A stretch of 64,000 nt of DNA from Geosiphon pyriformis uo1 (Eukaryota > Fungi > Glomeromycota). Made by a program: the position numbers and the translations under genes. The notes beneath the pieces are model-generated. The model saw only the letters and a program-made list of their open reading frames with translations. It did no database searches and was not told the origin of the DNA. This document shows positions 1 to 64,000 of this stretch, piece by piece; positions within the stretch are counted from its first letter, which is position 1; the number at the start of each line of letters is the position of its first letter. The stretch is taken from NCBI GenBank assembly GCA_016748015.1, contig JAAOMT010000571.1, positions 685,095-749,094 of the forward strand, in the 5' to 3' direction.

Positions 1-2864
1 ATTATTTATACTGTTATTTAATAATTAGTTAATATATTATAATATTATTATTTTTGATTTTTGTTAATTTCTATTGAGTAATATTATTTTTTTCTTAAGA
101 TTAAGTTCCATTGAAATCAATATGCTTTTTTCTAATGTTAATATCTAACATAAAAGTTTGTATACTTGTTTAGACTATTTATTCTTACAAGTCCTAAAAT
201 TTGTTATTAATAAGCTTTCTAATTCTATTAAAAATAAGTATGTTTATTTTGTTTGTCAACAATACTTTTAAACAATATTAAAACAATATGTAAAGTTAGT
301 GTGTTGCTTTAAAACAGTGCTTAGAGTTGTTTTTTCTAGTTAATTTTTCAAACTTTTGGAGTTTTGTTTTGTTAATTTCTTTGCTATTTTTTCTAATATA
401 AATTGTTTAAAAATCTAATTGTGTAACTATTAAAAAGTGTGTATAATAAAAAGAAATAATTAAGTTCATTTCTTTTTTGGGTATTGTACTTCTTAAGAGC
501 TAGAATTTTTCCATAATTTTATTAATTAATATGTCAGTATTTTTTTGTTTTTTATGATAAAAATTAAAATATTTTGTGTTTAGGTTATTTTTTTGTGTGG
601 CTGAATTTTTTTTTATATGATATTTTAAAATTATTAAAAGTAATTTTTAATAAAAAATTATTTTTTTGTAGTAGTTAAAATAAAAGTTGAGAAGTATTTA
701 TAATATCTTTAGATATATTCATAATAAAAATAAATAATAAATAAATATTAAAATGAATTATTTTTATATATTAAAATTTTAAAGAAATTTTTTTAATAGT
801 TTAATGTTTCTGATTTTTCTAATTATTTTTGAGATTGTTTTAATTTTTTTTAAATATTAATAATAATAATCCAAATATAGTTGATTAATTAATTGTCTCT
901 TAAATAATGTTTAATGATTACTATTGGCTCCAAATCTTATGGAATTTGGTTAAAAGACACAATTAGTATATGTATTTTTAATTCAAATATTAATAGATCA
1001 AATAATTATTATTATTAATAGATTTTTAATTAGTTATTATGTGCAATTTTCTTTAAAATTTTATTGTTTAAACATAACTTATATGTTCTATTACCCAAGA
1101 CATTGTAGACATAAAAAGATCTGTTTCATTTGTTGTCAAATTTTCTGCTTTATTGTTTTTCTGTTTTTGTTTGACGTAATAAAACTTTGTCTCTTATTTT
1201 GTAGACAATAAGTTGTTCTGAAAGTTTGCTATTGTGTTAAATTTTTTGTTGTTTTTAAAAATACTTAATATTATTAATTGTATATTGGTAATTGCTTTTT
1301 AGTTTTTTTAGCAGTTTGTAAGTTCATCTTTTAATAATTTCTTATAAGTTGTTCTCATTTATTAGTTTTGTTAAATAAGTATTTATTATTAGTTCTATAA
1401 ATAATATAGCATTCTTTTACATGCTAATTTGAATAGTGTGAATTTTGTAGTGTTATGTTTTAGTATTTAATAAGCCAATAAAACTAAAGAGATAAATAAA
1501 TTTTATTTTTGTTACATTTTATTGCTTATTTTTGCCAGTGATTTACATAATGTTTTATTAAAATGTTTTATTAATTCATTTGTCTATAAATAGTAAAATA
1601 ACAAAAAAAATTGTTTTATCTTAAAATGTTGACTAATTTTAGCAAGCAAATTGTTTATAAAGTAAGTTTTTTAATTTAAGAATAGTTTTTTGAACAATCA
1701 TGTCTATAAATCAAATTTTCATATATAAAATTAGCAATTAATTTAGCATTTGTAATTTTAATGACTCTTGATTCTGGCTATTTTGTTAAATAATTCATAG
1801 TAATTACAATATATTGATTCTTTTTAATAGTAATAGTTAGTAGTTTTATTAAATTAATTTCTATTCTGTTAAATGGTTTTTTTATTTTAATAAATTATAA
1901 CAGTTCAGTTGTTTTTGATCTTTTTTTTTTTAATATATATTGTAATTATAAACATATTAAATAATATCAACATATATTTTTGGCCAATAGTATTAATTGG
2001 TTGTCCATTAAATTATGGCTTTTTTTGCAAAGTATTTTGTGTTTAAATCTAAGTACATGTTTTAAAGAATAATTTTTTTTTCAATTTTAGTAATTACTTA
2101 AAATAGATTATATTGATTGCATTGGTATAATATATTGTTTTTAACCAAATAATGTTTAGCTTATTTCTGAATTTTTGTTTGTTCTTTCAACAATAATTTT
2201 ATTAGATAATTAGAAAATTGTATAAGGTAATATATCAGATATTAGTGTGTTTTAGTGTTTATTTTAATTAAATAATAAGTGATTTTTGATGGTTATATAT
2301 GTTTTATTCGAAATAAACAGTCTGTATTTGTGTTTTTGGTTTTTTTTTATAAATAATATTATATATATAGGATTATAAGGTAGTAATTTATTTAACATAA
2401 TGTTTTTTTAATAAGTTTTTGTTTATTAACTAGATAAGTTCTTTGTGATTTGTAATAATATTAATTAAATTATATAACAAATATTGTTTAAAATATTTTA
2501 TGGCCTATACAATTACAAAGCATTTTATTTTATGAGTTGTGTAATTTTTTTTGGCTATGCTTAGATTTCTGTTAGCATATGTAACTACATATTTTTTTCT
2601 TTTTTTCTTTTGTTATAATAATATAACACATAGATCTGTTTTAAAGATATTAGTTGTAAGTACAAATTTTTTGGTAAAGTTAAAGTATACTAAGATAAAA
2701 GCTTCAGTAAGTCTTTGTTTTAAGTAATTGAATGCTCATTCTTGTTTTTTATTCTATTTTTATATTGTATTTTTAGCTAATAATTGATTTAATAATTGAG
2801 TCATTATTGAAAAGTTTTTGACAAATCTTTAATAATATAAAAAAGTCTTAAAAATCCTTGAAGT

Positions 2865-3657
2865 TATTACAGTTCAAGAATTTAATAAGAATTATAAATA
2901 ATATAAATTAGCCAATCATGAAATAACACAGCAACAATTTATAAAAAAAATGATTTACAAATAACAGCAAGCACTATTTTATAATAGCAGCAAGCACTAT
3001 TATGCAAAAGCAGCAAGCACTATTTAGAAATAATAGAAATAAAGTATTACAAGACATTATTTTGTTAAACAATAATTATATATATATACAATAGTTTTTA
3101 ATAATGAAAAATAAAACAGTTTCAACTTGAAGCAACAAATATTTAAATAAAAATTTTACTCAAAAAGAATTAATAAAAATAATAAATTGAATGAACATTA
3201 CAATTATGAAATTAACAATAGAATTTACATATCCTCTCTAATGAATGAAACTATTATTCCATCTTTGAACCTTTTGGAAGAATAATTTCTGATCAAAATT
3301 ATTTATGTGGTTACTAATTAAATTGAAAAAGCTTTATTATATACTTAAAAAAATCACATAAAGGCCATTAATATTTTGTGTTTTTAGATTAGAAAAATAT
3401 ATCAGACAATTGCAAGAATAGCCTCAGAGAAGACCCCAGACAGCAGATAAATTTCAGATTAGCCTCTGAGAAGAAATACACAACATACAAAGACAACTAG
3501 AATTAAAAAGAAAACTTACATCACAATATCAAGAGAAAATCTTCAATATATTATCATTAATATTTAACACATAAAATCAAGGAACTCATGAGAAACTAAT
3601 TGTAATTAAAACGGGATATCAACAATTAAAATATACCAAAAAAACACTTCTGTAACA
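2865..3657. mobile_element. Solo LTR (793 bp) inserted in the RT region of element A
   Basis: Termini TATTACA (decayed TGTTACA) and TGTAACA. AAGT TSD at 2861-2864 and 3658-3661. Internal repeats CAGCAAGCACTAT x3 and TAGCCTC(A/T)GAGAAG x2. Confidence 0.85.
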
Positions 3658-6600
3658 AAGTTCAATCAGATTTTAAAAGTGAAAAATTTTTTGATTTTTT
3701 CAATTTTTGCAAAGTCAGGTTTTATTTCTTTTTTTCTAATAATATGCTTTAAGAAAATGAGTTGTGATTTTTTGAAGAAGCATTTTTTGGGATTAAGTTT
3801 TAGTTTAATAGTCCAAAATTTTTTGAAAACTTGCTATAGATATTTAAAATACTTCTCAAATATTGGTAAGAACACATTTATGTTATTCAAGTAAACCATT
3901 ATAAATTTTTACAGAATTCTAAAATAGACAATATTCATTAGCTGTTAAAATATTGTGAGAGCATTGGTTAATTTGAATGACATTATATTAAATTTGTAAT
4001 TGCTATTTTAAGTTGTAAAGGTGGTTTTTTTTTAGTCATTAGAGTTTATAATTATTTACCAATATTTACTAGTGAGATATATAATTGAAACTTTTGGATT
4101 TTCTTAGATTATTCAAGATTTCATTAATTTGTAGTAAAAAATAAATATTTTTTTTAGTAATGTTATTGAGTTTTTTATAGTTAATACAGAATCAGATTTT
4201 TTTATTTTTTTTCTGTATTATAATAACAGATAAAGACCAAAAGTTTATAGAGAGTTGTATAAATCTATTTTTTAACATTTAATTGACTTTTTTTTTTATA
4301 AAATTATGTTCAGATAATAATACTTAATCAGCACATTGTTTAATAGGTAATATATTTTTTATATGAATCTAATGATAAACCAAGTTGGTTTATTCAAACT
4401 TATTTTTTTTGGCAAAAATATTTGAGTATTTTAAGATAAATGCTTTCAATAGTCTTTGTTGTAAAGAGTCTAATGATTCAAAATTGAGCTTAATTAACTC
4501 TTTACTAGTTATTTAGTAGTATTCAGTACTTGGTTTTAAAAGAGTCAATTTAGTTTTACAATATAATACCAATTGGGAAAAGTTTAAGATTTCTTAAAGT
4601 TTATATTAATTAACAATATTTGTGCTTAGATATCTTAAGACTGTATTCTTAGATAAGTGTATAGTTTTTTCAAATAAATTGTAAATAGATATTTCAATTC
4701 ACAAATAGCTATAACATAGTATATACAGATTGATAAGACCAATTGAAAATTGTTTACAGAAGAGAGCATGCAATTTGAATAAAAAATTTTTTTTGTTGTC
4801 TTTTTATATGTATTAAATAAATATGTTCTAAATAGTGGTATTGTAATTATTCTATTAATTTGGATTATGTCTAAGTTTTTTTGTATTGTTTCTATATAGT
4901 CAATAAATAATGTGACTGTTTTTGTAAAACCAAAATCTTGGGTTCTGTGTTTGGTCTTTTCTAACTCTTTTTAGATCTTAATGGTAATTAATTTGGTAAT
5001 TTAGAGTAAAGATAAGAAAATTGCTTGTGCAATTTTTTTTTTTGGTTCAATTACATATGATTGGTTTGATTTATTGTGTAATAGAGCTATAAAATTTTCT
5101 ATGTATTTGAAATTTATAAATTTTCTTTGATATTAATTTTTTTCTGACTAAACTAGATTGAAAAGCTATTTGTATTATGGCTTTGATTGGTATTTTAAAT
5201 GCTACTTTTAAGTTAATTATAATAATAGTAAATGGTTCCAACATTAGTGTTTGGTTTTCAGAATATTAAAAAATCAAATTCAGTATTAGTTAAATATGCT
5301 TGTTTTAGAAAAATTTCTTAGTTATTATTAATGAAACATTTGATATTCAATTTTTGTTGAAAATTAATAAAAATATGTAAGTTGTCTAATAGCACTTTTA
5401 GTGTTTATGAGATTATATTTTTTGTTTTATAGTTTGGATAATTTTCAAATTGAACTGTTTTTTTAAACAGTTCAAACTGGAATTAATAATTAAAACACTA
5501 TTATAATTAACAAAGAATTAAGCAGTTCTTATACAATTAAGTATTTATCTACATAAAGTATTGTTTTTGTTTTTTTTATGTTGAACAAAGTTTCTGATAT
5601 TAATCTTAAAATTCTTAAAAAAGATCCAAAAAATTGTACTTAATAACTTCTTTAATGACTTTTGTTAATGTCTTCTAATTTCAAATTTTTTTGGTATGTT
5701 TGCTTTAGCTGTATTATATAGTTGTTTGGTATTGTATAGATAATGATATATGTGATTTAGAGCTTTATTATAAACAGTATCAAAGAAAATTTTTCTTTTT
5801 ATCCAGTTAGTAATGAGAACAGTATATTAACAAGTAAAATTATATGTGGTTTTTCTGAATTGCATATTGATTTAGTTGTATTTATTAAGTAAAATTTTTT
5901 TACATGTAATATAAAAAATTTTATTCTATTTTTTTAATTATTTTAAATATTTGTATATTTTTTTGTAATATTAATTACAATAGTAGTAAATAATCTGTTG
6001 ATTATTTTTATATAGAATAACACAAACTATTATAGAAAATAGTTTTTTCTGACAAATTAAATATTGTAATATTGGTTAATAACTTCAAAAATATTGGGAG
6101 TGAAAAAGTGTAATGGTGTAAAATTGAAAGTTTTGTTAGTCTACTTAAGAACAAATAGTAATTTTTTATGATTATTTTTGTTTCATTCAATTTAATATAG
6201 CTTAATAGCTTTCATTTCCAATGTTTTTTCAAATTCGAACTAAAGTAGATTGTTTATATAAAATTTTTTTTTAAAATATTCACATATAATAAATATTTAT
6301 GTATATTGTTCCTAATATGTTAGCTATAACTCTTGAGTCAATTAATTCAAAGTAATATTTGCTTTTCTTAATTAATTATTTCTAACTAGTGCTTAATATT
6401 AAGTTGTATTTATAATTAATACTTTAGTAGAAATAATTATTCTGTTTATGTTAAAGAAAAAAGAGTTAATTTTTTCAATTGGCATTTTCTTGGTTCTATT
6501 AATGATGATAATAAGAATACTGGTGTTTTTGTTAATTTAATGATTTAATTGATTTATTAATTAAAGAGTAATAATGTTTTTTGCTAATTTACTATTTAGG

Positions 6601-8882
6601 ACCAGTTTAATAGATTTATTATTTGTTTTTGTCTTAGTGTACATAGTGATAACTGGCTTATTTTTATTTAAAGTAGCTCTGCTAAACAAAAAAGAGATAA
6701 ATTTTTTTTTCTCAAGTTTAAAAAAGAATATAACAGCTAATGTCTTGTTATTAATAATAATTGTAAAAAAGATTATACTGGTGCTTTTTCTAATATTAAC
6801 AGCAGAATTTTTGATAATGCTAATGTTTTAATCTTCATAAAATAGTGTATTATAAAAATTCTGTGGTTCAGATAAATTAAAAAATACTTGTTAATAATAT
6901 ATAAATGTATTGTATTATCTATTATTATTTTGACTTAAATTTTGTAATATTATTATATTTGTTGCTAACTAATCTAAAGAGTTTGAATTTAAGAGTGAAT
7001 AATTTTCTCTTCAATTTAAGTTTTGAAAATGTGGTCTAAAAGTTAATGTTTATTATAGTTGTTGTGATAAAGCCAAGTATTATGGCTGGGCCAAGTCTTG
7101 TTGCTATAATAGCTATTATTAAAAATACTATTAAATTAACACTAAGTATTAATTCTAAGGTATTATATTGATTGCTAGAAAATAGATTTTACAAATTATT
7201 TTTTTGTGAATTTTGATAAGACTGTAGTAACTGGCATTTGGCTTTAATATGTTTGTGCTTTTAACAATAATAATACATTAGTATATTCTGTTAATTTCTA
7301 TTTGGGTTTTGATAGCCATAATTTTGGAGAGATGTTTGGTTTTACTGTTGCAGTGGTTAATATCAGTTTGGTACTTGAAATCTGGTATTAGCAAGATAAC
7401 TTTCCATCTTCTAAGATAATTTTTTTTTAAATTGAGTAATCATATTTTTTAGTTTTTTGGTATGATTATTATTTATTATTAAGTTTATCATTTTATTGTG
7501 GTTAGTTTTTTCTTTGACTGATTCAATATCTTGAACCAATGTAATAGCTTGAAGTAAATTTTCTGGATATTGTGGTCTTATTTATTCTAGGATACTACTC
7601 CTTAATTTTCTTACAAATTGATTGAAAATCTGAAAAGCTATGTATAATTGTTTTCTATGGTTCTAATCTGTTGTAAAATATAATTAAACTTATTAAAATA
7701 TTTAGTTACTGTTTTGCTGGACTGTTGTTTGATAATACTGAATTTATTTTAAAGTTTAATAATAGTGTTAAAGTTGTAGAAATATTCCAAAAATATATTT
7801 TAAAACCATATAAAAGTGTTAAGTTTGGAATTCAAATTCTAATACTAAAAATTAACTGTGTCTTTTAAGAAAAATGGTAAAGTCTAAAGGCTGTAAGTTT
7901 TATTCCAATTATTTGTTAGAATTGCTTTTTGTGCTTTTATAATCTAAGTATAAGCATTTTCTTTTTTTTTGATAAAGTTGGTCAATTTTGTAATATAGAG
8001 AGCAGTTATTTTTTAAAAATTTACAGATATTTAAACAGAAAAAGTTATTGGTTCTGGTTCTAATTTACTTAAGAATTTTTTTTTCTTTTGGTATTCTGTT
8101 TTCTTATATTTAAACTCAGGTTCTAGTTTAGGTTTAAGCTCAGATTTCTAAGTGGTCTGAAAATTTGGTTGTAGAGAGAGTAGATTTAAGAATTATAATA
8201 AATATTCTCTTAGAATGGGTCTTTTAAAGAGTTTTTTTTCAAATAAAATGTGAACATAATTAAGAGTTTGAAAGATTGTTTTTGTGATAGATAAGAATGT
8301 AGTTTTTAGTGATATATTAATTTGTTTATTCAGTAATAAATAGTAAAATGAAGTTTCTGGTAATATAATTTAAGATTTTTTATATGATAAGATTAAAGTT
8401 TGCTGTTGACTTATAATTCTTCAATAAAGTGTTTATACTAGAGTTTTTAGTTGGTTATCTTAGTTATTATTATCTTTTCTGTTTTTATTAAAAGTAAATA
8501 AAAAACTTTTTTGAATGTATTTTTTGATTTTTTGGTGTATTTGTACCAGAGTTATTGAAAATAATTGTGTATTGAGTAATGTAATATAATAGATTAATTC
8601 TTAATATAGGCTTTATTTTTGTTTTTGGTGTTTTAAATCTTGTCTAAGTAAGTATTAAATTTGATAGTACATGTAATAATTAAAAATTGATTTAGCTAAA
8701 GAACAATTATCAATTAATATCAATTTTTTTTGAAATTAGTAATATAGATTTTAGCTAAAAAAATTAATAATTATTGCTGATTTTACTACTTTGATCTACT
8801 AATTTACATAATTAATTATTGCTAAAATTTAGATAACTTAGATAAATTAAAATTAAACTTTGGAGTAAACACCAAATATTAT

Positions 8883-9572
8883 TGTTATGAGTTGAAGTAA
8901 CAAACTAATGAATAGCAAGGGAGAATAGAATTGTAGGGTAATAAAAGGAATCAAAGAGAATTCAACTTCAAAGAGCAAATTAAATGAATATAGATTCAAT
9001 GTGCAAGATCAGTCTCATAAAATATTTCAGTCACTATATTTTTCAAAAAATAACTGGGAAATCTGAAGGTAGAGAAATAGTTTGTACTGTTAACAAATAA
9101 TCACATACTGGTATAATTTTATGTCTTATGTTGGCACTCTTAGAATTCAATATCAGATATCAAATGTACTTTTTAGTTACATTTTATTCAATAATCTTTA
9201 AATGTTACAATTATACAAGTCAGAAAAAGGGTAGATAAATACCAACAAGTAATTTTTTATTCCAAGATATTCAAATACTTGAAAATAAGAAAAGGAAATT
9301 TAATGATAAAAGAAGGATTGAGATAAAGTTGTTATTTTATTTCTTTGATTTTTACATGCTTTTCTATAGCTAAGAGATTTATTGCTTATATAACTATCAA
9401 AAATAGTCAATGATCAGATTAATGACTAGATCAATGATCAGGTTAATAATCAGATTAATGGTTAGGTCATTGATCAGGTCAATAATTACTATCTAATAGA
9501 GTGGCTAATTATATGACATCAGTGGCTAATACATGTGATAATTAATAAGAAGTGTAGATTTCAACTGTAACA
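8883..9572 (-). repeat. 3' LTR of element B (690 bp)
   Basis: TG...CA ends. Colinear with 15887-16660 and with the reverse complement of 62449-63137. Confidence 0.9.
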
Positions 9573-12500
9573 TTATCCTCTTCAAAGAGATTAAGCTTCA
9601 GCAAAATCAAGTTATTCATGATGTAATTATTTGAAAAGTTTTATCTAACTCAAAGCTAACTAGTTTGTTGAAGTCTTTTGTGAATAGAATATATAATACT
9701 TAAAGTGAAATAAGTTTTGTATTCAAGAGACCAAATCTTTGTATTAGAGTTTTGGTTCTTCTAGCAATAATTAAAACTCTTGGAACATCTAACTATATAA
9801 TGTCCAAAATTTTTGCCTGTATTTTTGAAGTTGTTTTCTTTATGAGTTTTATATTTTCTATGATTTCTCCAAAGTGACCATAGAATTTTAATTGCTTTCC
9901 ATATGACAAATTTTTGTTTATGTGCAAGATTTCTTAGATTGTTTTTCCAATTGTGCTAGAAGATGAGAATATAACTGCTGTTATACTTTCTAACAGATAT
10001 TTATCCATTTTGCTATCAATTCTTTTTCTTCTGGTAATGGTTTTCTTTGGTCTAATAACAATATGTATTCTATTGTTATCTATTATAGTAGTTTGTTTTT
10101 TAATAGTTAAAGTAGCATTTGGATAGTTTTTAATCCAATACTCATGAAGAGTATAGAAGGCATTTTAAATGTTTTGATTCAGAAAATAATTGTTCATGTT
10201 AATTAAAGATATCTCTGTTTTAGAAATGGTGCATTTATTTATACTTGATTTTTGTTAATTATTTAGGTCAGTATTATCACAACAAACAACCAATTAAGTC
10301 GTTTATGATATTTCTTAAGTTGTGTACCATAAATAAAATGATCATTGAAAATTGTTCCAGATTAATTTTAAAGAATATAAAAATTATTGTTTAAAACTTT
10401 GTTGATTATAAAGAGTTCTTTCTATCAGCTAGAGAATTTATTACCATAGACATTGTTTTTGTCTGAATGGTATTCTAATATCAAGTCACCAACACTTAAA
10501 AAAAGTGTTTTATAGGTTTTTTTTTTAAGCTTTTCTTGAAACTGTTTTATTTTTTTAAAAGCAATTATTTGTGTTTCTATCAAAGAGTCAAGAATGATAC
10601 CAAGTCTTCTTTGCAAAATGTCTTTGTAATTTTCTATTGTGATTTCTTTAAAAGATATTGTCTCAATGTGAGTTTCTATTAGTAGTATTGTCATGTGTTC
10701 ATAAAACAAATAAAAAAGTTCATAATTTGTTATGTCATAATTTACAGTTTTATAAGCAAATAAGGCTGAAGGCAGTACTTTGTCCTATAAGTTTGTTTTT
10801 TTACTGGTTTTGGTTAGGGTTTTACATAGTGTTCTATTGAAACATTTCACTAGGCCATTTGTTTGAAGATGGTAAAAAGAAAAAAGTTTATGATGTATTT
10901 CTATTTTTCTACAAAGTTTTTTAATCAATATACTGAGAAAAGCTCTTTTTCTATTAAATAAAAATTCTTTGAAGCAGCCATGATGACAGATAATATTTTT
11001 ATAAATAAAATTGGCTATTAAGATTGCTGTTTTGTCTGAAGTGGTTCTTGCTTCTACCCACTTTGTAAGATAATTGGTAGCTGTGATAATGTATTTGTTG
11101 CCATTAGGAGTTATTGTTAAAAGTCTAACAACATCTATACTAATTCTGTCAAATAGTTGACCAACAGAGATTGGATAAATATCTTCTTTGCGATTGGATT
11201 TGTCTTTTCTTTGGTAAATGTTACAGGTTTTGATGTATTCAACAATGTTTTTTTTCAAAATAGACCAATAATAGTGAGCTAAAGTTTTCTGAATTGGTTT
11301 TGTTTTTCCAAAGTGTCCAGCTAATAGGTCAGTATGCATGTTGTATATTACAATTTCTTTTTCTTCAAATTTAATGACTCTCTGAGGGTGGTTAAAATTT
11401 TTTCTGTTTCTTTTATATAATTGGTTCTGACAGATTAAATAGAAATTTGATTGTTTGTGCAAATGTTCTCTTTGCTGTCAAGTATATTCTGATGGGTATT
11501 GTTCTTTATCCAAAAATTCTATTAAGGCAGAATAGTTGTCTAAGTCTATTATTGTGTTTGTCAAAAAAGGAGTTATTAATAATTAAGGTGAGTTGGTTTG
11601 AGAAGCTTGTACTATTATTGGATGGTAAGTCTAGAAAGAATGTCAGCATTTTGATGATTTGTTCCTTTGCAGTATTGAATATCATAGTTAAATTCATCCA
11701 AGTAGAGTATCCAGCAAGTTATTTGTTTGTGTTCCAGCTTCTTTTTATTGTGCAGCCAAACCAAGACTTAATAATCTGTTACTATTAAGAATTTCACATT
11801 AAAAAAATATTGATCCTAATAATTAGTAACCCAAATTACTGCTAAATATTCTTGTTCAGTTACTAAATAATTTTTTTCTGCTGGTGTAAGAGATCTATTA
11901 ACATATGCTATAGCATATTCCCTGTCATCTTCATTTTTTGTGAGAGGACAGTACCAAGTTTATAGCCAGATGTATCAATGTAGAAAATAAAAGGTTGGTC
12001 CAGATCAGGTTGCTTAAGAATTGGTTCAGTAACAAGTTTTTCTTTTAGAATTTCAAAAGCTTTTTGTTGATAAGTGCTTCAATAATAATTGACATTTTTT
12101 CTGAATAACTGATTGAGAAAAAAAACGATTTTAGAGAAATCTTTGATAAATTTGTGATAGTAAGAAGCCAAACCAAGGAAAAAGCATAGTTCAGGAACAT
12201 TTATTGGTTGTCTAATGTTTTGAACTTTTTCAACTTTAGCTGGGTCAGAAAAAATTCTATCTTTTATAATAAAATGACCAAAAAACTGAGTGAATTGGTG
12301 TTCAAAGAAAGATTTGATTGGGTTGATCTTAAGACAAACATTTCTGAACAGGTCAAAAACCTTCTGTAAATTTTCAAGATGTTTATCCCAGGTTTTTGAG
12401 TAAACCATTATGTTATCTAAGTAAACCAGAACAAAGTTTTCTTTTACTGATTCAAATACTTTGTCCATTAGGCATTAAAAGATGGGAAAAGCATTGGTAA

Positions 12501-15500
12501 GACCAAAAGCATGACTGTAAATTTATAGGTGTCATATTTAGTAATAAAAACAGTTTTCTTTCTGCTTTCTGGATTTATCTCTACTTGCCAAAATCCAGTA
12601 GTTAAGTTAATGGTTGAAAAAAAAGCAGCACTATTGAATTTATCTAGCATTGCATCAATTTTGAGAAGTGAATATATGTTTCTTATAGTGATGGCATTTA
12701 ATTGGCAGTAGTCAATACAGAAACATAGGGTTTCACTTTTTTTGGATATCACTACAACTGAGAAAGCTTATTTACTCTTGGTTTTTTGTATGAATCCAAA
12801 GATTTTTCATCTGGTTTATTTTTTTTTTGATAAATTCATCATTGTATTGATTGGATTGGTAAGGCTTTAAATAGATGGGACAAGTTTTTTTTGTGATAAT
12901 AATATGTTTTATCACATAAGTTTGTTTAGGGATATCACTTTTTTTTGAGATAACTGGGCTATTTCTAGCCAACAGATTTTCAATGTCCACTTTTCTTTCT
13001 TCAGAGGAAAATTCTTTTTGTTTTACAACTAGTAATTGTATTTTAGAAGATTCATTCTCAAAAAACTTCTGTACTTCTTTTAGTTCTTTTCTGGGTATCA
13101 AACTAATTGGCTCTCAATCTTTGTAATAGATCAGGCAGAACTTACATTCATCACTAGGAGAATACAAAGATTTATTATATCAGTATCTGGTACAAGAGCC
13201 ATGCTATCAATAATTGTATTTTGCTTTCTTGCCAGGTTTTTTATCAAAGATTCTTTTAAGAATATTATAATAGGGCCAAAGAACAGCTTGTCATTTACCA
13301 TGATTTTTTTTTGTTAGCTTTAATATTGTCCAGTAGCTTATCATTGCTGGTGAAGATAATATAGACAAGTTTAGCAGTTTCTTCTTGTTCTTTTTGATCT
13401 TTTTTTTTATTGCTTTCATCATTATCTGATTTATCTGATTGTTTTTCTTTTTGGTTTTACTTGGGTACTGAAGGGGTTGTCTAATGATGGCACTTAACTA
13501 CAATAAGCTTTTCACCACATCTGATAGTTAGTTCACAAAACTCATAGTCAAGTAATGCTTTGGCTTTCTTGAACCACTCATTGCCAACAATTATGATGTA
13601 CTCTTTTGCTTTAGATATTTCCATATCAGTTTCAATGCTGATACTGTTAATGTGAACAGGAACAGCTTTGACTATATCCAAGCCTTTCTTTTTGTTATCA
13701 TGTACATTGGTTATTAGTTTAGTTGAAAGTTCATCAATCTTTCTGCCAATTGCTTCAAGGAAATGTTTGGCAATAACACTAATAGATGATTTACTGTCTA
13801 AAATCAGATCAATAAAGTAACCAGCTACTTGGACTTTGCAAATTAGAAAAGTGATATTGCTATTGTTAACAAGTCTAGCTTGGCAAGAGTGCTTGTTGGT
13901 TTTTGGTGTTTTCTTCTTTGGGATCAGTGATTTGTAAAGATTTTTTCTAAACAGTAGATGGGTCATTAACTGACCAAAAGTAATATGTACTAGGGTTTTC
14001 ATAAAATCCTTTATAACAAAATAGAGTCCAGATTTTTGTACAATTTCTGGGGGTTTCAACTTTGGAGGATTCTTAAAAACTTTGGCATTTGGTGGCTTAT
14101 TGTTATTAGCAGTGGAAGTTGAGACTTTATTGGAATCTAGAACGAAATCAACCTTGGCTTTTTTCTTTTTTTTTGTTGAGTCAAAGGGGTTGATTGCTAG
14201 TTTATTCATATTATAATCATCATTAGTTGAGTTAAAGATGTAAAAAAAAAATTTTTCTGGTTGGCTTGTACTCTTACTCTTTGAAAATATGTTTACTAGT
14301 TTAAAGACTAATAAACAGTAGCTTTAACTAGGAGATTCTCTCCAAAGAAATTGATGTTGGCATGATTGGATCTTTAATTAGGAACATTGTTGTTGATAAT
14401 TCTGTTGTTTTGATTATTATTATTTCTAAGAGCTGGAGGTGGCAAAGAAAAATTGTTGCAATTTTTTGAGAAATATCTAGTTAATCTACAGTAATAGTAC
14501 ACAAATAGGCCATGATTTTGCTGTCTTTGGTAAGAGGGCTGCTGAGACTAATTGAAATGTGGTTCAAATCTAGGTTTTTGTGGTTGCTGGTTGTTTCTGA
14601 CTGCTTGGGCTAATAGTTCTAATAGCCGAGCAAAATTTGCTGTAAGTCTATCTATTAACTGTTTATTGAAGTCTTGAATTTGGACAGTAAAAGAGGTAGC
14701 AGCTATTTGTGAAGCAGGAGCCATAGCAGAAGCAAAAGCAAAAACTGGAAGAGCAGATTCCAGGTGCATCTTTTGGTTATCTTCTATTTTCTGGACAAGT
14801 TCAATAGCCATATCTATTGTGAGATTATCTTTTAAAACTAGAAGGGGCCAAAGAGCATATGACAGATCTGTTTTCAATCTTTTTATAAAAGAATAAATCT
14901 TTTGCTCTTTTGTTCAGTTTTTTCCAGAGTCTACTCTTTTAATTAACTTTTTGATGACTTTGGCATATTCAGTTACCACTTTACTGAGACCTTGGGGTTT
15001 TTTTTTAGTTCCATGTATTATTTAGAAATTAGGATAGTAGTTCTGAATTTATTTTCAAAGTGAGTAGTAAAAGAGATATTTTCTTCTCCAGCATTTGTTG
15101 GTGCCCATCTAATAATTTTTTGCTAAGCATTGGCATTGGTTTTTTGTGAAAACCAAGTAGCAGGAGAGCCTTGAAAGTAGCCATCAATGATTTGGAACTT
15201 GTATTTATTATCATATTGGTTGGCTGTGGTAGCTTTTTTAAAATCATTCAACTATTTAATTAGATCTTATGTATCACTTCTGAATAATAGTAGTAGAGTA
15301 TTGTTTCTTTATTTTAAAGCAGTTTGTGTGCTTTGGAAGATGATCAAAATGTTTTGTTGTATAGAGTTATTAGCCATTGGTTCAGGAGTAACTGTTTGTG
15401 TGGAATGTTTTGATTCACTTGAGAAGAGATCAAAAACAGGAGCAGTTTGATAGCTTTCTTCTTCTGTTTCAAAGGGTGTTTTAGCTAATTGTTCAAATGT

Positions 15501-15864
15501 GAATTTGGTAATTCAGATATTTGAAATTAAGGGGCTGTTGTTCAAAGGTTGTGAAATATAAAAGCTGATTAATGCTGTTGTTTTTTTCTTCAAAGTTGTC
15601 TTTAAGATAAACTTGATCAAAGTAGTAAATTGTATAGACTGTGTAGATTTTAGCTAAATGCTTGTTTAGAAACCAGTTCCAAAAATCTTGGAATTGTTTG
15701 CTGGATTGTTTTTTAATAGGGAAGCAAATCAAGCAGAAGAACAAAAAATTGAATTCAATAAAGTCTAGATCATTTTTGTTGTGTGCTTCAAAGTGTTTTT
15801 CTAATTGTTGTGGGAGATATAAATAATTATCCATACAATAGAAAACAAAGTAGATTTTAACAAT

Positions 15865-15880
15865 CTCACAGGGAGCACCA
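15865..15880 (-). promoter_or_regulatory. Primer binding site TGGTGCTCCCTGTGAG
   Basis: Starts with TGG (complement of tRNA CCA), 6 nt from the LTR end. Identical to the PBS of element C. Confidence 0.85.
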
Positions 15881-15886
15881 CTTTTA

Positions 15887-16660
15887 TGTTATGGGTTGGA
15901 GTAATAAGCTAACAAATAGCAAGAAAAAACAAGATTATAGAATAATGAAAAGAATCAAAGAAAATTCAACTTCAAAGAGCAAATTAAATAAATATGGATT
16001 CAATGTGTAAGATTAGTCTTATAAAATATTTCAGTCACTATACTTTTTAAAAAATAACTAAGGAATCTGAAGATAAAAAGATAGTCCATACTGTCAACAA
16101 ATAATTACACACTGGTATAATTCTATGTCTTATGTTGGTGTTTTTAGAATTCAATATCAGGTATTAGATGTACTTTTTAGTCATATTTTATTCAATAATC
16201 TTTAAATGCTACAATTATACAAGTCAAAAAAAGGGTAGGTAAATGCCAACAAATAATTTTTTATTCTAAAATGTTCAGATACTTGAAAGTAAGAAAAGAG
16301 AATTTAGCAATAAGAAAAAAATTGAGATAAAATTGTTATTTTATTTCTTTTATTTCTTTGATTCTTACATGCTTTTTTATAGCTAAGAAATTTATCACTT
16401 ATATAGTTATTAAAAGTAATTAATGATCAGATTAATGATTAGGTCAATAATTAGGTCAATGATTAGGTTAATAATCAGATTAATGATCAGATTATTGATC
16501 AGGTCAATAATCAGGTCAATAATCAGATCAATGATCAGATTAATGGTCAGATTATTAATCAGATTAATGATTACTATCTAAAAATAGAGTAGTTAATTAT
16601 ATGATATTAGTGGCTAATACATGTAATAATTAATAAGAAGTATAGGCTTCAACCATAATA
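15887..16660 (-). repeat. 5' LTR of element B (774 bp)
   Basis: Direct repeat of 8883-9572, adjacent to the PBS, with an expanded 12-bp array at 16422-16565. Confidence 0.9.
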
Positions 16661-18686
16661 TTATAAATGTTTTTTTCTTATTTTTTAGCAGTCATATTAT
16701 AATTAATTTTTACAGCTTTTTAAATCAAGTAATAATATAATAAATTATCTAATTTTTAATGTAAAAATAAGTATATTAGTTTCAATTAGCATTACTTTTG
16801 ATTTATGCAGATTTTTATTTAATATATTATTACTATTTTCTTATTTAAAAATTTAAAAATTAATTTAATGAGTTTTTTTAACTTTTTAGTAAGTATTAAA
16901 TAATTTCTTTTGGTGAGTGTTTTTGTTATTAAATTTGGTATATGACATAATGTTTTCATTAAAATTGTTGTTAGTAGTCACTGTTATGTTAGTTTTTTAA
17001 AGAAAATTTCTGTTATATCTTTATACTTCTAATTGTGTCTTTTTTAAAACTCCTGTAAAGATACTCTTTTTATTTTATACTAATATAAAACATCTGTATT
17101 TTTTGCTTGTAATAAAATGGTATTTTATTCTTAATAAATTCAAAAATAATTAAAATAAAAAGTAGAATTCAACAAAATTAATATTTATAAAATAATTTTA
17201 ATCAGAGATTATTTTTCTAAAGATATAAAGAACTTATTCCAAATTTTTAAGTTGACTGTTGATTTTGGTCAAAGTATTACAAGTATTTTTTAGATGATTT
17301 TATGTATTTAATATCTTTTTAGTGTGTTTTCAATCTTGTTAAACTTAGATCTTGTTTATGTTTTTGTTAATATGTTAGATGTTTTTACTATTATTTTTCT
17401 TTAACAAAAAGACAATAATAATAAAAAAAATAGTGGTTTTTTTGGTTATTTGCAGGAAATTAAATTATAAAAGAAAAAAATCTCCAATTCTATTGATTTT
17501 AATATTAATGGATAATACAAAATTTGGTGAATATACTGTCTAGCTTTTCTTGGAATTATAATCCAATTTTTTTAATTTTTCTTTATTTTTATTTTATTTA
17601 ATTAATTTTTTGTTTTTTATTATTCTCTTTTTTTGTTTGTTTTTTTTTCTAATTAGAAAGTTATTATATATATACATATTTTAAATTATATATAATTGTG
17701 TTTATTTTAACTGATTAATGAATAATTGCTAAGCTATTAAGTTTTCTATTTAATTGTAAGTGTCTTTTGGTTTACTTGTTTATAATCATGTTAAATTGGG
17801 TGCATTTGTACACATTTTGCATACTATTATGTACACATTATGTTTTTTAATTTTATTTATTAATTTATACTATTATTTAATAATTGGTTAATATATTATA
17901 ATATTATTACTTTTAATTTTTGTTAATTTCTATTAGATAACAATAACAATATTATTAAGTAAAACTACTATTTATTAAACCAGAAACAATGTTTTTAATT
18001 GATTTTTTTAAACATAAAACCATTTATAATAATTATTAGTTTTATAATAAAAAGATTAATTTTTTGAAAAATAGTAAAAAAAACAAAATAAAAGCAAAAA
18101 ACTTCTTTTTTAAAACTTGATTCTTTAAAAAATTTATAAAATATACAAAAAAAAAGTTTTACTTTAGTTAAATTAATTATATTAAAATTGTTTACTTAAA
18201 AAAAATTTTGAAAAAAGTACTTTTAATTAAAAGCAAAAATGTTTTTTAATAATTAAAGACTATTTAAATTTTTTATTACTTAAAAAAAGCTTTTTTATAA
18301 AGCATTATTTAATTGTTTTATACTTAAAAAAAGAATTTTTTAAGTAATTATATAATTAAAAACAATAAAAAAATCAATAATTGTTTTTTATTTTATTTTT
18401 TGTCTCAAGTATGATTATAAATTTAATTTAATTATAATAATTAAATTTAAAAATAAATAAAAATCTATTATTAAAAAACATTTTCCATTTAAAAATAGTG
18501 ATAATTTTATTGGTTCAATAAAATGTACCAATACTAAAATGCCCCATGGCCGTTATTTAATTTTGTCAAAATGCTATTCCAAAGCCTCAAAATATATTTT
18601 TGCTTTTTTTCCGATTAGATTCTTTCTTTCCAAGCTTTAAAATAAACTTCTTCAACTTTTCAATAACCTCCAGCTTTGCGGTTTAA

Positions 18687-19204
18687 ATGGTACTCATACA
18701 AAAAACATCTTTTGTTCCCTCGTTAGCTTGTCTGGTTATTTTCAATCAAAGCTGAGTGACTTCTTCTTTTAGGATCCTGTGACTTCCGGAGCGCCGAAAG
18801 GTGTCGTAAGGTAACCGCTTTTTCACTTTACTTTTTCAGTGGCTTTTCAACTAATCCACCCATAAGTGGTTTGCTCTGGCTATAACCCAAATAAAAAATA
18901 AGAGTTCATTTCACCTTTTTTTGATAGAAAACGTACCACAGGTGGGGTTGGAAGCAACAGCTCTAGACCGATATCACGCGCCGGCGGTAGTTCAACAATG
19001 ATGAAACTTTACGCAGACGATGCCCCTGGGCTTAAAGTGTAATAACCGCTAGCAAAATCATAGTCTTATGCTTTTTTTGTTTATTCGTATCGACTGAATT
19101 ATTTCTGTGGTTTCAGTGATCCTGTCGTGGTGGTGGTTCTTGCGCTTGCTTTCATTGGGTCTGTGTTCGTCTTACATATCTATGGAAAGTTTACACGTAG
19201 TTAG
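18687..19204 (+). CDS. SEC61B: Sec61 translocon beta subunit (Sbh1/SEC61B), 4 exons
   Basis: Exons 18687-18689 (ATG), 18773-18810, 18928-19038, 19117-19204 with GT-AG introns. Product MDPVTSGAPKGVVRKRTTGG...[42 protein letters not shown], with the Sec61-beta signature and tail anchor. Confidence 0.95.
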
Positions 19205-19489
19205 AAAAAGCAGAATATATAATTTTCGAGTATATTTATTTTATAATCAATATCATAAAAGAAAATCTTTCAATATCACAAGTAATCTTCTGATTTAGTT
19301 TTAGATTATTTTTTTGAGCCAATGGAAAAGTCAAGATCCCTAGAGTGGTTTACATACGCGGGTATTATCAACAATTAAATTGAAAATTCGCTTAATCTAA
19401 GCTATCTTGAAAGGAATGGTCTTTGATTTCAAAAAACTTGCTATGCAACAATAATTTCAATTTTAAAAAGTTTCCAAACTGACGATGGT

Positions 19490-21043
19490 TTATTGATCTG
19501 TTAACTCGCTAACAAGCTCCCATTCACCATGTAAATTTTCTTTCCAAAGTGATACTTTGTTGTCACCACAAGATACAGCCAAAATGTTTCCCGATAACGA
19601 CCAACTCACTCTCCAAATTACATCAGGAAACCGATCAGCTTGAAGGGGTTTCTTAGTCCAGCCTGTTCCTGGGGAATCTTGTGTCCATATTATAACGGTT
19701 TTATCCTAATATGAAAAGAGGAAGGGTAACAATTAGTAAAGCAACCACGAGCGGAAAAATTTGGGATTGAGTGTTTTGAATTTTAATCAAATATGAAATC
19801 ACTTCACCTGAGAGCAACTTGCCAAGTAATTTTTTGGAAGTCCAATATTAGGTGCCCAGGCGACGTCACGCACCCAATCTGTATGTCCTTCAAGGCTATC
19901 TTCCTCTGTCCAAGAGTTAGATTCCTCCCTAAAATGTTAAATAGAAATGTTATAAAACGCCAATATATGAGAATATAATAATATAAAGCAATCTCACTTG
20001 TAAACCCAAATTTTCACAAGGTTATCACATCCAGCAGATGCAAATCTCTTTGAAGGCTTCAAATTAGGTGCCCCACCAGTGACCTGAACGAGTGATCCAG
20101 GCACAGTGGCAGGGGCCCAACTAACCGAATTAGCGCCAATCGCGTGGGCGTCAAAATAACGAGCGTCCCAGGTCCCGTCATCTGGAGTAGAAAATATAAT
20201 TTTTGATCTTTATTGAGCGAAAACATTAATGACAAAAATACATAATTACCCTTAAAAGTGAGCACCGAAACCTTTCCATCAGACGAGGCACAAGCGAGTA
20301 TCGGACCAAAATCATGCGGTGCCCAGGCGACAGAATTAACTGGAGTCAATTTCGAAGGGGAAAGTGAGCAGAAAATTATTTGCCTTCAAACCGATATAAT
20401 TTTTTGCAATCAAAAATCGTCCTTTCTTACCAGAAGAGGTATGGATCGAATGTTCTTTTATCTTAGACCAAGTTCCGTTTTGTTCTTTCCAAATTATTAC
20501 TTTGGAATCATAGGAGGATGATGCAAGTATATTACCAAATTTTGGATGCGCCCACGCAATCTGCCATACTGGACCTTCGTGTCTATATTTTCATCCAAAA
20601 CGTTCGAATCGCTTCTCTTAAGTATTATTATTATTATTATATGATAATTCCTATTTTTTTCAGGATCAAGGCTGAGTTTTTTTTGAATCTTACCCTTTTA
20701 AAGTTTCAACTAGTCGCCGATTTTCGCCGTCAATTTCGAATATTTTAATTGAACGGTCTGAAGAGCAAGTTGCCAGTTTTTTGCCATAGTAGTCAAGTTG
20801 GGCGTCATGCTGTTAGATAGATGCTATAAATAAGAGTTTTTCGGAGAAGATAAATGATCATAAACGAAGTAAACCATTTAACATACAATCATGTCCTCAT
20901 GCTGAGTTTCGAGGGCATGTTGATCGTATACAGTGGACTTGTAAAAGTAAATATCCCGAGAAATAGGATTTGAAAGGCATTATTTAGCAGTGCGAAAAAA
21001 GAAAAGAACTTAAAGACTTGAAGGAATTTTCAAATTTCACCAT
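19490..21043 (-). CDS. SEC13: Sec13 WD40 protein (COPII coat / Nup84 / SEA complex), 8 exons
   Basis: Spliced translation gives [104 protein letters not shown]. Stop at 19490-19492. Confidence 0.97.
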
Positions 21044-21307
21044 AATTCAAAGTCGAGAATAGTTACTGTGTTGGAATAATGGATTAGAAAAAGTAACAAT
21101 TTTAAATTCGCAGTCATAAATCGACTTATTTAGGCGCGATAGTCCTCAAATTTTACTTATTTTGACACTTAGCTAAGCATCAGTTTGGCGCCCAATTTGA
21201 CGGTTGCAAGTGTATTTTATAATGTGGATAGAGCACCTTTGGCAATTTCTGTTTTCTTTGATTCTGAAGAGTTTTTGCCTAACCTATCTCAAAGCGTTCG
21301 CTGCAGT

Positions 21308-24143
21308 ATGATCGACCACCTCTTAGGAAGGCCATCCTCGACGTGGAAACGGGCTCAAGTCATTATTGTTGCTTTATCATGGTATTACTTCCCTTCGCTT
21401 TTCTCGTAAAACACTCTTAAAAGTTACTTACTGTTTTTCAACGACAAAGGTTCTTTTATCTATATAAGAGTGATCGACGTGGACCTAGATTTTTTCATAA
21501 CTGGAATAAGAAACTTTGTATGTCTAGAATTTAATTTGTAAACTTCGGATGGTTAGTTCTTTGATTAATTATGTTAAAGTATCTCTTTCTTGAATTAGCT
21601 CGTTACTCTCCATTTCAATTAATTGCGGGCACATTAGCTTTATTGTATATTTTAAAAAATGCCGATCGACTGGTCGGTCTGGGATGTAAGTAACTAAATT
21701 TTGTCATTATATGTAGCATTTTATTCTGTTTATTAACTAACATACTTTTTTTAATAACAGCTCCAGAACCGTTAGCACGTCTTGTATGTATATTAAAATT
21801 AATTATACTCTCTGAATATTGATGTTTTGTGTCAAACACTTATCTCATTATAAATCTGAACCCCACCTATTAGTACAGTCGCAACTATTATCGGGCTACT
21901 TGGATTTTGACGGCTCTAGATGCCGGATTCTGGACATCAATGTCAATCCGCCCCACATTTTTGAGGGATATAATGGCTATAGTTTTTTCGGTGTATTACA
22001 TGATTTTCGCTGATCAGGCCGATGAGAAGGTAATAATTGAGAATTTAAACTCCTTGATGAAAAGTCGAAATTCTTAAAAAATTTTGAACCAGACAAGACG
22101 TATACGTGCGACGATTACTGTGGAGCATCTGCGTATGTCTTGGGAAAAAATGCTGAATCCATACCTGCATGCTGCCATTCGGCTTTTTCATCCACATTTA
22201 CGTATACACCAAAAGAAAATCCGAATCCAACGGCCAAAATCTAACCCCTATAACAAAAAGCCGATTACTGCTTATATATATTTTAAGGGTGATGAAGAGA
22301 CATTGTACAATTTTGATAGGCTGATCCTTAATTTTCCAGGGGGAGGTTTCATTGGTATGTCTCCTCCTTGTCATGAAGATTATTTATCTTATATAGCCAA
22401 ATGCACTGGTGTACCTCTCGTAAGTATCGATTATGGTAAGGCACCCGAATACCCATACCCATACGCCCTCGAAGAATGCTTTGACGCTTATCGCAGTATC
22501 ATGGAAAGTAATGGTGAAGTGATTGGAATGGCTGGATGGACAAACAAAGATGGAATCCAAAGGCCGCGAATACGAACCACCTTGTTCGGTGACTCTGCGT
22601 AAGCTTAAATTTTGTATTGATACCTTGTTCTTTAAAATTTCAACCTAATCCGATTAATATATCAGTTAATTTTCTGAGTGGGGGGAATTTAGTGGCCTCG
22701 GTTATGCTTAAAATTCTTCGATATCCATCACCCATTCCACATCCCTCAGGGATAGTGCTTATATATCCCTGTTTAAATTTTGATATCAACTGTTGGATGC
22801 CTGCTTCTCAACTGTCTGTTATTCGCGCTGAATCAACTGAATCAATTCCTGGTGTACTCGAGTCTAAGGATCACTTGCACCACAAAAGTCCTTTGGCTGT
22901 TGTTCCTGATGTTAAACCAAGAAGACGTTGGCGAAAAAGTTTTTCTGGGTCAATTGAAGATGATAGAACAATAGAAGAACGAGTTCAAATAATTGAAGGA
23001 CATGAAGTAAAGCCTGGAGAGAAAAAGAAGCGAAGTCATATTATTGGTACTCGCTTGGCTATGACTAGTCGTATGAGTTTTTTTAACGATAGAATTCTCA
23101 CTCCAGATTTGGTTGGTTTATATTATATTATATTCTGATTTTGGCATAATATTATTTTTGAAAGATCAACATATTTTATTTTTATATATAAGATGCGTGC
23201 GATGGCTATTCTCTATCTCGGACCCAACAATTACCCCGATTTCTTATCAGATTATTTCTTATCTCCTATTGTCGCCCCTGATGAATTGCTCGCACAATTC
23301 CCAAAAACATACCTGATGTGTGGGGAAAAAGATCCCTTTGTTGATGATACTGTTGTTTTTGCAGGACGTATACGTGAAGCCAAACGAAAAAAGAGACAAC
23401 TAGGTGTTAGTGGAAAATTTGGGGAAAATTTCAGAATGAGCGACCTAACTGTGGGGAATTCTCAAGAAGATGACGATGTTGTAGAGGTTAAAGTTCTGCA
23501 AGGTGTCAGTCATGCTTTTTTGCAAATGTTGACTTTGTTACCAGAAACTAAAGGAGCACTACGAGCTTTATCTCGATGGATGATTGGTAGCTTTCAGAAG
23601 AAAACTTTGGATAAGAATAGAGTGCTCAATTGTGATGGTGGTAAAGGTGCAATCAAACTGGAAAAAGATGTACAGCAGGATAAGGACGAACTTCTATACT
23701 TTACTTCACGTCACCCTTCCATAGATAAAACAGAATCTTTCCAGCAAGCGAATCAACCAAATCAACTGGGCAATGGGGGTCATCTAATAGATATTCCAGG
23801 CTCATTTGATAATCATAATAATAGAACCTCTAGTTCGAATTTTACTGAAATTTCAGATCTTCACAACGCAGTTACATCCCCAGATGTTACATCACATGAG
23901 GAGAATGGGGATGCGCTACATACCTTACCATCCGAAGGGACAATCACACCACACAACGAGCGTGAGCGTATGCTCTGGGAACAAAAACATATTCTCTCTG
24001 AAACTGAAATCATGAAGAGACGTCGTGAGAACTTAATCAGAGGCTTACGTGAAGGCTGCGAAGAACAATTTCCTTCATCCCAGTCATCTTCTGACTCAAT
24101 GGTCCCTCAATTATCGAAGCTTGACGAAAGTAATGGGAAATGA
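21308..24143 (+). CDS. Hormone-sensitive-lipase-like alpha/beta hydrolase (GDXG family), 8 exons
   Basis: N-terminus MIDHLLGRPS, oxyanion motif FPGGGF, DYGKAPEYPYPYALEECFDAY, GDSA|GGNL split by an intron, CGEKDPFVDD (Asp) and GVSHAF (His). Confidence 0.9.
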
Positions 24144-24997
24144 GAAAATATTCCTTAAAATCGTCTTGATATTAATAACCAATACCAATATCTGTCTTCA
24201 ACTGACAATAAAAGCTGATTTGGTACCCGAAACAAAATACACAATAGTCGGCACATCGGATTTTTCAGTTTCAATGTGAAATTTCAGGTTTTTGAATTAA
24301 ATTTGTAAAAATCAATAATCTAAAAAATAAATAACTTATTATTATTATTGCAATAAATAAATCAGATTTAGCGCATGAGCCACGTAAAACATGTATATGT
24401 TGTAAATAGATTCAGTTATTATAAATTAAATTAAGTTGATTTGATTCAAAATTATATTAAAGCCTAAATTTATTTAAAATTTATTAAAATGGTTTTTAAA
24501 GCCAAAATATCAAATAAATTTATTAATTTGTATTTATAAATAACTAATTTTTTTGTTAAATAATTTTTGTTCATTTATTTGCTTTAAAATCAGTCTGTTT
24601 TTAAGTTAATTATGTAAATAATTTTACTAAGAATAATTTTCAAATTTAACAATATTTTAAGTTTCTAATAATTAACAGCAATATTAAAAAATGTTTTTTT
24701 TTATCAAATTGATTACGAATGAAAAAATATAACGCAAAATAAAATAAAACTTACGGTTGAATTATAACAGGTTTACGATCAAATCTTTTTAAAATAAGAA
24801 AATATACAACATGCTTGTAAAAGAACTGAGTATTAGATTGGTAAATTACATTATGGCATTTTAAATAATAATAATAAATTCTGAGCTTTAATAAAATGAT
24901 TCTACAATGTTAGATTGTCCAGTATATCATCTATTCATCAAAATAAAAAAATCTAGCAATTTCAATTTTTTCCACGATATGATGCTCTATACTTATA

Positions 24998-25548
24998 TCA
25001 GGTTTTGGAGCCTGAAGCAGCTGAATGCGAAGTTGCCGCACCACCACTCCCTCCAGAATTCGAAGTAGCTGTTGTTATGGAAGTAGTAGCAGCTCCTTGT
25101 CCAGCAGCCTATTAACAAAAACCAACTATGTTAATTCCAAAAGAATAATTCAAAATCCATCATGAAGAAAATAAAAACCTTCAGTGCAGCACTTTCTCTT
25201 CGCAATTCTTTAATAACTGCCTGTAAAACAATAAGTTATTTACGAATTTTTCATATGCTAAACTTTCAAAAGTGAGTTCAAGAATCAAAAAGAATATAGA
25301 TAATTTGAACTTAACCGCAAGTGCTTCGGGATTTACCCCACTTTCACAAAGTGAAACACAAAGTGAAAGGGTTTCCCGATCGAGATTGGTGTTGAGAATT
25401 GTTGCGATTTCGTGAAGAACTTTTTTGAATGATATATTTAAAACGATAATTCAGAATTGTCTGTATTTTGAAAATCTTTAATTGAAGAAACCAACTTATT
25501 AATACCGTCCATTGCCTCGCGGGCTTCTTGGATTTTGGGATCCTCCAT
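24998..25548 (-). CDS. MZT1: Mitotic-spindle organizing protein 1 (MOZART1, gamma-TuRC subunit), 4 exons
   Basis: Spliced product [63 protein letters not shown] followed by a Ser/Thr/Ala/Gly-rich tail. Confidence 0.95.
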
Positions 25549-26440
25549 GATTCATAGGCATTGAATTTAGTAAAAGGCTGCTTAATTTATGTTTTTTGTT
25601 AGTTACACGAGAATCTCTCATAAGCCACAACAAAATTATCAGCCTCTACCAATAGTTTAAAATCCTCTTTCGTATGATAATCCCAAAAATTTTACCTTCT
25701 TTCTCATACAAAAAATGTCAAGTTCCGTCAGCGCCATATCTTCCAGCCGTTTTCAAAGCTTTTTGAATCATCCGGCCGGTAAAAATTTTTTATTACCAAC
25801 TCTAGAAATTGAAAAATTTTCTCTACAAACATCTAATTGACAAAATTCACGACTTAGGCCCTAAAACTATACACTTTTGGGCGCCAATAATGAAATGGGT
25901 ACGAATGGTGTAAAGAATTTCTTAATTTTTCAAATCTTACTTGAAACATTTCATTTATTGCATATAATTTGATTTTTCTAGGGTTTGGTGATTGCTGGTC
26001 TTGGTGATCTTAAACGTCCTGCTGAACATTTGTCAGTCTCACAAAACTGTGGTATGATTCGAATTCTCATGTCGGTTTTTTTCATGAAATTGCTCTCTTA
26101 TAATTTTTTCCTTAAGCATTGACTGCAACTGGCTTAATTTGGTCGAGATGGTCGACTCAAATCATACCAAAAAATTATCCATTGCTATCAGTAAACGCAT
26201 TTTTAGCTGGAACTGGAATTATGCAATTATATAGAATATGGGAGTAAGTAAGACAAATTATCATTGGTCCCATCTTTTTTTAACGGCAAATTCCTTTAAC
26301 ATTTCGATTTTCTTAGCTATCGTCGTAACCTGCCAAAATCTGAGGCCCAATCTAGCGATAAATCTACATCTACTGTCGTCTCTACTTAGAGTCCAACGAC
26401 ATTTTCAAAAAATAGTCTAAACAAATAACGCTTTTAAATA

Positions 26441-27616
26441 TCAAGAAAATCTCGCGAAATTCCATCTAAATAGTTTTGACTCGGCATTCTTTGAATTTGT
26501 AGGGGTAGACAACTGTGTCTCACCACTCTGGGTAAGAACAACCTTTTCTACTATTTGATCAAAGGTCATTGAAGAGCTCTCAGGATTAGCGAGAAATCTT
26601 CTCACGATCCCAAATTTCCACATATGGTGTGGTGTAACACCTTTGGCTTCCAAAGCACGAGCAAGCAATTCTCTAGTATTAAAATCTCCCTCCGTAAGCT
26701 TTAAATGTTTGAGCAAAGTGATAGTTTTTTCGTCTTCAATTCCGGCACTAGATGTTACCCAATCTAAAACAATTGACGCGTAGCGATTATAGTCAATATC
26801 TTGATCCGAAGTTAATTGATCAAGCAGTGCATACCGAGATTCATAAATTTGATGAGAAGGCATAGGTGAATGGGTTGAAAGACCAGAGAAAATCCAAGAA
26901 GATCGAACTTTTACGAAATCAATATCAAAGGAGACCGCACAATCATCCAAATCCACCGATAATGATTCATTTTGATCTTTGGGGTCCGGCAAAATATATT
27001 TAAATCTACACTTGCATATCATATCCTTATCACCCATGAATGCCACTTTTTTTTCTGTTATATATCTCAAGTTGGGTGAATCATTTGTTTGTCCTGCAGA
27101 AATAGACACCTGGTATTCTTTGAGTACAGCTTCCACATAATCAACATGAAACTTGATGTTAGCATAAAGTGTAAGGGCTTCTGCTGTAACTGAATTGGCT
27201 TCTAATGGACTTTGAGTTGTTAATCCTGACATGATTGGATTTTCCTGCATTCCATTCACATTATTATTATGCATTGTTTTTCCTACTCCATTCCAGTCGC
27301 CAAATAATATTTTTACTTGACGAAGATTCCAGCGCTTACAGGTAATTGGTCTTTCTCGGTCAACTGGCTTGAAGGTGAAAATCCCAGTTTTAGGTTCATA
27401 ACCAACGCAACTTAGAGCCATAGAGAGTGCCGGGGTTGGCTTGGGTCCAACACGCACCAAGATTTGGGATTCATGTGTCGTCATGTGCTCCATGAGCGCA
27501 TGTTCAAACAAATAAAACCACTCGTGATTAACTCTTCGCAGTACATAAATCTCTTTAATTGAGAGGTTGGCAAGAATGTGTTGAATTATGTCACTCGGCA
27601 AGTTGGGAACCAACAT
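26441..27616 (-). CDS. F-box domain protein, single coding exon
   Basis: Uninterrupted ORF with N-terminal F-box LPSDIIQHILANLSIKEIYVLRRVNHEW. The C-terminal region is not recognised. Confidence 0.8.
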   Translation of the reverse strand: MLVPNLPSDIIQHILANLSIKEIYVLRRVNHEWFYLFEHALMEHMTTHESQILVRVGPKPTPALSMALSCVGYEPKTGIFTFKPVDRERPITCKRWNLRQVKILFGDWNGVGKTMHNNNVNGMQENPIMSGLTTQSPLEANSVTAEALTLYANIKFHVDYVEAVLKEYQVSISAGQTNDSPNLRYITEKKVAFMGDKDMICKCRFKYILPDPKDQNESLSVDLDDCAVSFDIDFVKVRSSWIFSGLSTHSPMPSHQIYESRYALLDQLTSDQDIDYNRYASIVLDWVTSSAGIEDEKTITLLKHLKLTEGDFNTRELLARALEAKGVTPHHMWKFGIVRRFLANPESSSMTFDQIVEKVVLTQSGETQLSTPTNSKNAESKLFRWNFARFS

Positions 27617-27816
27617 CTTTGAGAATGATATTAAGATTTTTATCAAGTAGAAATAGAAAAGTCATAAATATATGGCTGAGTATAATCTAACCTATCAGGT
27701 TATTATAGGAATGATTTTCAAATTACTTAGCTCTAGTGTAAATCTTGAAAATTTCGATGAGACAAATCAATTATACATTCGCAATATTCTCTTTGATTTA
27801 AACAGAGCGATTTCAA

Positions 27817-30800
27817 ATGTCAAAATTTCCTATAATCCTTGGAACACCTCCTGCGTCCTGGCCTAGTGAGTTAAGCTGCAGAGTTCATTCAGGAATATCA
27901 GGTAAGCGTTTGATTTTGTGATCTACTCCTAGAGAAAATAATTTCTGACTGGAATCTCAAAAAATTTACCCATTCCCTTCTTGTAGAATGTATTATCAGA
28001 ACAATTGAACCCGTTGGCCATTATTTTCTTGCCCATGCGCGTCGAAAATTACATAATCACTCTTTTTCGGAAGATCAGCGAATCCAGGATGCAACGCAAA
28101 CTGCGGCAATCGAGGAAGATATTCATGAGGATTCTGAAGAAGAAACTCTAGAATTATTAAATAGAGATCCTAAAGAATGGAAGGTACATTCCGCATAATC
28201 AACTTTTATGCTTAATGTCAATTATAATTAGTTATTTGAATTCCCTAGTCTTTTTCTGAATAAATAATGTTAGGATCAGGATCATTATGCTGTTTTAGGG
28301 CTCTCCAATTTTCGGTGGAAAGCGACTGATGAGCAGATCAAGCTTGCTTGTAAGTATAAGACTTTATAGGGTTGATAAAGGTAGCTTTTTTGTTTCCCTA
28401 CTAATCTCATTTCTCTGATAGACAGAAAGAAAGTTCTCAAACATCACCCTGACAAAAAAGCATCAAGTGGAAACACAAACGATGACGCTTTTTTTAAATG
28501 CATCCAGAAAGGTATTCTTTTTTTAGATATAAGCTTTACCTGATAGTTTTTTTAAAGATTTCAATCGAGAATTAAATTGCTAGCCCATGAAATTTTATCG
28601 GATCCGACTAAGCGTCGTCAGTATGATTCTGTCGATATTGAAATTGATGACTCACCACCTAGTTTGAAGCTTAAAGGGGATTTCTTTGAGATATATCGCC
28701 CCGTTTTTGAACGAGAAGCAAGGTAATTTCAATTAATCATCACACCGCTTTAAACTTCCCATTTCGCATGACTCATCAACCAATAATATTTTCTCTAGGT
28801 TTTCTAATAAAACACCTGTCCCGCCTTTAGGTGATATTAATACAACTAAAGAAGATTTGGAAGCTTTCTATGATTTTTGGTTAAGAAAATTCTATTAATT
28901 TATGTGCTGTCTGAATATGACAAATACTAAGGTGATCAAATTATTAGGTACAATTTCGATTCTTGGCGGTCATTCGAATATTTGGACAAGGAAGACGCGG
29001 ACAGTACTGACAAGTGCGTTAATATAAAATATCAAAAATTGATAAAATATCCATTCCGATATCTAATTATTAAATTTTTTAAAGTCGCGATGACAAGCGC
29101 TACCTCGAGCGCAAAAATAAGACTGAAAGAACTAAACGCAAAAAAGATGATATTGCACGGCTTAGAAAGATTGTCGGTACGTTACACTCGACTTAGTCGC
29201 TTCTTGTAAAATAAAAATTTATAGATATTAACTGGGAAGATCCATTCCCTGGTAGATAACGCTTTACTTTTAGATCCTCGTATTCAAAAGTATAAACAGG
29301 AGGAAAAGGCAGCCAAGGAAGCGAAGAAAAAAGAGAAAGAGGAGGCAGCTAAGCGAGTTGAGGAAGAGGCAAAGAAGGTAATTTTGGATCCTAATCGTTT
29401 GTTATGATTGGTTTAAAACTGGCATTATGATGCCAATAATGTTTCAATCAAGCTTGATTGAGCTTTGCAATGTTCAAGAGAAATAGGGATTCAAAATTCT
29501 TTTAGTGCGAAAGTATATCAACTAGCCAATTTTTCGGTCTGGTCGTTCAATCGAATTGTGAAAAAAGAAATCGTTCAAATACAAAGAGCAAGACAAGCAG
29601 TGGACTTTTCATATTATTTTTCTCGATAGAGTTGATGTTTCTGTTGAGAAAAGGGCTAAATTCATTTTTGATTGGAAACATGATCACTTATAAGGCAAAG
29701 ACAGCTCTAATTAAAGCTCTATTTTATCCCAATCAAGGCCGTTGAAGAACAGAAAAAGAAACAAGAAGAGGCTGAAGCTGAGGCTAAGCAAAAGGTGAAT
29801 AGTCTTAATATTCTTTGAATGCAACAATAGTATTTCAATTTATCCTTAAATGAGACTTTTCACATTAGCAATTAGAAGAAAAAAAAGGAAAAGCGGCCAA
29901 GAAAAAAGCCATACGCAACGAACGAAAAAATATAAAAAATATTGTAAAGGTAATTAATTCCATTTTTCGAATCAGCTGAGATAACATAATTTTTAATTGC
30001 TCAATTTATTAGGAGCAAAATTATTTCTATCCCGAAGGTGAAATTGCCCCAGTAGATGTTATTGAAGTTCAACTTTCCGAGTTAGATATCCTATTAGAGA
30101 GTCAAAGTGTAGAAGAATTGCAACAACTCAAAGAGAACTTGGTAAGTGCAACTAGTAAAAATGAAGCCAAAAGAGTAATGCGAAATGAGGTCGCAAGGCT
30201 GTTGAAAGCGGGAATATTGAGTGCAGGAGTGATAATATATTTTAATCCAGGTGAATTTTAGTATTTTTTTTGATTTGATATGAATCATTTATTTTCTTTC
30301 CTCTAACCTTCAATTAATTTAGTACCAGGAGAGGAGGACTCTCCTGTCGCTGAAAATCTCAATGGAAAAGAAAATGAGATAATTGCGGAAAAAAATAATG
30401 TTAAAAAGGGAGAGAAAGAAAAAAAATTCAGAGATAAAGCTGAGTGGTCCGTGGAAGAAATTTCTATGTTAATTAAGGCTGCAAACAAATTTCCGGGAGG
30501 AACAGTGAATAGGTGAAAATGGATGGCTTTATAGTAACTAGCAGTAACAGGTTAAGGTTCGAAAGCACCCTTAATTAACTAAAAATAAATGCGCAGATGG
30601 GAGACTATAAGTGATTATGTGGCATTACACACTGGATTACCCTCGCGGACTAATGAAGAGCTGATTCACAAGTCTAATGAGGTTAAAAAAGGTGACTTAA
30701 TCGTACAAATAAGGATATTCATGTTCTTTCTTAAGGTCTTATGCCTTTTATTTTGAAATGAAAATAGGAGGGGTAACAGCACTCGATGAAGAAGCGGTAC

Positions 30801-31611
30801 GAAAATTACAGCATCAAAAGAAACATGCTGATACACGAATTAGTGAGGACCCTTCAATGCGTGAAGCTACTATTAATTATGACGACCCTGTCCATCTGAA
30901 TGATGAAAGAATCAAAGATGAAAAAACGTCGAAAAATAAATTATCCAAAAAGAAAAATAAATCTGGATCAACATTCACCTCAAAAAATCCATCGGACTCA
31001 TCATCCAAATCAGCAGAAGCTCCAATTTCTTCGGGGATTGCCCCCGATTCCATTGAAAACGGTGAATTTGAAGCCAATGAGAAATTTACGATTGTTTCAC
31101 CGATGTCATCAAAATTGCCCGATGTGGTGTCACTGCAAGAAGGTCCGAAACCATCAACTGTCGACATAAATTCCACTGAGAAACCTATAAATTCACAATC
31201 ATCAACACTGGTGACTCAAATTTCAAACACCTTATCGGCTTCGTCGGTACAATCTTGGACTGCAGCTCAACAGAGTCAATTGGAACGAGCTTTGCAAGCT
31301 TATCCTTCCACATGGAAGGGATCTGGGGAGCGGTGGGACAATATTGCTGCTGCTGTCGAGGGCAAGACGAAAAAAGAATGTAGATTAAGGGTTAAAGTAA
31401 GTTTTGCAACAAAGAAATTGTGATGGTCCTTGAATCACTCGCTCGAGCATTCAGGTTTGCTACAGGCGACCCGCGACTGTGTATGCTCGAACGAATGCTC
31501 TGATGCAAATTAAGATAATTTTGTATTTGGGTAGCTAATAACTCAATATATGTCATTTAGTACCTTACTGAGCAAGTCAAGGCCAAGAAAGCCATTACTG
31601 GAGGAAAATAG
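27817..31611 (+). CDS. ZUO1: Zuotin / DNAJC2 (MPP11/ZRF1-like) ribosome-associated J-protein with two C-terminal SANT domains, 16 exons
   Basis: IEPVGHYFLAHARRK, RDPKEWKDQDHYAVLGLS, HHPDKK J-domain, WYNFDSWRSFEYLDKE zuotin homology domain, charged middle domain, four-helix bundle. SANT1 WSVEEISMLIKAANKFPGGTVNRWETI and SANT2 WTAAQQSQLERALQAYP...RWDNIAAAVEGKTKKEC. Confidence 0.93.
29378..29737 (+). ncRNA. Candidate intronic structured RNA (H/ACA snoRNA-like) in zuotin intron 9
   Basis: 360-nt intron versus ~70-90 nt for most others in the gene. G-U-supported stem 29618-29652, ANANNA at 29591, ACA at 29678. Confidence 0.4.
31420..31503 (+). ncRNA. Candidate box C/D-like or hairpin RNA in the last zuotin intron
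   Basis: GTGATGG (C-like) at 31420, CTGA (D) at 31500, internal stem 31439-31450 pairing with 31483-31494. Confidence 0.4.
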
Positions 31612-33003
31612 ACGGTAAGATCAAATCTTGAAATTTTGATCATTTCAGACAAAGTATACTTTTTTGTTATATACTGTAACATATTGAATAGTAGAGCATG
31701 GTTCTTTACTGGTCGTATTTTGCCATCAAAATTTCAAAAAAAAAAAATCTGAGGTATTTTTGCCGAAATTTTTGGCTATTACCATTACTTAAAGAAAATT
31801 TGCCTAGTCATTTTTCTGTTGACAACGCTCACTTTCTGAGGCTTTGTTGCCCACCTAATGTATTCCTAAGTTTAAAAAACTCCCACTCCTATCTTCCCTA
31901 TGATAGGATATCCGAGAACTTCCGATCCCTATATTATATTCATATTTTCAAATTTTCAAATTTTCGTCACTATTGAAAATAAAACAATTTTAAAAATTTG
32001 AACAATTGTGGATTTGTGGATTTGTGCGACAAGGCTCTTGTTTCGCCAGAATTCATCATAGGGGGAAAGAGCCTTCGCGCAGTTGGACAAGGTTTTAATA
32101 ATTTATGCACGATTTTCATTTATAATGTATCACGAAAACGTCGTGTGACCATCGTGTGACATTCTCAGTGACGTTTGTGCGGTTCCGATTTTTTAAAATT
32201 AGGCTGGGCAATGTTTATATTTGTTTATAAAACATCTGGACAAATCTTATTGGTCTACTGACGTAAAATTTCCATCACACAGGGTATTTATCCATAATTA
32301 GTAATAATCTTCGGATTGTTATCTTCGTTGGGGTGATTACATAATTATTGGGGCAACCGCATAAGGGTGAGGGCGTCCTGCTGTGACACCTTTGTACAAG
32401 GTTCAGAATTTTTTTGGCTGTTATTTAGGTAGTACAGCACGATATTTTTTTTATTGTTGCAGGGGTGCGTACGTGAAGAAAACCATCCTTATCATTGAGC
32501 TTGGTATTGTAAACGTATAGCAAAATTTTCAACCAACGACTGAGCGGTTTATTATAAAATGGCAGGAACCGCTTTTTCCTGCACTGGTTTTGATTCTTCA
32601 ACTCCCAAACCAAAGATCCAAATATTGTTTTTCGCGGAAAAAAAATCCGAGGTTAACGATACAAACTCACAATTATCATTACAATGTGAGTCGAAAAAAA
32701 TAATGTCGAATTACCTTGTTTGTTAATGATAAACCTTTATTCGATCACTCCCTTTTAATAAAAGAAAGGGAAAGGATGATGTAAAAAAACTTGGTCATTA
32801 TGGAAGAGCTCAAAACTTTGAGCCGAAGATGTAACAAACAATTTATATAGGTGGTAGTTGTACAAAAAGATACATTTGATGTTAGTTTAACATCTAGTCT
32901 ACCTTTTTGGTCATATGACGTAAATTATCAGCTCATGATCACCTTCCAAAAATGGTTAAACTAAGAATTCTATCAAACTTTATTTTTCAGATCCAGCGGA
33001 CGA

Positions 33004-33851
33004 ATGTTCCCTGGTCACCACAACACGCCCTTCGGCGGGGTGCCTTCCCAAGCAAATCTTGCAAATAATATTCACCCGGCGGTTCCCACCCAGAATGCAT
33101 TGAACGGGCAACAGCAACAACTAAATTTTAGTCAACAACAAACCATTGCTGCTGCTAACCCTGTTCCCGGAGACGTTTCAGCTTCAAACCAAACAAGGTC
33201 CGGGAAGCGACGAAGTTCGAGGTCGCGGATTGAAGGTGCACAAACAGCACTACAGTCTGTTCGTCCACAATTCGTTTCTCCTCAAAACGGCCAGGCTCGC
33301 CCTCACATCGCTTCACGGCAGGTGCAATCTCACCCTTCGCTATATCAAACCGCTATGCACAACTCTCAGCAACAGCAACAAGGTCTTCAATCAATGGGGC
33401 CTTATATAGTTCCTACGGCGACTCAACAGTTCATTGCGATGCAACAACATTCAATGACAGGACTTAACATACAACCCGGATTATTGTCACCTGTGAGTTC
33501 AGAACACCAAACTAATTTAATTAAGAAGACTTCTAATCAATATTTTAAATAAATCCAACAGCAACAACAAATTTGCCAAAATGCACAAGCATTTATGTCC
33601 AGGAGGAACCCTATAATTCCCAATAACTTTAATCAAGCTCCAAATAACTTTACCCCATCTAATGGACAAAGTTATCTGCGTAAGGTTCACCTTGAATCTC
33701 TTTATATCCCAGAGTTTACTCAATCTAATAATTACTTTTACCTTTCCCACTACCAGCCCTCCTTCCACATCCCCTTAATATGTCTATACCGCAGAACCAA
33801 ACGTCACAGCAGATTATCCATCCTCAACAGCGTATGGCTTATATAATTTCA

Positions 33852-33898
<47 letters not shown>

Positions 33899-36885
33899 AC
33901 AACAGCAACAGCAACAACAACAGCAACAGCAACAACAACAGCAACAGCAACAACAACAGCAACAACAACAACAACAACAACTGCAAATCCAAACACATCG
34001 ACAACAGATGCAACAACAGCAAGATGTTGAACGTCCTGAAACGTTTGATGAAGTAGTACAAAAAAATAATGAAATTCTTCAAGGCATGTTAGAAGAATTT
34101 GGTCAGCCGCAATATTTCTCTGATGCATGCCAGCGATTCGCAGACTGGTTGAACGATGAGAGAGCCTATGTGGATCAGCAACAAGAAAAGATTTACCAGT
34201 GTCTCAAGGTATTGCAGAAAATATTTTTTAGTCAATCCTCTCCCTCATTAGGCTCACAAGTTTATTTTATAAAGCTCATCCATCAAAATATGGAGCGATT
34301 TCGTATGGACACAGGCTATAAAGTATTCGCTGAAGTCGCAAAATTTCTGAATAAGTTTAAAGACAATTCTCACAAAGGTAAATTGATGATTTGGTTTTTA
34401 CATGATATTAAAAAAGATAGCTATTATTTAACTATCTTGGCCATTTTTCAATTAGTGAAAATTACCGAGTGGATAAATCAAGCTTCGTTTCAAAGACCAT
34501 CCTCGATCCTCCAACAGGCCAACCCCATGCAAATGAATGCAAATGCTAACAATTATAGTAGCCAACATGTAAATACTTCATTTTCCTCGCCAAAAAATGG
34601 TGCCAAAAAACGAGGAAATCGACCTACAGTTAATCAGCAAACCGCCACTCGAAAAACTTCTATCTCCACTCAACAAGTACCTATTGTCATGTCACAAATC
34701 ACCCCAGTACAGCAACCACTACCACAACTGCCACCTGAAAACGAACCCTTATATTTGCGACCTGACCCTTCTCAGCGCGCTATTGAATTTACGATACGGC
34801 ATGGTCAAGCGACGGAACAACAGTTCCAAGTAGATCCCCATAATTTGAACAGGATTTGGAGGTAAAATATTTCTTGTTATTATGACCAAATTATATTAAA
34901 AATATAAATATTCCATAATTCTATATCAAATTGATACATATTTTAGACTAGAAAATCCATTCATCCCTTCTATTTACACGCCTGTCCATGACCTCCCTCT
35001 AACGATCCGATTGATATGTCGAAAGGGTAGACCTGAGGAAGAAAAATGCGAATGGCCTGATGGCTTACGAATTTTTCTCAACGCAAAGGAGTTGTCTTTT
35101 GAAAAGGTAATCACTCATTGGCAAAATCTGAATTTTTAGAGTAAATCTCTTATTAAAATTTATTTAAAATTATCCTTAGAGGATTAAACAATTGGTTCCT
35201 GGTCGCACTGACCAATTTGTATATAACGGTGTAGACCGACCTCTAGACCTTAGCCGACATATTCGACAAGGGACCACCCAGAGCCTAAAATTAATAGCCT
35301 CCAACGCTAATTGCGTTTGCGTAAGTCTTATAGAAATCTTCTTACTGAATCAGCATATGACATTTTTAATTAGTAAAAGATTCTAATCAATTACTAAAAC
35401 AATTAGCCTAATAATGGAAATCGTATTCCTTCTTGTGGGGTAAATTTATATATTTTGAATCATATTGAAACTATTCTGCGTGCAGAAAATTTTAATTCAG
35501 CAGCTTCCTAATATCTTTATAAAACTTATAGTCATGGCGTTTCTCTGTGGAACATCTATTGAGAGAAACTCGCGAAATAGTTCTTCATAATGCTCGCCAA
35601 CAGAAGATATCAGTCGAAGAAGGCATAAGAGCTGGTATTCAAAAAGGATCTTAGAATTATTACTTAACATTCTGCCGTCAAATTACTCACGCTGATTTTT
35701 TTAGTTAATAAGCTAGTGTCCGGCTTTCATGCCAGCGACGATGACGAGGTGTGCATAACGCAATCTGTTGTAAAAGTTAGTTTACAATGTCCGCTCACTT
35801 TAAGTCGAATTAAAGAGCCCGTCAGAGGGGTTGATTGCCATCACGTGTCTGTAAGTACCGTAAAAAGATATTTTTGTCTTTTGCCATTGATTATTATTGC
35901 TCATTTTTTTATCCCTGAATCTTAGTGTTTTGACTTAGAAAGTTATATCGAGGTTAACAGAATAAAGCAAACATGGTCATGCCCTGATTTTGGATGCGGG
36001 TAAAATTCTTTTCAAATAGTTTTATTGATCCGGTTATCTAAATACTAAAACAATTAAACTTGCTCATCTATTTATTCATATCAGAAATAAGGTAACTGCC
36101 GACAAACTTCGGGTCGATATGTTCTTTCAGAAGCTTTTGAATGAAGTTCCAATGTTAGTAAAGCTTCAGCCAATGCTAAGAATGTTTTTATATGTTTTTA
36201 TTCATCTTGTTATTTATTGAATTATATAGAGACGTGAATATGATTGAACTTTTAGAGAATGGTGAATGGAGGGCTCTCTCAGATTGTACTACAGACGAGG
36301 AAATATCTACCAAAAATTTGTCTAAAAAGCGAAAGCAAAAATCAGCGGCTGAAGCTGAAACGCACGAAGTCATAGTTTTAGATGATAGTGATGACGAACC
36401 TGAACAGCCCTCACCTCAATTTGCTTCATTTGCTGCGGTCAGTGTTCCACTGCCAACTGCTAGAGCGTCATCACTAACTGGAACCCTGGAAATACCAGAA
36501 AGGCCACCGCCAACACCAGTGCCACAGTCTTTAATGCCTAATATCTCTTTAAATAATATTCCTTCAAGTAACCTTTATCGACCGCCTATCATTACTGAAA
36601 CCGCTCCATATCAACCGGATCACCCAGCTGTGTTAGACAACCATAATAGCATGAACGGTAAATAACATATATCAGCCTTGAAAATTTATCATAATTTGAC
36701 ATCTCTTATACATCCTAAATAAGAATTTTCCTATAGACAGAGAGCCGATTGTAAATAATTTTCAAGAATCAATACCAATCCACCTCAAATCCGCCCAGAC
36801 CAATAACATAACTGATGATTCAGGAAGTCTCACGGAAGAAGAAGAGGAGGAAGTTATGGACTCGGGTACGGTCTATAAAGGATGA
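33004..36885 (+). CDS. SP-RING/MIZ zinc-finger protein (Siz/PIAS/ZMIZ-like, putative SUMO E3 ligase) with Q-rich N-terminus, multi-exon
   Basis: VSLQCPLTLSRIKEPVRGVDCHHVS|CFDLESY...TWSCP SP-RING, RVDMFFQKLL, SIM-like EVIVLDDSDDE. GT-AG introns; stop at 36883-36885. Confidence 0.88.
33852..33980 (+). repeat. CAA/CAG tract encoding 43 glutamines
   Basis: (CAACAG)7, (CAACAACAACAGCAACAG)3, CAACAACAACAG, (CAA)7. Confidence 0.97.
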
Positions 36886-38189
36886 ATCAAAATGATTCAG
36901 TTCATTTGGCATAAATATTTTCCCTTCCCCATCCGTTTGTAAATTTCACTCGTACGTTCCCTTTTGTACATTCCAAAAAAAAACACCATTTTCAAATTAT
37001 TAGAAACTAAATTAGCCCACAAACGAAAATTTATATAAAATAGTTCATTCCCAATTTCGAAAGACCGAAATGTGAAATAAAATTCAAAACCTTATGAATT
37101 GTCGCGATTCCTAACTCTTGGTTTATCTATGAGTTTATTAATATTTCATTATCTCTATTAGGTTTTGGTGGATCTTCAAATCACCATGAAAAAAACAAAC
37201 ATCAGTTGTCTTTTTTACTTAATAACAGGATTTCCTGAAGATGATGAAAATGAAGTTCTGTAATTTTCTGGTAAAGTTAGAATTGCCTCGCAAAACAGTC
37301 AAAACATTTTATTTAGTATTGTTCTTTATGGTATTCTGTTTCTTGATTATAAAAGAGCGAATTATGATTTTTATCAAATCAATGGTTTAATACAATCCGG
37401 TTTTTTTAAATAAAAATAAATCACAAAAGCTTAATTTGGATGTTTTATATTTTATGAAAATTTAACAGGGAATTTTTTGTTATTATTTATTATAATTTTG
37501 AACAACATAATATTTATTATACATTTTTATGAAAAAATAACATTAAAAATAATTTAATTTTTAATATTAAAGTAAAATATTAACTAAATGATTTTTAAAT
37601 CAAATTATAATATAATTAGGGCTCCGAAAGAATCGAGTCAGCTCTCTTTGACTCGGTACTTGACTCGCCGAGTCTTATATATAAGTAGATCAAATCTCAA
37701 TTTAGCTCTTTTTAACTTGAAAAATGACAGATGATCAGAATAATATATTTGTTTTTGAAAATAATATGTTTTATAGTAATATTGAAGTAGATACTATAGT
37801 TATTATGACTAAAAAAAAGAAGTAAGCATGAATTTGGAATTTTTATGAGCAATTTAGCAATAAAAAAACTAAATATAGTTTTTACAAATAAATATTTTCA
37901 ATTATAAAAATATTTTTTTATTTATTATTTATTATTGTTTATTTGTTTAGTCTATTTATTAATAAGTTTTTAATAGTCAAGATACAAAACAGAATAGATC
38001 CAATACTTTTTATTAATAAAATATTTATAACAGAAACACTTTAATAAAATTAACAAAAAATCTATTAAATCAGAACTAATAAATAAATTTTTAAAATTAA
38101 AAATAAATATTTATAATTTTTTTAAATATTTTTTTTTAATTTATTTTTAAAAATATTTTTTATAATAATTAATTAGTAAAAATAAACTA

Positions 38190-41100
38190 TTTATTATTAT
38201 TATTATTATTTTTTAGCTTTTAATGAGTGAAACCCAATCACTATCTAGTACAAAAAGCCAAACTAAATAACTTACACTAGATGCAACTCACACACTCTCT
38301 ACATGTGGCTAGTCACTCAGACCAGACAAGACAACACTACACACCTAAAACAACACAAAATTTACAATCTAAACCTGTAAAAAAAAGACAAAGCCATTGA
38401 TGACCAAAACTAACAGCAAAAGACTCAATGATACCAAGCATTCTAATCACTTTTTCTGACAGGACAGATCTGCTGCAATGTAACAAACCCAAGACCAAAT
38501 CATCATTGCCAGCCAACCCCACTCTTTCCATATCTGCCCTATGTTTATATCTCACCAGCCAAATTTTAGAGTGATATAACTCAGCCAACCACCTAATAAA
38601 CCCAACAACCACACAAAGAGCTTTCTTCTTCTCATCAAAAACATCAACAGCTTTCTCACACCAGTCTCTAAGCACATACCTCTTGCACAAAACCGAGTAC
38701 AAGCCAATATCTAAAGAGCACTGACTAAGAGTCTGCAATACAGCAGAAGAAAACAGGCCATTGACATTCAACAAAGAAGTTCAAAATACAAAAACCTCAG
38801 CCAAAACCTCTCCCCAAATCCCAGCATCCAATACACAAGTAAAAACATGATCAGGCAGTTCTATTTTACTATACAACAAACACAACATGCTAGGATATTC
38901 CCTATTATACAATCTCTTCCTAACTGTTACAGGCAGCTGTTAGTACACAGTTTTCATCAAATATATATGCAAACTGGAAGATTCCTGACTAGTAAAGCTG
39001 GCAAGCATATGAAAATCAGGATGCCAAATCCTAGCCGTCACACTCTAGTCTATACACCCAACTATATCACTTGGAACAACAATCTGGTCAGGACTAGCTT
39101 TCTAACGAGCACAGCAAATAGACTGAAACACATCCCTAACAAAATAACAGGCATTACCAGATATGGCCATAGCTTTAGCCACCAGAAAATGTTCACACAC
39201 CCCCACAGGCAAAGAGAACTTAGAACATATAGCATGACCAGCAGCAGCATTAGCCACCTCATTATCTACAACCCCAGAATGGCCTTTAACTTTCACTTAT
39301 CTTACAATAAGATCTTTATACCTAATCAAATTAAAAATGTGACATTTTTCTATCCAGCACAGAACATAAAAGTCAGGCATGACCAAAGACATTTTGAATA
39401 CATATGCATTAATAGCAGTCTGGCTGTCAAGATACAACATCACAGTGCAAAAAAATGGAATGCACTCTAATGCCAGAGCAACCACCTGCAACTCAGATAA
39501 AGTAGAAGACAATAGACCCTAAATCTTAACACCAATACTCAGATTCACAGAAAAAAAATATGTAGCAGCACCACCAGCAACACCAGCAACACCAGCAGTC
39601 CCAACATCCCTTAATAAACCATCTGTATAGATATCAAACAAATTGGACCAAATTTCATGCAAACCACTTTGAATATCAGAGAACTCCACAGAATTCAGAA
39701 TATTCAGCCCAGGTAAAAGACCACCTCCAGCATGGACAGTTGATGAAGAGTCCACATTCATCAAAAACTTTGAAACAGTTACAAACCAGAAAAGAACAGG
39801 GCCTCTCAGATCCAATCTCTTCCAACAACAAAAGGTCTTCCAATCTATTATGCGACCCTTTTTATTAAACAGCTTGTCACCAAAAGTGATACCAAAATGG
39901 TTCAACAAATGAACTGAGTTAAAGTAAAGAGCATTCCCCAACACAGACAATATAGGAAACATACCAGAACTATAAAAGACACTTGGCAAATTATTAGCTA
40001 AAAACAGCTCACAATCCAAAAAAATCTTAACCACACCAGCCAGAAAATTGTTTACAGAGCTAACATGTAACTTAACAGGGAACTGCAAGAGGTTTAGTGA
40101 AGTCCAACCCAAAACTTGCAAATCCAAAAATTTATGATTGAATAGATATCTGAGAATGCCAAGAGCATTAGAAAATAAAACTACAGCAGCTGATTTACAC
40201 TCTGACTGTATTTGCTCAAAAGACTTCAAGCCATATAATAAGGAATGATGTAATGCTTCAACTGGAAAATTATGTGGCAAATGTGTCTTAAACTTAAGAT
40301 CTTTCTGAACCATAGCATCCCACTTACAACAAACCCCCAATGAGACAAAACTAAACTGAATTCTATAGCTAACAATGGGCTGCAGAATAGCCAAAACCAA
40401 ATAGGAGAACTGCTTGTCCATAATAATCTTTTTGAGCACCACATTAACAAAAAAACACACATCTGCATGAGCTTTGGCCACACTCAGCTTAGACAACTCT
40501 TTGATAGACAGAAAAATATCCAAGTATCTATGAGCCTCACCTTTTTTAGTTATTGAAATTGGCTAACCACTTATGCTCAAAGATGCCACCCTAATACCTT
40601 GATTAATAAGAATGGCCACAGTTTTTTTATTGTTGATAGAAATGTCATTGATTGCAAAAAACTCACTAGCAATATTCAGAGCATATTGCATTAATATTTG
40701 ACAGTTACTAATCCAAATTGTATTATCCACAAATGCACCAGCAGCAAAAAAAGAGGACATTCTACCACTAGTCTTAATTTTACCAGTTTTAGCTACAAAC
40801 TTTGTGTCAATTTGATAACCACACAAATGCTCATGTCTCTTAATTTCACATAGAAAGGGGTCATAAAAGATTTTCCAGAGAAGAGGCAAAAAAACCTTGT
40901 CTTGATCCAAGCTGTCACAAACCCTGTATCCACCAGTAAGACCAAAGCCTGTTATAACCCTATTTACCCTATCACCATATATACTACCAAAAAATTTGAT
41001 GAACCTATCACACATTTTGATCCAACATAAACTAGCCTCCAAGTGATGCCATTCCACAGAATCATAAGCCTTGTGCATGTCCTGAAAAACCAACCAAAGT

Positions 41101-44100
41101 TCCTGACTTTTTTCCAGAGCATCTTCAACAACTGAATCAACTGCAAACACTGGAAATTGAATAGACATATTCTTTAAAATGAAGAAGTTATCACCCTGAA
41201 GAACACCAAACTTACTGCATGCAGAAGAAATTCTATTGGAAAGAATCTTGAAGAGAATTTTCCTGGCAGTTTCAATCAAAGCTATAGGCTGTGTATTTGT
41301 AAGAATTCCATCCCAATTATATGGTTTAGGGATCATTGAGACCCAAGCCCTCCTTTACAAAACAGGAACACCACTGACCAACAAACATATATTTAACAAT
41401 CTTAAGAGATATTCTAACACTCTATTACCACTGCACTTCTATAGTTCATTAGGGATGCCAGACAAGCCAGCTGCTTTACCATCAAGCAGGCCATTGACAA
41501 CCAAGAGCAACTCATTCAAACTGATAACACCTATTATATTAGAAAAAGCACAATCCTGCATATAATCCAACAGAGCATACTGATGAGCCCAGAGATCAGG
41601 CACTACCAAAGACACCACCTGTTTTTTAGTCCAATCCTTTATGATTCTATCAACATTGAACTTTATTTCCTTAGGTTCCAAAATTAATTTATCATTCATG
41701 ATTAGGTGATCCAAAACTACTTTGCAAGAAGGCCAATCTAAAACACTTCTAATCATGCTGTCTTTGTCAGAGCAGAAATTTTCCATGTGCTTCAATATTG
41801 CCAGTTTAATAGAAGCCTTCTCAGCCACTCTTGACTTATACATCTTAGATTTTCTGTATTCTTTATGAACCAATGATAAATGTCCAAGAACTACTTCTGT
41901 CTTTCCACTCAAGCCAACCAAGTCAGCAAATACATAAGCCTTGGTGCTATCTAAAGTTGACCATGTTTTAACAAGGCAATCAACTCTAGGCAAATCACCC
42001 GAAACAAATCTTTTAACAATCTTGGCAACCAACAATTCCAAACCAAAGAACTTAGAAGAAAATTTATTCTTAGAATAATGAAACTTACTAAATTACTGTC
42101 TTGAAAATGTCTCGTCAGCTGATTTTACCACTACCCTCTCCAAAATTGTCTACATAGCATCCACATCATCGTGAGTTTCAGCTCTAAAAAATTCATTAGC
42201 AACCACCAAAAGCTTGACAGAAAAGCAATCCCTAAAACCAGTCTATTTGGGGCCATCAGCATCTTTAATCTTGAACTTTCAATAATTCTTGTTAATCTGT
42301 TTGCACAAGCTATTCAACCAAACGTCTAAGAGTTCACTCAAGCCAATCAAAACTGAAACAGCAATATGATCAGTATCAAAAAAACCAGACACAGAGCAGA
42401 CCTGATGACCAGCAACAGCAGAAAAAAGATTTTTGCTGACAAAAATAAAATCAATAGTCTTTTTAACTCCCCATGAATTGCTCCATGTGGAGGCCTTTTC
42501 CATATGATGATTGGTAAACAAATTGACCAAACTCAGACCCAAACAGAACTTGAAAGTTGTACTTCTTTCAGACTCATTCTCATTAAAATCTCCACCCAGA
42601 ACCACAAAAGTGCTAAAATTAACAGCTTTAGCAATCAAAGAGTTCACATTCAGAGCTTGTCCAAATCTGGTCTCAAAAGAGGCACCAGTGTATAAATCCA
42701 GAATTGTGACTAAAAGCTTGCCTTTAAACAAAAACCAAACCAAAATAATTCTACCAGGAACTTTCTTCACCTTAGATACATGATGGGCCAATGAATTGTT
42801 CATAATTACAGCAACCTTAGTACCAAGAAAACCTTTATCCAAGCCAGACATGAAAACCCACACACTCTTAAACCTATTAGCAATTCAAGGCTTAATACTA
42901 GATCTCAATTTAGTTTCAGTAATAAAAGACACCATATTACCAGAATTTGCATACCAATGTACAACATCTATTTGCTTTGCAAAAACATTAATGCCACAAA
43001 CATTGCACACAGCAAACTTCCAAACCAAACCACTTATTGGGAGGGGGAAGAAACCAAAAACCCGAGCCAACACACAACTGATTTAACTTCACTAAAACAG
43101 AACCAATTAAGGCTTCGAAAGCCACCAACTTAGTAGTTAAGACTTTTGAGCTGCTGAAGCCCAGAATTGGAACAACAAGTAAAAATGTAGACATTACTAC
43201 CAAACCATTCAAAACCATATTCGAATCTGAATTTACATTAATAATTATTGAAACAACTAAATGACCAGAAGAGGGAGAAGAGGCCAAAGGCACTAGTTTT
43301 ATGCCACTGAGTTTGTGCACAATGCCAGAAACTTGGTTAGTTAGCAGCTCCAAAGATCATTCCAAAGAGACTAAATAAGCATCCAATGATGAATTGTCAA
43401 CCAAAACAGGAGGAATACCAACATTCAGATCTGAAGTACCAGAAAAAGGGAAACCAGAACCAGAAGCAAAGCAAAAACCATCAGAGAAACCAGCCAGTGA
43501 GACCATCTGGACCCAAGATTTACCACCAAAGGCAGCAAGACAGGATATTAGAACACTTTTTTTCTCATACAATTTAGCCAACTGAATATGACATTTATTA
43601 GACATAATTCTTTTAAATGTTTTTGAAGGCTTAGAGAAGAATACAGCAGTTGTATTACATTCTAGAGCAGAATAACCAAACTTCCCACATTTCACATACT
43701 GAATCATATCCATTCTTGCCCAAAAAAGTTTAATTCTGCCAAGAATCGGCTCTGTGCAAAAGACAGATTCCAGATTATTATCAGATGTAAAACCAACTAC
43801 AGCATAGCAAATCCTATTACCAGTTTCCAGAGATCTGTTTATGATACAAGTTTTCTCACCAGCTCTTTCCAGAAAAGTTCCAAGATTATGTGCTGTTATT
43901 CTCACTGACAAAGTAAACAAAAGTGCTCTAAACTGGTCTCTTAACACCCAAGTCTCATAATTCTCTACTGCTTTGGCTACATGTACAGAATTCTTACCAA
44001 TTAAGAAAGACCACTTAGAGACTAACAAATTAGCTTGGTCCAATTCAGCAAACTCCACCACAGCTTTTTGCCACATTCTAATCAGTTGAATTTTGATTAA

Positions 44101-44990
44101 CTTAATTTCCCCAAATTTAAATACTGTGGTAACAATCATATCTTTAGGTGTGTCTATGGGAATTTTTTTAATTGTCACAGCCCAATCTGACCTCATTTCT
44201 TGTCTTTTAAGATTGCTGTTTACATCGATCTCTTTTTCCCTGGCCAATGATATGGCCATTTCCATGCTTTTTTCTAAAGTAAATGTTGAATGGATAATTT
44301 CTTCAAATTTTGAAGGGATAGTGGCCCTCCCAAAACCATTGACTGTTGAAAAAATTTTCCTAATGAACTGAGTCTTTGCCATAGCAGATTTGCCCTCTAT
44401 TGCCAAAAAGTTGATGTCCAAAGCAAATGATTTTCTAATAGAAATTTTTACAGAAGTTTTCACAATTTTAGGATTTATTCATTTCCTTTCCAAAGATATA
44501 CTAAGGGGAGGTGAAAAGAGTTCCATCTTTTCTTCCATTTCATAATTGGGAGAGCCAAGAGGGGACCCAAAAATCATGCCGGAATTCACTCTATTTGCTT
44601 TAGGAGTAGTAGCTGCTAAGCCTAAAAGCAACCCACCATTAATCTTTTCTATGACTGTATTGTCTTCACCACAACTAGACTTACTATCCATGTTCAAGTA
44701 CATGCCATCAGAACCAAGTTTGACTAAAAAAATGTCCCTTTCATCACCTGAATGTTTAACATTACCAAAAACCACTTTTTTATTTTGGGAGAAAGAACCA
44801 CCAGCAGGACTGTGGATAGTACTCTTAGGTGCCTTTTTCTTAGACATATTACTATCAGAAGCAGCTTTTAAATCTATGATAAAGGGATTATTAGTTAAAG
44901 AAATGTTGATATAAACTTAACAAGAAAAATAAAAACTTCTTTTTCAGAAAATGCTCTCTTTAAGGATTATTTGAAGGTAAGAGAGAAAGA
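38190..44990 (-). mobile_element. Near full-length decayed non-LTR retrotransposon (LINE): ORF1 plus ORF2 APE-RT-RNase H
   Basis: ORF1 fragments 42988-44847 with a decayed CCHC (KCGKFGYSALEC). APE motifs ITETKL, GGDFNE, IDFIF, DTDH. RT QDMHKAYDSV, FVDN. RNase H IYTDG, YLDSQ, KVKGHSG. Short A-run plus (AAT)n 3' tail at ~38190-38214. The 5' end is approximate. Confidence 0.92.
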
Positions 44991-45329
44991 AGTTTTTGGA
45001 AATTTCATTATTAAAAGTAAGTATTTTTATTAAATTTTTTATTTTTTGAAGTTAATACTATAAAAAATAATACTATAAAAATTGTTTATAATAGAAAACA
45101 AAATATTTTAACATTTTTACAAATAATATGATTTTTATTATATAGTATAATATATTTATTATTTTATTAATATTTATTAATTTTAGGATATTTTAGATTG
45201 TTAAATATCTTAAATTAAATTGCTTTTTTAAAATTATAAAATACAGGATTAATAAAAATAAACAACTAATAATATTTTTATTAATTTTATTTAATTTGAT
45301 AGATTGTATTTTAATAAAAATTCTAAACT

Positions 45330-45835
45330 TTTTTCTCTCCTTTGTCCAAAAATTCCCAAAAAAGAGTCAATAAAGTTTTTTCTAAAAGAAGTTTTTTTAC
45401 AATTTAGTATGATAAATCCAAACCGTTTTTGCTTAATTACAAGGCCACTGTTGACTGTAGTATTGCTGTGATAAAGAAGTCTGTTAAAAGTTTTGGTCAT
45501 GTAAATAATAAGGAGGATGCTAAAGTAGATGTTGCTTCTAGGAAAAAAAGAAAAGATGGTGTTTTAAAGGATGGTACTGCTAGTGAACTGGTCCTGTTTG
45601 AAAAAGCTGTTAGTAGTTCTTTGGGGTCTGAAGCTGGTAATACAACTGGGTCTGATAATGTTGACATAAAAGAAGAGTGTTTGATAGAGAAAACCAGTGT
45701 AAATTATGGTGAGAGAAATTTGTTCATAAAAGGCAATTTTAATCAAACACTAAAAGATCCGAGATTGGTGACCAAAAAAGCTCTGAGTATGTCATTGAGA
45801 AAAATCAATTTTTTGAATAATGTTGATGATGATAA
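45330..45835 (+). mobile_element. 5' fragment (ORF1 start) of a probable second LINE family, cut by element D
   Basis: ORF 45429-45854 (SRKKRKDGVLKDG...EECLIEKTSVNYGE) has the basic/acidic character of a LINE ORF1 start and ends exactly at the LTR TGTTAC at 45836. Confidence 0.6.
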
Positions 45836-48800
45836 TGTTACTCATAAAATATAAGAAGTATATTAGCATATAAAGTAGCCAATCAGAAGTAATCATAGTA
45901 AATGTGAAATTCCAAAATTCCTCTCAAGAGGAATTGCAAGATTCCAGGAATTTCAAAATTCTTATATAAAGAATCACAGGATTCCAAAATTCCAGAATTT
46001 CTCTCAAGAGGAATTACAGAATTCTAGAAATTCCAGAATTCCTGATGTGAGGAATTAAGGAATCAAGGAATCTTAATTAGGTATATATAGCAGTAGTATT
46101 AAAAGGAAAAAAGGTAGAATCTTTTGGTTAGAGACTTCTCAGTTTAGATTTAATCTAAGCAACCTTTTACATCACAAATATCAATAAATAATTATTTCAC
46201 TATCTTAATCTACTTTCTACTATTAACACTTCATGTTAATATTAATTCATACTTAACCACACTGAAACAATAGCTCTTGATTACAACTATTGATGAAATA
46301 CTAACTTAAAAAATTGCTTTGGCTTATTTCTTTATTTTTTTTGTTTTCTTTTATTTTTTTATTTCTTTTTGTTTTGTTTACTAAATTGATTAAGGATTAA
46401 GTGCTGAATTATTGACATCAAGAATTGCCTAATAAAAGATCTTTGTGAGTGAGTAAAATACATACAAGAATTATGGATTACTTATCAGAGAATTGCTGGC
46501 CACTAAGCCAAGAAAAGAATTGACAGAATTGTGATTCTGAGAAACTACTAAAAACAACTATTAAATCTCTGTCTATTATATAAAGAACTCAGCCAAAACC
46601 TTCAGATACAAACCACCTTCAGTAATCAACATCATTATATCAATTGAGCATCAAGTTACAGGTTTGTTATTTGCTTTGAGACCCCAAATAATTACTTGTA
46701 ACATTTAATGCTTCCTGTAAGATATAATTTTACAGAGAACCAGCACCAACAATAATCATCTAAAAGTGGTAGAACTAGAAAACATAAAAGCAAACCATTT
46801 AGGATTCACCAAATTCTTGTTTCAACAGTACAGCCAACAATTAGGATTAAACAATAACCATTTCCCAGCAGAATCAGCCTTCAACTTTTATGTCAATGAC
46901 AAAATCACAGACTGCTTAGGAGGAACAGTTAACATTGAATCCACAAGAGAAAATTTCTATACAGAATTGTTCTAACATACCAGCTTACCAAAAAACTACA
47001 GTTTCACACCAATCATCAGGAAAATAAACCAAACTATTGAAAGATACACCCAACAACAATTCTCCATCATCTATGCAGACAAAGACAAAGGAAGATTGCA
47101 AACACCAGCAGTAACACCCAAAAAAATACAACCACCCACTTGAAAAAAAGCCAGAGTTGAATCACCAACCAATCCATCATATCATTATATGCCAGAAAGT
47201 GTTATTAATATCTCCTCAATAAATGTGTTCACATTAAATACAACATTAACCTTTGGATGATTCTCATTCCAAAGTAAACAAAGAAGAGCAAAATTGTTAG
47301 GACCATATGGCAAATATTTTGAAGGATTTAAATCGCGATTACCAATGCCATCAGAATATCAATTACTGCCATCTTAACCTAATTTCGGAATTTTTGATCT
47401 GTGAGAAGTAACAAAATCAAAAGAAGAAGAAGAGGATCAGAAATTTACTTACCAAAACCTGATCTCAGAAAACCTGGAAGTTGAAACCCCAAACATTCAA
47501 ACTTCACAAAATCCAAATTTAGAACATCTAAAAATCGGAACTCTGAATATTCAAACACCACCAAATCAGAACAATCGAAATCCCAATTTAATTAATTAAC
47601 AACATATACTTCCAGAAATCGTAATTAATCAACCAGTTAAACTAATTGGCCAGCCATTACAACAACCAGATTAGCAAATCCAACTGCTGCCAGTATTACT
47701 TCAACAACCTTAACAGCTACTTCAACAGCCACAACAATCTCAACCACAACCATAACAACTATTAAACTTGAATTTAATGGCCTATGCTTCAATTGCCAAA
47801 CTCAAAAAATTCACCAGCAAAGAGGATGATGCCCAAGCATAGATTAATAATGTCACAAAAGCCATTACTGCTAATAATTGAGACAATGCCAGAGTACTTC
47901 AAGTAATTCTATACTTCTTACAAGATACTGCCAATTCCTGGTATCAAAGCTTAATCAACAAACCAGTCACTTTTGATGTGTTTAAACAAAGTTTTTGAGA
48001 TATTTTAACAACAATAATAGTATCAATTACCTGGCCAACACTTTTACCACTATAAAACAAGGGAAGACTAAAGCAGTTACTACATACTTAGGATGCTTCC
48101 ATAAAAACCTGCACCAAATTCAGACAATCCAAGCTGACTATTTTACAGTGCCACAAATTTTAAATCAATTTATTAAAGGTTTGTGCAGTAGCATTCTCCA
48201 ATACATATGTCTATTACACCCAGCAGACCTTCAAGCTGCAGTTATCAACACCAGAGATTTTGAAGCAGCAGAATTAGAAGCCAATCATGCCCAAGCCGTT
48301 AATCTAGTAATGAATGGATCATCTGAATTGAATTCCAAATTGAAACAATTTAGTGATTCAATTAATTAGGAGTTAAAGGGATACTTAGTTGACAATCGTG
48401 CAATTTATTAGCCACCACAATGATGCAATAATATAGAAAACACAAATTGTTTCCAAAATCAGTCACATCTACTATCATCATCAAGTTAGCTATGGCAGTC
48501 TAAAATGCATATTTGTTACAACTGTGGTAAACAAGACCATATCTGAGTTAACTGCCATTCTTATAGTAATTCATAATTGGAAAATCAATACAAAAATTCC
48601 AATTGCAGATTTCAGATCCGAATTATCACCCAAATCAAGATCAATATTAATTCATTTATCTGTCAATGACACAACAGCTGATTTATCAACCACTAGTATA
48701 TGCACCTCCAATCTATTAACCATAAACACTGACAATTTATCAACCACAGTCCCAAGCAATCTATCAACCACAGTCACTAGTAATTTATCAACTTTAACCA

Positions 48801-50640
48801 ATTCAAACACCAGCTTAAATGACACCAAACAACCCAAGATCTAGAATCACTCAAAACTGGAGATCAGTGATGGTTGTTTACCAACTGATTCTCAGCTCCT
48901 CACAACATCCAACAGGATTATAGTTGCAGAATTTGGGAGCTGGGCCCACCCAAAATCTGAATTTCCAACAGTATTTAAGTCTTCTGATTACTTCAGAAGA
49001 CACTCAATCACACAACCCAGAATTCAATCAACAATCCATACTTACCAACAACATCCCATCAGCAACCATTATGGAAGACAAATTACTTACTGCAATATTT
49101 CTTTTTAAAATTGACAAATCTTCAGAAGTCCTGTTGTTTAATGGAGCTGCCTTTAAAGAGAAACCCATAACTGTAATGTATACTAATACCAAAGTTAATA
49201 GTCAGTCCATCAAACTAATCCTAGATAATGGATCAATTGACAACATCATTACCAAGCAACTTATGAATCAATTAGGTTGCCAAGTTGACTGCACTGCCAG
49301 CACCAAAATCATTACAGCTGATAGAATAACAAAAACTTCTATTGGTAAAATAGACAACTTCCCTATTGAAGTCAACAACATCACAGTACCAATCAAAGTT
49401 CTGGTTATAGAAGCTACTTAGTACTAAGCTTTTGTTAGTAATGACTGGCTGTCCAAAACAAATGCAATGCTTGACTGGACAACACAAGAGTTGCAAATCA
49501 GTCAAAACGACCAACACATGCAAGTACCAGTGACATGTGGTTATTTCAGACCCAGCACTATAACACGACCACTCATTGACTTCAAGAAAAAGAAAAAAAA
49601 CCTACTTGGGAAGCCTATCAAGTATTGTGCACTGATGAAAACCACAATGAACTACTGCCAATACTCTCCTGGGATGACAACAGAAAAAAAAAACAAAAGG
49701 AAAAACTTACTTGAAATGCAGACCAAATTTGAGAAACTAACAATAACTCAGACAAACTGCCAACCTGAAAATGGGAAGAAACCAACAAAAAGAAAGGAAA
49801 AAAAAAAGAAGAAAACCTATCCAAAAGAACCACCACCACAGAAATAACTAGTGGCTGGGAAAGAGAGTACTTATAAAAACCAATAAAGAAACCACCATAC
49901 ATACCTCTCAAATGCAAAGACTGTGAAAAGAAACTTTCTTCCATGAGAGCTTGGATGGCACCAGATAAAGACTACTGAACATGCACACATTATTACTGTA
50001 AGTCATGTTATAGAGAACAATATGAGTATCCAAAACATTAAGAAAAGTGGGACAATGAGCCATGTTTTGCTTGCGGTAAACAATTACTTGATGAAAAAAT
50101 GTGGAACAACATCTCTGGTTAAAGGGGAACATGTGATGCTTCATGCCAGTATACAATTTTCATCAGTGACTGGGTAAGTTGTAGAACATCTGTTACTGCC
50201 ACTTGGCACCAAGCAATCTTTCACTTGGATGGTTACCCACACAATGAAAACAAGATCTGGTGAATAGCCAATGCCAAAATAAAAAGTGCTTTACCCAGCA
50301 AAATTCTGGAGATAAAAAACAATCCTTCAGAACCAGTTGACATAGTTTTTATCCCCAATTCAGACATCTTTTTGAATATTAAGACAGGCCCAGAGAAATT
50401 TCATGAGCATTATCAAAACTTGGCACCAACAAAAAAAGAACAAGAACAACATTTGGAAGAAATAAACATGAGACTATGTAAATACTGTTTGATCCCATGT
50501 GACTTTCAATATTATAATAAGTGTAATCTCATTTACAATTCACCAACATGCATGATCTATACAATTCCAGAAGAGGAAGAACCAATTAATAGCTACACAT
50601 TGGAATTGAAATTAGATTTTGATCCCAATTCAAACTCCGA
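45836..50640 (+). mobile_element. 5' half of Gypsy element D (same family as element C)
   Basis: LTR 45836-46703 (TG...CA), decayed PBS TAATGCTTCCTGTAAG, gag 46766-48560 with CYNCGKQDH knuckle, protease LILDNGS, Cys-rich insert. Truncated at the LTR of element C. Confidence 0.9.
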
Positions 50641-51488
50641 TGTTACAGGTAATTATTTCTGCTGTTAAATTAAATAACAAATCTGTAACTTGGTGTTCAA
50701 AAGCTACTTTCATGGATGAGGTTCTGCAAGTGTTGTATCTGAAGGTTTTGATGAAGTTCTTTGTATAATAGACAGAGATTCAATAAGGTCGATAATAGAT
50801 GTATCTTTCCAAAAGTTTTCCTAATTTCTTTCTCAGCGTGGTGGTCGGATTTAGTCTAGCAGTCATGCCCTTCTGGTAAGCTATCTGATAATATATAAAA
50901 TCCTACTCTTATTTCTGGGTCTTTTACCAAGCTATCCTTGATGTCAATAACTCAGCGCTTAATCTTTTTAATCAATTAGTATACAACAACAAAATCAAAG
51001 AAAGAAAGAAAATAAAATAAAGAAAATAAAAATAAAGAAAATAGAGAAAATAAGCCAAGACAATTTGGTACATTAGTATCTCGTCAATAGCCATAATCAA
51101 GAGCTATTGTTCTAGTGTGATTAAGTATCAATTACTATTAACATGAAGTGTTGATAGTAGAGAGTGGGTTGAGATATGGAATAATTATTTATTTGATGAT
51201 TGGGAACTGGAATGTTGCTTAGATTAAATCTAAACTGAGAGGTCTGTCTTTTCAGCTTCTAATCCTACTGCTATATATACATAATTGAGATTCTTCAATT
51301 CCTCAATTCTTTACAACAGGAATCCTGCAATTTCTTGTCAGGGAATCCTAAAATTTCTGGAATCCTGCAATTCCTCTGAGAGGAATTCTGGAATTCCATA
51401 TTTACTACATCTACTTCTAATTGGCTAATATCTACTGACTAATAATACTATATTTCCTATATTCTATGAGTAACATTATCCCTTCCTT

Positions 51489-52148
51489 TTAATATTGAGC
51501 TCTGTCGAAATCTAATTCTTTTAATTCCTCTTCTTGAATTATTTCTTGAACTTTTTTTTCAAGTATTAATTGTGTTATTTTATTTTGTAGTTCTTCAAAT
51601 TGGGCATTGGTCATTTTTCCCAATTGATTACTTGTAACTGTATCCATTGCTGTATTGAGTAAGATTTCTGGTTAGTCTTGAAATCCCATATATAGCTGGT
51701 AAATGGCTCAAGCTTGTGTGGTTAGATTGTTCTTTTCCACAAATTGTTCTAGTTGTCCCAGTATTGTGGTGTCAAATAACTGTTTTGTTTTGTTGGTGTA
51801 CAAGTTCTGGATATTTACATGTTGTCCCAAGTAAAAATAACAATAGTTTTTTGGAAATTGTTATATCCACCAAGTCCAAGTTTCTCTGGTAAGTTCTTGG
51901 CATAATCCGACTATTTGTTGTTTTTTCAAGGCCAATTTTATCTTGGTTATGATCTTGTTGACCACATTTTCAAGTCTTTTCTGTGCTTTGTTTTGTAATA
52001 TCTTTGCTGTATTTTTGTAACGAATGGTTTGTTGATTGATGGTAATTTCTATCTCCTGGTGTTGGATTAATTGAAAAATTTGTTGGGCTAGTGAATGGGT
52101 ATTGTCCATAATCTCCATTTTTCTGATCTTTTTTGTCGCGTCGACCAT
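51489..52148 (-). pseudogene. ORF3 of element C (220 codons, unknown function)
   Basis: Single frame from ATG 52148 to TAA 51489 with only point-mutation stops. Ends immediately before the PPT. Confidence 0.7.
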
Positions 52149-52171
52149 GTTTTTATATATTCTTTTGTTGA

Positions 52172-53552
52172 TCAATTGGATGTGTTGTTGTCAATGATAA
52201 TAATTGGTTCCAGATTTCGTGGAATCTTATCTGGTTGGACTAGTATTCTCTGTACTCCTAATTATGGAATATTACTGGTAGATGATGATGCTATATGGTG
52301 GTATAGTTTTAGTCGATCTTCATATGCTGCTTTGGTCAAGATTTTGTCGTTCAATCTTAATTTGTAAGCTCCATTTCCTAGAATTTTTTCTATGTGAAAT
52401 AGTCTGTCCCATTTGGGATCAAATTTTCCACTTCATTGTTTTTTTGCTTTGGTATGATGTAGTAGTACTTTGTCTCCAATTTTGAATTCAACTGGTTTAT
52501 CTGGTAGTTGGTTATCATGTCTTTTTTTTTGTTTCTCTTGTGACTTTTGTATGTTATCAGCTGCTTTTTATCATTTGTTTTCTAATGTTTCTATTAAGTC
52601 ATATGTTCTTCTCAACAATGTATTTTTGAAATTCTTTTCTGTTATTGGTTTGGTTGGGTATGTGCTGACTTCTATTTCCACTGGTAGTGTTGCTGTTCTA
52701 CCATATACTAATTCAAATGGTGTTGCTTGTATAGTATCTTGCTTCATTGTCCGATAAGCAAATAGTACTGATGGTATCAACAAATCCCAATCGTTCTGGT
52801 TTTTTTGGCTGAGTTTAGCTATTGCTTCACACAATGTTCTGTTGAATCTTTTGACTAATCCATTAGTTTGTGGATGGTATGGTGATAATAGTGGTCTCTT
52901 AATTCTGAATCTTTGGCTCAATTCTGTTAATGTTTTGTTCACAAAATGAGTTCTTTGGTCTAATAATAATTCTTTTGGACATCCATGTCAACAGATTAAA
53001 TCCTGATGAACAAATTTGGCAATGAATTCTGCATCCGCTCTTTGAATTGCTTTTGCCTCTGGTCATTTAGTGAGATAGTCCATGGCTATTGCTATGTATC
53101 TGTTTTCTCCGCTGGTGATTGTTAATGGTCCAATTAGATCAATTCCAACATGGTCGAATGGTTGTCCTACTTTGATTGGCCTTAATGGTTTACTGGATTT
53201 CATATCTTCTCTTTACTGACAAGCATCACAATTTTGAACATATTGGATGATGTCTGGATATATTGATGACCAATAGTATTTTTTTCTGGTTCTTTCCATG
53301 GTTGCTTCTTTGTGAAAATGTCCTGCTGTTGGATTTGAGTGCATGTTGAATAATATTGTCTCTTTCTGGTTCTGTAACTACTCTGGTTGATTAATCTGGA
53401 TCTTTTCTATTTTTCCGATAAAGTATATTTTGGTGAGTGATAAAATATTTTGATTGTTGTTTGATACTCTTTTGTTCCATTTGAGATAAATTCTCTTTGA
53501 ACTGTTGAGTGTTTATATAATGTTGAAGTTGTTGATATTTTTGTATGTTCAT
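52172..53552 (-). pseudogene. Integrase of element C, in its own ORF
   Basis: ATG at 53552, HHCC zinc motif, GIDLIGPL, SPYHPQTNGLVKRFN, GPY/F-like region. No chromodomain seen. Confidence 0.88.
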
Positions 53553-55449
53553 CTTTTGTTATATTTTTCGTTGGTATTGTTCTGGTTTTGTTATATTTTT
53601 GTGTTAAAATGTTCTTAGATTTGTCTCATTTGTAACAAACTGTCAGCATTTCTGTTGTCTTTTCCTTTTTTGTAATGTATAGTATAATTGTATGGTGTGA
53701 ATGCCATTTTTCATCTTGACTGTCTTTCATCTCCAAATTCTTGTTTTTGGAGTGATGTTAATCCCTTGTAATCTGTGTATACTTCAAACTTCTGGCTCAA
53801 GTATTTTTTCCATTTTATGACTGACCAGTATATTGCTAAGTGTTTTTGTTCTGGTGTTCTATAGTTCTTCTTGGCTGGTGTTAAATCTCTGCTGGCTTAT
53901 GCTACTAGATGTTCTCTGCTGTCTGGTTCTCTCTGAGATAATACTGCTCCCAATGCTTGGCTGGATGCATTGGTAGTAATGACAAATGGTTTGCTGTAAT
54001 CTAGATAGATCAGTACTAGAGCTTGAATGAGCTTTCTTTTCAGAATATCAAAAGCTTTTTGTTGACTTTCTGTTCATTTATATTTTGTATTTTTGGTTTG
54101 CAGTTGGTTAAGTTGCTGCACTATCTTGGAAAAGTTCTTAATAAAACATTGATAGTAGCTGGCAAATTCCAAGAATGATTTCAGTTCTGTCATATTGGTC
54201 AGCACTGGAAAGTTCTTTACTATCTCTATTTTCTCTGGATCTGTTTTGATGCTGTCTTTGCTGACTATGTGTTCCAAGAATTTTAGTTCTGTCTTGCCAA
54301 AAAAGCACTTTGTTGCATTTAACTTTAGTCCTGCTCTTCTTAGTCTTTTGAACACTTGTTGAAGATGATAAAAATGATTATCAAATGTTTTTGAGAATAT
54401 GTTGGTGTTGTCCAAGTATACAACTACGAATTTCCACAATAAGCCAGTATAGACAATTTTTATTAGCTGTTGGAAAGTGACTGGTGCGTTGGTTAAACCA
54501 AATGGCATTACTTTAAATTCAAAATTCCCTTCTCTTGTGGTAAATGCCATCTTCTCTTTGTCAGCTGGATCCATGACTACTTGCCAGTAACTACTGTTCA
54601 AGTCTAATGTTGAGAACCATTTGTTCCTACCAAAAGCATCAAATAATTCCTGTATTCATGGAGTTGGATAGCTGTCTCCATGAGTTACACCATTGAGTTT
54701 CCTGTAGTCTACACAAAATTAGATCTTTCCATTTTTCTTATGGACAAGTACCACTGGTGATGACCATGGACTCATTGATGGCTGAATTAGCCCATTGTCA
54801 AGCATTCAGTTTATCTCTTGACAAATAATTTTGTGGCTGGCTGGTGGCACTCTGTATGCTCTTTGTTTAATTGGCATTGCATTTCCAGTCTTAATCTGAT
54901 GCTGAATGATGTCAGTTTGGCCAAACTCATTTTCACTGGCAAAGATGTCTTTGAAATTGTTGAGCAACATCTTGAGCTACATATATTAAAGTGGATCTAA
55001 GTTTCTCATGTTTATTTGTTCCAATTGTTCTGGTTGGAGTAAATAATATTTGTCTTGTCCATAGATTGTTTGTAATGTGATGTTGACATATCCACAAAGT
55101 TGTGGAAAGTCTGAAATGGGGTTTGGTGGTTGGTCTTCTATTTCTGTGGTTAAATATCCAATGGTGGTTCCTTCTGGTATGTTAATAACATTGCCAGTGT
55201 TGTTGTAGATGGGAATTTTTATGCAATTATAATCTTTGGCTGGTATGTGGAGATTAATGAGTCCAACTTCTTCTGATTCACAAAAACTGGCTTCTGCTTC
55301 AAAAATTTGTGCTTGGTCTTTTTCTTTCCTTTCTATTGCTAGCATGTACTGGTTATATGATGAAATAGAAATAGCTTGACTGGTTGAGATAATTTCTCCT
55401 TGGCCAACAATTTCTTCCTCTACCATATTAACTGGTATATCTATTCTAC

Positions 55450-55840
55450 CCATTGATCCAAATTCCTGTATTCCTCTCACTATTATTCCTAATTTCTCCC
55501 TTTTTCCCACTGATACTAACTGAGTTATTCTAACCAGAGGCAGGAATATTGCCTGTGCTATCTTTTTGTTGGGCTCTATTATATAGGTCTTTTCTGAGTT
55601 ATTTTGTAACATAGCGATAATATTTCCTACATATCCCATGTTAATTATTCCTCCTCTTATATTAATCTCTCTTTTTGCTAGACTACTCCTAGATGCTAAT
55701 TGAACCATTGTTGTTGCTGGAATTTCCAGTGCTATTTTCAAATCGATGCAGGTGTGCATATGTGGTTCTAATTTGATGGCTTCTGTTCCTGGATATCTTA
55801 GATCAAATTCTGCATCAGTATCATACATGCGTTCTGGCAT
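55450..55840 (-). pseudogene. Trimeric dUTPase domain within pol of element C
   Basis: Decayed motifs 1-5 in order: DAEFDL, ASRSSLA, GGIINMGYVG, KKIAQAIF, RGIQEFGSMG. Confidence 0.93.
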
Positions 55841-58800
55841 AATACTTTTCCCATTGTTACTATATCATTTCAACTCTTGTTTCTTGGAGAGATCTGGTAT
55901 TGCAATGTATTGTTCATAGTTTAAATCGGAGTTTGAATCTGAGTTTGAATTGTCTTTGTTGTCATTGCCATTTTGAACGGAACTGGAACCAGTGTTTTTG
56001 TTATTGTCATCGGAGTCTGGATCACGATTGATCAGCGATTCTGATTCCGATGCACAGCTGCTAATTGGTTTTTCTTCTTCAGGGATCGTGTAGATTATGC
56101 ATGGTGGTGGATTGTAAATAAGGTCACAATCGTCACAATATTCAAAGTCACTGGGAATTAAACAATGGTAACACAGTCTTGTATTTAACTATGCTAGTTA
56201 TTGTTCTTGCTCTTCTCTAGTGGATGCCAAGTTTTGGTAGTGTTCATGGAACTCTTCTGGTTCCAGAAAATTTATGACTGGCTCTGTGTCCCAGTCAAGC
56301 TTAATGGGTTTTGGTGGGTTGTTTTTAATTGTCCTGATTTTTTCTGGTAACACGCCTTCAATTTTGGCAATTGCCATTTGCTATAATTCATCATTGTCAT
56401 GTGGACAACTGTCCAATTGCTGTACAGCTCTTCTCTAAGCGGCTTTTATGAATGTTCTTTTCTCAACCCAATTGCTGATAAAGATTGTGTATTGGCAGAA
56501 CACGTCACACATTTCTCCTCTTCCCGGAATGTCATTCCACATTCCTTCATTGAGGAGAGTTTCTCCACAGACTATACATGGTATATTATCCCATTTTCCC
56601 ACTTGTTTTGGTCTTCCAAAACATTCGACATGGCATGCATGGCAATAGAACTTGGTTGCCATCTAATATTCTTCATTATCGCCACAGCATGCGCCCATTG
56701 ATGACAATTTCTTGCCACAATCAATGCATATCAGTTTGGGTTGGCGATAGGTCAATAATTGTTGTTAACTGTAGGTGTATGGGATATAAGTGTTGTTGAC
56801 TTAAGTGTTTTCTTCCTTCCTCTCTTTCCCTTTTCCCTTTTCTTCTTTTTACTCCCAACTCAATGGTTCTTCCTGTTCATTGTCAGTCCAGATCAAATCA
56901 TCTGTTTCCCAGGTCAGTTCCTCTTTTTGCTTTCCCTTAGGGTTGTCGTTCCATGAGAGTATTGGTGGTAGTTCGTTGTGGTCAGCATTGGCCCAGAAAA
57001 CTTGATAAGCTTCCCAGATAGGTTTCTTTTTCTCCTCTTCCAGTTCGATCAATAGTTTTTCTCTTGGAGGAGTCTTGAAATGGCCACACGTGGCCAGTAC
57101 ACGTATGTGTCAGCCCTGATATGTTAGCTGAAATTCCTGGGTGTTCCAGTCTAACGTCACATTGACTTTGAATAGCCAGTCATTACCAATGAGAGCTTGG
57201 TATTGAGTGGCTTCCATTACTAGAACTTTAATAGAAGTATGCCATTGACTTTGAAAGGGAAGTCGTCAATTTCGCCGATTGGAGTTTTGGTCGCTCCATT
57301 GGCTGTGATAATTCTGGTGCTGGCAGCTCAATCAACTTGGTGACCTAATTGATCCATGAGTTGTCGTGTGATGATGCTGCCTGCTGAACCACTGTCAAGA
57401 ATCAATTTGAGGAATTGTCTCTCAACTTTGGTGTCAGTGTATATCATGGTGATTGGTTTGGCTTCAAGAGTGGCTTCACTAAATAATGACATTGCAGTTG
57501 TTTCCTCAAATTTGAATGGGAATATAACAGCCAAAGACTTGTCTTTGGTGATGGTAGCAAGTGGGATATTACTAATGAGTGGTTGTTTTTGGGCAAATAC
57601 TAGGTTATTGATTGGGACATCTTCTGGGGTAACCAGAAAACTTAAATAATTCTGAGAATTCGGGTACTGGGGTTGACTGGCACCCAAATTTCTCTGGCAT
57701 AATCCAGATAATTGCTGTAAAGAACTGGGAATTGGTTGATAGACTACTATTGCCGATCTCCAGCTCTGTTGAATCATTCTTGGTCTTTGGGTTCTATTGG
57801 GTGGTAAGCTTTGGAGTGGTGTTTGAATTTGTTGAGGTTAATAGATTATTTGTGGCTGTGGTTGTTGATAAATTACTTGTGGCTGCAGTTGATAGATTGG
57901 AGCTTGATACACCAGAGATTGATAGACTGATAACTGTATCACTAGTAGGTAAGCAGGTTGGTTTTAATTTGGGTATTGATTCAGAGTTTGGAACCAGTGA
58001 TTGGGGTTTCGATATTGGTTTCCCAATTATTGGTTATTTAAACACTGGTAACAGTCAATTTGGATATGTCCTTGTTTACCACAATAGTGGCAGATACACA
58101 TTTCCTGTTGCCATTGTTGATTGGTTAATGAAGATAAATGTGGCTGATTTTGGGCATGATTAAAGTTTTCTTGATTATTGTGTTATTGTGGAGGCTGATA
58201 AATGGTGTGATTGTCAGCTAAGTATCCTTCCAATCTCTTATTAATTGATTTACTGAACTTCTCTAATTTGGAATCCAATTCAGATAATTCGTTCATTACT
58301 AGATTAACAGCTTGGACGTGGTTAGCCTCTGACTCAGCAGATTCAAAATCTCTGGCATATGTGACTGCGTCTTGAAGGGTGCCTGGATGCAATGGACGTA
58401 CATGTTGCAAGATGCTGCTGCACAGGCCATGGATAAACTGGTTGAGTATCTGTGGGGCTGTGAAATAGTTGGCATTAATTGTTTGAATTTGGCACAGATT
58501 TTGATGGAAGCATCCCAGGTAAGTGGTAACTGCTTCAGTTTCTCCTTGTTTCATGGTGGTGAATGTATTGACTAGGCAATTGATGCTGTTATTGTTGCTG
58601 AAATATCTTAGGAATTCTGCTTTGAAGACATTGAAATCTTGTGGTTTATTAACCAAGCTCTAATATCATGAATTGGCAGTATTCTTGAGAAAGTAGGGAA
58701 TGGCTTGCATTGCTTAGGCGTCATTCCATCCATTGGTTGTAATGGCCTTTTCTACATTATTCAGCCATACTTGAGCATCATCCTTTTTGCCAGTAAAATT

Positions 58801-60743
58801 GTCAAGTTTTGCAATTGGTGCATAGGCCATTGGATCTAAGTTAGGTGGTTGTGGTGGCTGTTGAAACAGTTGTTGTTGTACTAGTTGTTGGGGTGGTAGT
58901 TGAAGTGGCTGTCATATAGGTTTGACTATAAGATTAATTGGCGGTTGATTGATGACAATTACCGGAGGTAAGTTTTGCTGATTAATTAATTTGGGGTTTG
59001 GATTGTTCTATCTTTGATGATTCGGAGTTTCGATTTCCAAATTTTTTAGATTTAGATTTTGTTGAGTTTGAAAATTTGGGGTTTCAACTTCTGGGTTTTC
59101 AGTGATCAGGTGCTGGTAAGTGAATTCTTAATCCTCTGATTCTTCTTCTTCTTTTTCTGATTCTGCTGCTTCCCATAGATCAGAGATTCCAAAATCTGGT
59201 GGAGGCAGTAGTAATCGAAGTCCTGATGGGATTGATGATTATGAATTAAATCCCTCAAAGTATTTGCCGTATGGTCCTAATAATTTTGTTTTCCTTTGTC
59301 TACTTTAGAATGGGAATCGTCCAAATGCTGATGTTGCAGTTAATGGGAATGTGTCTGCTGATGATATGTTGATGGCGCTTCCAGATATATAGTGATAGGA
59401 TGGGTTGCTTGGGGATTCAATTCTGTTTTTCTTCCAAGTAGGTGGCTGTATTTTTCTGGATGTTACTGCTGGTGTTTGTAGTTTTCCCTTGCCTTTACTA
59501 GCATATGTAATTAGATATCTTTGTTGAGTGTGGTGTTCAATTTCTTTGTTAATCTTAGTAATAATAGATGTGAAATTATGATTTGTTGATAGATTGGTGT
59601 TTTGAATTAACTCCTTATAGAAAGTTTTTCTTGCTGATTTAGTATTCACTGGTGTTCCTAATAAAAAGGAAATCTTTTCATTGACGTAGAAATTGAAGGC
59701 TGATTTGGCAGATATATGATTGTGGTTTAATCCCAAGTATTGACAATAGTGTTGAAATAAGGATTTTGCGAATCCTAAATAGTTTGCTCCTATATTTTCT
59801 GATTCTGCCACTTTTGGTTTGGTGTTGTCGGTGCTAGTTCTCTGTAGAATTATACCTCACAGGGAGCACCAAATGTTACAGGTGATTATTTCTGCTGTTG
59901 AATTAAATAACAAACCCATAACTTGGTGCTCAAAAGCTACTTCCATGGATAAGATTCTGCAAGTGTTGTATCTGAAGATTTTGATGGAGTTCTTTATATA
60001 ATGAACAAAGATTCAATAGGGTCGATAGTAGATGTATCTTTCCAAAAGTTTTCCCAATTTCTTTTTCAGTGTGGTGGCCAGATTTAGTCTGACAGTCGTG
60101 CTCTTCTGGTAAGCTATCCAATAATATATAAAATCCTATCTTTATTTTTGGGTCTTTTACCAGGCTATTCTTGACGTTAATAACACAGTGCTTAATCTTT
60201 TTAATCAATTAGTATACAACAACAAAATCAAAGAAAGAAAGAAAATAAAATAAAGAAAATAAAAATAAAGAAAATAGAAAAAATAAGCCAAGACAATTTG
60301 TTAGTATCTTATTAATAGCCGTGATCAAGAGCTATTGTTCCAGCATGGTTAAGTATCAATTACTATTAACATAAAGCGTTGATAGTAGAGAGTGGGTTGA
60401 GATATAAAATAATTATTTATTTGATGATTGGGAACTAGAATGTTGCTTAGATTAAATTTAAACTAAGAGATCTGTCTTTTCAGCTTCTAATCCTACTGCT
60501 ATATATACATAATTGAGATTCCTCAATTCCTCAATTCTTTGTGACAGGAATCCTGCAATTCCTGATGAAAGAAATCCTGGAATTCTGCAATTCTGCAATT
60601 CCTCACTGGGGAATTCTGAAATTTCTGGAATCCTGCAATTCCTCTAAGAGGAATTCTGGAATTCCACATTTACTATGTCTACCTCTAATTGGCTAATATT
60701 TACTGACTAATAATACTATATTTCCTATATTCTATGAGTAACA

Positions 60744-63137
60744 TCACTATTATTGGCCTACCTTGAGAAAAGACATTGCTGAATACATTAAAACTTGTGA
60801 TATCTGCCAAAGAAAAGGCAAATCCAATTGCAAAGAAGATATCCATCCAATCTCTGTTGGTCAATCATTTGACAAAATTGGGATGTTGTTGGACCTTTAA
60901 CAATCATTCCTGATGGCAACAAATATATTATCACAGCTACCAACTATTTTACAAAGTGGGTAGAAGCAAGAGCCACCTCAGACTAAACAGCAGTCTCAAT
61001 AGCCAATTTCATTTATAAAGATATCATTTGCCATTATGACTGCCCCAAAGAACTTTTATCTAATAGAGGAAGAGCTTTTCTCAATACACTGGTTGAAGAA
61101 CTTTGTAAAAAAATGGGAATATGTCATAAACTTTTCTCTTCTTATTACCCCCAAACAAATGGCCTAGTGAAACATTTCAATAGAACATTATGTGAAACCC
61201 TAGCCAAAACCAGTAAAGAAACAAACTTATGGGACAAAGTACTGTTTTCAGCTTTGTTTGCTTATAGAACTGTGAATCATGACATAACAAGTTATGAACC
61301 TTTTTATTTGCTCTATGAATGCATAACAATACTACCAATAGAAACTAACATTGAAACAATACTCTTTAAAGAGATCACAATAGGAAATTATAAAGACATT
61401 TTGCAAAGAAGACTTGGTACTATTCTTGACTCCTTGGTAAAAGCACAAATAATTGCTTTTAAAAAGATAAAACAGTTTCAAAAAAAGCTTAAGAAAAAAA
61501 AAACCTATAAAACACTTTCTTTAAGTGTTGGTGACTTGGTACTAGAATATCATTCTAACAGAAACAATGTTTATGGTAATAAATTTTCTAGCTGGTGGAA
61601 AGGACCCTTTATAGTCAACAAAGTCTTAAACAATGGTTCTTATATTCTTCAAGATCAATTTAGAACAATCTTCAATGATCGTCCTGTTCATGATATATGA
61701 CTTAAGAAATATCATAAACAACTTGATTGGCTGCCTGTTGTGATAATACCAACTCAATTGATCAATAAAAATCAAGTATAAATAAATGTACTATTCCCAA
61801 AACAGAGATATCTTCAATCAACATGAACAATTATTTTCTGGATCAAAACATTCAAAACGCTTTCTATACTCTCCATAAGAATTAGATCAAAAACTATCCA
61901 AATGCTACTTTGACCATCAGAAAACAAACAACCATAACTGATAACAGTGGAACATATACTGTTATTAGACCAAAGAAAACTACTACCAAAAGAGAAAGAA
62001 TTGGTAGCAAAATGGATAAATATCTGTTGGAAAGTATAACAGCAGCTATACTTCCACCTTTCAACACAATTGGAAAAACACTTTAAGAAATCTTACTCAT
62101 AGACAAAAACTTGTCATATGGAAGGCAATTAAAACTCTATGGTCACCTTGGTAAAATTATAGAGAATATGAAACTCATGAAGAAAACAACTTCAGAGATA
62201 CAGGCAGAAATTTTGGGCATTATATAGTTAGATGTCCAAAGAGTTTTAACTATTGCTAAAAGAGCCAAAACTCTAATATAAAGATTTAGTCTCTTGGATA
62301 CAAAACTCATTTCACCTCAAGTGTTATATACCTTATCCACAAAAGACTTCAACAAACTAGTTAGCTTTGAGTTAGATAAAACCCTTCCAATAGATTACAC
62401 CATAAATAGCTTGATTTTGCTGGAGCTCAATCTCTTTGGAGAGGATGATGTTATAGTTGAAACTTATACTTCTTATTAAAAATTACATGTATTAGCCACT
62501 GATGTCACATAAATTAGCCACTCTATTTTTAGTAAGTAATCATTGATCTGATCAATGACCTAACCATTAACCTAATCATTAACTTAGTCATTGATCTGAT
62601 CATTGACCACTTTTAACAGTTATATAAGTGATGAATCTCTTAGCTATAGAAAAGCATATAAGAATAAAAAAAATAAAGAAATAAAATAACAACTTCATCT
62701 CAATACTTCTTTTATCACTAATTTCTCTTTTTCTACCTTCAAGTATCTGAACATCTTAAAGATAAAAAACTACTTGTTGGCATTTACTTATTCTTTTCCT
62801 GAAACATGTAATTGTAACATTTAAAGATTATTAAATAAAACGTGACTGAAGAGCACATCTGATACTTGATATTAAATTCTAAGAGTGCTGACGTAAAGCA
62901 TAGAATTATACCAAGTGTAATTATTTGTTGACAGTACAGACTATTCTTTTACCTTCAGATTCCCCAGTTATCTTTGAAAAGTATAGTAACTGAGATATTT
63001 TATGAGACTGATCTCACACATTGAATCCATACTTATTTAATTTGCTCTTTGAAGTTGAATTCCCTTTGATTTCTTTTATCACTCTACAATCTTGTTCTTT
63101 TTTGCTATCTGTTAGCTTGTTACTCCAATCTGTAACA
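60744..63137 (+). mobile_element. 3' part of a family-B Gypsy element (B'): integrase, ORF3, PPT and 3' LTR
   Basis: Colinear with the reverse complement of 8883-11278. Integrase ORF 61113-61700, PPT GGAGAGGATGA 62438-62448, LTR 62449-63137. Confidence 0.92.
61823..62479 (+). pseudogene. ORF3 of family B (219 codons, unknown function), running through the PPT into the LTR
   Basis: Single frame MNNYFLDQNIQNAF...ETYTSY with four stops explainable as TGG>TAG, CAA>TAA and CAG>TAG. Homologous copy at ~9542-10197 (-). Confidence 0.7.
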
Positions 63138-64000
63138 ATACCAATTGTGATTATGATCAACATAATCAGAAGTAGATTAATTGATTACATTTCTTAATAA
63201 CTACTTTTAATCATTAATCGCAGATCTGGAATGTTAGATTGTTCTAATAAGAGCATATAAGAATTTTGGAGCATAACAAAGTCTGTTGTTATTTAATTAC
63301 ATACATCAATCATTTATTTCCATTGATGTTTCTTAGTTTGCTAAGATTTCTTTATATCCAACTTAGTTAAACTGTTGGATTGTGCCATATTTTTTTGTTG
63401 TAATTAGATTGATTGCTGATTATTTATTTTCAGATTGCCAGCTAATTTGTTGATTAAGTGTGATAATATAGGCTTTTTTCGCATGATTTTGATGTTAATT
63501 TCCATTGTATGTATTGTAATTTTTGTATTGAAAAGTGTAAAAATCTTCTGGTAATATTTTCTCCATCTTTGAAAAATAAGCTCCTGTAAATTGTTAAATT
63601 TTTCTTCTTCTCTAGGGAAGATCAAAGTCCTTTGAGATATCTAAAAGTCATTAAAATGTTTATAGTTGTCTCCATACTAACAACAAGAGGCACCATATGT
63701 TATCAGTGGTTTTTGTTAGTATTAGAAAACATTTTTTAGCTCAACTGATAACACACATTATCATGATTATACTACTAACTATAGCATATTATGGGTGTAT
63801 AAACTATTTCAGTAGATGGGAGAATGAAAGAGGGTACATGATAAAGTCATTAAAAGCAAAAGAAAGTATTGTAATTATTATTTGTTTTTGGGCAAGAACC
63901 AGTCTTAGGTATTTAAAAAAGGAAAAAAAAGTCACATCTCTTTATATGTATCAGAAGTGCAACCAGCAACAAGAAGTAAAACCAACTACTCAAAGAAATA
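63138..64000 (-). mobile_element. 5' end of another LTR element (E): LTR start, PBS and adjacent internal sequence
   Basis: PBS-like TGGTGCCTCTTGTTG (reverse complement of 63681-63695), 2 nt from TGTTA at 63698. ORF fragment 63404-63625 lies downstream on the minus strand. Confidence 0.6.

What the first reader, a model, noticed from the sequence alone, without database searches (positions are those of the whole stretch)
51489..52148. Conserved unknown ORF3 in the env position of divergent Gypsy families
Seen: between integrase and PPT, element C has a 220-codon frame and family B a 219-codon frame (61823-62479; second copy ~9542-10197), broken only by C>T/G>A stops. Their DNA does not align by eye, but the proteins share a C-terminal pattern. 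C: YFYLG...A*AIYQL...VTSNQLGKMTNAQFEEL. B: YGHLG...AKRAKTL...ISPQVLYTLSTKDFNKL. Element A has a similar remnant (LIFNRIRKLINNK, ~205-245). No signal peptide or TM helix is visible, so it does not look like a fusogenic env. Inference: an ancient accessory gene of this lineage, for example a nucleic-acid-binding, targeting or anti-silencing factor.
Basis: partly seen in the sequence, partly recalled or inferred. Interest (0 to 1): 0.8.

Follow-up and report, generated by a model that had tools for sequence, protein, structure and literature searches.

The report
Third gene of fungal Gypsy retrotransposons
Several Gypsy-type jumping genes of a mycorrhiza-related fungus carry a conserved extra gene where retroviruses have their envelope gene, but it encodes a small protein without a membrane anchor whose core is weakly predicted to be a bacterial-style DNA-binding fold, so it likely regulates the element itself rather than making it infectious.

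Summary
The ORF is real. 52148→51489 (minus strand) is a decayed third gene (ORF3, about 220 codons) between integrase and the polypurine tract of a dUTPase-bearing Ty3/Gypsy element. All named close relatives are Geosiphon pyriformis proteins. Family B has its own ORF3 (20 of 120 listed relatives are exactly 218 aa). Element A's remnant matches the C profile (E 1e-8). Relatives at 24–37% identity occur in unnamed metagenomes, and in one contig ORF3 is intact at the same position. It is not env: no membrane anchor or signal-type segment.

That B and C are homologous is likely but unproven: 1 of 15 cross pairs is significant and profile-profile tests are not. Position, length, predicted helix order, a TATA box 41–46 nt upstream and a shared motif before the PPT agree.

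The parts
51489..52148 (-). ORF3 of element C (219 codons, 3 internal stops); the likely true start is Met11 at 52118
   Evidence: 104 relatives, all named G. pyriformis; 42 of 104 start at the Met11 equivalent and 28 of 104 ten residues earlier; distant relatives start at the Met11 equivalent
52152..52159 (-). TATA-like box 41 nt upstream of Met11 (11 nt upstream of Met1): putative internal promoter of C ORF3
   Evidence: sequence match only, function inferred
51494..51509 (-). Motif containing GAGCTCAAT just upstream of the PPT, shared with B and L001 and read in different frames
   Evidence: pattern chosen after seeing the sequences
51476..51490 (-). Polypurine tract of element C
   Evidence: sequence
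50641..51475 (-). 3' LTR of element C (TG...CA)
59874..60743 (-). 5' LTR of element C, 87% identical to the 3' LTR, followed by a PBS shared with B2; the flanks show no matching TSD
52268..53552 (-). Integrase of C (core plus SH3_Tf2-1-like tail, no chromodomain match); its ATG follows a stop after RNase H
55493..55846 (-). dUTPase domain between protease and RT of element C
   Evidence: Pfam dUTPase E 9e-19
61823..62479 (+). ORF3 of family B, copy B1 (218 codons, 4 internal stops); the last 10 codons lie inside the 3' LTR (62449-63137)
61777..61784 (+). TATA-like box 46 nt upstream of the B1 ORF3 ATG (same spacing in B2, at 10243)
62416..62431 (+). Shared pre-PPT motif in B1 (in B2 at 9590-9605, minus)
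9541..10197 (-). ORF3 of family B, copy B2 (4 internal stops and a 1-bp deletion near codon 190), inside a full element at 8883-16660 with a 4-bp TSD ATAA
128..445 (-). Remnant of a C-clade ORF3 at the 3' end of element A
   Evidence: C profile E 1.1e-8

Best explanation
[quoted passage not shown] Shown: position, sense orientation, conservation within each clade and in related metagenomic elements, no hydrophobic segment, a TATA-like box 41–46 nt upstream of the likely start in C, B1 and B2. Predicted: an N-terminal helix plus beta-hairpin, a basic linker (possible nuclear-localisation or DNA-backbone patch), a helical core (about residues 90–185) like the ParB/KorB/SopB/DUF1016_N DNA-binding domain, and in most full-length members an acidic tail. 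Inferred and untested: a short subgenomic mRNA, nuclear location, binding to the LTR or the conserved pre-PPT motif, and transactivation or protection from methylation-linked silencing. B and C are inferred to be diverged members of one family.
Confidence: 0.4

Rival explanations
1. ORF3 is an RNA-binding accessory factor, like Rev or the Cer1 CERV protein, that exports, dimerises or packages genomic RNA, perhaps through the conserved pre-PPT motif.
For: Basic linker (net charge +4 to +7 per 20 residues) and no membrane anchor. The motif before the PPT is conserved as nucleic acid across frames. Precedent: CERV (PMC10309623, abstract).
Against: The motif region forms no unusual RNA structure (z −0.65 to +0.86 in 4 of 4). 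The weak fold signal points to duplex-DNA binders.
Confidence: 0.2
2. ORF3 is an integration-targeting or chromatin tether that supplies in trans what a chromodomain supplies in chromoviruses.
For: The integrase tails of C, B1 and L001 gave no chromodomain match. A DNA-binding fold would suit a tether. Integrase seems to be a separate ORF in this lineage, which suggests modular expression.
Against: No interaction data. Many Gypsy elements lack both a chromodomain and an ORF3 (own knowledge).
Confidence: 0.15
3. B-type and C-type ORF3s are two unrelated genes captured independently at the same position. This concerns origin and is compatible with any function above.
For: No significant profile-profile match. 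No database protein scored well with both single-family profiles, except one at 151.7/23.7 bits that is probably a fused gene model (77 new hits).
Confidence: 0.25
4. ORF3 is an env-like fusogen, or a coat/nucleocapsid gene captured from an RNA virus.
For: It sits in the env position. The Atlas's second feature hit for P0300 was Closter_coat (0.93), and a trichovirus coat appears at rank 31 in BFVD (E 1.1).
Against: No transmembrane or signal-type segment and at most 3 cysteines in 13 of 13 proteins. The Atlas hit shares 156 features (under the 170 guide) with recognition 2186 (under 2300). The trichovirus row has TM 0.21 and rmsd 17.9.
Confidence: 0.04
5. The frame is an accident of A-rich non-coding retrotransposon DNA.
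For: The two-copy dN/dS is not significant; purine-rich strands have few stops.
Against: Protein similarity persists where the DNA no longer aligns (A vs C), and intact full-length ORFs with matching starts exist at 26–33% identity.
Confidence: 0.02

Closest known systems
Sense additional ORFs between pol and the 3' LTR (aORF-3S) of LTR retrotransposons (PMC7264820; abstract and sections 4 and 7 read)
   Same: Position, sense orientation, retention across many copies.
   Different: The described aORF-3S are plant or insect env-like proteins, some with transmembrane domains; this one has none, is fungal and matches no Pfam, NCBIfam or PHROG family significantly.
dUTPase-bearing fungal Gypsy elements and the 'add. 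ORF' drawn for some fungal Gypsy elements (PMC2864245; passages read, supplements not read)
   Same: dUTPase between protease and RT, as in PosPlaTy3-5; an extra ORF of unknown function.
   Different: Those were surveyed as chromoviruses; no chromodomain match here. I could not compare their extra ORFs with this one.
ParB-type helix-turn-helix domains (SopB, KorB, VirB, Spo0J, Noc; DUF1016_N, DUF3102) and Mu transposase I-beta
   Same: Weakly similar helical core: Y..[IL]G helix, two helices with a turn, then short helices.
TE-encoded regulators: VANC anti-silencing protein (PMC5735166, abstract), Cer1 CERV (PMC10309623, abstract), MDG1-group sORF2 (10.1101/2025.03.14.642691, abstract)
   Same: Element-encoded accessory proteins acting on their own element: a functional analogy for VANC and CERV.
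   Different: No sequence relation was tested or found. VANC belongs to plant VANDAL transposons, CERV comes from a spliced mRNA, and sORF2 is a transmembrane protein.

Membership tests
Ty3/Gypsy LTR retrotransposon (host element) | LTRs, PBS, PPT, gag, then protease-RT-RNase H-integrase order | tested here: met
Sense additional ORF (aORF-3S) | Sense ORF between pol and the 3' LTR | tested here: met
   C, B1, B2, the A remnant and L001
Sense additional ORF (aORF-3S) | Present in most copies of the family | tested here: inconclusive
   More than 100 protein relatives per family and 4 of 4 window elements that retain a 3' end, but no genome to count copies
Sense additional ORF (aORF-3S) | Expressed from a spliced or subgenomic RNA | not testable with these tools
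   Only TATA-like boxes seen
env / env-like / sORF2-FAST fusogens | Signal peptide and/or transmembrane helix | tested here: not met
   Maximum 19-residue Kyte-Doolittle mean 1.37 or less, N-terminal 10-residue mean 1.27 or less, in 13 of 13 proteins (the usual 1.6 threshold is recalled; no dedicated predictor was run)
ParB-type HTH (HTH_ParB, DUF1016_N, DUF3102) | Score above the Pfam family cut-off | tested here: not met
ParB-type HTH (HTH_ParB, DUF1016_N, DUF3102) | Shared fold or profile-profile homology | tested here: inconclusive
ParB-type HTH (HTH_ParB, DUF1016_N, DUF3102) | Sequence-specific DNA binding | not testable with these tools
   needs biochemistry
Closterovirus / flexuous-virus coat protein | Coat-protein fold | tested here: inconclusive
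   Atlas feature hit below its guide values; best coat row in BFVD TM 0.21, E 1.1
Chromovirus | Chromodomain at the integrase C-terminus | tested here: not met
   No chromodomain match at E 0.01 in C, B1 or L001; SH3_Tf2-1 in C and L001; the C and B1 copies are decayed

The most novel reading that the evidence does not exclude
A Glomeromycotina-type Gypsy lineage captured a bacterial or phage ParB/DUF1016_N-type helix-turn-helix gene, placed it in the env slot under its own promoter, and uses it as a sequence-specific regulator or anti-silencing factor of its own LTR: a retrotransposon counterpart of VANC that helped LTR elements reach 41% of the Geosiphon genome, in a lineage that also expresses integrase as a separate ORF.
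Probability: 0.2. Interest if true: 0.8.

Novelty: new variant of a known kind. Interest (0 to 1): 0.5.

Why it matters
Extra ORFs after pol are known, but nearly all characterised ones are membrane proteins or remain unexplained. A conserved, soluble, DNA-binding ORF3 would give fungal Gypsy elements a retrovirus-like regulatory gene. It would offer a testable reason why LTR elements cover 41.2% of the G. pyriformis genome (PMC11952901, passage read) despite heavy C>T decay. It also shows that more than 200 'hypothetical proteins' in that genome's annotation (104 plus 120 listed hits) are pieces of this transposon gene.

Full report
Setting. No genome is held. The window is a nest of decayed retroelements around a few host genes. 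All 104 relatives of the C protein (of 328 candidates) and all 120 listed relatives of the B protein (129 found among 404 candidates) are hypothetical proteins of Geosiphon pyriformis, so the host is that fungus or a close relative. PMC11952901 (passages read) reports that LTR sequences cover 41.2% of its genome.

Anatomy. Element C lies on the minus strand: 5' LTR 60743–59874, PBS, gag, protease, dUTPase (E 9e-19), RT, RNase H, integrase, ORF3 (52148→51489), PPT, 3' LTR 51475–50641. Its flanks show no matching target duplication, so it may be a recombinant of two insertions. B2 is a full element at 16660→8883 with a 4-bp duplication; B1 is a 3' fragment. In B the ORF runs through the PPT and 10 codons into the LTR, whereas in C it stops just before the PPT. 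Element A is a heavily decayed relative of C (61% DNA identity over the integrase end).

Observation. The frames, motifs and stops are as described, with two corrections: C and B2 are on the minus strand, and B2 also has a 1-bp deletion. The A remnant is real: the C-only profile scores it at E 1.1e-8 where the DNA no longer aligns.

Is it a gene? Yes. 20 of 120 listed B relatives are exactly 218 aa and 65 of 120 share the same start; many other hits are gene models with apparent false introns. A search of 1.84 billion representatives with a mixed profile gave 107 hits, 77 of them new. Of 10 that I looked up, 7 are further G. pyriformis subfamilies and 3 are unnamed ENA/JGI proteins; the other 67 were not looked up. 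In L001 the homologue is an intact 230-aa ORF after RT, RNase H and integrase; in L002 it follows an integrase tail and a 137-codon open frame. L001 integrase is 56% identical to C, and C is 35–40% identical to B, while ORF3 is about 27% for C vs L001 and barely detectable for C vs B. This fits co-inheritance with pol and faster change. The two-copy dN/dS (0.41 on 190 gap-free codons) is not significant against a transition-aware null (mean 0.58; 9.6% of 500 permutations as low). That is expected for copies decaying after insertion and adds nothing.

Mechanism. Most likely (0.4) a short mRNA from the internal TATA box makes a soluble protein. Its basic linker would bring it to the nucleus, its helical core would bind a site in the element (LTR or pre-PPT motif), and its acidic tail (net charge −2 to −7 in 11 of 13 proteins; the two exceptions are gene models that lack the normal end) would contact the transcription machinery, to switch on or shield related copies. 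Every step after the anatomy is inferred. Rivals are an RNA export or packaging factor (0.2), an integration tether (0.15), env or viral coat (0.04) and an artefact (0.02).

Comparison. Additional ORFs between pol and the 3' LTR are a known class (PMC7264820, abstract and sections 4 and 7). dUTPase and an 'add. ORF' are known in fungal Gypsy elements (PMC2864245, passages). The passages found in PMC3248453 mention no such third gene. VANC and CERV are functional precedents (abstracts). My searches listed no paper describing this protein. Five earlier scan notes describe a similar third gene on other DNA. They gave me two of the papers and the TATA lead and are not independent evidence; a search of the notes for the ParB-type fold returned nothing.

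Verdict. A real, unnamed accessory gene family; new variant of a known kind; interest 0.5. The possible ParB-type fold is the new, testable but weak addition.

Noticed in passing
window 53617-53552 (C), ~11620 (B2), ~2300 (A); L001:772-801: A stop follows RNase H in all four elements, and integrase has a fresh ATG in C and L001: integrase may be a separately expressed ORF in this lineage, which is unusual for Ty3/Gypsy.
   Followed up: partly
window 51494-51509, 62416-62431, 9590-9605; L001 ~3085-3100: A motif containing GAGCTCAAT just before the PPT is shared by families whose DNA otherwise does not align, and is read in different frames, so it is probably a cis element; no special RNA fold.
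   Followed up: partly
window ~59855-59873 (C), ~15865-15883 (B2), ~46705-46725 (D): B and C share the same primer-binding site despite 35–40% integrase identity, and D has a decayed version; the priming tRNA was not identified.
   Followed up: no
window 45835-50640 / 50641-60743 / 60744-63137: Element C sits between a truncated relative (D, 69% identical) and a B fragment with no matching target duplication: probably recombination between LTRs of two insertions.
   Followed up: partly
L002:398-811: An extra 137-codon open frame between integrase and ORF3, with no Pfam match.
   Followed up: partly
window ~56500-56130 (C, between protease and dUTPase, minus strand): A cysteine-rich stretch with several CxxC motifs inside pol, a possible zinc-binding insert.
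   Followed up: no
window 39519-44916 (minus): A LINE-like element with endonuclease and RT matches.
   Followed up: no
window 1-18000: GC falls to 17–31% with strong C>T/G>A decay in elements A and B2, including stops at CpA-type sites, against 29–41% elsewhere: methylation-driven or RIP-like mutation.
   Followed up: no
window ~2950-3650 and 725-801: Apparent insertions in element A, one in RT and one between integrase and the ORF3 remnant; the latter resembles 38074-38149.
   Followed up: no

Follow-up and report, generated by a model that had tools for sequence, protein, structure and literature searches.

The integrase of a lineage of Ty3/Gypsy-type retrotransposons is split from Pol. As judged from aligned sequences, the split is real and lineage-wide, with a true stop codon after RNase H and a true start codon for the integrase. 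This departs from the arrangement described in excerpts of PMC3248453, in which the integrase of LTR elements is part of the Pol polyprotein. The copies in the window, the whole 64,000-nt stretch of Geosiphon pyriformis DNA analyzed here, are dead Ty3/Gypsy-type elements in which Pol ended at a true stop, and we lean towards the reading that a separate integrase would have been made from the same RNA by translational restart.

The RNase H-integrase junction in the window

Several LTR elements lie in the window, all decayed, together with a LINE-like element at about 38700-44500 that is decayed as well; host genes form a block of their own. LTR elements are given as 41% of the G. pyriformis genome in excerpts of PMC11952901, and 20 of 36 integrase matches were G. 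pyriformis proteins with 65-79% identity over short stretches. Element C spans 50641-60743 on the minus strand, where all features named below also lie, and contains two LTRs, a primer-binding site (PBS), a polypurine tract (PPT), gag, dUTPase, RT, RNase H and integrase. Its 5' LTR (59874..60743, with TG...CA ends) is identical to the 3' LTR (50641..51475, recognized by its repeat match to the 5' copy) at 761 of 830 aligned bases (92%), and 68 of the 69 differences are transitions. The PBS (59855..59871) begins with TGG 2 nt past the LTR and is presumably of the tRNA Met type, and the PPT was read from the sequence at 51476..51490. The internal part comprises a decayed gag region (58183..59856; Retrotrans_gag, E 6e-7 on 58183-58659), a likely protease region (57328..57837), a dUTPase domain inside pol in the RT frame (54986..55864; PF00692, E 9e-19), and RT with RNase H (53615..54985; RVT_1, E 2e-24, and translation). 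A Pfam search of 57328..57837 gave no match, and the region was assigned from the related copy D, which has an Asp_protease_2 match at 48924-49421 (Pfam, E 1e-5). When the flanks of element C were compared for a target-site duplication they did not match, and they belong to two different truncated elements.

Element C thus has the direct LTRs with TG...CA ends, the PBS and the PPT of Ty3/Gypsy elements (Metaviridae), their RVT_1-type RT, the H2C2 and rve integrase domains, and the order gag, protease (that of C taken from copy D), RT, RNase H and integrase. It differs in that its integrase lies outside the Pol polyprotein with an ATG of its own; elements C and A also carry a dUTPase, and the relatives add a fourth ORF. 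Since canonical members have the integrase within the Pol polyprotein frame, we file these elements as a variant Ty3/Gypsy lineage.

The sequence-only reading had placed a stop codon and a new start between RNase H and integrase, and the junction of element C was found as it described. The RNase H ends with NADSLLQMRQI and a TAA at 53617-53615, followed by a 62-nt spacer (53553..53614) and an ATG at 53552-53550 in another frame. The spacer is A-rich, or A/C-rich as had been noted (38 A, 11 C, 9 T, 4 G), and it has no ATG and no predicted structure. The ATG opens a stand-alone integrase gene (52262..53552) that is decayed by stops and by a frameshift near 53362 that is private to this copy; the latter had gone unmentioned, and 12 family contigs carry two more bases there. 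The 3' end of this gene at 52262 may be a premature stop. The RT-RNase H of C is itself interrupted by 7 stops in 454 codons.

Element B has a decayed RT-RNase H (11615..12800; 34-46% identity to C by tblastn) that ends, as reported earlier, with NADILSRLTIQ and a TAA at 11617-11615. Its 65-nt spacer (11550..11614) starts with a second stop, TAG, and contains no ATG. The stand-alone integrase gene that follows (10290..11549; Integrase_H2C2, E 2e-11) has a decayed start, ATA at 11549, and is 56% identical over its whole length to protein P0003, which has its initial Met at that column. The heavily decayed junction of element A (2260..2328) likewise has the described stop after NTDCLFRIKHI (TAA 2295-2293); from its likeness to C, the likely start after a 30-nt spacer is a decayed ATA at 2262. 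No fold was predicted for the spacers of A, B or C. The same frame offset had been claimed for divergent families, and as a shared trait this did not hold. C and B share an offset (62 and 65 nt, both 2 mod 3); A has its likely start 30 nt on and in frame, so the offset is common to only two of the three copies.

As had been proposed, family C sequences were aligned over the junction, using contigs of one DNA run (2,136 pieces of about 100 nt each on 53500-53680). Among these pieces the stop had no alternative letter at or above 8%, and no indel reached 8% in the spacer. In about 19% of the depth, which is not a copy number, the ATG is replaced by ATA, and the same G-to-A change dominates decay here; one family C contig omits 36 nt across the start. 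Since the pieces are short, none covering the entire junction, and the run is possibly the window's own source, these data indicate fixation within the family and are not independent support. Because A, B and C are all decayed, the window alone is insufficient to prove design, and the proof comes from the family and from the wider clade.

The split in relatives

Eleven of 12 aligned stand-alone integrase homologues have their initial Met at one column, and the twelfth is a fragment. Since this homologue search was limited by length, DNA was also fetched with integrase-core patterns, which favor neither the split nor the fused form. Of 333 confirmed metagenome stretches the best 80 were kept, and these loci are called relatives here. 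An ATG stands at integrase column 1 in 72 of these 80 loci, and 6 begin inside the gene; the remaining two, L033 and L037, on inspection also have an ATG behind a stop. In all 49 loci with a visible RNase H end, a stop codon either precedes or overlaps the ATG that stands at integrase column 1. Several relatives have intact upstream frames of 944-1,621 codons, with intact gag-pol frames of about 960-1,620 codons, and the split integrases are 410-450 residues long. The RT-RNase H protein P0039 ends 20 residues past the motif, and 12 of the 15 listed members of its cluster have the same length of 495 residues. A continuous in-frame RNase H-integrase ORF in the family consensus or the youngest copies had been named as a refutation; the outcome goes against it, as intact relatives are split as well. 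The earlier proposal that the integrase is separately initiated by design is thus strongly supported. Decay of dead copies as the origin of stop and spacer, which the many stops and frameshifts in all window copies might suggest, is refuted by the intact relatives, the invariant family C stop, the 49 of 49 loci and the uniform end of P0039, and we give it virtually no credence.

As a control, 70 long proteins from a search for fused forms were compared, and in 3 of them a Met lies no more than 2 residues from that column. Glomeromycota gene models make up the four closest long hits; in each, the RNase H end or the integrase N-terminus is missing, or foreign sequence stands there, and we tentatively read these four as predicted introns across a stop. 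A search of viral contigs returned one distant, fused element (L001). Three fungal gene models (P0044, P0045, P0047) join RT to integrase, skipping the junction.

Junctions were compared after grouping at an 80% identity cut, which gave 59 families, 41 of them with an RNase H end. The integrase trees included 25 of these 59 families together with 24 of the 120 long proteins, and the RT trees 21 loci with 28 long proteins. In the RT-RNase H tree (50 rows) a weakly supported branch (SH-aLRT 83) separates the 22 split rows, including C, from the rest. When the integrase tree was searched freely, five or six fused proteins on long branches fell among the split ones; holding the 27 split rows of the 51 together scored higher than the free search (p-AU 0.895). 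The integrase tree therefore allows a single origin of the split and does not prove one. In it, the integrase of C groups with that of the split relative L007. A further branch (SH-aLRT 95) sets 17 other Gypsy sequences apart from the split integrases, which are joined there by two Ginger1-type proteins and by five fused proteins, including a Tat-like Pol from a plant.

Translation of the integrase

The spacing between stop and start is variable in the relatives. Spacers range from a 20-nt overlap to more than 100 nt in all three frames, so that no frame offset is shared there either. Stop and start overlap in 13 of the 41 families (-20 to -1) and are separated by gaps in 28. The overlaps comprise TAATG (-1) once, ATGA (-4) twice, -8 six times and -11 to -20 four times; those of -8 and -4 arise easily because a start such as ATG-AAT-GA contains a stop in another frame. 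The window copies have gaps of 30-65 nt and no overlap. A frame offset of 1 was counted in 21 families, and offsets of 2 and of 0 in 10 each; when the overlapping families are set aside, the distribution of 11/7/10 in the remaining 28 shows no bias (chi-square p 0.63).

The integrase start itself has a strong context, with A at -3 in 44 of 59 families versus 36% at other ATGs (p 3e-9) and G at +4 in 48 of 59. ATGs are depleted in the spacers. The 23 spacers of 20-160 nt, a set that leaves out L041, L026, L049, L039 and L054, contain 7 ATGs versus 16.3 expected, with none of 500 dinucleotide shuffles as low, and the 60 nt upstream of the same stops contain 20. The integrase ATG is the first ATG after the stop in 18 of these 23, and the other 5 contain one. 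A rule that translation begins at the first ATG after the stop fits most junctions on these sequences. L039 and L054 were left out as longer than 160 nt; their spacers of 365 and 727 nt have 7 and 12 ATGs. The spacers of L041, L026 and L049 (429, 827 and 943 nt) are attributed to premature stops in a Pol extension. L053 and L072 have long spacers with small ORFs that end on the integrase start. The spacers are A/T-rich, with 10% G versus 20% in RNase H.

We propose that Pol would terminate at the true stop after RNase H and that the same ribosomes would restart at the next ATG, that of the integrase. Restart may be direct where stop and start overlap, and may follow short scanning in junctions such as those of C and B, where the spacer is A-rich and free of ATGs. 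The output would be a free integrase with its own Met, made in smaller amount than RT and requiring no protease cleavage. Since such an integrase is untethered from Gag-Pol, another delivery route would be needed. It may enter the particle by binding RNA or Gag while being made on the RNA that is packaged, or it may meet the cDNA later, like a DNA transposase. Restart is favored by the overlaps, by the depletion of ATGs that starts at the stop, and by the way in which small ORFs of L053 and L072 run up to the integrase start. The sequence-only reading had offered reinitiation, splicing or a subgenomic RNA; reinitiation is the one favored here, in-frame splicing is disfavored, and a subgenomic or leader-spliced RNA keeps part of the probability.

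Restart after a long ORF is exceptional, and the known cases need RNA elements or a trans-activator, according to excerpts of PMC10275272. The precedents SART1, CHV1, HvV190S and CaMV have junctions from 38-nt overlaps to 106-nt gaps (excerpts of PMC10275272 and PMC5902531). The TAATG and ATGA overlaps of SART1, CHV1 and HvV190S (excerpts of PMC10275272) also occur in 3 of the 41 relative families; however, the junctions here are mostly other overlaps or gaps, and those systems are non-LTR elements or RNA viruses. The lineage resembles CaMV and other caulimoviruses in having a chain of long ORFs on a reverse-transcribing element with an accessory gene at the 3' end. CaMV junctions range from overlaps to gaps of 60-106 nt and its restart is independent of distance (excerpts of PMC5902531). 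Caulimoviruses differ in having no integrase. The motif of TURBS-dependent reinitiation is UGGGA. This pentamer was not enriched shortly upstream of the stop, being present in 2 of 41 families compared to 1 of 41 in a control stretch.

The main rival to restart, a possible though rather unlikely one, is that the integrase has its own subgenomic mRNA, transcribed from a promoter inside the element that lies within the spacer or immediately upstream of it. Such an mRNA would account for the strong start context, for ATG-poor, A/T-rich and G-poor spacers that resemble leaders, for the freedom of frame and length, and for the long spacers of L039 and L054. The avoidance of ATGs and the good context of the start would be equally expected of a capped mRNA, whether subgenomic or spliced. 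In the overlap families, however, the start site would fall in RNase H coding sequence, where upstream ATGs lie 7-34 nt before the integrase ATG in 9 of 13, and the stop-start overlaps and the loss of ATGs beginning at the stop would be left unexplained.

It is unlikely that the integrase is instead made from a spliced mRNA whose 5' leader is joined to an acceptor before the ATG, as in retroviral env or foamy virus pol. Foamy virus Pol is the product of a spliced mRNA and is packaged without fusion to Gag (excerpts of PMC3705302), and the spacers of L004, L010 and L036 are pyrimidine-rich. The likeness to foamy virus lies in an enzyme that is made apart from Gag and packaged by another route; the difference is that the whole of its Pol is separated, whereas here it is the integrase alone. 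Against splicing, 7 of the 28 non-overlapping gaps contain no AG at all, in 13 of 41 families the stretch from the nearest upstream ATG to the integrase ATG lacks a YAG (in 3 of the 13 that upstream ATG is in frame and harmless), and no shared acceptor motif was seen in the 17 spacers displayed.

Some relatives have a bulged hairpin with an 8-nt loop, CANNGYGA, directly before the integrase ATG. In the alignment 96.5% of cells are paired, for a structure drawn by eye from the same sequences used for the pairing score; compensatory changes occur at 8 of 10 pairs, and slid controls scored far lower. A model built from 20 sequences found the hairpin in 22 of 81 loci (2 of these being near-copies of training loci), once each and always before the integrase ATG. 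It found nothing significant in the window, and the hairpin pattern had no match in viral contigs. An Rfam search of 16 hairpin loci gave no match to the hairpin, the sole match lying elsewhere. A putative branch point and splice acceptor before the ATG in this group were dropped because their bases form the covarying stem.

Scanning ribosomes could be hindered by a stable hairpin that lies a few bases before the ATG, as it does in these 22 loci, and this may be a sign of internal entry. The corresponding explanation is that, at least in the branch that carries the hairpin, a structured RNA brings ribosomes to the integrase ATG by internal recruitment; it draws on the covariation and the constant position of the hairpin. 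It is nevertheless quite improbable, as the hairpin is missing from the window elements and from 59 of 81 loci, no fold is predicted for the spacers of A, B and C, and a hairpin could equally serve restart, feedback control or packaging.

There is very little chance that a fused Pol-integrase is still made through in-frame splicing, readthrough or frameshifting. The gene models P0044, P0045 and P0047 are fused, and relatives appear to use recoding elsewhere: in L047 and L069 protease and RT are separated by a single in-frame stop, and in L010 the gag and pol frames overlap. However, the junctions occupy all three frames, 7 of the 10 in-frame gaps contain further stops, and B has TAA-TAG, so readthrough and frameshifting do not fit, as gaps without AG or YAG do not fit a shared splice acceptor. 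Either the RNase H end or the integrase N-terminus is absent from the fused models, a pattern that predicted introns across a stop would produce, and a conserved Met in a strong start context would be superfluous. Translational restart remains the mechanism we favor.

Additional features and the relation to Ginger1

Three features of the relatives are new here: the covarying hairpin, a Pol-end domain rich in Cys and His, and a fourth ORF that is conserved and preceded by the same type of junction. Hairpin and Pol-end domain occur together in 16 of 57 judged loci, neither occurs in 39 and one alone in 2; as most of these loci lie in one branch, their co-occurrence is not independent evidence. 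The Pol-end domain had no Pfam or Foldseek match, and its structural model is unstable (pLDDT 73, other models 46-54).

The fourth ORF, about 140 residues, follows the integrase. An ORF is present there in 16 of 28 loci with room for one, 12 of them forming one family, and the ORF4 profile matches 28 of 81 loci. The family comprises 527 clusters at 50% identity. The junctions from integrase to ORF4 range from -8 to +174 nt; this recurrence of one junction type in the relatives makes a polycistronic RNA likely. The ORF4 model is confident and all-helical (pLDDT 94). It had no Pfam family of note, no Atlas match and no Foldseek match at E 0.001 (best Z 4.4), which does not demonstrate a new fold. 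The Pfam and fold searches found no likeness to the caulimoviral activator TAV, and ORF4 is a candidate activator by position. As of 2018, a review was aware of no TAV-like activator outside Caulimoviridae (excerpts of PMC5902531). The window elements have decayed frames at the ORF4 place with weak matches only: at 51489..52148 in C, by position (profile match E 2, not significant), and at 9616..10197 in B (E 1.5). A sister fragment of element B at 62129-62368 has a weak profile match as well (E 0.019).

The split integrases group with the Ginger1-type proteins P0049 and P0103, in which integrase is combined with OTU or Ulp1, and with a few fused Tat-like proteins. The initial Met of P0049 falls on the column at which the split integrases start. 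They share H2C2, the DDE core and a YPYY-type N-terminal region, the last judged by eye from the alignment, and the grouping matches the YPYY-type cluster of Bao et al. 2010 (excerpts of PMC2836005). In contrast to Ginger1, the elements here have LTRs, gag and RT rather than a TIR-bounded, RT-less build; P0003 has no OTU or Ulp1 domain, and the split integrases end at about 410-450 residues. We regard the relation to Ginger1 as a grouping and claim neither sister status nor a direction of descent.

These features could be joined in a wider scheme, which we consider doubtful. The element would be a polycistronic LTR retrotransposon with gag-pol, integrase and a fourth gene; the fourth protein would switch on the restarts as TAV does; in one branch the Cys/His domain would bind the hairpin to control or package the integrase; and its free-standing integrase, starting at the residue where a Ginger1 transposase starts, would make it a living intermediate between Gypsy retrotransposons and Ginger1 DNA transposons. 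Apart from this scheme, the lineage offers a concrete and testable route between the two groups, a step that excerpts of Bao et al. 2010 (PMC2836005) leave unclear.

Our literature search found no description of the split; Repbase, subscription journals and supplements were outside its scope, and a prior description there is possible. The excerpts of PMC3248453, PMC9963178, PMC11952901 and PMC12440569 do not mention it. Annotation pipelines would score elements of this kind as broken, and false introns may carry fungal gene models across the stop. The hairpin, the Pol-end domain and the ORF4 family are unannotated and are direct experimental handles, and the lineage is a natural fungal system in which restart behind a long reading frame can be tested. 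LTR retrotransposons and retroviruses place integrase in the particle as part of Pol; this large lineage must solve the translation, the amount and the delivery of its integrase in another way.

The junction ahead of the split integrase

Metagenome loci carrying relatives with a split integrase, that is, a stand-alone gene with its own ATG behind the RNase H stop, show several features at or near this junction, some of them in a subset of the loci. Immediately 5' of the integrase ATG lies a bulged hairpin with covariation (L021:589-641, in that locus's own numbering, and 21 other loci), which had no match in Rfam and was not found in the window. At the C-terminus of Pol, past an acidic linker, some of these relatives carry a Cys/His-rich domain without annotation (L031:4768-5076 and 16 other loci), and among the metagenome loci this domain and the hairpin are found together. 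In L033, a P-loop ORF (2-784) ends 3 nt upstream of the integrase ATG and weakly matches thymidylate kinase (E 3e-4); a similar sequence is located between RNase H and integrase in the Rhizophagus irregularis gene model P0047. The second codon of the integrase has A as its middle base in all 59 families (integrase loci at an 80% identity cut), encoding Asp, Glu, Asn or Lys. Met followed by Asp, Glu or Asn is the NatB signature for acetylation.

The fourth ORF and the gag and pol frames

A conserved fourth ORF lies 3' of the integrase (L034:1596-2039 and 27 other loci). Its protein is modelled as helical and matched no known family, and in a single case, P0219, it is fused to an integrase fragment. 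Frames at the same place in the window are found at 9616-10197, 51489-52148 and 61823-62400.

Upstream of RT, an otherwise open frame is interrupted by one in-frame stop each in L047 (2881-2885), L069 (3289-3293) and L054 (2925-2929), where readthrough is possible. The gag and pol frames overlap at L010:1930-1972, a possible frameshift, and a single frame spans both in L028 and L031. An unannotated His/Cys-Trp domain stands at the start of gag, ahead of the capsid region (L028:6801-7436, L031:301-600, L057:4636 and L074:6341).

Retrotransposon copies in the window

Elements A and C, both decayed Ty3/Gypsy-type copies, carry a dUTPase domain between protease and RT (4462-5265 and 54986-55864, respectively). 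Element A (1-9000), at 16-24% GC, is much more AT-rich than the adjacent elements and seems to contain RT-RNase H twice, at 4449-3684 and again at 2849-2343, the two stretches being separated by sequence on the opposite strand. The LTRs of the B family contain a tandem repeat with a 12-nt unit (9400-9500, 16400-16590 and 62530-62690). Element C is bordered by two different truncated elements, D at left and a B-family fragment at right (50606-50641, 60743-60744), and comparison of its flanks revealed no matching target duplication. Together, these observations suggest that two insertions recombined at element C or that the assembly was joined there.
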